Below, one piece after another: positions 1 through 64,000 of a stretch of 64,000 nt of DNA (position 1 is the stretch's first letter; the number at the start of each line of letters is the position of its first letter). Under the pieces are notes generated by a model that ran no database searches, had not been told where the DNA came from, and was given only the letters and a program-made list of their open reading frames with translations. The translations under genes and the position numbers were made by a program. Source of the stretch: Bispira polyomma (lineage: Eukaryota); contig OZ287751.1 in the NCBI GenBank assembly GCA_965649765.1, forward strand, positions 70,060,001 to 70,124,000. The letters are read 5' to 3'.

Positions 1-157
1 AGGTGTAAAAGTTTTCCCAGGAGAGTGGTAACGGTAAAATCTCTACACACACTGATGCAGCGGCGTAACGAAGTGTAATCCATAGTATCCACCAGAGTTT
101 TTTGGTGGATACAATAAGGGGTGAGCAGAAGCGTCCTAAGAGTCAGATGATACTCAC

Positions 158-344
158 GCGGTATCCTGGTGACATTGGCGTCTGTAAACACCAGTAAGCC
201 TGCGTATGAAAACGTCTGGTTTGCGTCCACACCGTAGTTGGGAGCCGGGAAGTTGACGTAATGGTCCTCCTCTTCAGGAAGCTTCCATTTCCAACCAAAG
301 CTACTGTTCATATGTGTGTCATACGATCGCAGTTCTTCTATAAC
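158..344 (-). CDS. Mcr: Mcr exon 15 (VIEELRSYD...FPAPNYGVDANQTFSYAGLLVFTDANVTRIP)
   Basis: Acceptor tattag, donor gtgagt; AGLxVFTD motif preceding the bait/LDLa region. Confidence 0.92.
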
Positions 345-3300
345 CTAATATCAAGTGTGAAAAGCAGGTTGTTCATACAAACATATTACAAAAAATATTA
401 GAAAAATGCCACATGCCTGAAATTTCTATCTGTAAACATTTTATCAAAGTCTAAAGAAATCATCATTACCTTGTCATTCTGAAACAGGAATATATTTATC
501 CACAAAATGTCCATTTTAAGCGATCATTCGATTAATCTTTTCCTCCATGTTATTTATCTTGATATCATATCATATGTAGCCGACAGCATTTGTTATTCGG
601 AATTCTCCATTGGGTCTTCTCTTGGGGTTGAAAGGGTTAAGATGATTTTTAAAGGGACTTTCATACACTATTATCTTATAATGAATAATGCATTAGGTAC
701 CTTATCGCTCAATAAAATATTGGTTACAATACTTTTTTAAATGTTTCATCTTGCTTTAGTTTAAGTTCACAGAAAAGTACAGTTTTTGTACATAATAGGC
801 CTTTAAAATGTTAAAGAATGTTAATGTTGTTGTGGAATACCATGTGATTTCTTTTGTAATCATAGTTCAACACTTAATACAGACATTTTAGTCATATGGT
901 TATGACATAAGAAGTCAACAAGAGAAGAATGGCCTGGCGGCCATATCATGTTAATGCCACTACAACGCAAGTTACTGACGAGTACAAAAATAGTGAACCA
1001 GTCACTAGTTAGAGGTCAAATAGTTTCCGGGCCAAAAATAGTGTACCATCAGTAAAAAGAAAGGGACAGAAAATCAGTCTATAATATTATTCTCTTTTAT
1101 TATGGCTCACAGCTCTCGATTTTTTATAAACATAAAATATTAAACAAATAAAGGGTACTTGCTCCTATTTGATTGGCCATAGAAATACTCTTTACTACAC
1201 CTAATTCATAAGAACGAACACGTGATCTTCTTATACATATCGGTGGCGACAATAAAAAATTTAAAATGTAGTTTATCCTACATATTACCGAATAAAAAGC
1301 TGGTATAACTTAAAATAAGTAAATTAATGCCTTTCGAAATGTCCGATATAAACAATTATTTTAAAATGTGTACATCTCAGTGAGTAATATTGGGACAGAA
1401 TTTAATTTTGTAAATAATTTCAGAAAGTGTATAAATTACTCTTGATAGTCATATGACTCTTAAGTAGCTTTACTGTTAATTTTTATAACAGAAATGTGAG
1501 AGATCTGTCTTTGCTATAACATTGCTGTCTCGACATTTTGGGTAAATTTTGCGTCTTGATAGGAATAAATTAGCAATAGGATATCGATTGGATGTTCAGA
1601 AGATCACCTGTTCTTTCTCAGTACTCTACTTTCATTCACAAAAGCAACAAAAGCTATGCATTATTGAAACAGCTGATGAGATCACTTAATTTATTCTATG
1701 AAGACAGGGCATATGTCCTGTCTAGAAACCGAAAAACCGAAAATGGGCGGTAATGGACCCTTTAATCAAATCTGATGATCCCAAAAACATAAATATGGCT
1801 GTTTCTCCCTTAGTTGTAGCTGTATTAATACCATATTACAAATGAATTGTCACTGAAACAGACACAATATGTATGCAAAATATGAAAGCTGAAATGTTTG
1901 TAAGTTCTGAGATTACCCTGTCGACAGAGAGATACATAGGTATCACCATGGTTACCTATGTCATTCCACTATACCCCCCCATATTTATAGGAAAGCATGG
2001 TTAAGCCAATAAGCATTGGCATAATCATGCAAAAAAGTGTATGCTCCATTCATCTTTGGACACGTAAACAGCTGACTGGATAGTCCACAGAAACATTGGC
2101 CATTCTATAGCTCATTCTGTAGCTCAGTGGACAATTCACAGAGTAATGGTCCCGATAGTTAGCTGCTTTGTCTAAACAGAGTCAGACGCTGCTACCCACA
2201 TCACTAAAAAGCCAGGCTCACTAGCAAGATGTTTGAACACGACCTGCTAGATATTAGATCATTATCATTGATTTCCTATTATGCATTCCTTGAGCTGCAT
2301 TGGATACAATGTACTCATAATACTATTACATACCATGCCTTCTAGTGAGAACAGACTTCAGTTCTGTATACACTTAACTACTACACTCTCTTGGCTTTTT
2401 TGACAGGTATGTGGCACTCTTACCTGACATCTTCACCATGTAATGGTCCCGATCATTGAGCTGCTTTGTTTACACAGATGCAGACACATTACTCTCATGC
2501 TAAAAAGCCTGGCCTACTAGCAAGTGTAATTATTGAAAGAAAGTTGCACCTCAGCTGGGATTCGACCTCTTGTTCTCCACACACAAAGAGGGTGCTAAAT
2601 AACAGTTAAACTAGAGGGGAAACCGCAGAGCACAAGTTATTAATGCGGACATATACACTAGGATATTATTCTTCAAGTTGTTTTAAAAAAACCTGCTGGA
2701 TGTTAGACTATTATTATTCATTTTCTATTAAGCACTCCTTAATCTGCATATTATACAATGTACTAACAGCTATTATTGACTCACCATGGACTCTGTGATA
2801 AAGGTACCGTAGCCATATGCCCAAAGTTCGTAGTCAATGCCGTTGAATCCAATGAAGGAGGAGGGGTCAGTCCAGGAGTTGACTTCCACGGTGTCTCCAG
2901 TGAAGTCCTTACCTCTGCTAAACCTGGCTTCCAACTGGGGAAATGAGGAGTACAAGACTTAATGTGGTGAATTAGTACATAACATGGGAAGATACAAATA
3001 TCTACTATCCATTTACACATTAGATTTATGAACTGACCGAAGTACCAAAGTGTTAAATTGCATACAAGTTTAACCTTTGACACACTTTGCAAATAGAAGG
3101 CTCATTGCTGAAGCATAAATTTAAGATTAAGATTGGTAGATTGGTAGAGTTTGCTTCCAATCAATTGCCTTTCACTTCTTTTGACATTGGTTTAAATGCC
3201 ACTGTTTCCCTCATGTGGGAAAGTATGTCATGTAGTTACTATAGTTCGATGGTTGACAGTACACATCTAAATTCCTATCTTTAACATTAAATCTGGCCAT

Positions 3301-6300
3301 TGCCATGATTTATAAAATCTGATGTTGCTCCTTAGAAGATACCTGGCATACAAAAAAGTATATTTAAAATCCACAATACAAAACAATACAAAATCATCAT
3401 CACGTAAGTAAGACTCAACTTTGGCATATTGTAGGTTCATTATGAGCATTATGTAGGCCGTGGCAAGAGATCTGCATCACTACTAGTAGACGTATTTCAC
3501 AGACGGAATCCTTTGAATCTGTGTAATCTAGATTATGATCTGGATTTGTTAAATTTGCTAAATTTGTGAAATGCAGAAGTTGGGTTTAGATTCAAAATTG
3601 CTACCTATGATAAATATTTTATTATTACACATTTAAAATAGAGTATTCCTCAAATTCATCTTTTCATCCATTTTTGCAATGAATTGTGGGTAATTATTCA
3701 ATCTGAATCTGCTGAACTACCTCTTGAGGAAGATCAATAGATCACTGATCCGGTTCACTATTCGCTGCATTTCACAACCGAATCCATTGATCTACAAATC
3801 TAGATTCAACTGATTGTGTCTGTGAAATACACCTACTGACATAAAAACCGAGAGACACTTGGTGGTTACTAAACCTTGAACAATTCAAATGCCATGTGCT
3901 CCAGGTTAATTAGATATTATTGCCAGGGCAGTTAAATTTATGATAATTTGCCAGCCTCACACAAGCTAAAAATTCATTTTAAAAATATCTGTAAACCTAT
4001 TATTGCTCGCATATTAAAATTTAAATGTTAAAAAATGAAAATGCAATATATATAAAATTAATAATGCATAGAATGCCAGGGTGGTCACCAGAGACACATA
4101 TATATATATATTGTGAATTCTAATATCCAGATTTTTTTAGATTATTATAAATGACTTGTATAATAAGAAAATATTTGAGCCAAAGAAATTAAAAAATAAT
4201 AATTAAATGGAGTGAATGCTGCATTAAAACCTTTTAAGGTTTCCACCCTGGGCACTCTAACTCTTATCATTTTGAAATAATATGAAGGAGAATCAGACAC
4301 TAGGATGCTAACTATGGCAGTATCTGAATCCACTTCACACTGAGAAATTGCCTAAGATATAGTATGAACTTTAGCATAATTAAGCTTACGTTATTAATCC
4401 TGGTTCCGTTGACAAAGAAGTTGAAGGAGTCTGCTATGACTTCTCCCTGGTAGACGTGCCACATGACCAAGTGAGTCTCTGGGATCATGTCACGGGACAC
4501 GGACAGTGCAAAGGTCTTCTGACGCGAGCTCATCTCTAACATACCCCCAGTAATGATGTTCCCCCCACAGGTTACCTGTAATAGTGATAAAAACATAGGG
4601 AGGTGTGAGAGTTTAATGAAGGTCGTCTAATATAGCCTTATCTCTAACATACCTCTAATGATGATGTTACCTCCAAAGGTTACCTGTAATAGTGATAAAA
4701 CAGGGACGTGTGAGAGAGTTTAGTGAGTATATCATATAGACGGTAAAAGGTCTTCTAATGTGTGACCTCATCTCTAACTTACCTCTAGTGATGATGTTAC
4801 CTATAATATAATGATAAAACAGGGATGTGTGAGAGAGGAAAATCAACAGAAATTCAATGAAATTTTTAAGTGGACAAGGTCAAGGGTAGCCCTAGGCCAA
4901 AGCCAGTGCCACCCATATAGCTACCACATAATTGAGTACTGCCTGAAGTTTTACACTGAACTTACCACATAATGTACCTCTCCACAAATAGAATAGTGAT
5001 TATTAGTGGCCATAGTGAAGGAGTGGGGAGGCTGTAGAAGTAATGTACAGGTAAATATAGGCTTTAGTTTATCCTTTTATTCATCACACAAAGTACCCTC
5101 TATACAAGGTTAACCCTTAACTCACCACATAATGTACCCTCTATACAAGGTTAACCCTTAACTCACCACATAATGTACCCTCTATACAAGGTTAACCTTC
5201 AACTCACCACATAATGTACCCTCTATACAAGGTTAACCTTTTACTCACCACATAATGTACCTCTCCACAAATAGAATAGTGATTATCAGTGGCCATAGTG
5301 AAGGAGTGGGGAGGCTGTAGAAGTAATGTACAGGTAAATATAGGCTTTAGTTTATCCTTTTATTCACCACACAAAGTACCCTCTATACAAGGTTAACCCT
5401 TGACTCACCACATAATGTACCCTCTATACAAGGTTAACCCTTAACTCACCACATAATGTACCCTCTATACAAGGTTAACCTTCAACTCACCACATAATGT
5501 ACCCTCTATACAAGGTTAACCCTTAACTCACCACATAATGTACCCTCTATACAAGGTTAACCTTCAACTCACCACATAATGTACCCTCTATACAAGTTTA
5601 ACCCTGTACTCACCACATAATGTACCCTCTATACAAGGTTAACCTTTTATTCACCACTTAATGTACCCTCTATACAAGGTTAACCTTTTACTCACCACAT
5701 AATGTACCCTCTATATAAGTTTACCCCTGTACTCACCACATAATGTACCCTCTATACAAGTTTAACCCTGTACTCACCACATAATGTACCCTCTATACAA
5801 GGTTAACCTTTTATTCACCACATAATGTACCCTCTATACAAGGTTAACCCTGTACTCACCACATAATGTACCCTCTATACAAGGTTAACCCTTAACTCAC
5901 CACATAAAGTACCCTCTATACAAGGTTAACCCTTAACTCACCACATAAAGTACCCTCTATACAAGTTTAACCCTTAACTAACCACATAATGTACCCTCTA
6001 TACAAGTTTAACCCTTAACTCACCACATAATGTACCCTTTAGACAAGTTTAACCCTGAACTCACCACATAATGTACCCTCTATACAAGTTTAACCCTTAA
6101 CTCACTACATAATGTACCCTCTATACAAGGTAAACCTTTTACTCACCACATAATGTACCCTCTATACAAGTTTAACCCTTAACTCACTACATAATGTACC
6201 CTCTATACAAGGTAAACCTTTTACTCACCACATAATGTACCCTCTATACAAGTTTAACTCTTAACTCACCACATAATGTACCCTCTATACAAGGTTAACC

Positions 6301-9300
6301 TTTTATTCACCACATAATGTACCCTCTATACAAGGTTAACCCTGTACTCACCACATAATGTACCCTCTATACAAGTTTAACCCCTAACTAACCACATAAT
6401 GTACCCTCTATACAAGTTTAACCCTCAACTCACCACATAATGTACCCTCTATACAAGTTTAACCCTTAACTCACCACATAATGTACCCTCTATACAAGGT
6501 TAACCTTTTACTCACCACACAATGTACCCTCTATACAAGTTTAACCCTTAACTCACCACATAATGTACCCTCTATACAAGGTTAACCCTTAACTCATCAC
6601 ATAATGTACCCTCTATACAAGTTTAACCCTTAACTCACCACATAATGTACCCTCTATACAAGTTTAACCCTTAACTCACCACATAATGTACCGTCTATAC
6701 AAGTTTAACCCTTAACTCACCACATAATGTACCCTCTATACAAGTTTAACCCTGAACTCACCACATAATGTACCCTCTCCACAAAGGTATTGGTGGCTAC
6801 AGTGAAGACCATGTACTGGTCCACCAGTGGGGAGGCTGTGGAGGAGGTGATGTACAGGTAACTTTCTGTAGGTGAGTAGTGTCTGGCAGCTGTCACCTCG
6901 ATCCTGTCCTCATTGAAGTTATCATAGTAAGCCTATAGAATGATACAAGAAATTATACAGACGGAAAATCCTCTATTATCTAAATACCCGGTACTCCAAT
7001 TTTATAAACTCATCCCATGGCCTAGTGGTTAAAAAGTTAAAGCTGATGATCATTAGGTGTCCGGTTTGAATTACAGTAATGCTGTAATGGTTACTTGGGG
7101 ATATCATCGTTACGCAATATATGGCATATGACCATGCTATTACACTACTGTTGACGACCAATGCTGTGTTGTAGGAATATCCCTTCTCAGAGAATGAATG
7201 ACTTACAGGATGACATATCAATAAATGTGCCATACAAATGCTTCAAAATAACCAAATAAATTTCTAATCTCCCAAATTTGTTTTTACCTACTACAGTTTA
7301 ACCCTTTTAAGTCGAACTTCAAAGGACCAGGTCAAATACCTCTACATATGCAGAATTTTACACATAACAGAGTAGATTTTGAAATGAGAAAGTTTCTGTT
7401 CGTCTATAAATTTTTTTTTTCACACAAAAAAAAAAAATTGACTTAACAAAGTTCTACTTAAAGGGGATTGATTGTATTTTATATATGTAATTGTGTGTTT
7501 GTAGTTTGATATCTCTCCAGCTGACATTGAACAATTGACACCCCAGCCTTCCATTTTTGTCAACCAATTGTTCAATGTCAGCTCCCCCAGGGAGCATACT
7601 AGCCATTGCTGCCACATACAGCACAGAGACAAGCACTCATTAGCGGCTAAATTGCTCTTTTTATACACCTTGGTAGAGAGGGAGAAATTTGTGTGAAGTG
7701 CCTTATCCAATGGTACAATCTGTTAAGTACCTTGCTCAAATTGTACAATCTGCAATAATTGATCCTGCAACTCTCCGACCCGAAGTCAAATGCTCTAACC
7801 ACTAAGCCACAGCAACCATCCTAACCTCTAATGAGGTATTTCAATGTTAATAATTATAAATAAGAACAGATTCGGAGAGTGAAAGATTTTATAAGTATAG
7901 GTTAGGATCCATGTTAGTGTTCTCTCTCTGGAAATAGAGACCAGGGGCCGGTTTCACCAAACATCCTTAGTCTTCTCCCTCCTTTAACTAAAGAAAGAAG
8001 CTCTTCCTTCCTTTGGTAAGGCCTCCCTTAAATCCGGTTTCACCAAGCCTCCTCTAAAACGATTCATGAATACTACACCAGCCATAACAAAAACTTAATT
8101 TTCACTGAATTACAGTTCATTTAAATAGTAACTTTCATTCCGTAAGGCCATTTCCTTGAATCAAAGGTAGCTCCTCAGTTTAAGGGAATACCCTTAAAAT
8201 CTAAGGAGCTCCTTTATTAAAGGAGGTTTGATGAAACTCATCTTTATTAAAGGAAGGGGAAAATCTTAGATTTAAGGAGCTCCTTTATTTGGGAAACTGG
8301 CCCCAGTTACTCATTCTTTTCGGGATCTTAATTACTGTTCTCTAATTTCAAAGAGAAAACACAAACAAAACCAAAAAGTCAGTTTATATGGACGGCTGTA
8401 GTAAGCCCCATCCAATAACTTACAGTGATAGTTATAAATGTGGCGTATTCGTGGGGTACAAATCTGTAGTGGGCGATACCGTCGTCTCCCACCAAGAACT
8501 TGTCCTGGAAGCTCCTGGTGCCTTGAGAACCTTCTTCTGAACGATCTACAGTGACTTGTCGTCTGTTGCGGAACAAAGGGGTCCCGTCTTTGTGGACTGC
8601 AGCGTACTGTAGGATGGATAGTGGTGACAAGAGTGTTGATAAGAGTTACATACACACAACACAGCTATCATAGTGTTACAATTGCAATAATATTTAAACT
8701 TAAGTCATAACATATCACTTTTTGTAGCACCATAATCACATTGAAATATTTCTAAAGCACTGTACAATTTGGTGATTCTAAATTCCTATTAGCTAAATAT
8801 CTGTTTTTAAAAATGAGTAAATTCACAATTAAAGCCTTGGAAATTGACGCAAATGCTGTCTGTTTCTAAAACATTTTCATGGGCACCAAGTGATATAAAA
8901 TATATTTATAAGATGGTCCATATACAATCATAGTGAAATAGGATATGTGGCATAGTGTGTAATAAAATAGCAAAATTACATGAGTGGTGTGTATGATTAA
9001 ATTATATAATAATAAAATGGGTTAATTAGTGCTTTTAATACCAGATAAAGGCAGAGCTATGTGCACTGAATATGAATTTGAATAGGACCAGTACATACAT
9101 ATACATCCATGGTCTGGTTGGGTTTGAACACTCTGGAGGTGTCTCCCAGTAACTGGAGTTTGACCAGGTTGTCATACACCACACAAATGGCTGAGCCTGT
9201 GGCTGACTGTATTAGGAACCAGTCATAGACTTCAGCTGTGACCTTCAATTCCTTGTCAGCTATAGATTCCCCAAAGGGCTCCAGGGCTTCACTGAGCTCC

Positions 9301-12300
9301 TTCATGGTAAACAAGAAGTCCTGTACACCTGGAAACTAGAACAAACAACAGATTGAAAAGATAAATACTTTGCAGTACATTGGCTTGGTGGAGCTCCTTC
9401 ATGGTAAAGAAGAAGTCCTGTACAACTGGGAACTGGAACAAACAACAGATTAAAAACATAACAACTTGGCAGTACATTGGCTTGGCGGAGCTCCTTCATG
9501 GTAAACAAGAAGTCCTGTATACCTGGGAACTAGAACAAACAACAGATTGAAAAGATAAATACTTGGTAGACTACACTTGAGTCTCCTTTTTATAGTAGTC
9601 CCCTGTGGCACAGTGGTTAGAAAGTTGGTCTAATGATTAAAAGGTTCTGGGTTCTACTCCCGGTACCAGTTGCTAGATTCACTGGTGAGATAACATCCTT
9701 GGGCAAAATGTGTACATGCGTTTGCCTAGTGGCTCGGATGACCACTTAAAATGGCAGTCCTCTGTCACTGGGTCCTATCCCTATTGGTAGGCTAAAGGTC
9801 CTTGGTGACGTTGATAAATTGTCATCCTCAAACCTCTCTCTTCAGCCTTTTAATATTTGATTTTAACAGAACCTTAAGAATTTTACTTTGGTACAAATAT
9901 TAAGTGCTATGGGTGCCACTACAACTTCTCATTTAAGTAGAGTTACTTTTGTGCTTCCAAACAAGGATCTTTTTATTGAACTTTACCCTTTGTAATCAAC
10001 AGCACTTTATTAGTCCACTGAAAGTTCAGTACGTTATGTATGAGCTAATAGGTCAAGGCCAAGATATAAATAGCAACTAAATGCTTAGACGTATTGATTT
10101 TTCTCACTGATCTTACAGCACACTTGCGGAGTATTTTCTTCACATCTAAAATGTACATATTTTCCATGAACAGTAAGCCAATTCAGCATTCCGAGTGCGC
10201 ATGTATAAATGGCGGTATGTGTGCTTCGGTTCGGGATAAAAAAAACACTAAAAGCTTACTAAAACAGATCACGTATTTACATTTTCTGAAATTAAATATT
10301 ATAATGCACAATTATTACAAAACTGAGCTTATAATCGAGAAGCTCTCATTAAAACCTTTTTTTAGATACCAACGTTGCCTATATTAAAAGTTTATATTAT
10401 TTTTTTTAATTATTTCTAAAATTTGAAGTGGAAAGAAATTGCCGGCATTTTGCGGGATTTCTAAATCCTCTATCATTATCGCTTACATATGCTTTTATTT
10501 ATCCCGACGTAGACATGCGCACTCGAAATGCTGAATAGGCTTATACCTTACTACAACTTTAACTCCTGTCAAAGTGCAGGGCCCGTATTCACTAACAAGT
10601 TAAATCCTATTCCTAACTTAGATTTCAGGTATTGTGGCTATATTTTACTAACTTAGATGCAAGTGGTATTCACGAAAGAAAATTTATTTACTTTGGAGAG
10701 AAAACTTACTTAGATTTCAAGTAAGCAGATGAGGTACCTTAGATTTCTTTCCTAACTTTGATTCTAAGTAAAACTTAAGTAAGTAGAGTTTTTTCACTTG
10801 TTGGTGAATACCACTTCTAAGGAAATCTTTGGAAAAATTTACTTACTTTGGAAAGTAAGTAAATTTTTTTTTTTACTTGTTCGTGAATACGGCCCCAGGT
10901 TATTTCTCCTTTGATCCCACAAGATATTTAATTGCACATGATTTAAGTGTGTGCTGTATTTATCTCCACCAAGGAAGTTATGTTTTCACCTGGGTCTGTT
11001 TGATAATTTGTAACCATGATTACATAAAACTACTGCACCAATTAACATGAAATGTAGTTATAGTGGAAGCATCGGCCACAAAGAAGGCATGAAATGTTAG
11101 AGTTAGATCCAGGTAGAATGGTGTATCCAGGAATTTTAAAACTTTTTGGCAATGTTACACCTTGGCTGGCAGATTTACTTAGTGCACTTCTAGTTACTTA
11201 CGTAGCTTTAGTGTCACAATGATTGCACAAATGATACTGAAATAATTTAGAAGTGATAGGTGCTGGAATAGGGCACAAGTTAAGGTAGAATTGATTAAAT
11301 TTTGTAGCAGAATTAAGCATTTATTTTGACACTGTGGCACTTTTGTGGAGATATGTGCTCTACTGAGTGCCATTCTTGTTGTATTTACTTCTACTTATAT
11401 ATCTCTCCTCATGTTTATTTCTTTGTTTGTCACCAGGATTATACAAAAACTACTGAACTAATTTACATGACATGTGAAGTATTGATGGGGCATTGACCAA
11501 GGTCAAATCAAATAAATTTGGAAGTGCATTCTTGATATAGAATGTTGAATTCTGGGGCCATATTAAAAAAAAGTTATAGTCTTCACTAAGTCTTAAGGCT
11601 TAAGATTATGGTCTTTGATTTGGGCAAAAAATGTTAAGATTTTAAGGTTAACTTTGCTTTTAACACTAAGACTTAACAGTATGTAGTCTTAAATATTATA
11701 TACATATACATTGTAGTATATGTTAAGCTTAAGACTAAGAGCTTTTGTTAATAGGGCCCCATGATTTTGTTCCCAGTTTTTGTCACTGTAGCTCCTTGAT
11801 GGTGGAGGGTATGCACTCATACTGAGAAGCCTATTAGTTCTATCTACTTGCACTTACGTATCTCTCCTCATGTTCCACAGTGGTGATAGGCCCCTCCCCT
11901 TCCTCCCTCTCCCCAGGGGGTCGCCATATGTCAACCTTCACCTTACTTCTACCCAAGACGGGCTGTCCCAAACTCAAGCTGTAAAACATTGAGTAATAGC
12001 GGCCATTGAACAACTCTTACTATGGTGAACAGGGCTTGTCTCTAGTAATAGTGGCCATCGAACAACTCTTACTATGGTGTACAGGGCTTGTATCTAGTAA
12101 TAGAGGCCATCGAACAACTCTTACTATGGTGTACAGGGCTTGTATCTAGTAATAGAGGCCATTGAACAACTCTTACTATGGTGAACACGGCTTGTATCTA
12201 GTAATAGGGGCCATTGAACAACTCTGACTATGATGAACAGGGTTGTATCTAGTAATAGGGGCCATTGAATAAGGACAAGAAATAATGTATGCTCTCAGCT

Positions 12301-15300
12301 TTTTCTGAATCTGTACAATCTGAAAGAGTTACATTGGAAGACTGTTTAATAAAAGCTTTAGAAAATTGTCACAGAAGCAAATATACAAACTAAAAGAATA
12401 GTTCTTGATTACATGTACTTCTTTCTGATATTCATCACAAAAATATAAACTGATGAAATACATAGCACTCATTGAATTTTAAAAAGAAAAACCATCGTCG
12501 GTAACTAAAGGAAATGATTTTGGGAATATAAGGTTCCAGATAGCTGGAGTCACGACAACACACATTGCAGAGTACTTCCATTATTTAATAACTGCCTATT
12601 TTTTAAACGCGGAGGTCTGCTGTACTGACAATTTCCAATTTGGGAGAAACTGAAAAAAAATCAAATCATATTTTTGGGGTTTTGACTGCTTCTCGATAGA
12701 CATAGGTTCTGTGGGTAAGAAATGGGGTTGAAAGGGTTAAATAATAACTCCCTCGTAACTTCCTGGTGTCATATTTACAATAAAGGTTCTAGTCTCTTTT
12801 TTTTGTCAACATTATAGATAATTTCAGAAAATACCATAATAAACAGTCTTTACAAATAGAAATAAAATCCTATAGCCTCTGATGATGGTGGTAGATATTT
12901 CCAGTCCACAATAAAATGTTTGTACTGGCATTTTTATGTGTAAACATCTTAACTGTAATGTTAAAAATGTTTAGACTGGAAATAGGACTTGACCAAATTT
13001 ATAAACATTGACAACACACCATAAGAAATTAGAGGACTTTTAGCTGGAATAATGGCGAGCACTGACAGATGCAATCCATTATTATACCAGAAAGTCCGTC
13101 ATTTAATTGTGTTTATGAAGTCTGCAACCTTGATGACTTTATTTGTACAAGAAAAAGTTAAAATCAATCCAGTAAGTACAATACTGAAAGAACGGACAGG
13201 GATAAAGTGTGTCTTATTAAGGAATTAAATAAGTATAAGTAAGTTTCTCCTGTAAACTTTGTTAATTTGAAGTTTAAGGAGCAGATGACAGTTTAAAATA
13301 ATGAAAGTGAAGGTGGAGAGAAATAGAATTATTATATGTGCTTAAGTAGCAGAGATAATGGTCATCATATTAAAAACATATTAATGTATTGATTTATACT
13401 TTGATAAAATTCTACCTACATTGTGATGCTCAGGTTTTGGTTTTACTCAATAAACTATAGTGATAATTATAGTCATATATGTATTATAGACAGCACAAAC
13501 CAAAAAAAAATATTACATGCAGTTAGAGAATAGTCAAGCCTAGTTAAGACAAAGAAAATATTAAAGTAAAAAAATACATGCAATTCAAAAGAAGATATTA
13601 AATGAAACAATAGAAACAATATACTGAAGTAAAATAAATCATGCCAAAAAAACCCAGTAGAGTGTAGTTTAGAAACAATAGATTGAAGTGAAATTATACA
13701 TGCGGTTAGATAGAAAATAAGTAAAGTTTAGCTTAGAAACAATAGCATGATGTAAAGTAAGACATATAGTTAGATAGAAAACAATTAAAGCCCAGTTAAG
13801 AGACAGTAGTATGAAGTAAAGTAAAACATGCAATTAGAAAAGAAATAAAGTCCAGTTTAGACACAACCGACAGATGCAGTCAGATAGAAGCGAAGTAAAG
13901 TCTATTTTAGACCAAATAGATTAAAGTATTATGCAGTTCGAAAAGAAGTAAGGCCCAGTTGAGACACGATAGTATGATGTAAAACAATACATGCACTTGG
14001 ATACAAAAAGAAGTAAAACCTATTTTAGACCAAATAGGTTAAAGTAAAATAGCACATGCAGTTAGAAAAGCAGTAAAGCATATAGTTTAGATGCAACAGA
14101 ATGAAATTAAATAATAGATGCAGTTAGACAGAAAAGAAAGAATTAATACCCAGTTTAGATTCAAAAGATTGAAGTAAAATAATAATACATGCAGTTAGAC
14201 AGAGGAAAAGCCTATAGGTCAAATACAAAAGAATGAAACAAGGTATTACATGCAGTCAGACAGAAAAGAAAGAAATAATGCCCAGTTTCGAAAAAAACTA
14301 GATTGAAGTAAAATCAGACATGTAATTGTACAGAAGAAAAGTAAAGCCTATTTTCAAAAATAAAATATTAAAGTAAGGACAATAGTGGAGTCTACTTTAG
14401 AGACAATAGATTGAAAGTAAAATAATACAACGTGCAGTTAGACAGAAGTTTAGACATAATAGACTGAAGTAAAATATAATACATGCAGTTAGATAGAAAA
14501 AAGGAAAGCCTAATATAGTCAGAATAGACTGAAACAAAATGATACATGCAGTTAGAAGTGAAGTAAAATCTATTTTGGACAACATAGACTTAAGTAAAAT
14601 AATACACGCAGTTAGATAGAAAAGAAGAACAACCCAGTTTAAATACAACAGATAAAGTCTTAATGGCAGAAAGTGACTCACAGATCAAAGTGAGGAGCAG
14701 AAAGTGAAAGTATGCAGAAGAATAGAGAAATAATTTCAAATTGAGTGTGAGGCTTTCCACTTTAGCATATTATGTTTTGATGGGCAGTTTTGTAAGTGGA
14801 GGAAAGTAGAGCAACGTAGTCGGTCCAGATTTCTGAACTGCAAACCACTGGTCTTCATCGCATCTGCTGCCAACTTTCCCACATACATATATTAGAGGCA
14901 AAGATTCACACCAAGGACTGCAGAAGTGTTGTATGGATACTTTTTTTATTGAACAGAGTACCCTGCATTGTGAGACTTAAAGTATTAGTTTTCCTTTGCT
15001 TGACTGCACAATTACAGACAACCAGCACCAGTATTGCATTTTATATTTTTAACTTGCTTTATTGATGTGAGGCATCTTCTAAAGTGAAGCATCTGAATCA
15101 ATCAACCAATCACCTGTCCTACAACATAGCCTGGGTTGTCCTCAGTAGGCAATGGTTCACATCTTGCCCAAGGATGTCATTCCACCAGTGAACCTAGCAG
15201 TCTTAGCAGGAGTCCAATCAGAGACCTTCTGATCACCAAACCAACTCCCCTGACCATGAGTCGAACCGAGAATGTTCTGATCACCAGACCAACTCCATAA

Positions 15301-18300
15301 CCACAAGACCACAGGAGACTGTCATTTATCTGACCAAATACAGAGGTTTCTGGATGACACCATTTATCAATGTCCCGAAGGTTCTTTGGCCTGCCTCTGT
15401 GGAAAAGATCCAATGGCAGGAGGACTGCCATTTCATTTGAAGCTACCATAATCTACCTGTACATGGGAGTCCTAGGCTGAGGTTGAACTGTTTCACCTCA
15501 CTTTCAACAACTGGAAGAAACAGACTTTCTTTTTCTCCGTAAAACCCCACCAAGAGGGCTGGATTTAGAGCTTTCTCTATTGCTGTCCCTATGTTATGTC
15601 AATAGTTGGTAAATGTTATTAGCAGTAAAAACTACTAGCCTTCAGCAAGTCTACTACCAGTTGTTATTTCCCACATACACATATATGCCAGTGTGGACTG
15701 TAGAGGTGGGAGGAGCAAGTATGTTAGTTAAAGTAATAGTATTTAGTCCAGATTAATTTAGATGTTTAAAGTACATGTATTTAAACATCACTTCAGTTGC
15801 TGAAACCTTTATTATAACAGAAAGCATGAATTAAAGTACATGTATGTGTATTTAAACTTCTTTCAGCTAAAAGTTGCTGAACGCATTTAACATAAGAGAA
15901 AGCATGCATGCAGAGTTAAGTTACAAAGAGAAACTCGATCTCAGTGACAACAGAAAAGAAGTGTAGAAATACTCTGAAGAATAAAGAAAAAGTAAAAACG
16001 AAGACAAGAGGAATAGAAAAGGAGACAAATAGACCATGAGAACTATAAAGACACAACACTGAACCTATCAGTTTACCCTTTTGCTGTTCCACCATGTGTG
16101 ACACTTAAATAGAAATGACAGTTGATATCATATGATAAAGTTCATTATTTACATCTAAATACAAGCTACTAAATACATATATACACATATAGATACTGTA
16201 AAATATATATGTATATATAAATATATATAAGGTGAATACTCAACCGTGCTAACACAACGATCACCATACTTTTGTAGCTACTAATATATATTATTAACTT
16301 TCAGCTTCAGCCAGAAAATATGGCTATTGTAGGAAAATATACAATGAAAACACTCCTTTTTAAAAAAAATTTAATTCAACATTAAATATTTATTAAATCT
16401 ATGTTTTTTTGTATAAAATGCATAATGTTCTTGAACTACAAGGTTAACTAACAATGTAAATACATTACAAAAATTATATAAATACATGTACACAGGCATT
16501 CAAGTTTTTAAGAGGGAAACATGAAAAGTATTATCACAAACAGAGACAAGTTTAAGAATATGAGTTAAGTTTCCTTTAATTTTACAAAAATTTGTATTTA
16601 AAAAAAAAAATACTCATGGAATGGTCTAATGACCTGACAGGTGTTATGAATGCCTGGGTTTTGTTGTTATCAATAAGTAAAGAGCCTGAGGGTGCCTTTC
16701 CCAATGTTAACAAGAGAAAGTGACCTTGCGGTCACAAATCTCAGAGACATGTATCTATTTTTCAAGCTGTCTATCTAAAAGTAAACCAATATTGAATTGA
16801 ATATATTATACACTGTATTATTATGCCATGTTGGTTCTATGTACATGTAGTAACAAATCTCACACTCGCTAGGTGGCACTTGCGATTTGCTAGAAATAAG
16901 CTAGCCGCTGATTGGTTGTCACCGGACAACTCCTCGATTTTGAACCAATGAAAATGTAGAAGACAAACTGTGACTGTAGTTTAATATTTTAGAAGCTGCG
17001 CACAGTATAATATTTGGATGTTTTGTTTACATATCAGCGGTGACCGTATATAAATAAAAACTACATATTGGCAAACGCCATAACGGACCGAATCGTCTGG
17101 CTACCAAAGGTACAGTGTCTAGTATCTTCTATTTTCGCTCACGCTCACAGACCGATCAAACAAACCACTTACCAAATAGTCAAAGCTATATTCCGCCATT
17201 GATGCTACACAAATAAAAAGCCATAATATCCTTTTATAAACCATGTCAAAGCACTGTTAGGGGATTATGTAATCCGCCATTGTCACTGAAGTAAAACAAC
17301 TGAAAGGCTGTCATATCCCAACTTCCCTTACAAAACCTGATCAGCCGCCATAAAGGTGTGGTTATTGCTTGGAAATCCCCATGCTTTTAGAGATGGTCCT
17401 AATTTTCAACCAATCCCGTCTCGCCTAGGGTAAATTATGTGTACCGACCTCTGGCGGAGCGAACCGAAATTATTCTAATTAAAATCAATATAAGAAAAAA
17501 ATGGTGTACAACGAGACGGGGTTACTTAGTTAATTATGTTAAAAAATAAATTGTTATAAAACGAGTAATATATATTCTTTCATATATCTATATACTTTGC
17601 ATATACCTTCAAATCTGTTCATATGTTTGCTTTCATATAATTTTATATTCACTATGTTTCTTCCTTGTATATATTCTAGCATATCACCATTAAAGTAGAC
17701 AGATAAATGTACACAGATAAACATGTGTTGATGAATCTTGTAATATACTCGGCATCGCTTTGAAGTAAAAATAAGGTCTCAGATGGGGTGAGTTCCTGAT
17801 TGGCGAAATAAAAAACGATTAATATTGTCTCACATTTGACCTTAACGCGCATGCACATGGGAAACCGGCTATATGTTTACATATTATTTGATACTACAAA
17901 TATGGTGGTTTCAAAAGCTACAGAAGTCTCGCAAACTAAACAAATTTGAATAGATTAAAGCCACTATATGAGCAGATAAGGTGATATTTTGTCAAACTGT
18001 CATATAATAATAATGTTTTTATTGAATTAAGGCAATTTCTTGGCTTTTCGCCATTTCTCGCCCATCTTTTTGAAAAATAGAATTCATCTTCTGTTTAAGG
18101 TCTTCCTTGTACACAGTGTGGCGCCATCTAGCGGTCGAGACTAAAGTTAGAAGGCGTGCGTTCACGCAAGTTAGAAGAAAAATTAGAAGAAATGAATTTT
18201 TCCGTCAGTATGGGTGTATATATATTGTATATATATCCCCAACCCTAGTTTTTGTCACATATATATATACCTATTGAAACCTACGAATCTGACTGGCCCC

Positions 18301-21300
18301 ACGAAAAATGGACATAACAAAATATGCGATAATTGCGAGGTCAAAAGTTAAATTTTATTTTACAAACAAAATAAAAAAATAAATAGATATATTAATGCTT
18401 CTGACTCGTCCTTAGTACCAACCACATGTAACTGCCAAAAATTAACTTAAAATAATGAACGGAACTGGTAGATGGTGCTGTCTACAGACAAAAAACATCT
18501 TCCTATTACATGATCTCGGCGGGCTTCCGCGCTCCGAGATAACAATACATGGCACACGTTTTAAAAGTTTCTTTAAAAATTACAATGCAAAGAGAAAATA
18601 TTTTATATATCAGTAATATTTGCTAGAACAGGTTTGTATTTTGTAAAATACATAAAGTGAAGCACTTCACACACAAACAAGTTTTGAGGGCACAACATCT
18701 CGAAGGTTTTCTGCACAAGGAACCACTGGGAGCTGTGTGTTAAAGGATTAATGGGAAAAGTGTAAATTTTTAGTAGTGTGCATAGTAGTGTTGACTTACT
18801 TGGCACTCATGACCCCGCCCAGTCCATATTCATCCTCCATCATGTAGATAGGTATACTCACATTCACATCTATAGCCGTAATAACTGGTAAGTAAAAATA
18901 CAGAAAAAGAAATTACTAAAACAGACTACAAAATAGGACTGAAAGACTCTTCTAAGTAGCGTAGATTCCTCTTTAATGCTTAGATCAATTACTGGCAAGC
19001 TTTGGAGTCACATTGTGTAAAATGTGACCACAAAATTGGTATTATATGGTCAAATTTAGTCTCAGAATTGAGGTCATGGACCTATATTTTTCCAAGGAAA
19101 AAACTTTTTCTAAATTTGTCTTAAGACTTTAAACTGAAGTCAAGGAAGCCCTTATTTAAATGGATATAATCTCTCAGTTAATATGGTTTTCAATACTACA
19201 TTCAAATATTTTCCTCAATTTTATCCTTGGCAGAAACACAGGGACCTAGCCTGTTACTTGAGAAAAATAAACAAACCTGGGCCACTAATCTATAAACAAA
19301 GCAAACTTAGGACATACACAATTTTCAAAACTCAATATGCTGTCAAACTCTATCCAGATCCCAAAGATCACTAATTGCTCAACTTAGGAGTGGGACTCTC
19401 CCTCTTAAAATAGAAGGCATGAGATTTGGAAAAATGTATAAGGTCAAAGAGAAACTATGTAAATTTTGTGATGAAATTGAGGACGAAAGACATTTTGTTT
19501 TTGAATGTAAACCCTTTTATGATGGTAGAGTAGACTTTATCAATAGTATGAACATTAATTTGATTAATTTTAATGAGTTAAGTATTTGTGAGAAATGGAA
19601 AATGGTTATGTGTAAAACAAACATTTATAAACTAAGTAATATATGTACAAACCATATTTGTAAGTGAGACAAAATATGTTGCACTCAGCTTAAGTTAATG
19701 TTTGGTTAATAAAGTATAGGTTCAGTTTTATTAAAAACTATTTTTATAGTCAATGGTATGTTATATTATATTACCTGAAACGTTTCCTTATTATTCTGTA
19801 ACTTGATTGTAAAGTAAAATATCCTTTACCTTTCATATAGTAATAATATACTAGAAACGTCTTCTCGGCTCTGATAGCCCGCGGAAAGGCCTATCGGGTT
19901 AAGGACGCCGGGAGGTCGGATCTAGTATATTGTAATTTTTTTATATGATATTCTACATTTTATGTTTCATTATGATACCAAAAACCTTTCCTTTCCAATA
20001 TATAAATCAAGTGCTAAGTCAAATTTCCTAACTTTTATATAATAATAGTATGCTAGAAATGTCTTCTTGGCTCTGATAGCCTGCGGCAAAGGCATCAACA
20101 AGTTAAAGATGCTCGGAAGTCGGATCTGGCATACTGTTATTTTATATGTCTGATATTATACATTGTATGCTAATATCATATTAATGCTGTATTTGTACAT
20201 TTAACCTATTTTAACAGGTAAACTCTCTCATAAGCCACAAGTGGCTGGCTGGGTCTAACATTTTGTAAATTGTATTATGTGTTTATATTTACCAGTTGAG
20301 AGTATAATAAAAATCTATCTATCTATCTATCTTCAGGCCCTGGTGCTTACTTGAGCTGGAGTGTGAGTTAAGAATTTGCCAAAGTTTTTGTATATTATGA
20401 AAATGCATCAGAATCCTCCACCATTATAGGAAATTCTAATCCAGACAACATGAATGAAAATATCCGACATAGGCCCCTCATGGTCTAGTCATTAGGGAGT
20501 TGGTCTGATGATCAGAAGGTCCTGGGTTCAATTCCCAGTACTGGCCACTAGTTTCATGGGTGGAATAACATCCTTGGGCAAGATCTGTACACACGTTTGG
20601 CTAGTGGCTCGGATGACCACTTAAAATGGCTGTCCACTGCTGATAGGACCCAGTGACAGGCTAAAGATCCTTGGGGACATTGATAAATGGTCATGCTAAA
20701 GCCTCTCTCTTCAGTCAGGGGAATGACAGTAACTGAGGCAGTTGACTGTTGCAGTCAAGAAAGGGTTATTAAGCATAATAAATACCAGATGAAAGTAGAT
20801 ATAAGTGCTGAGTATAAATCTGATTACAATTCAATTACAATTTACATTTTTAAGACAAGTAAAACTTGAAAAGAAAACTTACAGAATTCATCCACTCTGA
20901 AAGGCTCCTCATATGTGTAACCCTAAAATAGATAAACCATCAATAATAAGAATAGTGGTACTTTAAAACTTACAATGTCTATAGTTTATAAGTATGTATT
21001 TTCTTAATGTACATATTCAAAAAAATTTTCTTACCTTTTATGTAAATTACCGTAAAACTAAAAAATTCAGCTAGACAGAAAATTTACTAATTTATCATTT
21101 TTGTAAAGATATTTACCTCAATTAATTTTCAAAAGATTAAGACAAAGTTAAATTTCTAATTGGAATACATTTTTACTATCTAAACTTACGAGCTAAATTA
21201 GCTAAAAAAATAGTTCATAGTAAAAATTGTCACTACTGTAGTATAATTTTTAACACATTCATATAAAATCTATTTAAACTGACAAAAGATGACATGATAT

Positions 21301-24300
21301 AATTGATTTTTAATGCGTCTAATTGATGCCAGGCATCTTCTAAAGCGCGACATCCTTGACACAATTGTTAAAATCGTAGTCCGTTTCCAATGCAAATTCG
21401 TGATCGGGTGGAGATGTGGAGGAGAATGAAATCCATGGAGAGTAAGCGAGGGTGAACAGATGGGTCTTAAGGATACATCTAATACCAGAGATAGTTTTTC
21501 TGGGATCTTATATTGGGCAGTAAATTATTCCATGGAGTAAACGGCTGAAAAGAGAAGACAGAGGACCCAATTATTTACTAGTTCTAGTATCAGAGATTTA
21601 ACTTCTGTTTTCCCTGCTAAGCCTGCTAAAATACAACAATAAGGCAAGATATGGAGGCTGACAAAAGTTTACAGCTTTGTATGTACGTAGTAACATTGGT
21701 GTTGATACTGATGCGGTACTGAAGATTTGTAATTTACACATATTGATCTATTCAATTCCTCTAGATAATTTGAGTTTCTCACTATGTGTATAATCTGTAC
21801 ATGTGTACAATAAAGTACAATGTATATAAGTATAATAGAGTTTCACTTACAAAGGCCTGCACTTGTATTTTCCACATTCCATAGTGAGGCTGTTCAGATA
21901 ATGGAAACTCCATATTCAACACACCTAGAATGAAAGACTAGATAATGTCATAAACATGCAATATTAATAAACCATATTTGAATTTCTTTAGTTTTAGTTT
22001 ATTGAAAATAGAGTCAACTCAACACCTTTTTGTTTTATAACAAATAATCATCATTTATTGTAAAGCACATTTGGAAAGAATGAAAGAAAGCAATGTAAAC
22101 CACCAGACTTAAGCAAGTCAACTGCCAACTGTCACAGATGCATATATAGGGCCAAGGAGATTTGGACCTATGACTGCAAAGGGTGGGAGACATGAGTGTT
22201 ACCAAGACACCTAAACTAGGTTACACTTATATATACAGTACCATCTTCTATTATCCAAATATTTGAATTTATAAACTCATTTCCACTCTCCCAACCCAAT
22301 GCATTGCTATTGTTTTTCTACAGAAAGGCCTCTTTCTATTTTATGAACCTTCTATTATCCAAACAAAATCAATTTCTCCCAAACTGTTTGGATAATAGAC
22401 GTTTTACTGTCTATACTTAATTCAGATTAAAACATGTACCTCCAGCATTGGTTTGCATAGACAGCCAGCGTCTTACAATTGTATTGGTTGAGTCCTAGGA
22501 AATACATAGAAAATCATGTAATATAGAAATCTGACTCTGATATTTACCAACACTTGAAAATTTGTTTTAAGTAGAATCAGACACAATATTCACTTAGTTT
22601 TATATTACCAGGCAAGGACGGCTGATATTTTAAATAACTCTACTCAAGTACTGCAGCAAGTCATGGTTTTTATTTCAGTAACAACTCCTTACATAAATAG
22701 GAAAATAAGAAAGATTTCATGTATTTATTTTGGAAAACTGAGATGGACGGACTGGCTTCGATGTCTGAAGAAAGAGAATTCCACAAAGCTAGTGCAGTGT
22801 GAATCAAGGTTTTAGAAAAATATTTCCGACTTCTATATCCCCTTTTCTGTGCTTGGAAACTTTGAAATTTGTGGTTTCGGTTGCTCTACAGAATTAAAAC
22901 GTTTCACCCATTATTGATTGTAAAATTCCTAGGTCAATGTACACAGGTACTGTTGGGTTTGAGCGAGGAACCCTCTCTATAATTTTCCTTAACTTCATCT
23001 TCCTTCCTGAACCATCTACAGTGGGCTGTGTGAGGGGTATGTATTAAGCATGGTCACCTCAGCATGGCCCAGAAAACTTTTCACCCATTTCTAAGTATTT
23101 CCGTGTCACCACTCTAAGTCTTCTGTCACAGTAATCATGTGTTTACACCTGTTTCCGACTATTTCCGAGTATTTCGGTATCACTACTGTAAAATTTGCCA
23201 TACCAGTTATTGTCTGTATCCATATGTAAAACTTATCTGGACAAATTGTTTACTTCATATGAAGGGGGTATATTTTTTCCCTAAATGGAACAGCCGGTAT
23301 GACAGGCCGAAAGACAAGTTACAATACCTTATGGTACCGCCTACCATACCGCCAATGTGCGAACGGGACATAAGAACCATTTAGTGGGATGGCAAGTGAC
23401 AAATGTATACAAACAGTAACTGCACAGAATGACCCTTACCACAATGTACACATCCATGGATCCACTGCGAGACATGAGATTCTTTTCAATTGGCATTATT
23501 CTAAATAAAACTGAAACAATAGCCACAAAAAAACAACATTAAAAAGAAACCTTGGAATCAATTCAATCAAGGACTTTGCTCCACAATCATTTCCAATAGT
23601 GCTTTAATAGACAATTTTATACACTGGAGTTTTTTTACAATGCAAATAGCCACTTATTTCCTAATTTATATTTTCTATGAAGGTTGCAGGAACCTTGTAA
23701 TGATTAACTCTACATCTATTACCAGTATAACATCACAGTTTAGAGGAGAGTCAGTGGTAAATAAATGACTTCTGTATATAAACAACACACAATGTGGTGG
23801 TACTGTACCAGTTACCAGGACCAAGTTACGCCCACCCAGATTGAAAGAGTCAATATTTATTTGTAGGTTTATTAATTTTCAACACTAATGCTAGCATTTT
23901 ATACATGACAATATAGTAGTGGTTTCTCACAGAAACAGTGTGTGCTTGCGTCATTTGTAAACTAACATTTTTTACAATCATTTTACAAAGTGAGCGTAAA
24001 CTGGACTCGGGCGTGAACTGCTATAGTACCACTACATGTATATGCAGATTTATATTCTTGCTTGCTCAGAGAGAAGCCAACATATTCAATTCATTAATGT
24101 TTTTATCAACTTAATCTAAAACTGTACTTGTTATTATGTAAGGCTTTATAAACATTATAAGCTGTGAAATTGGAGGACAATAAAATAACCAAAAAAAAAA
24201 AAAACAACACACAACTGTTTGGGCATTTATTTTGTCCAGAAAACAATGTAAGAATTCAAATTTCTATCATGATTGGCATAGTGATTGAAAGACCCTATAA

Positions 24301-27300
24301 AATTACTCCAATTAAAGAAATGAAATTGAACATTTAACCAGGCCACTTACAGGCAGATATATATTAAGTATGACATTCACAAGATAAAAGCAGTGGCAAA
24401 ACATTAGAAAATAGTCCTACATATGAAAGAAAATTTTACTATCTAAACAAAACATTCACTCCATATAGCGCTACAATCGATGACCAGGCATCCTCTGTGG
24501 CACATATCCCAATCAGCATGCAAAAGGATAGTCCGATAGAAGAAAAGGTACATGATCAGAGTTCAGGAAACAAATGTTAAACTGGAAAAGAAAGTTGATA
24601 CAGATGCGTTTTGAGCTTTTTTCTGAAGCTTGTAATTCTCTGAAGCTTGTAATTCTTTTCTCAGTGTGAAGACTATTAGAAAGACTAGTCCTCTCAACAC
24701 TTGAGTATAATTATACAATTCACAGCACAGTTTTGTTAACAACACTTTTGTTATTGGTCCAGACAGTCAATGTACTATAGATAATAAGACGTTGTACTGT
24801 ATATGATTACTGTATTGGGTACAGTTACACAATTTACAGGTACTGTACTGAGTATGATAACACACTTAAGATATTTGCAAACTAGCACAAGGTGAGAATA
24901 GATGAGGAGATTTAAGGCGAGACTATATCAATTACATATTTTCACTAAAGTTTTGTTACTTTCTTTAACAGAATGGTCCATGAAGAATGAGTAAAATATT
25001 TTTTTAAAAACCCCATTTTATTTAAAGACACACTTGCTTCATGATGTTCATGCTCGCAACCCGTGATAATGACAAATTAAAGAAAATGTAAGAAATTTGA
25101 TTTGTCTTGCAGTAGTTGGTAAAGGCCACTAAAGGTTACCTTTCTGTCCCTGCCTGAAGAATGGCTTGTTGACCTGTATAAAGAGAGAGCACTGCTTTGC
25201 TGAGAAGAGGAGTTCCGTCTCATTCTCAAAGATATAGCCTCCCAGTCCGTCACTCGTGGTCCCTTCTATACGCAACGTGTAGTTACCACCGTCAGCATTT
25301 TCTGGTATCTGAAGGTTAGAAATACGGTAAATAAAACCTCCAAACAGTGGCGAACACTCACTAGATCCAGCACCAAACTGTTCATGTTCACCATACATAG
25401 AGTGTGGTACTGTATACTGATTAAAATATGGGACCGGGGGAAAGTGTTCATTATATAGAGATTTTACTGTAGATCAAGTACTTTTATAGCATCTTCAAAC
25501 TTTTTAGCATTTATTTTAATTTATATTAGATGAAAACTCTAAAGTGCTAGATTAAAAGATAATCAGACATCTAAACCATAATAGTTTCAACATCAAAAAC
25601 AAATTTGTAAACTATCTTACAGATTAGATGTAAATAGATTAACTGTAGTCATTGGAATGTTTCTTATATTAGCTTTAGTATGTTAGTATTCAGGAGTAGT
25701 TAGTAATTACCAAGGATTATCAGGGATAGTATTGCGTGACGCGTGTGTAGTGTGCATACATAGATGGATACAAGTTTAGGCATACATGCATATTCACAAT
25801 TATTAGGTTTAATTGAAATTGACCTAAGTTTATGTTAGAAACTGGTGATACCAAAGAAGTATTGAAAACATGTGTGAGCTTTTGTTACATACAAATAAAA
25901 TGAGAGCTACTTTTTGATTTTTTTGGCGACAATTGACCTAAAATGTTTATTGTACAAAACGGTCTCCATCGGCATGAGTTGTATCTTTGTAAAGAGTCTG
26001 ATAGGTCTGTACTATAGTTAATATAAAACCTACCTCCATATGCATGAGTTGTATCTTTGTATAAAGTCTAATAGGTCTGTACTATAGTAAATATAAAACC
26101 TACCTCCATATGCATGAGTTGTATTCCTGTGTAAAGTCTGATAGGTCTGTGCTATAGTTAATATAAAACCTACCTCCATCTGCATGAGTTGTGTCCTTGT
26201 ATAAAGTCAGAAATGTCTGTGCTATAGTTAATATAAAACCTACCTCCATCTGCATGAGTTGTTTCCTTGTATAAAGTCTGATAGGTCTGTGCTATAGTTA
26301 ATATAAAACCTACCTCCATATGCATGAGTTGTATCCTTGTATAAAGTCTGATAGGTCTGTGCTATAGTTAATATAAAACCTACCTCCATCGGCATCAGTT
26401 ATATCCTTGTATAAAGTCTGATAGGTCTGTACTATAGTTAATATAAAACCTACCTCCATCGGCATCAGTTGTATCCTTGTATAAAGTCTGATAGGTCTGC
26501 ACTAAAGTTAATATAAAACCTACCTCCATCTGCATGAGTTGTATTCTTGTATAAAGTCTGATAGGTCTGTACTATAGTTAATATAAAACCTACCTCCATC
26601 GGCATGAGTTGTATTCTTGTATAAGGTTTGATAGGTCTGTACTATAGTAAATATAAAACCTACCTCCATCTGCATGAGTTGTGTCCTTGTATAAAGTCTG
26701 ATAGGTCTGTGCTATAGTTAATATAAAACCTACCTCCATCTGCATGAGTTGTTTCCTTGTATAAAGTCTGACAGGTCTGTGCTATAGTTAATATAAAACC
26801 TACCTCCATCTGCATGAGTTATGTCTTTGTATAAAGTCTGATAGGTCTATGCTATAGTTAATATAAAACCTACCTCCATCTGCATGAGTTGTGTCCTTGT
26901 ATAAAGTCTGATAGGCCTGTGCTATAGTTAATATAAAACCTACCTCCATCTGCATGAGTTGTGTCCTTGTATAAAGTCTGACAGGTCTGTACTATAGTTA
27001 ATATAAAACCTACCTCCATCTGCATGAGTTGTGTCCTTGTATAAAGTCTGACAGGTCTGTGCTATAGTTAATATAAAACCTACCTCCATCTGCATCAGTT
27101 GTATCTTTGTATAAAGTCTTGTACTATAGTTAAAACCTACCTCCATCTGCATGAGTTGTGTCCCTGTGGTGTAGAAGGTCTGATAAGCCTGAGCTATCTC
27201 TTCACTCCACCTCCTGATAGAAGCCCGTACGTTAATGTTCTCATAGTACATGGCCATAATGTTCACAGACAGCTGGACCACCTGGTTCGGGTGGATCTGT

Positions 27301-28982
27301 CTGGGGGCGACAATCATGTAGGATCTGTGGGATGAAACACATTTATAAACATTTAAAACAGAAGGGTTAATCCTTCGGAAGCCAAGAGAAAACTATTGCC
27401 GGGAACTGAAGGACATTTTTCAGTAATAAGTTAGCTGGAGCCACTAAAACACACATCACAGAGTATGGCCTCATGTAAAAAAAATTAGTGGGGCAGTCTT
27501 GTAAACATTGCCGTTTTTTTGTAATAACTCAAAAATTACTGAAGGTATAAATTTCCTGAAAATATCGTGAGGAAGCTTATTTTATCGGGTATATTGTGCT
27601 TTTTGTTGCATCAAAATCGGTATAGAAATATTCAGATATTCAGGTTTAAATACAGGTATCTATTTTTCTCAAATAATTGTATAGAAACTAAAATTGAAAA
27701 TTGCCTGTTAAACATCGGCTGGTCGCCTCAGAAAGTTGCCTGCATGGAAGCGCTCACTTAGTGTATATGTATATCAGTTCTTAGTGCATCTACAAAGTCC
27801 TTTCATAGTTCGGAATAAAATCTGTTTTATTCAAAAGGTTTATTGATGTGCTTTTTCTCTTACTTTCATCAAGATCCTGAATGACACAGCAGTGTATGCC
27901 AGTAACTGATTTGTTAATCCTTTGTACTAAACAATGAGACTTCAACTTATTTTTACAAAAAAAACACAAAAAAAACGTTGTACTCTATATTTACTAAACA
28001 TATAAATGAGACCTAGCACACGTCACCTCATTTCCCATGTACACTTTAGGGCTTAAATGCAATTGGCCGGTACCAACATGATATCACTAACTTCACTTTA
28101 AAATTTTAAGGGGGGATTTGTCGCCATGTTTTTGCTAAATTACAATAAATTATTTATTTCTATTATTAGCACATTGATTCAAATAAAACAGTACTATTTC
28201 ACCACGATTACAACTTTCAGCAGATCAACTACCATACATACATGGTACATTACTAGTATAGCATAATGACTCAATGTATTATTGTAAATGCCTAATTTTA
28301 GCACATTTCAAGTATATATTATTTCAAACAGATGCTCTTTCCTACATTTCCATACTTTTTTCCATCAAAAAAGAGTTGCCAGAGTTTGATTTGAGTTATA
28401 TCGTTACAGTGAATTTGTGTAACGAATCAAAAGAGCCGATACATTGTTATAAACATGACACAGTGCATATGTGCAGGTGAGTACGAAATGAGTCTTGTAA
28501 ATATTATGCTGTAAAACGTTTCCTTGTTTATACTTATTTGTTTGAAATATGAGGTTTGAATAAAGAACAAATAAATTATATTGTGTTAGCTAAGGTTATT
28601 TTCTTTGCATTATACTTCACTTAGTATATTTTATATTATATTTGGGGATTTTATGAAATCCCTGGCTTAAATTTCAGTGATTTAACGAATTCCTTGTCAA
28701 TCTTAGGCATTTGGTGAAATCACTGACTAAAAATCAGGGATTTCATGCAATCCCTGAGAAATACAGGAATTTGGCGAAACCCTGATTTACACAAATTCAC
28801 TGTGACATATATATTGCACACATGTCCACCACACAGGTAAACTGTTATTACCAATCTCTCCACACTTACGCATCCCTGTTCAGCCTATATCCATCTGGCT
28901 GATCCTGACATCCCACATTGCCTGTCAAACACACAATTATAACCAGCACCACTGTTAATAAACACAATCCTACTTTGATCAT
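158..28982 (-). CDS. Mcr: Macroglobulin complement-related (Mcr/TEP6-like, alpha-2-macroglobulin/CD109 family) gene; 15 coding exons in the window, 3' part beyond the left edge
   Basis: Hand-spliced exons: 28870-28982, 27141-27324, 25140-25308, 23440-23510, 22440-22494, 21851-21924, 20883-20922, 18800-18884, 11858-11978, 9099-9335, 8424-8606, 6762-6932, 4390-4575, 2785-2934, 158-344. All introns are GT-AG with compatible phases and no stops over 675 codons. It encodes a signal peptide then MG domains. Segments IPENADGGNYTLRIEG..GGYIFENETELLFS..SLFIQVNKP, RRWLSMQTNAG and FPAPNYGVDANQTFSYAGLLVFTD resemble Drosophila Mcr as recalled from memory; no alignment was run. Confidence 0.9.
2143..2800. 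repeat. Old duplication starting at the exon-14 donor; one copy is interrupted by a SINE-like fragment (~2530-2690)
   Basis: taatggtcccgat..agctgctttgt..taaaaagcc.ggc..actagcaag and acctgct.gat.ttaga..atacaatgtact each occur twice; decoy CATG|GTATGT at 2334. Confidence 0.75.
2785..2934 (-). CDS. Mcr: Mcr exon 14 (LEARFSRGKDFTGDTVEV...GTFITESM)
   Basis: Acceptor ttccccag, donor ATG|gtgagt. Confidence 0.9.
3485..3837. mobile_element. MITE
   Basis: TIRs agtagacgtatttcacagac / gtctgtgaaatacacctact. Confidence 0.75.
4390..4575 (-). CDS. Mcr: Mcr exon 13 (VTCGGNIITGG...GEVIADSFNFFVNGTRINN)
   Basis: Acceptor attacag, donor gtaagc; GEVIADS A2M motif. Confidence 0.93.
4510..4838. repeat. Diverged ~110-120-bp triplication spanning the exon-13 acceptor
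   Basis: atctctaac..acc..tgatgtt..gttacctRtaat..tgataaaa(a)ca..gggaNgtgtgagag occurs three times. Confidence 0.88.
4955..6785. repeat. 41-bp minisatellite (about 38 units) made of the 3' end of exon 12 plus its donor, with two longer decayed exon-12 fragments
   Basis: Unit actcaccacataatgtaccctctatacaaggttaaccctta; longer exon-like pieces at about 4962-5056 and 5244-5340. Confidence 0.95.
6762..6932 (-). CDS. Mcr: Mcr exon 12 (AYYDNFNEDR...HYSPTESYLYITSST...VERVHYV)
   Basis: Acceptor ctatag, donor GTG|gtgagt; YSPxxxYL motif. Confidence 0.9.
7490..7815 (-). mobile_element. SINE family B
   Basis: aaccaattgttca, catactagcca.tgctgccacat, tttatacacc, ctaaccactaagccac. Confidence 0.78.
7945..8303. 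mobile_element. PIF/Harbinger-type MITE
   Basis: TIRs gggccggtttcaccaaa / tttgggaaactggccc, CAG flanks, internal ttaaagga repeats. Confidence 0.78.
8424..8606 (-). CDS. Mcr: Mcr exon 11 (YAAVHKDGTPL...ATFITIT)
   Basis: Acceptor cctacag, donor gtaagt; DGxP motif. Confidence 0.9.
9099..9335 (-). CDS. Mcr: Mcr exon 10 (FPGVQDFLFTMKEL...VFKPNQTMDVY)
   Basis: Acceptor gttctag, donor gtatgt; open frame containing the FKP motif. Confidence 0.88.
9294..9567. repeat. 97-bp tandem triplication spanning the exon-10 acceptor
   Basis: gagctccttcatggtaaa..gaagtcctgta..ctggRaactRgaacaaacaacagatt occurs three times; exon starts at 9335 (real), 9432 and 9529. Confidence 0.93.
9598..9845 (+). mobile_element. 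tRNA-derived SINE, family A
   Basis: A-box tggcacagtggt, B-box-like ggttctactccc, ccttgggcaa core; other copies at 20471-20745 (+), 36595-36745 (-) and 15140-15440 (-). Confidence 0.85.
10174..10543. mobile_element. MITE, copy 1 (TIR taagccaattcagcattccgagtgcgcatgt)
   Basis: About 30-bp TIRs; near-identical copy at 42257-42604. Confidence 0.88.
10580..10895. mobile_element. PIF/Harbinger-type MITE
   Basis: TIRs ggcccgtattcac / gtgaatacggccc, CAG direct repeats on the flanks. Confidence 0.8.
10957..11840 (+). mobile_element. Three decayed tandem Helentron/HINE-like non-autonomous units
   Basis: 5' ctccaccaagga.gttatgttttcacc and 3' cttgg..ggag.tatg.Rctctactgagtgcc.ttctagtt hairpin ends; a further copy lies at about 59555-59735. 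Confidence 0.6.
11553..11760. mobile_element. Harbinger-type MITE with ttaagact/agtcttaa repeats, nested in a HINE-like unit
   Basis: ggggccatattaaaaaaa / ttttgttaatagggcccc. Confidence 0.65.
11858..11978 (-). CDS. Mcr: Mcr exon 9 (LSLGQPVLGRSKVKVDIW...EHEERY)
   Basis: Acceptor tttacag, donor gtaagt; GxPVxG motif. Confidence 0.88.
11993..12268. repeat. 52-bp tandem repeat (about 5 units) abutting the exon-9 acceptor
   Basis: Unit gtaatagaggccatcgaacaactcttactatggtgtacagggcttgtatcta; starts about 12 nt from the AG. Confidence 0.93.
13480..14660. repeat. Highly degenerate ~60-bp A-rich tandem repeat in intron 8
   Basis: Recurring aatacatgcagttagaYagaaaa..gtaaagcc.agtttaga.acaatagattgaagtaaa. 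Confidence 0.85.
15140..15440 (-). mobile_element. Rearranged SINE family A fragments with a duplicated head
   Basis: ttgcccaaggatg, two copies of ttctgatcacca.accaactcc, and catttatcaatgtccc. Confidence 0.65.
18235..18545 (+). mobile_element. Helentron/HINE-like element 3' portion
   Basis: Terminal hairpin atctcggcgggcttccgcgctccgagat followed by aacaa. Confidence 0.45.
18800..18884 (-). CDS. Mcr: Mcr exon 8 (FITAIDVNVSIPIYMMEDEYGLGGVMSAN)
   Basis: Acceptor ttaccag, donor gtaagt; FEVNVTMP-like motif. Confidence 0.88.
19250..20330 (+). mobile_element. 5'-truncated LINE (RTE-X/L2-like C-terminus plus 3' UTR ending in (atct)n)
   Basis: Frameshifted KLRTYTIFK..SLIAQLRSGTLPLKIE..LCKFCDEIEDERHFVFEC; tail aataaaaatctatctatctatc. 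The same tail occurs inverted at about 60150-60245. Confidence 0.75.
19843..20141 (+). ncRNA. Two tandem copies of a candidate structured RNA motif (19843-19933 and 20041-20141)
   Basis: Closing stems with two compensatory A-U to G-C changes between copies; internal helices retained through G-U pairs. Confidence 0.5.
20471..20745 (+). mobile_element. tRNA-derived SINE, family A
   Basis: gggttcaattccc B-box; shares ctagtggctcggatgaccacttaaaatggc with the 9598 copy. Confidence 0.85.
20883..20922 (-). CDS. Mcr: Mcr exon 7 (GYTYEEPFRVDEF)
   Basis: 40-nt exon, acceptor ttttag, donor gtaagt; FxVEEY-like motif. Confidence 0.88.
21851..21924 (-). CDS. Mcr: Mcr exon 6 (GVLNMEFPLSEQPHYGMWKIQVQAF)
   Basis: Acceptor ttctag, donor gtaagt; FPLSxxPxxGxWxI A2M motif. 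Confidence 0.93.
22236..22410. mobile_element. Tc1/mariner (Tigger-like) MITE
   Basis: tacagtaccatcttctattatccaaa / tttggataatagacgttttactgt; related piece near 6957. Confidence 0.6.
22440..22494 (-). CDS. Mcr: Mcr exon 5 (DSTNTIVRRWLSMQTNAG)
   Basis: Acceptor ttcctag, donor gtacat; phases fit. Confidence 0.9.
23440..23510 (-). CDS. Mcr: Mcr exon 4 (VLFRIMPIEKNLMSRSGSMDVYIV)
   Basis: Acceptor tttcag, donor gtaagg; VxFR motif of MG2. Confidence 0.9.
25140..25308 (-). CDS. Mcr: Mcr exon 3 (IPENADGGNYTLRIEG...IQVNKPFFRQGQK)
   Basis: Acceptor ccttcag, donor gtaacc; contains the IQTDKP-like motif. Confidence 0.93.
25964..27195. repeat. 70-bp minisatellite (about 17 units) made of the 3' end of exon 2 plus its splice donor
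   Basis: Unit atataaaacctacctccatctgcatgagttgtgtccttgtataaagtctgataggtctgtgctatagtta; donor copies at 27084, then every 70 bp down to 26034. Confidence 0.95.
27141..27324 (-). CDS. Mcr: Mcr exon 2 (SYMIVAPRQIHPNQVVQLSV...TGTQLMQME)
   Basis: Acceptor cccacag, donor GAG|gtaggt; YxIVAP start typical of the TEP/A2M MG1 domain. Confidence 0.92.
28402..28806. mobile_element. TIR element with TGT..ACA-like termini in intron 1
   Basis: cgttacagtgaatttgtgtaa / ttacacaaattcactgtgaca, tatat on both flanks, internal aaatccctg/cagggattt repeats. Confidence 0.6.
28870..28982 (-). CDS. Mcr: Mcr coding exon 1, signal peptide (MIKVGLCLLTVVLVIIVCLTGNVGCQDQPDGYRLNRDA)
   Basis: ATG in accATG context, hydrophobic core, donor GC|gtaagt, phase 2 fits exon 2. 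A possible upstream acceptor (tattacag) at 29018-29019 suggests an earlier non-coding exon. Confidence 0.85.
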
Positions 28983-29779
28983 GGTTAACAATTAACTACT
29001 TTATGTTTATTAAATAACTGTAATATTGCCACACAAAATGCCCCAATGTTTTTCAGTCCTCAATCAGCATTGCTTCCGACATTTTTCTATGATAGTGCTG
29101 TGTAGATCTGTGTTATCAGTAATGACCCTTTGTCCTCTTGCTTGCAAGTGTAAGGGACTGATAAAACGAGTTCTACCTTTATTTAGAAGTGCTGTCGTGT
29201 ATGTGGACTTTATGGAAATATGATTGGCGATAATTTAATCATTAATGTATGTGTATTAATGTACGCGATAACGAGGGTGGGTCCCAAAATTGGAGGTTTG
29301 GCGTTTCGCGCCCTTTTTTAAAATATTTAGGGTGGCAATTTTTTTTTAATAGAATAATTAAAATTAATGTATTTGTGTGATGTAAGTATTATTTGGGTCG
29401 CTTGCTTACGTCCTAGATATTTGGCACACCGAGGATATATGAGGTGTTTTATGAGACCTGTTTTCCATGCTATAACAAAATAATACTTATGACATCATCA
29501 TAAAAAATATTGTTAGTTCTACGTACGGAAGAGTATAAGGGCCAACTTTGTGGTTTTTTTTGTTTTTTTTTAATTGTCGAGATAGTATCTTGATAAATGG
29601 AGATAATTTAGATGAATGTTTTTTTTTTTTTGTTTTTTTTTTAATTGTCGAGATAATATCTCGATAAATCGAGATAATTAAAAGGAATTTTTTTTTTTAA
29701 TTGTCACCATATTAATTATCCACCATGGAGAAGGAAAGTGTGTGAGTGGCCAACTGAACAGCCAACATAGAAAAGGGCA

Positions 29780-30772
29780 CAAACAGTCATCGGGTCAAAA
29801 TTAATCAGCAAACAGTCACAGAGATCAAAAGTAGTTAATTAGGGCAAGACACAAACAGTCATAGAGGTCAAAAGTAGTTAATTAGGGCAAGACACAAACA
29901 GTCATAGAGGTCAAAAGTAGTTAATCAGCAAACAGTCATGGGGTCAAAAGTAGTTAATCAGGGCAAGACACAAACAGTCATAGATGTCAAAAGTAGTTAA
30001 TTAGGGCTAGACACAAACAGTCATAGAGGTCAAAAGTAGTTAATTAGGGCTGGACACAAACAGTCATAGAGGTCAAAAGTAGTTAATCAGCAAACAGTCA
30101 TGGGGTCAAAAGTAGTTAATTAGGGCAAGACACAAACAGTCATAGATGTCAAAAGTAGTTAATTAGGGCTAGACACAAACAGTCATAGATGTCAAAGTAG
30201 TTAATTAGGGCTAGACACAAACAGTCATAGAGGTCAAAAGTAGTTAATCAGGGCAAGACACAAACAGTCATAGATGTCAAAAGTAGTAAATCAGGGCAAG
30301 ACACAAACAGTCATAGAGGTCAAAAGTAGCTAATCAGCAAACAGTCATGGGGTCAAAAGTAGTTAATCAGGGCAAGACACAAACAGTCATAGATGTCAAA
30401 AGTAGTTAATTAGGGCTAGACACAAACAGTCATAGAGGTCAAAAGTAGTTAATCAGCAAACAGTCATGGGGTCAAAAGTAGTTAATCAGGGCAAGACACA
30501 AACAGTCATAGATGTCAAAAGTAGTTAATTAGGGCTAGACACAAACAGTCATAGAGGTCAAAAGTAGTTAATCAGCAAACAGTCATGGGGTCAAAAGTAG
30601 TTAATCAGGGCAAGACACAAACAGTCATAGATGTCAAAAGTAGTTAATTAGGGCTAGACACAAACAGTCATAGAGGTCAAAAGTAGTAAATCAGCAAACA
30701 GTCATAGGGTCAAAAGTAGTTAATCAGGGCAAGATACAAACAGTCAGAGTTAGGGTCAAAAGTAGTTAATCA
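29780..30772. repeat. Satellite with 43-, 42- and 34-bp monomers and a 119-bp higher-order trimer
   Basis: Monomer caaacagtcatagaggtcaaaagtagttaattagggcaagaca; the catgggg variant recurs at 30346, 30465 and 30584. Confidence 0.92.
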
Positions 30773-30891
30773 GGCTTTTAACAAAAGTCAATTTCAACAA
30801 AATTGGTCAGTATTTGTCATTTTATTTACTAATTACAATTTTAGGTGACCAAGAAGTTAGGGCCACTTTAACATAATTAAGTTAACCCTGA

Positions 30892-31772
30892 GTACACGGA
30901 TGGTAAGAATTCTGGCTGGTACGAATTCTAGACAATAAATAACATTATATGGAAATTCCAGGAAATACACAGGAACTACCATATCAAACTAACATTATTT
31001 TGTACTTTATTTTACACTGAATGTCTTCTTACTAAAAGAAGTGAGGAAATATATAATAAATCATAATTTAAATGTATAGAGATACAAGTAGGTCCTATAT
31101 ATTGCATTTGCATATAAGTGTTTCAAGTATGGTCCTATCGCTAGTTTTCGTGCTACTACCAGTTTTTGTGTTATTGATTTTTATATGAGAAATAAACACA
31201 TTTCATGGCGTCTTTTGACATTTGTGGTAAATAAATTTATGTTATTTGTTTATAGTCTGATATTTCGACCAAAATATGCTGTATGCATAGATAAATTACA
31301 TTTTATTTTGTATATAGTTTTACTTATGTTGTATTGATAACTGAGACGAAAACTAGCGCAACCGTCATACATCTACTCATATTTTGTGGTCGCAAAGTAG
31401 TGACCTGATAAAATATTGTTTATTTCAGATTTAATATAAAGTTGTGGAAAAAATAAATAATAACAGGAAATAAGATGAAGAAGCATACAGAAATGCTATT
31501 TCTGCACATTAAATCCTAAAGTGGCACTCAGCCTTGCACTTTCTCTTAGCCTCAAAACTGTCTAGAATTCATACCACTTGACTGGACATATAAACAAATT
31601 TAAAACCTTATTTTAAAGAATGTGTCAAAAGATTTTTCATTCATATTGATGTATGACAAGTGTTTCATGTATATCTATTTCAGTACATTTGACTTTTTAT
31701 TATATCTCATGCGACATACTTAAATTTAAGTGAAAACATCAAATTCTGTCTAGAATTCGTACCACCCGTGTA
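30892..31772. mobile_element. ~880-bp TIR element nested in the 29.5-32.4 kb element
   Basis: Left end tacacggatggtaagaattct..ggtacgaattctagaca; right end tgtctagaattcgtaccacccgtgta. Confidence 0.7.
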
Positions 31773-32436
31773 TAGATAACACAGTGACTTTGAGGTCACC
31801 TTACTAAACTATAGAGAATTACCATTTTAAATTACCAAGGGTGACTTAAAGTCACCATAATGTGAATGACTTTAAGGTTAACATTAACTATAATAACTAT
31901 GCTTTTAAGGTTAACTTTAATTAGGAAAAGTAGAATGACTTAATGTCATCTACCCATTATAGCATACTACTAGTAAAGAAGAGACTTAAGGTCATCTTAC
32001 ATTTAGTTTAAGTTACTTGAAACTTTACTAGTAACTAGCAGTTTTAGTTAAGGCGACCTTAAGGGCTACCTTTTAAAATAAACTGCCATTTATATTTCAG
32101 GGATTACTTGTAGTATGTACTATATGTTACAAATGCGTTATATACATAATTTACTAAAATGCCCAAACGCCATGCTATCAACTATTGTACATTGGAAAAT
32201 AAAATATACAAAAAAAAAAAAAAAAATCTTAATTATCTCGATTTATCGAGATATTATCTCAACAATTCAAAAGAAAAAAAAAATTCTTCTAAATTATCTC
32301 GATTTATCGAGATATTATCTCGACAATTCAAAAAAAAAAAATAAATAAAATAAAGTTGGCCCTTATACTCTTCCGTATTCTACGTGTGGATTATAAAAAT
32401 TATATGCTACAAAATGTTTATCAAATCAGTGTTTTT

Positions 32437-32685
32437 TACGAAAGCATATACAGGTCATACTTTTAAAAAAATTATCTTATAATTACAAGATAGGTGTTTC
32501 TTGTATTGCTCTATCTTGTAATTGCAAGATAGCTGTTTGTAGTAATTACCAGATATATCTTGAAATTATATGATCCACTTATCCAGTAATTACAATTTAG
32601 GGCTATCTTGTAATTACGAGAAATTCTATCTTGTAATTACTAGATAATTCTTTTTTCTAATGTGTCAGCTGTATAGGCTTCCGTA
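32437..32685. mobile_element. Short foldback MITE with TACG..CGTA termini and internal tatcttgtaattac repeats
   Basis: tacgaaagcatatacag / ctgtataggcttccgta; same terminal style as the adjacent large element. Confidence 0.7.
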
Positions 32686-47305: not shown

Positions 47306-50300
47306 TTACAAAGTTTAGATATTCTGTCATCAACATTTATTTCTGCAATACCTTCCACTTTCTATTTTAAGGGGTAAAATTCTATTCTTAATTGACAAAA
47401 TATAGATCTTTTAAGTTTTGGTATACATCTTTTAAAAATAAGTAAATGGAGAAGTTTTCTTGCTTCTTATTATCAAATTAAGATGGATTTTGTTTTGGCT
47501 TTTGTCGGTTTTCAAGTTAATGTTGTGTCAATGTTGTACAGTGTATTAATCACTATACTAACATATTTACATATTATTTCTCTGCTGCACTTTTAACTTG
47601 CATGGCTTTATGACTGGTATATTTTTTTCACATAGTTTTGAATCACTGCCTTCTAGTATTAACTTTGAAAAATGACACGAAAATACATAAATATCTATTT
47701 GAGTTGTTTTCTGTTTTTCTAACTCAAGGTTTAAAACAGGCGCCATAAAGTGTAACATTGCGGCAACTGGTCCTTATCAAGGGATTTATTACTCGTGTAA
47801 CTTATTCCATTTCTTGGAGGGTGCTTATATGGCGACCTGGCATCGGGTAAGAGATAAGGAAAAGGGGGTAATTTATTGGGCTATCTCTAGCATTTGTTTG
47901 CCTATATAATCTGGTGGGGCTCTTCAGGTGTGTATGTGTGTGTATTTGTGTGTCTTTGTGTGGCTGGGTGTTTGCCTAGAAAAAAGGATATTAATAACAA
48001 AATTTCTAACCAACCAAACAGCTAAGGCTGAACTGAATATCCCTGAATATTGCCTTTTATTGTCTTTAGGGGATATTTGTCCCTAAAATACTTAATATAG
48101 AAAAATATAGTTATTGTATATATATATAAATAGCAATTTTGTCAAACTTGAGTTTTTACAAGTTAAATAGGATAATGTGTAAACAAACTAAACAATACAA
48201 CTCAATATTTGAATTGTTAGTATTAACTCTATGATGATACAAGTTGGTAGTGTGTGTTGATTAAACTAGGAAGACAAATATTCCAAGAAAAAACTAACTA
48301 CCACACACATTTAAGTTCTCTAGTAAAATAATGTCTTTCTATCTCATATTTTTCCACTGAAGTCTTTGGCAAACATGAGCTTGATAACAGTATTTGAGAT
48401 GAGTTGTGCTGTTATAAGTGTACACACACAGATACACACACACACACCTTCATACCTAGAACTGGGGTTCAGAAAGAGATTTGTAGTCTTTTGACCAAAG
48501 GTTGTGTGTGTGTAGTTTGTCTGGTGACCAATATACTAAAGGTCCAAGTCCTTCTACCCGGCCAGATTGGAGACGTTTTCTGTGTAAAAACTCTGGATAT
48601 ATAAGAAAGGAACAACTCTTTCCTTCAGGTAGGCAGTTGTAGCAAAACGAATATGTGTGGACAAAGTTAATGTGATACTACATTTATTAATGCACTAAAA
48701 AGGTTGTTAAGATTAAACAAGAGTTGTCTTTATTTAAAACGACACAGGCTCGCAGTGTAAAATACACTAACGTTGATATGGCCACAATATACTCAGGCAA
48801 ATCTGATACCCTTCAATTTGGACAGGGCGATTGCTTCCAAGCAATCCTTAAAGGCATTACATACTAGTTCTAAGATGGCGGCGCTCTTTTCGGAATGAAA
48901 ACAATATCAGGCAATGCGCCTGATAAAAAAACAGGTGATCAAGTTAAACTATGGACTTTACTATTTATATTCTTGTAATGTGTATATGAGGTATGTTATC
49001 AGACTAATGGCCGTTTAAATATAAAAAAATGAGATTAAGTAATTTTAAAACTCATTTAATCAAAAAATATATTTGTAGCTTTAGGTTGCAATACACATAT
49101 TATGTATGATTGACTTGATAAAAAGAGAAGAATTACATGGTAATGTTCGAAATGCCATTCAAAAACGGCACAGACAAATGATGGTTCTAGTTTTAAGGTA
49201 CATGACCAAAAAAATATAGGTTAAATAAAAGACAAATTAAGCAGATGTAACATTACATGAGGTTACACAGCTGATTATAGTTTAGTAACCCATTAAAACT
49301 GTTCTTGGAAAAACACTAAGTGTTCCAAAACTCAGGCTGTTATTACAAGTTAGTCAGAAACATGATGTGTCTTATGTTAAAGATTTTTGTAGATTTTTTC
49401 TGCTAGTGACTTTACAAGGCCTAACCTCAATACAAGTGCATATTTAAATTATATACAATTGGTTTAAAATCTGGGTCTCAATAGTATTTTTAAATATATA
49501 CAAAGACAGTTGAATAATTTCCTTAATAAGTTTTTAAGAAAAATTGTGTTGAAATGTACTAATTGATTCACGAGGTCATAATATGGGTCAGCAAAATGTA
49601 CATAGATAATGGCATACACCACCAAAATAGCTCTGCATTTGGGCTAAAGTTCTGTAAGATTGGTACCAAAAGAAACAAAACATCTTTGTAATGTATGTTA
49701 TAAATGTCAGTTATAGTGCTTACTTCTTAAATTTTTAAATATTTTTTTTTTTTTTTTTAATTTTATTTATTTATTTATTTTTTTTTTGGGGGGGGGGACT
49801 TACGAAAACTTATAAGTTAGGGAATGAGTTAGTGTGAAGATTTTTTTAAAGTAGCTTATAGACGGACCCATAGTAGTGATATTATCTTTGAATAACTTAA
49901 TCAATTTATTTAGGAAGACTGATTCTTACAATGTTAAAGTAATTTGGTCTGTGTCAAAAACAAACGAAAAATACTTAAATATTATCATTAAATGTAAAAC
50001 AGCTATTTTATTTGGAACAAGATTCTTACTTTGAGCGACAATCAGATTTCGATTAGATATTTTACGGAGGAAAAGCCTTCTTTAGTCGTTAGTTTCGCCG
50101 GGTCGATTACTTTCAACCAATCCAGGAAGGTGTTACATATTTCCAACATGGCTGCACCCTTTTTGGAATAAAATCAACTTCAGACTATTTATGGTTTCCA
50201 AATTTGGGAATGGCAGTTCAGAGGAGATGATCTCTGGCTCTCCAGGCACGAATGTGTACGGTTTCTGTACAGTTTGCCAAGGTTTTGAAAGGTCAGTTTA

Positions 50301-52659
50301 GTAAAAGTCACTTATGTGGTATGAGAGAAGATATAATGAAACTAGTCATTTGAAGATTTATTCCTGTATATGTTAGAACATTAGTTTACAGGGTAAAAGG
50401 GGGTTAAAAGTAAATTTTAAAAGTTGTAAGTATAATTTTTAAAACACCCATAACAATTATATAATTATACATATACATCAAGACTAAATATTAATCAATT
50501 CTATTTATAAATCAAATATCAATACCTCAGTGGCATACAAGTTAAATATAACCTGTTACATAGCAATGTACATGTAATATTGAACAGTCATAGAATAGGT
50601 GTAAAAGGACACATCGGTCAAAGGAAGGAATTAGGTCAAGGACAGATAAAGAGTAGACATTCTTAAATTATATAACAAAATATTTGTTTGGCTCGTGTAA
50701 ATGTTGTGCATGTGGTTACAGGATGGGTTTTGCATTTTGGATAGCTTCACTCTTAAAGTAAAGTTATGGGTCACGTGGGTGGCATTATTGCTTAGATGAT
50801 ACCGGTACTGTAACAGTTAAGGTCCGCCAACAGTTAAGACCCAACCCTGAAATAGTAGTTAATATATCTCTAAGAAGCCTTGATATTCAAACACAAATAT
50901 GGTGGCATTCAGACCATCAAGAGTTATCTCTTTAAAAAGACACAGATGGACAGTGTGAAATACAATAACGTTGATATGCCCACTATATACTCAGGCCCAG
51001 GCTGCACCTTATAACAATAAATCCGACACCCCTCAGTTTGGCCGGGTCGATTGCTTCCAACCAACCCCTGAAGACAATACATATTTTCTGAGATGGCACG
51101 CCCTTTTTAAGATAAAAACATATCAGTGCCTGATAAAAAATATAAAGTAAGTAGACCAGCATATTCAAAAGCAATCTTTTAAAGATTTATTTCCATCCAA
51201 CCTCAAGGTGGGCTTTAGCTGTTACAGTATCAGTATAGCAAAAGTTAAGATGTCTCACAGTCTAGCTGATTTGATGTCAGAGCTGCACAGCTATGATTGG
51301 GCTCCCTCTCAGTGAGATAGAGGGTTAAATTTAGTCTTACCCCTACTGACCAAAGCATTTGCCACATTACAAAGTCATAACAAACACCCAATGGCAAAGA
51401 AGGTCGCAACTTCCATTGTCATGTGATAGATCCCGTCCAATATCCCTGCAATGACTTTGTTTAGTACAATTTGGTCTTTAAAAATAATCTTTGTTTTGGT
51501 AACCTTACTATAAACGATATAATAAACCTTTACAGTTATAAGTTATATATCATTAAATCATTTAGTTTCTGTCACTTTTAACCATTTCCCTGGAGAAATC
51601 ATTTGTAAACACCACGCCATAACATCTCCTGTAGCCTAAACCTTTTATTTTCTGTCAATGTAGAGAATTGAAGTTCTGAATGGCATCTTTGTCGAATTAT
51701 GAAGAAATCCTGTATTGTACTGTATTGCAGGTCAGATCAGAAAAAACATTTCGAGAAAGCCAATTGTGTCTCAAGTTTCATTAAAATACAATGCATATAT
51801 CTGTGGCAGGATTAAAAATTATACATTTTATTATTTTCACAATAAAACTCTTACATCTTATAGAGACTATATAACCTCTCAGCTTCACTAGAGAAGGCTA
51901 AGCAAGACAACAGCTCTTTTGACTGATAACTATGTGCTTTTTATAATACTAAAAATAGCCAAATCTTGCAACATAACCATATCAATGGTGTGATAGTAAT
52001 GTTAATTGCTTCAATCTTTTTTCTTTCAGTTCACTAATATATTCAAGTAGGCAATGTCATTGAAAACAGAAAAGCACAACTTTGTTATAAAGAAAATAAC
52101 GTTCTAACCTTTCTATTTTTTGTGAGAAAAGATATCCTTCAAACTAGGTAAATGGATAAAGTTATAAAATGAATAGAACACCTCAAGACATTAGTTTGCA
52201 TACCTATTAAAGTAAGATATAGTAGTATTCATAATGCAATTTGTTACAGATAATCTGCATGACATGTAACTTAAAGTCTTAAAACCAAACAAAGTTTTCA
52301 AATCTACATCTAATTACATCAATACAGGTGTTTCTGTAAGTAGGTAAATGTGCATGTGTCTTTAGGTTTTGTATCATCTGTGCATGTTGATTACTAAGTA
52401 GAGTATTAATGGACAGTCTTATTCATACGGTCATACCCAATCATTGAATATGCAAATTGGCTGATTAACATAATACCCAAAACTACAAGACAAATTCTCG
52501 ACAGAACTGACCTAAGAGGGAACTGATAAACCATAAGAAATATATAAATACCCCTTCACCTATAATGTCATAGTCATATTTAAACTTGACTGTTGCTGCC
52601 CTAAAGTCATGGTAGTCTTTCATTGCAATAAATCTTAATGTGTAGGTTTATAGCACAGA

Positions 52660-52900
52660 TTACACCCCCTGTCTGGATTCTTAAACTTGTCAACCAATTT
52701 ATTTACTCTGAGCTTCCTAAGGGGGCACATACTAGCCATGCTGCCACATACAGCGCAAACACTTTAGGGCAGGAACCCATTTATACACTAATGTGTGGGA
52801 ACACTTTGTGTGAGGCAACTTTGCCTTATAATCTCCACGTCTGCAGCGAGGATCGAACCTGGACCCCTCTTATCCACAGAGGCTATTGCAATACTAGATC
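52660..52900 (-). mobile_element. SINE family B
   Basis: catactagccatgctgccacatacagc, acccattttatacac, gatcgaacc. Confidence 0.7.
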
Positions 52901-55469
52901 TATAGTCTCTAGCTTCCATGCTGAGAGGAACTGAGTACTAGGATTTGTTTCTGAATTTGGGCGAATAAGGCCTGTAGGACGAGACTATTGAAGCAAGACC
53001 ATTACCAAATATTGCTGGAATTTGCCAAACTTCTACAATGAAATAATCTATAACCCAAAACAATTCATGTCTTTAGATTAAAACTCTTGTCTATGAGCTA
53101 TCAATATCCAAAGATATTACTGGGGAGTTCTTACCAATCAGCAACATTGCATTAACATAAGTATAAGTGCAGGTATTTAATAAGACAAGCAACATATGCC
53201 ATAGAATGGGACATCACACTTGCTTAGCAGCATGGCTTTTCAGTTGCAATTTATTAGTTATAAATATTAGTTAAGTAAACAGCCAACTGAAATCTGATAT
53301 TTTAACATTTTTCTCTTAACCCAGTTGATTGGCTAAAAGTATTTTTTCAAAGAATCTGATTGGCTGAAAGTAAAACATTGTATTTTAAGACTGATTCTGA
53401 ATACGGCCACTGGCCATATGTATATAACAGAAGAATGAGATCAAAGACTCAGTACAAAGTTGAAGAGTACCTGGGTTTCCAAGTGTTCTACCAGCCTGAC
53501 CATAGTTTAGAAACCACAGTCCATCCTGTTGTTGAACCAAATAAGATCTACTATCTATTAAGATTTTCAATTTGCTTCACATAAGAGTCCAATGTTTGCT
53601 TTTCACACGACTGTCTGCAAGTAGTGGTGTATGTTTACTACAATAAAAAGTACACACGTGGACAGCCACACAAACAACCATACATACAGCCATATAGGTT
53701 TATGTGATAAATGAACACAGCCTTCGATGGCCTCTTGTGGTCAGAAATCAATGAAAGGATGTTTGGCGGAAAAAAAGATGTGTTTAACTGTGTATATATA
53801 TATGTGTGTCTTCACAAGTTCTTCATCTATTGGACATATAGGACATATTGAGCCTGTACACATTATATACTTTAATGTTGCTACCTTAAAATGGCATAAG
53901 GTTTCCTATCTACTTACCTGTTTACACGTGACCCATGTGTTTAAAAATTATCTATAGATTTATTAATCAATGACAGCCACTCTGCCATAAAATGTGCATG
54001 TACTCATTAACACATTAAGGAAAAAACAGCTAAAGAGAGAAAATTGTTTTTAGCACTAAGGGTGACAGTACAGAATGTCACACATATTCTCCGCCTCTCC
54101 CCCTGTCCCCCCCCCCACATTCTCTCTTGAGTTGTTGACTTGGCTGTTCTGACAGGACAGGTTAAGCTACTTAGTGTCCACGCTCCCCCTAGCACCACAC
54201 AGGCTATAGTACTCCTTATCTTTTTGTCATATGTTAGTCCAGGGCTGTGTTATCAGTCACACTACAAAACCACCAATCCCCCCACATGTGCCCTCCCCCA
54301 CTCCTCAAACACGAATACACAGGTATGAACCTGATAGCAACATACCACCTGAATATATAGCACTGTTATTCATAACTGTATATGCCTGTATGATGTATAT
54401 TGGTATATTTATAGTGTTGAAAAGGGAACTAAGAATTTAATTTAGTTTAGGTTTGAAATGTCGCTTACAACTCGTCTTGTGTCATACCACAACCGGCAGG
54501 TCACACTTGGGGAAGAAATAGAAACAGGGTATTTGGTAAACATATTCTGTTCTGCAAACCACCGTCCTCCAGCAAGTCTACTGCCAAGTTTCCTACATAT
54601 ACAAAGATGGAAGACGAGTTTATTAGAATTACATCAGAGAGGCCCCGGGAATTTGATTTATTTACCTTAAATAGGTATAACAAAGTTGTGGTCTTATTAC
54701 CTAAATAGGGAACTATATTTGTAGCTTAGAATAGTTTTAATAAAAATGTATATATTTGGATAACTTTGTAATTTCGTATACTAGGAATTTAAATCATTAT
54801 ATGTGATTCAAATAGTAACCAGCTTTGTCTTTCTGCTTCACACAATCCACAGAAGCTACACTAAAATATTTTTTCTCAAAGAATGTAAACCAGTTTTATA
54901 ATTTAGGGAAGTTTAGCAATATTTTTCTGTAGATAAGTCAAGCATCAAGTCACATCTAAAAGACCACTTTAGTCACCAAGCTTTCTGCAGTACTTTTCTA
55001 AAGGTCCCAAAGCTGTTCAGCACACACTGTTATCAACTAAACACACCTCTGATTTTTCAGGGGCAGTGTGTGTGAAAGATTCCCATAATACTTGTACACA
55101 CTGATCAAACAAACCATGTGATTGCTTTTGAGGTGAATACAATGGTCGTCTATATTACTGATAGTCTATTTATTTTTCACATTATATATTTAACGGCATT
55201 ATTTGCATTGTTGTTTGCCTTAAAAACTGATATCATCATGTCATTCTATGAATAACAAAAAGACATTTGTAGCCCTACAAACATAAATTAAACCGCTTTA
55301 AGCAGTCTGTCTCATTTTTGAAAAGGAATTCCATACAGCTCCTGCTTATTGAAATAGAAGTCTCATTTTTTTACACCCATCGTACAAATGCTTGTGTTAG
55401 CAGCAGGCAACAACTGAGACGACAGGGGTTGTCAAAGGTCTGTGTTCCAGCAGAAATAAAGAGACATAT

Positions 55470-56080
55470 AAGACACAAGATTTTATTTATTATATTGAAA
55501 TGTAACAGTATTCACATATACAATATATATTTTCTTTCATTTACGCAGCCCATATGGGCTTGTAAGTCACTTTTAAACAGATTTTTTTTATAGAGTGTAC
55601 ATGTAGACATAATAGTCACAATAACTTTTCTATACAAGGTGTCTTTCCTTAATTGCCAAGTAAGCTTCAAATAATTTACTAATTTTCTTGTAGGATTTCT
55701 TTGCATTATAATAAATTTTTCCTCATGTGTTAATTGCATAAAATCAGAGTGCGTTTCTAAATATTTTGCATACAAATCTTCCCTGGAGTTTTTATGAAGA
55801 GGCCATATACACAAGAAATGTAACTCATCTTCTACACAATTCAAAGAACATAATTGACAAAATCTTTCTTCAGCTTTAATATTTATAAAACGATCGGTTT
55901 CTATTCTCAGTTGTAATATACCACATCGAAATTGTGCTAACAGTGATCAGCTACTTTTGTCTAAATTCCAGTTAACATAGTTTGAAGTTTCAAAAAGGCT
56001 TTTAAATGTAATATAGCTACGGAGTTTTGGTTTCTTTCCAATTTCTAGTTTCCAGTTGGCTTCAAATTTTGATTTTAGCG
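55470..56080 (-). mobile_element. 5'-truncated LINE of the same class
   Basis: KPKLRSYITFK..*SLLAQFRCGILQLRIETDRF..FCQLCSLNCVEDELHFLC. Confidence 0.8.
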
Positions 56081-59000
56081 TAACGCAAAATATTATAACT
56101 CTGTGTTAATGTGGTTAGACATAATGACAACACTGTCTGGTGTTCTTGCCGAATTGTTCCACTCTGCTATGATGCCTTCTATTTTGCAAAAAAATGAGAT
56201 ATGGTTTCAAAATGGATGTTGAATTAGTTAAGCTACATCAAAGGCCATTATATCTGCATACCAAAAATCTTTGTTCAGTCCAATCAGACTTTTATCGAAT
56301 GTTCTATATCCAGGTGGCAAAATGTCATTGTATTGTTTAAACTACAGTAATACCTGCCTCACCAGAATATAATGACAGTAGCAGTCTCATGAAGATGCAT
56401 TGCATGATAAAATGTCAACTTATAGCAGTTAAATAGTTGTATCTGTGTTTAAGCGATATCATTGAAACAGGTGAGATAGTTAAAGTGTGAAGAAAGAAAT
56501 ATTCAAACTTTAACACCCATGCTTTCAGGAATTTATTCAAGTAGAATACATAATGTTATGTGTAGCTTGCTAATAGCAAGTTATTGCTACTGTTATGGGG
56601 ATACATCACCCATAACCAACTTTAGACCATTCCACTTTGACATTTTTAAAGTTCTTGTACAAGTCTCAAAAAATGTTAATAATTTTCACAATTTTGGAAA
56701 AAGAACACTAGTATCCTTTACCATAGCCACATCAGATTTATGTGTAATATAAAAAAGAAGAACCTAATGTAAAAAGCTGTAATATTTAAGACATAATTAA
56801 CTAGCCAACTGTCATATATAAGTATATAATGTACATAGATTTATCAGCAGTTATGCTTCTACTTTCTCATAGATAGTTTTGAAGATACAAGATAAACTAA
56901 TCACCCAGAAAAAATAGGTGCTATTAATAAAATCCCATAAGTGCTTTTTTCTTACTTACTACACTGACTACTATTAATAATTAGACTAAAACTGGCCATC
57001 AGGATTTCTGAAGACTGTAACTGTAACTGAGATATGTGTTGAAGATAGCAGAGAAGCCCTCTTGGAGAATCAGAGAGATAACCTTTAACAAGAACTCATT
57101 GTAGTCAGTTTGAAAGTTATCAATTATCCTACCACTGGAGAGGAGGGAGGGGAGGAGGGGGGGCCTAGTAATATGATGATAAAAAGCTTTAACTTCTATA
57201 TATGTCTCTATATATCATATTTAATGTCTATGTATGTCCTCAGGTTTTAAAGAGAAAGGAAGGGGACTTTGGTTTGTCTTGGTAGCAAAGAGAGAGAGGT
57301 ATTGAGTCAGTGTATGTGGCAGCAGTGAGTTTTTGAGGGTGTTTTGATATGCTTTAAGGATTTCAAACACATCTCTGATACAGAAGGCAGTTTGTAGTGA
57401 GAATATAGATTTACTAAATACATAAATAAAGGTAGTTAAAATATAAAACAACAATGGATGTGGGCCCTTCTGTGTATAACATTAAGATGGAAGAAATGCC
57501 AGATGCTGCCTTCAAATTTATAGGTAGGTTTTTGTTTTGTAATCATTAAACAGTTGTGGTAGGTTGTAACTTTAAATTTAATATCCAAAAGAAGATGCTT
57601 TATGGTTATACAATTACTAATTTTTTGTTTCGTTTGTACATTTAAAATATTTTATCCATTTGTGTCCATGCCAAGTAATGATTTTCTATAGAAGTATATT
57701 ATCCATCCTGTTTTGTTTTATCCACTATGTTTTGCAAATTTTATCCTTTTAGTTTTATGTGGAACAACAGTTCACACTTTGGAATATTATTATCATATAT
57801 TTTTTTAACATTAACAAAATTTGTTTGATATAATATATAAAGTATAACTAAATTTTTTTTGTATCTATACTTCCAAATAAACACACCAGTTAACAAAATG
57901 AATTATATAGCTCTAATGGCCACAACTACATAGATATATATACACATATATAGACACACAGGCATGTATATAAGGAGGGGGCATATTCCAACCCAGTATC
58001 TCTAGGAACCTTTGTGGTTTGCCATGCGATAATAGAGTTGTAAACATTTTAGACTTTGAAGTCATAAGTTTTCTCTCCTATATACACAAAGAGAGAGACA
58101 TTTGTAGGCAGTTGACACAAAAGCTGTAATAATAAAGAATGTCAAAGTCCAGCTATCTTTGTGTATCTGTGTATGTGAACGCACAGCAAGACACACTTGG
58201 ACATAGCAAATAGAACTACAACTCAAAGCTTGGACATAGTACTCTAACACCATATATACATTTCATAAAAAATTATTGTACTAACTAGTTTAGTCATCCT
58301 ACATTTGTGTACATGGAGAGATATGTTTAAATAGACAGTGTGATATAGAGATTATACTCAGAGGGTTATAGATTGTCTAATGTTAGTTATTATAATTGTT
58401 AGAATGAATTACTCATATAAAAGGTAAGATATAGGTGTTTTACGTATTTTATTTTACTTAATGAAGAAAAATTATTTCTTATTGGTTTCTAAATAAATGA
58501 ATAGCACAAAATAGCAATATATGGTATAGATTGATGTTTATGTACAATAAGATTGTTTTACTAGTTTAGAAAAAAAGGTGCTCTGTAGCAATATGATGTA
58601 TTTTTGAATAAAATAAATTGTAAGTTTATGACTTAGATGACACTAACAACACCTGACATACTTGTCTTAATTCCCTACTGAACTGTATTAGCATTCAATC
58701 AAAGTAGAATCTGAACTTTGTTGTCTGTGGAATTTACATCAAGCTAGCATGGATTTACAACTAAACCAAATAATGCAATTTATTAAAAGAGACACAGTCC
58801 ATGCAGAATACTGTCACATTGCCTATTGTATGGGATTAGTTGTTGATAGTGTTATGATGTTGTTACATAAGAGCTCTTTGTAACTGACAATAACCTATAT
58901 GCAATATATATGCCACACAAAGATATATGACATATGAATTTAAAGTTACATGTACTGTTCTTGAAGGGGGACATTGTTATACCTTTTGGTTTCACCAACG

Positions 59001-59554
59001 GAACCCCACTCTGTGGTGGGATAACAGATTAAAATGTAATTGCTCGAGACATATGTGGGAGTTGTAATCTTGACATAGCAAATATTGATAGCGAATTATG
59101 GAATAAGTTGTAAATGAAATAATTATATTAAAATAGTGCTAAAATACGATTACCACTATTTATATTTGTATGGAATTTATTTGTGATAGTGATTCAATGT
59201 TGCTTTATACACACTAAGGCAATTTACCACATTCAACACTTTTAAGTTTGGTGTGTAATAACGTTGACATGTACATCAATGAATTATTAGAACTGGTTAT
59301 TGTAGATCTGACCACAGTCTGTTGATACGGCTGATATCTGAAAGGCATGATTCCCTAATATTGCTAATGACACTACTTACAAAATAATACATGCATTAAA
59401 ATAGCACTACATAACTTGACCTAAAAAAATGAAGACATTATACCAAAATATTCTAACGAATAAAAAAACCCGTTAAACATAGTAAATATAGCGAGTGAGC
59501 TGTCCCTATATTTACCTTCTCTGAGAAGATTATGTTTTGGTCAAGTCTGTTGAT

Positions 59555-59735
59555 TAGCCTGTTTGTCACTAGGATTATACAAAAAAATATTAACGTGAAA
59601 TTTGGTAGGTGGATGGAGAGTAGACCCCAAAACAATTCATGATTTTAGCCACTTTTGGTAGAAAGGAAGATTTAGTGTTTCACTTTGTAGCACCTTGGTG
59701 GGAGGTATGCATTCTACTAAGTGCCCTTATTGTTT
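59555..59735 (+). mobile_element. HINE-like element fragment
   Basis: tgtttgtcactaggattatacaaaaa..ccttggtgggaggtatgcattctactaagtgcccttattgtt, as in the 10.9-11.8 kb units. Confidence 0.6.
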
Positions 59736-62700
59736 CAACTGTAGATTGGTACCACCACACCTACACACACACGTGTCATAAAGTTAGTGTGTTTTTGGGG
59801 TTAGGAATGTAAAAGTAATATAAAAATAGAGTGCTATAGTGATATAAAAGGAATACATCTAGGAAACAATTAATTTTAGGGACTTTCCAAAGTAGTTTTT
59901 TGAGAATACCACAAAAACTGTATCAAAACACATGCCACTCAAATATGTTTTAGCTGAGTTTTCTAGGTTTTTAACTGACTAATGCATTTTCTTATTGAAA
60001 GTTAGTTATAAGAGAAAGTTAATTGATTTAAATGATAGAAAAAAAGAATATTCAACATCAAAGGATATGCTTGGTATCTAATAAAGCTTCAGTTTCAGGT
60101 GCTCCTAAAATGACCTGGTGTTATTGATTTTCGTGAAGGGGAATTTACTATAGTAGATAGATAGATCGATTTTTAATATACTCTCACCTAGTAAATATAA
60201 ACACATAATACAATTAATAAAATGCTAGACTCAGCCAACAGTAGACAATATCTATACCTTGATTAATTATTATGTAATTTGGTAGTTTAGATAGTCATTT
60301 ATTAAAAAAAAAATAACTCAAACTTTTATATGTAGGATACTACTACATGATTAATTTATTAATAAAATAAAACTACTTTCAATCTTTTTTGTGTCAGTTA
60401 TTTTTCTTGAAAAAAAAAAAAAAATTTACAATAGTTAAAATAAATATTTAACTTGCAGATGGAAGAAAGCTTTCTCCCATTTAGTCATTTGGTACAAATT
60501 TGTTTATGCAATAAAACAAAGCAGATATTATCCAGTCTGTAGTGAAGAACTAAGACGGACAGGGAGTGGTTATCCTTCCATGCAATAGCTAGAATGTACA
60601 TTTTTCTGCACGTGATTTATGGTTAACTACATTTAACAAGACCAACGGATTTTATTTCTCGAAATAATGATGACTCAGCTATAAATTGTCTTAATTTCTT
60701 TTTTGTTACAGACAATTACAGTTTGTTTTTTTTTTTGTCTGAATAAAACAGTGGCATTATTTCAAGACAAGAGAACATTTAGGTTTAAGGCTTGGTATCA
60801 TACAGATGAATGTTCGGCAGTAATCGTTGCATCTGGCAAATCTTGGTTCGTGGGCTTTCGTCCATGAATAAATCGCCACAAATCCCCCAATCCATCCCAA
60901 TGGCCACGAAGTTGTGGCATATTTGAAATATTGTATAAAGAAAATGCGATAGACCTGCCACTAATACCCACTAATAATTCACAAATGCCCATTAATCGCA
61001 AATAAAAGTCACTAACTGCTACTAGTTTACATTAATGCATTAACCCATGCATTAAATACATTAACCCCTCCACCCCCCTACAAAAACTCTCACAAACGGC
61101 ATTTTTACCACATATGTTTTAAACATTCCAAAACTTTAGCGGTGGCACGATTAATGCTTACAGGTAACAACGATGAGTTCAGAATCACTCCTAATGTAGG
61201 CTTAGCTGAAACAAAGTTGAAACGTACAGTCTCTGATCGATACGAAGATGTTCGTGATGCATTCATAATGGCCATCCTTGTAAATGAGACCTAGTTATTA
61301 AGTACTTCAGACGATACATTGAAGGATTTGAGATGTGGCTTTGTTCATGTATATATGTATATAGTTTAAAAGAAGACACATATTAATAACTATATTGATA
61401 ACACTTATCGTGTGCTGGTCATTGTCACCTTGAAGAAACAGAAATGTATAAAATGGATTTAAACAGAGACAAAAAAATCTGACGACATAGAGTGAGACCC
61501 TTGTGTGAACAAGGAAAGATATAAGAAAATAGCACTCAAAAATTGAGGGGAGGGGAAATTTATAAACCTTCTCAATGACACTTTCATTCTCAACGACAGA
61601 GTAAATTATCATGCAGTGTTCTAGAGGCCAGAAGTAGTAAAAGTCCTTTTAATTTAAATATAAGTTGGCCTGTATTTTAAAAACAGAGTTTGATTAAGCA
61701 ATGAATGTCTGAAATGTGTAAAAACAAAACAAAAAAAAAAAAAAAAACAACAAAAAAACTATGTTACAAACAAAATTTTTTTTAATCTTCTGGTCATATT
61801 ATAACTGTTGAGAACTCAAAAATGTCATATGATGCAAATATAACAACGGATTCATAATTATATGTAACATAAAACAAATTTAGGAGATATCTTAGCTATC
61901 GTGGGTTTTTGGGAAGGGGGAACATAGAAATAATTTACTTATGATAAGATAAAGTGGTTTGGGTGTGTATATTGATCAATTATAATCATCATCATTCATT
62001 ACACTGCAGTCTATTTTATGGGTCCTTCTTGTCGCAGATTTAGATATTTTATTTTCCAGGGTATCATTATTAGAACGGATATATCTATAAATAGCTCTTG
62101 GTTGGTTTGTGTGGGGGAGGATTCGCGTGGCTCAAGATATATATTATAATAAAATCTATAAAAATAAGAGGTAGAGCACTTCATACACATCACAAGGAAG
62201 TTTGAAAAAAAAATTATTTACACCCGAACCGGGCGGGCGTGTCAGAATATTTACAGTTATATAGTTGTGTACTAGACCTTTTTAAACTCAGAATTAAGCA
62301 GGAACCACTTCTGAAAACAGGAAATGTATACAATATATCAAATATAAGAATTATATTACAGTGAAACAATAAGATAGTCACATGATTTCAGCCAGTTGAG
62401 TTTGTCATGGTTGGTTTAAATCAACGTCTTTTTTGTGTGGATAGGAAATATTTAAGTTCTAGAATTAAAAAAACAAATCCCGACAAATCAACATTCATCA
62501 TGTCCACGTACAAGTGTTTTTATGAGCACGTGGACAGATTTATTATATCTTTCCGCCCATATATTTTCATTAACTTTAGAAGGACGGAGTATATATTGGA
62601 GTGATTTTGGAGATATAAAAACCTTTTCCATGTTTAAAGTGGAAGACACATCAGGATATATAGTTTGGGAAAGTAAATTTGGGGTTTGGAAATCAGTTTT

Positions 62701-62742
62701 TGAAAAACAGAGATCATTAATTCAAAATTGTGTCAACCCGTT

Positions 62743-62815
62743 ATGCCTGCAGATTTAGAAGATGTGAATTCGGAGTACCTGTTACCTTTGGGTACAACTC
62801 TGATGTTTCATCCAG
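62743..62815 (+). CDS. Possible first coding exon of an unidentified plus-strand gene (MPADLEDVNSEYLLPLGTTLMFHP)
   Basis: ATG to CAG|gtaaat donor; GC box gggcgggcgtg at about 62231 and ETS-like caggaaat at about 62318 upstream; no recognisable homology. Confidence 0.3.
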
Positions 62816-63149
62816 GTAAATTAAATTATTCTGTGTAGTGGTGGTGGTATGTATGGTGTGATGTATAACGTGTGGAAATAAGTACGATTATTGTGCAAAA
62901 CTACACGTGTTTTAAACTTATATTGTAACAATATATATGAGACGAATAGCTCAGTACATAAGTGAAGTGTCTTGAACTATATAAGTTTGGTCTTTGTTAT
63001 AATTAATATATTATATGTTGTGGGACAGCAAGTATATGTAGTTTGTATTTCAAGATGTGAGCTCATGTGGAAATTGAGTAAGATTTGAACACTATGACAT
63101 ACATGAGGGTCATGTTTGTGAGGGGTCGGGGGAGACATATCATTATATT

Positions 63150-63500
63150 GTGATCTCTGTGCCCTAATGGTTACAGTGTCAGATTTTGGATCTGAGGGAT
63201 CTGAGGGTCCCGGTTCGATCTTCTCCGATTGGCCTTGTGATTGTACCCTTGGACAAGGTAACTTACACAAAGTTGTCCCTCTCTACCCAGGTGTATAAAT
63301 GGGTACCTGGCCACTAATGGGTGTTAGTCTTTGTACACCGCATGTGGCAGCATGACTAGTATCCCCCTTAGTGAGCCGAGAGTGAACAATTGGTTTACAA
63401 GTAGAAGAACCTAGGCCGGAGTAAAAATGTCAAAGCGGATTAGATGACAGTGATGTTCATAACTGCGCTATATCAAGTTATAAATATTAATTATTATTAT
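63150..63500 (+). mobile_element. tRNA-derived SINE, family B (CORE-like central domain, (att)n tail)
   Basis: ggttcgat B-box, ccttggacaagg..ctctctacccaggtgtataaatgggtacc; other copies at 40664-40990 (+), 7490-7815 (-) and 52660-52900 (-). Confidence 0.85.
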
Positions 63501-64000
63501 CATAAATTGGCATTACCATATAGGTCTAAAAGCAATGGGTCAGTAAAATCATTTGTAATATCAATGGGAAAAGTGATATCATCTCACAAAAGATCTTTTC
63601 TTACTCTCACTCAGACAAAGACCACAATCTTAACCTTTTCAGGCCAAAATCAAAGACCCAAATCTGAAGCTTTAGACTAAGTTAAGACTAAGACCTTTTG
63701 TGAATACGGCTTCTGAATTATACATCGACAAGTCCAAAAAGCAGGAAGAAACAATGGTGTACATGAAGGGAAACAAAGGGTGGTGAACAAGTTTAAAGAG
63801 GTAGTTTTTAAGTTTTCTCCTAAACTCAGAAAAGAGTTTTTATAGTGATCTAAGCTCAACTGGGAGAGTATTACATTATAAAAGGGCAGTGATTGAGAAA
63901 GCTCTAGATCCAGCCCACTGGGTGGGTTTAACAGAGGAAACAGAATGCCTCTTTCCTTACTTGAGGTTACTGAAGAAAAAACACAAGTACCAATTAGGGT

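Follow-up and report, generated by a model that had tools for sequence, protein, structure and literature searches.

Three distantly related LINE lineages of Bispira polyomma (families A and B and an L2-type LINE) carry in their tails a common module of about 90 letters. The module is real and apparently undescribed, a portable RNA element of LINE 3′ untranslated regions (UTRs) seen in one genome, for which we propose a putative function below. Comparison of its subfamilies indicates that a sense-strand fold is under selection in families A and B and was kept while both lineages were active. Judged by the sequences of its carriers, the module also moves between lineages and appears to be under looser constraint outside its home clade. 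A stronger mechanistic lead than the function of the module itself comes from a predicted pairing between the ORF1–ORF2 junction and the 3′ end of the same LINEs, which may serve stop-codon readthrough. Neither the motif nor the junction–terminal pairing was described in the literature searched, which lay outside most subscription papers and the Repbase reports.

The module was noticed in a 64,000-nucleotide (nt) stretch of contig OZ287751.1 (positions 70,060,001 to 70,124,000, forward strand; hereafter the window), where a preliminary description had pointed to two GC-rich structured islands on the sense strand of a LINE 3′ UTR (Table 1). These observations stand: the islands contain 49% and 41% GC against 22–23% in their flanks, the closing stems of both copies are present together with two A–U to G–C swaps, and folding favours the plus strand (z −7.8 and −5.7, against −3.7 and −3.6 on the minus strand), with none of 200 shuffles folding as well as either hairpin. 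An ORF2 zinc-finger remnant lies upstream and AATAAA with TCTA repeats downstream, and the 30 related loci mostly have this 3′ end in common while their 5′ ends are ragged. The islands are parts of a longer tandem duplication (204 bp, 75% identical). The ORF2 remnant is interrupted by indels, and its likeness to longer copies starts at 19253; a longer copy of the same LINE (L031) contains an RVT_1 domain, and intact relatives encode an endonuclease and a reverse transcriptase (RT). In motif copy 2, the apical helix has decayed through changes private to that copy. The window copy is the fossil of a dead LINE, without a function of its own.

Elsewhere in the window, the same LINE has left another short piece of its 3′ end at 60154–60237 (minus strand, 90% identical), and a repeat resembling a tRNA, which Rfam matches weakly to its tRNA family (19.7 bits) and which is probably the head of a SINE, occurs at 20480–20600 and again at about 9617–9724, 15155–15311 and 36673–36746. 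Before the start of the window, at distances of 7 and 14 kb, the minus strand carries two TED exons (G000:C4:70045566–70053283), consistent with the window lying within a thioester-protein gene of the TEP/A2M family on that strand, the candidate Mcr of the preliminary description; the longest minus-strand open reading frames of the window received no Pfam name.

Table 1. Parts of the LINE copy in the window (positions are those of the window).
Feature	Positions	Strand	Basis or remark
3′ part of LINE ORF2, family A, 5′-truncated, including the C-terminal zinc-finger region	19253..19693	+	translation
3′ UTR duplication of 204 bp, first unit	19757..19960	+	blastn self-match, 75% over 211 nt
3′ UTR duplication of 204 bp, second unit	19961..20165	+	blastn self-match
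Motif copy 1, long irregular hairpin of about 35 pairs	19843..19933	+	fold z −7.8; model score 115.9 bits
28-nt core, invariant across six subfamily majorities	19867..19893	+	one C missing in the window copy
Motif copy 2	20041..20141	+	fold z −5.7; alignment; 117.3 bits
Terminal element (outer stem and AGCC/GGCU hairpin), putative RT-recognition site	20223..20302	+	
Distal tract, 12 nt complementary to the family A tract behind the ORF1 UAG	20245..20256	+	predicted readthrough pairing
AATAAA and TCTA-repeat tail, 3′ end of the element	20306..20331	+	sequence; related loci end alike

Copies of the motif are numerous. In a DNA search of this genome, 40 of 313 candidates were scored and all of these matched, and a 22-nt core pattern had 81 exact matches in the genome against none for the reversed control. 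A motif model built from 43 copies was used to align 90, and the nested fold that emerges is one rod, in which an outer stem leads through an AA/GA loop to a middle stem, and from there through a purine-rich loop, with CUGA opposite ARGAY, to a short helix that is followed by a C/UAA bulge and capped by four bases. Two further proposals of the preliminary description, an apical UGAU/AUCR hairpin and a pseudoknot or switch formed by two alternative helices, suit the subfamilies worse than this fold. The apical hairpin contains an A·A mismatch in five of six subfamily majorities and fits the window only through changes particular to its two copies. Each alternative pairing loses one of its six pairs in family B, through the very U–G to G–U swap that keeps the nested stem, and neither helix is backed by a two-sided change. 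A kink-turn of the box C/D type consists of a 3-nt bulge followed by tandem G·A pairs; here CUGA opposite GAUG permits tandem G·A pairs only with a 2-nt bulge, and an alternative Watson–Crick register folds equally well.

Because dead copies decay neutrally, the informative comparison is that of subfamily with subfamily. Six subfamily majorities were derived from 88 of the 90 aligned copies, a cluster of two being left out. All 16 derived pair states among them stay paired, five through a two-sided change, whereas 212 of 438 copy-private changes (48%) break pairs (Fisher p = 3 × 10−5), and a 28-nt core is invariant in all six (P = 0.0026 for a run that long); both values are optimistic, since they come from one genome, from a structure drawn from the same sequences and from subfamilies clustered on the same columns. 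Unpaired positions are similarly fixed, 16 of 18 being invariant across subfamilies. In dead copies CpG sites decay at 20% against 5.8%, and the CpG-rich core is nonetheless unchanged from subfamily to subfamily. The picture has blemishes: one pair (G–C in B, C–G in young A) is mismatched in four of the six subfamilies, one apical pair is C·A in four of six, and counts of pair types are no better than in shuffles. That the loop bases and the paired core are fixed hints at recognition or tertiary packing. With covariation between subfamilies, no motif match in Rfam 15 (at E ≤ 5 in the window and at E ≤ 10 in one A and one B copy) and an origin as a DNA MITE refuted, the original proposal of a structure-selected RNA element in a LINE 3′ UTR is supported.

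Evidence for the genomic setting comes from 51 fetched matches to the 22-nt pattern, those beyond the copies already collected, whose flanks belong to family A in 25 cases and to family B in 21, with five below the blast threshold for both. Inspection by eye or translation placed four of the latter in LINE UTRs, which brings the LINE UTR context to 50 of 51. The remaining match (L091:2300–2322) is a bare 22-nt core without stem or LINE flanks, by chance or as a remnant. Another 3′ fragment of family A has been carried along in a 4.3-kb tandem array, which has five or more nearly identical units (L037; G000:C7, 48214000–48234000).

The module and its carriers have different histories. Between A and B, ORF2 is 33–37% identical and the motif 81–89%, with the similarity beginning at the stem foot. 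Family B is the sister of a motif-less family, and a single clade of motif carriers was rejected (p-AU 0.028, tree of 19 rows). Within A the module was duplicated, and then again in the A′ branch (one copy), a third ORF2 branch that is 55% identical to A and acquired the UTR of A within the 3′ arm of motif copy 1. The third carrier, which we take to be L2-type from its C-terminal signature, has a B-type motif right after its stop codon and an RT only 27% identical over 109 amino acids. Among 30 fetched copies of this LINE (L527–L556) the motif is whole in 18, partial in three and interrupted in one, and eight have the empty ancestral junction, the insertion of about 150 nt comprising the motif and family B flank. 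The older filled branch has the B sequence. The younger branch has six pair changes, of which three break pairs and one is compensatory, and a core G is changed in five of 11 copies; it amplified well while core bases changed, which shows that here the module can ride along as a passenger. Taken together, the sister relationship of B, the acquisitions by A′ and the L2-type LINE and the broken pairs of the younger branch argue for a mobile module whose constraint is looser away from its home clade. Seven sister lineages, several with intact ORF2 copies, are without the motif, as are further elements seen, so the module is accessory.

Outside this genome, exact motif patterns had no match in viral contigs, which likewise contained no ORF2 relatives; a loose pattern in metagenomes gave no model match among the 80 loci listed; the one pattern match in GTDB lies in a bacterial reading frame and is stemless; and phage records contained no motif match. 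As these collections hold few animal genomes, the zero counts are silent on other animals. The clade of the window LINE encodes an APE-RT ORF2 with a C-terminal zinc finger, as in Proto2/RTEX-like LINEs, a name that we offer as a lead rather than a result. Homologues include medaka proteins, and a Proto2 family of medaka is listed in an excerpt of PMC7846101.

Every family of A's clade that was examined ends in a separate terminal element just before AATAAA, consisting of a family-specific, covarying outer stem and an AGCC/GGCU hairpin. Stringent LINEs carry 3′-terminal stem–loops for RT recognition (PMC3747384, excerpt), and by analogy we infer that the terminal element is the RT-recognition site. 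The suggestion that the motif itself is recognized by the RT is correspondingly unlikely, because each family examined has its own terminal hairpin and seven lineages have no motif. In two loci (L088:2732–2893 and L075:2599–2887) one terminal element is followed by another of a different type, evidence of 3′-end swaps. Six family A copies (L330, L335, L342, L343, L344 and L352) start at, or no more than a few bases from, the 5′ boundary of the terminal element and are preceded by unrelated sequence, indicating a truncation hot spot there.

The terminal element may have a second role. In A, B and the five motif-less families tested, a single in-frame UAG joins ORF1 and ORF2, and no in-frame Met precedes the endonuclease motif at the junctions inspected; L315, L316, L319 and L323 deviate from this pattern. 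The family of L315 and L316, which is without an in-frame UAG, has a pyrimidine tract ending in CAG before the complementary tract, possibly a splice acceptor for reaching ORF2. Family by family, a tract 7–18 nt past the UAG could base-pair with the 3′ arm of the terminal hairpin, some 4 kb distant, and the two sequences change together. When the junctions and terminal hairpins of seven families were permuted (L307, L313, L068, L072, L076, L325 and L318; window positions 20245–20256), only three of the other 5,039 permutations were as good as the cognate pairs (P = 0.0008), the two ends being taken from different copies for A and B. Among 473 windows, the junction ranks first in four families and sixth or better in the remaining three; in family A (L307) the 12-nt duplex reaches −27.4 kcal/mol, the best of 473. 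An in-frame stop with a covarying distant partner is thus what the junction and terminal hairpin present. UAG-G contexts generally need downstream structure, and in CIRV the pairing spans more than 3.5 kb (PMC13517186, excerpt); the LINE mechanisms that a review describes are termination–reinitiation (PMC5972666, excerpt). From these sequences we infer that ORF2p is made through UAG readthrough. The motif has no distant pairing partner common to A and B. Among the seven motif-less lineages, which have the same terminal element, several combine the same UAG junction with intact ORF2, so the motif is needed neither for readthrough nor for survival.

The 5′ ends of truncated copies bear on how the hairpin behaves as a template. 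Counted from the G of GGCUCUGA, starts are denser in the 3′ arm: the 21 nt at +34 to +54 contain 17, the following 66 nt 15 (p = 0.0004). The copies were picked by their 3′ parts, the list was cleaned by hand (removal of antisense anchors and A′ junctions, addition of one copy and shifting of another), and the bins were chosen post hoc. Seven truncated copies begin at +34 to +40, several of them compatible with the same G; in a less biased set three of 60 do so. A candidate cut site at 19918–19920 was rejected, as the starts there belong mostly to the recombinant subfamily A′. The cluster fits RT stalling in the stem better than one cut, denser 3′-arm starts being expected if the stem forms in the RT template.

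We tentatively favour the motif as an accessory, fold-selected hairpin of the LINE 3′ UTR, traded between lineages, that may act as a platform for a protein protecting the mRNA or raising translation of a readthrough-type mRNA. Among the roles considered at the outset, RT recognition and a pseudoknot or switch have fallen away and catalysis has nothing positive beyond the spread cluster of 5′ ends; stability or translation seems the most likely that is left. Being optional, the motif would improve rather than enable. In such an mRNA most ribosomes would stop at the UAG about 4 kb from the 3′ end, and a stop at such a distance would make the RNA liable to nonsense-mediated decay. Pairing of the junction with the terminal hairpin could then bring the motif, 80–400 nt upstream of the terminal hairpin, near the terminating ribosome, where a factor bound to it might shield the RNA or tune readthrough or the yield of ORF2p. 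The relaxation after capture by the L2-type LINE, where three of six subfamily changes break pairs, is in keeping with a function linked to the clade of origin. A bolder version, which we consider unlikely, is that the terminal RT handle opens to pair behind the ORF1 UAG in the manner of a plant-virus switch, with the hairpin as a mobile recoding enhancer or shield against nonsense-mediated decay, traded between lineages.

It is similarly improbable that the motif is a second binding site for ORF2p or ORF1p, acting in RNP assembly or cis preference and possibly derived from a duplicated terminal hairpin. The 5′ strand of the core is like that of the terminal element minus one base (8.3 bits, where a true terminal element scores 18.6; shuffle P 0.008–0.026), a natural recombinant (L136) joins core and terminal element at this likeness, and constraint relaxes in the L2-type host with its divergent RT. 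The resemblance is, however, weak and was noticed after the fact, and A and B have exactly the same core despite sharing about one-third of their ORF2 residues, whereas the terminal element varies by family. More doubtful is a passenger hairpin spread by template switching of the RT, under weak selection for double-strandedness. Swaps of 3′ UTRs are common in the genome (A′ took the UTR of A, and L088 and L075 have two terminal elements), the RT appears to stall in the arm, and the L2-type branch tolerates broken pairs; against this, none of the 16 subfamily changes in A and B breaks a pair, five are two-sided, loop bases are fixed and CpGs are retained.

Cleavage is a very unlikely function, whether by a self-cleaving ribozyme of a new class or at a regulated cut site, with the cut in the purine-rich strand before GAUG. 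The invariant core is of ribozyme size, and the seven copies noted above start within 7 nt at that strand, but starts spread from +34 to +54, the narrower range was picked post hoc and only three of 60 copies in the less biased set fall within it. Cleavage would, moreover, part the ORFs from the terminal element. The preliminary description had seen by eye no fit to hammerhead, HDV, twister, pistol or SECIS consensus; a renewed check of the hammerhead, hairpin, twister, pistol and HDV layouts, by eye and with Rfam, was likewise negative. A hammerhead requires CUGAnGA flanked by stems I and II (PMC10085705, excerpt), whereas all six subfamilies read CUGAUAG and, on inspection, their flanks cannot make stem II with the GAAA block.

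We give an equally low probability to an NXF1-binding nuclear export element resembling the constitutive transport element (CTE). In one loop strand and a bulge the motif is similar to the 3′ arm of the SRV-1 half-CTE (PMC4330393, primers; excerpt), tandem copies strengthen CTE-like elements (PMC4174252, excerpt), and an NXF1-binding element of the human L1 3′ UTR has been reported. The CTE needs an AAGACA strand in a symmetric internal loop (PMC4330393 and PMC4174252, excerpts), but this strand is missing here and the loop profile (14–15 of 24) is at shuffle level (P 0.32–0.88); alignment of the 3′ arm to the CTE gives P 0.03–0.46. Capture from the intron of the host NXF1 gene was likewise rejected, as the motif model reaches at best 18.5 bits at that locus and so misses the canonical CTE-like loops of the intron. 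The host gene (Pfam RNA-binding, LRR and TAP_C exons) does contain, in the stretch that separates its LRR exons from the C-terminal ones, two CTE-like hairpins whose loop strands are those of the SRV-1 half-CTE and whose folds are modest (z −1.3 and −1.5); they lie at L271:436–530 and L271:2230–2325 (G000:C2, about 82118140 and 82119935). One study (PMC4338338, excerpt) detected NXF1 CTEs in vertebrates alone, with none in C. elegans or Drosophila, and no report of an invertebrate NXF1 CTE was found in the literature searched.

Least probable by far are a SECIS-like recoding hairpin and a DNA MITE with an inverted-repeat stem. A SECIS element combines a RUGA quartet, a continuous helix II and an apical AAR; the motif offers UGA, AAA 11 nt later in the apical loop and a possible tandem G·A quartet, but reads CUGA, has a 2-nt bulge above the quartet, has no Rfam SECIS match and accompanies no in-frame UGA, UAG at the junction being the sole conserved in-frame stop seen in A and B. 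The nearly perfect outer stem would suit a MITE, against which stand the LINE UTR context of all 51 fetched pattern matches except one stemless 22-nt match and one-sided subfamily changes that yield G–U pairs on the sense strand.

Most known LINE 3′ UTR structures are lineage-specific handles for the RT of the element itself. An internal hairpin that is under selection and is handed on intact from one lineage, or even one clade, to another would add a further layer of portable RNA control, and the L2-type LINE preserves both empty and filled alleles of its insertion. If true, the junction–terminal pairing would be a new answer to how a bicistronic LINE produces ORF2p, tying ORF2p synthesis to an intact 3′ end and so coupling translation with reverse transcription.

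Several known systems share parts of this design. The CTE of SRV-1/MPMV and the NXF1 intron and the NXF1-binding element of the L1 3′ UTR are also long hairpins with purine-rich internal loops, used in tandem and on unspliced retroelement RNA; the motif differs in having no AAGACA strand and a loop profile that matches at chance level. The portable 3′ enhancers of plant viruses (I-shaped structure and CXTE; PMC8708638, excerpt) are rod-like 3′ UTR hairpins of similar size that spread between families by recombination, an analogy only, since the motif showed no 5′ partner and the LINE RNA probably has a cap. CIRV readthrough (PMC13517186, excerpt) likewise involves a UAG-G stop and a complementary partner about 4 kb downstream at the 3′ end, whereas in the animal LINE the pairing is predicted from covariation and its partner is the terminal hairpin, not the motif. 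The stem–loops of stringent LINEs (UnaL2, SART1 and monocot L1; PMC3747384, excerpt) are also covarying sense-strand hairpins of LINE 3′ UTRs; by comparison, the motif is internal, much longer, optional and common to several lineages.

Follow-up and report, generated by a model that had tools for sequence, protein, structure and literature searches.

Behind its authentic 5' splice site, intron 2 of the gene described here carries sixteen further perfect copies of the same donor motif, the nearest of which would extend the protein in frame. The question raised by this locus is whether these decoys serve an alternative isoform, are held in a harmless configuration by selection, or are neutral. 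The window, that is the whole stretch of DNA that was analysed, is 64,000 nucleotides long, and the gene and the array lie on its minus strand, their coordinates below being window positions unless a contig is named. The array is a 'mirage', or donor-spanning minisatellite, of an ordinary kind and is probably neutral, with the ancestral first donor likely to perform most of the splicing. Such arrays are common both in this gene and in this genome and display no preference for frame; the in-frame insertion offered by the first copy is likely to be a matter of chance.

Host gene and anatomy of the array

Judged by homology, the host is a macroglobulin-complement-related (MCR/Mcr-like) gene. Its model, for which 200 kb of neighbouring sequence was used and splice sites were placed on genomic DNA by homology and by eye, comprises 33 exons with a 1566-aa open frame running through the donor at 27141. 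The best named match is P0044, 'macroglobulin-complement related protein-like 1 [Arenicola marina]', at 61% identity over 1532 aligned positions. Exons 1–15 are placed in the window by the homology model (158..28982), and the gene extends about 21 kb below the window start. The coding part of exon 1 (28870..28982) starts with ATG, is signal-peptide-like and has a GT donor and a frame that in the model stays open into exon 2. Exon 2 (27141..27324; 184 nt), delimited by homologs and alignment, would encode the first part of the first macroglobulin domain, and the exonic part of the repeat derives from its final ~57 nt. Exon 3 (25140..25308; 169 nt) has its modelled acceptor at 25308. The last intron of the model, intron 32 (C4:~70040300), starts with GC and not GT.

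MCR proteins, which include Drosophila Mcr, Biomphalaria BgMCR1/2 and Arenicola MCR-like 1, are defined (PMC7016707) by an LDLa module, a mutated thioester site, a cysteine stretch and a hydrophobic C-terminal tail. The present protein resembles them in the first two respects: exon 16 matches the LDLa family PF00057 (E 9e-05, 23.1 bits, just below the cut-off of 24.1), and the thioester site reads GSAEQ in place of the canonical CGEQ (GGAEQ in P0044). The C-terminus, read by eye, has four Cys followed by a hydrophobic run up to the stop, which may correspond to the cysteine stretch and a transmembrane helix. The difference concerns the exon 2–3 junction, where the 19-aa insert discussed below occurs in no sampled homolog; the repeat belongs to the intron of this genome and not to the MCR family. 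Pfam recognised no family for exon 2 or exon 3 searched alone and a word-based protein search with exon 2 gave no match, whereas an exhaustive search returned 35 homologs. The earlier placement of the array in the N-terminal macroglobulin-domain region of its host is correct. Two distant exon-2 paralogs, L030 (C4:86.26 Mb) and L031 (C8:12.88 Mb), share 29–32% identity and, from their sequence, are likely to be other genes of the thioester-protein family.

Three of these 35 homologs are spliced sequences, and the other 32 read through from genomic DNA. In the read-throughs the residue right after the position of 27141 is Val (GTN codon) in 31/32 and Ala in 1/32, which fits a GT or GC intron start, so that on comparative grounds 27141 is the ancestral donor. 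This authentic site (GAG/GTAGGT, with the slash at the exon–intron boundary; 27135..27143, intron from 27140) is backed by the 32 unspliced fragments and by the spliced homologs. None of seven spliced homologs has an insert at the exon 2–3 junction, and the model aligns with 7/7 of them without one; three of the seven form a single Paragonimus cluster and all are distant (33–61% identity where measured).

A motif search finds 17 GAG/GTAGGT sites in the window, every one inside the exon-2/intron-2 stretch, with last exonic bases at 27141, at 27084 and then in 70-nt steps down to 26034. The motif is complete in all 16 decoys that follow 27141. The longer string ATGGAG/GTAGGTTTT, which is the reverse complement of a 15-mer given in the preliminary description, is likewise invariant in 16/16, whereas 23 of the 70 unit columns vary among 16 full units, the mean difference between units being 5.3/70 nt (7.5%). 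By TRF and unit alignment, sixteen 70-nt units occupy 25964..27083 and contain the 15 other intact decoys (27014 to 26034); TRF itself reports 16.5 copies of a 70-nt period at 25964-27119. Each unit combines ~52 nt of exon-end sequence with ~18 nt of initial intron sequence, close to the ~51 and ~19 nt proposed previously, and its exon-derived portion differs from exon 2 by 7 substitutions and a 5-nt gap. The edge unit (27084..27140), which ends in decoy donor 27084, measures 57 nt and aligns as a 70-nt unit minus a 5-nt gap and an 8-nt gap. At the far end, a 17th exon-like copy ends at 25964 with no GT after it. The array stops here (25940-25964, minus strand) precisely at the exon-end position of that copy and gives way to unrelated sequence, a deletion breakpoint or origin junction coinciding with the splice position.

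Use of donor 27084, which has the same 9-mer as 27141 and an equal score, would add VGFNYSTRLYTKIQLMQME, 19 residues without a stop and with one N-Y-S sequon. The donors at +127 and +197 shift the frame. That at +267 is in frame but lies beyond the first TAG met in translation when exon 2 is read into the array (26940..26942), and all farther donors lie downstream of stops; the donors from +267 onward are unusable in frame because of the TAG at 26942-26940. The preliminary description had already listed the decoy series, its invariant core, the short first unit, the open 19-residue addition with its sequon and the failure of the farther donors, and the present motif search, alignment and translation agree with it on these points.

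A genome search with the array returned 8 matches, all (8/8) inside the array itself; as far as this search goes, which yields lower bounds, the repeat has a single genomic place and no dispersed copies, and a dispersed element is thereby excluded.

Arrays at other splice sites of the gene and genome

Boundary copies elsewhere in the MCR-like gene were sought with a 25-nt probe laid across each exon–intron boundary and searched in the boundary's own intron at a threshold of at least 19/25 matches. Such own-intron copies occur at 5/32 donors and 4/32 acceptors, as against 3/1984 foreign-intron pairs. The donor cases consist of four arrays, in introns 2, 12, 20 and 29, and one single match without GT. 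Their nearest GT decoys lie at +57, +41, +149 and +41, respectively, and are in frame in intron 2 only. The sister array in intron 12 (4961..6778; TRF and boundary probe) has a 41-nt unit and 39 probe copies, with a nearest decoy that frameshifts; it also includes a larger duplicated block near 5000-5380 with ~70 nt of extra degenerate exon-12 sequence. Below the window start are the arrays of intron 20 (C4:70053900-70054200), with 3–4 copies of a 76-nt unit, and of intron 29 (C4:70043300-70044200), with 17 probe copies of a 40-nt unit. By the same probe, acceptor copies are found in intron 9 (9294..9566; 97-nt unit), at -97 and -194 and both frameshifting, and in intron 12 (4576..4700), at -108 and in frame with a stop; introns 15 and 22 have acceptor copies too. 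A 52-nt × 5.4 array at 11992-12269 (minus strand) ends 14 nt before the exon-9 acceptor and has no clear boundary copy.

The frequency of such arrays was estimated from exon-level matches to two families, myosin head (73) and chaperonin (58), obtained from family searches. Of the 131 matches 120 were used first, after 11 paralog copies or weak matches had been left out; 3 near-identical paralogs and 4 long intron-less matches were then removed to leave 113, which provide 94 donors and 89 acceptors with scores of at least 5 on matrices built from the MCR-like gene. Copies are present at 22/94 donors (15 with at least three copies) and 10/89 acceptors (3 with at least three), compared with 26/8742 in a foreign-flank control. 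For arrays of at least three copies the excess of donors over acceptors, 15/94 versus 3/89, has P 0.005. Donors also fall within the first unit of such an array more often (13/94) than random positions of a 464-kb region (9/3000) or positions 20–60 nt into the same introns (12/376, P 0.0002). These rates describe two gene families with several exons per gene, predicted boundaries and one background region without G+C matching.

On balance, these figures lean towards a preferential seeding or retention of minisatellites at 5' splice sites, the exon-2 array being one of what are likely many thousands. The donor bias, if true, could stem from mutation linked to the ends of exons or from a strong filter that tolerates donor copies differently from acceptor copies. 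G+C-rich exon ends that seed repeats, combined with selection that removes acceptor copies, could also produce it without any splicing-linked mutation. No genome-wide count or controlled rate of such arrays was found in the literature searched, which covered few subscription papers; the rate with its controls is the new part, the layout itself being already known. If ~15% of donors do carry arrays, mirages would be a major class of intronic DNA in this genome, would put the accuracy of gene prediction and read mapping at risk, and would offer raw material for intron gain as well as a large sample in which to study how 5' splice sites are chosen.

Three near-identical myosin copies, L057, L056 and L058 (on C8, C11 and C13), share a 53-nt donor array of 24, 12 and 16.8 units by TRF, respectively, which indicates that copy number has changed since the gene duplicated. 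Some 60 kb below the window, a 55-nt satellite whose unit includes a donor-like motif fills ~6.5 kb at C4:~69995900-70002500; no exon was found upstream and it was left uncounted as a donor array.

Frame, donor conservation and rival readings

For frame and conservation, the myosin and chaperonin donor arrays and the four MCR arrays were combined into 26 sites, of which 25 include a GT copy. Among these 25 arrays, 7 have an in-frame nearest GT decoy, where 8.3 are expected, and 18 a frameshifting one; in 2/25 it is both in frame and open. Selection for frame is rejected on the in-frame count. The earlier suggestion that selection had made the nearest decoy frame-preserving fails on it too, and the other three arrays of the same gene frameshift. 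Nor is a deviant edge unit peculiar to exon 2, as first-unit length differs from modal length in 4/19 arrays with at least three copies (3/18 besides the exon-2 array). Simulated pairs of random short deletions leave an in-frame, open unit in 24% of cases. A myosin exon in L063 (~1650-1850 of the oriented locus) likewise has its nearest decoy donor, at +75, in frame and stop-free, which makes it another test site of the 27084 type.

It is unlikely that donor 27084 is a regulated or selected alternative that yields an isoform whose first macroglobulin domain carries an extra loop of 19 aa, possibly glycosylated. The product of 27084 would be in frame and open, the donor's 9-mer is that of 27141, and the nearest pseudo-donors are used in human IFI6 and CBS, according to PMC1557585. 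Homolog P0009, whose AlphaFold model (mean pLDDT 68.7) serves here only to place the junction and does not represent the host protein, has the junction where a confidently modelled beta-strand (92-99) gives way to a loop; the insert, which ends in a copy of this strand, would likely be tolerated as a longer loop. Against a selected isoform stand its absence from all seven spliced homologs, the lack of enrichment among nearest decoys, for which a 1-in-4 chance is enough, and the 18 N-X-S/T sequons already present in the protein, two of them <30 residues downstream of the junction. The +19-aa product is a possible one and may be regarded, from the reading frame, as a candidate isoform. Since IFI6 and CBS use their two nearest pseudo-sites, low-level use of 27084 is quite possible, and a tentative case can be made that some of it would be detectable; a low level of the +19-aa product would be compatible with a neutral mirage.

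A lower probability attaches to a general safeguard, in which selection keeps the decoy donors intact and trims the nearest competitor into frame. The preliminary description had made it a test whether the donor positions are more conserved than the rest of the unit, and for the exon-2 array this holds nominally: none of the 9 columns of the donor 9-mer varies versus 23/61 elsewhere (P 0.021-0.042, the upper value on 15 units). This P is, however, the lowest of 12 arrays with at least five modal-length units, and one P of 0.042 or below among 12 has a 40% chance. Over the pooled arrays it does not hold. The donor 9-mers of the 12 arrays hold 31 derived alleles versus 33.9 expected (P 0.35; Fisher-combined P 0.71), variation is flat from -20 to +20, and the invariance is not repeated in the 11 other arrays, those of introns 12 and 29 giving P 0.44-0.60 and P 0.83-0.97, respectively. 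General donor conservation is rejected on these pooled variants. Pooled GT dinucleotides show a deficit of variants (3 versus 7.5 expected, P 0.058, a figure subject to some ascertainment bias) that would favour such a safeguard; the frameshift of the nearest decoy in most arrays speaks against it.

The exon-2 array has, in addition, a 20-nt invariant run over the donor with P 0.002-0.004 by column shuffling, or ~0.04 after 12 tests, compared with P 0.41-0.84 in the other 11 arrays. Its first 22 intron-side columns include 2/22 variable ones versus 21/48 in the remainder (P 0.005), a split that was chosen post hoc. Exon 2 departs from the unit consensus in 7 columns, each of which is also variable between units, and 4 of these include a variant identical to the exon base. 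Differences may thus have built up in the exon-derived part through older variation or through conversion from the exon, so that the junction only looks conserved; at a marginal level, the 20-nt run is not fully explained in this way.

Less probable again is a reading in which every 70-nt unit comprises an in-frame cassette exon of 48 nt (TATAG/...GAG/GT) preceded by a 22-nt spacer too short to splice, the array forming a young cluster of mutually exclusive micro-exons. An AG does lie 48 nt before each donor, with an acceptor score of 5.5 that falls in the lower quartile of real sites, 12/15 cassettes are stop-free and the conserved part is the 22-nt spacer. This AG is, however, simply derived from exon 2, and an acceptor-like AG (score at least 5) occurs in 4/11 other arrays, in phase in one. 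The 48/22 split was, moreover, picked after inspection of the data. Cassette variants comprise 7 synonymous, 14 non-synonymous and 2 stop-forming changes, with no clear coding constraint; on these classes and the stops in 3/15 cassettes, a coding-constrained 48-nt cassette array was dismissed. Recursive splicing at GAG/GT was also dismissed, GAG being a poor splice acceptor.

The least probable reading makes the array, or its first unit of 57 nt, an artefact of assembly: no DNA contig shows a splice joint or covers exon 2 or the 57-nt unit whole (the records are filtered, so this is no proof), and the latter is known from the assembly alone, but units differ by 7.5% and exact matches to unit-specific pieces, up to 85 nt in length and without any other letters, come from 3/3 short-read runs, which represent at most 2 samples of one study and are possibly the assembly's own source. 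For the comparison of copy number, the array is spanned by none of these short contigs (at most 2 samples, one study).

Known donor-spanning repeats and a proposed origin

The exon-2 array consists of head-to-tail repeats, its first unit lies over the authentic boundary, and the splice signal is reiterated in the intron, as in the mirages of amphioxus. These are reported from Adh3, the globins BflGb6/BflGb9, troponin C and PGBD5; they leave splicing undisturbed and their edge units escape homogenisation (PMC3087553, PMC3902484). The likeness extends to tandem copies of both donors and acceptors with intact splice signals, a unit inside the reported 10–160 nt, atypical edge units and several arrays per locus. 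In contrast, the present host is a non-chordate, with its closest named protein match from a polychaete, and a rate has been measured here (15/94 donors with at least three copies). In amphioxus, splicing was shown to be normal and array length to be polymorphic, whereas the present array is known from genomic DNA.

Human donor-spanning VNTRs form a second group, which in PMC1557585 includes F7 intron 7 (37 bp), IFI6/6-16, CBS intron 13, LMNB2 and PDGF intron 4. Here too the first unit spans the donor and is followed by 4–25 identical pseudo-donors, and the PDGF repeat, with 16–18 units of 81 bp, has nearly the same layout as the exon-2 array. In F7, LMNB2 and PDGF the first donor alone is used, and in F7 the identical downstream donors are functional yet unused; in IFI6 (6-16) and CBS the two nearest pseudo-sites are used besides the first donor (PMC1557585). 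The human examples are a few isolated loci for which transcripts were examined, and the exon-2 array differs in that its unit is largely exonic (52/70 nt) and its nearest decoy is in frame and open. Human duplicated genes are also reported to contain 27 intron modifications by internal repeats (PMC2812944).

The neutral mirage could have arisen by a local duplication across the donor, taking in the last ~57 nt of the exon with 18 nt of intron, followed by growth of the array through slippage or unequal exchange. The edge unit would have evaded homogenisation and been shortened by two deletions totalling 13 nt, coming into frame by a chance of about 1 in 4. As mammalian and amphioxus data suggest, the most upstream of the identical donors would win and the mRNA would be unchanged, and products of the farther donors, with their frameshifts or stops, would likely be removed by nonsense-mediated decay.

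Because its layout is known from amphioxus and humans, the exon-2 locus carries little weight alone, and chance alone yields an in-frame first decoy roughly once in every three to four cases. Since transcripts spliced at 27084 would not be subject to nonsense-mediated decay, junction reads there would gauge the true use of a second, identical donor in an invertebrate. The first-donor rule has so far been inferred in invertebrates, and the exon-2 array offers a clean test site for it. Should the donor bias be true, this genome would amount to a natural experiment on spliceosomal choice between identical donors, in which in-frame examples such as 27084 would provide a decay-proof read-out.

The sequence around the first exons holds other repeats. 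At 27380-27780, in intron 1, there is a very high-copy dispersed repeat, likely to be a short mobile element, whose contig depth exceeds that of single-copy sequence by a factor of thousands. Upstream of exon 1, a 43/119-nt satellite at 29809-30774 is flanked by inverted copies (29554-29717 and 32211-32346) of a palindromic 61–71-nt repeat, and the region 29554-32346 that contains it is possibly a foldback-type element.
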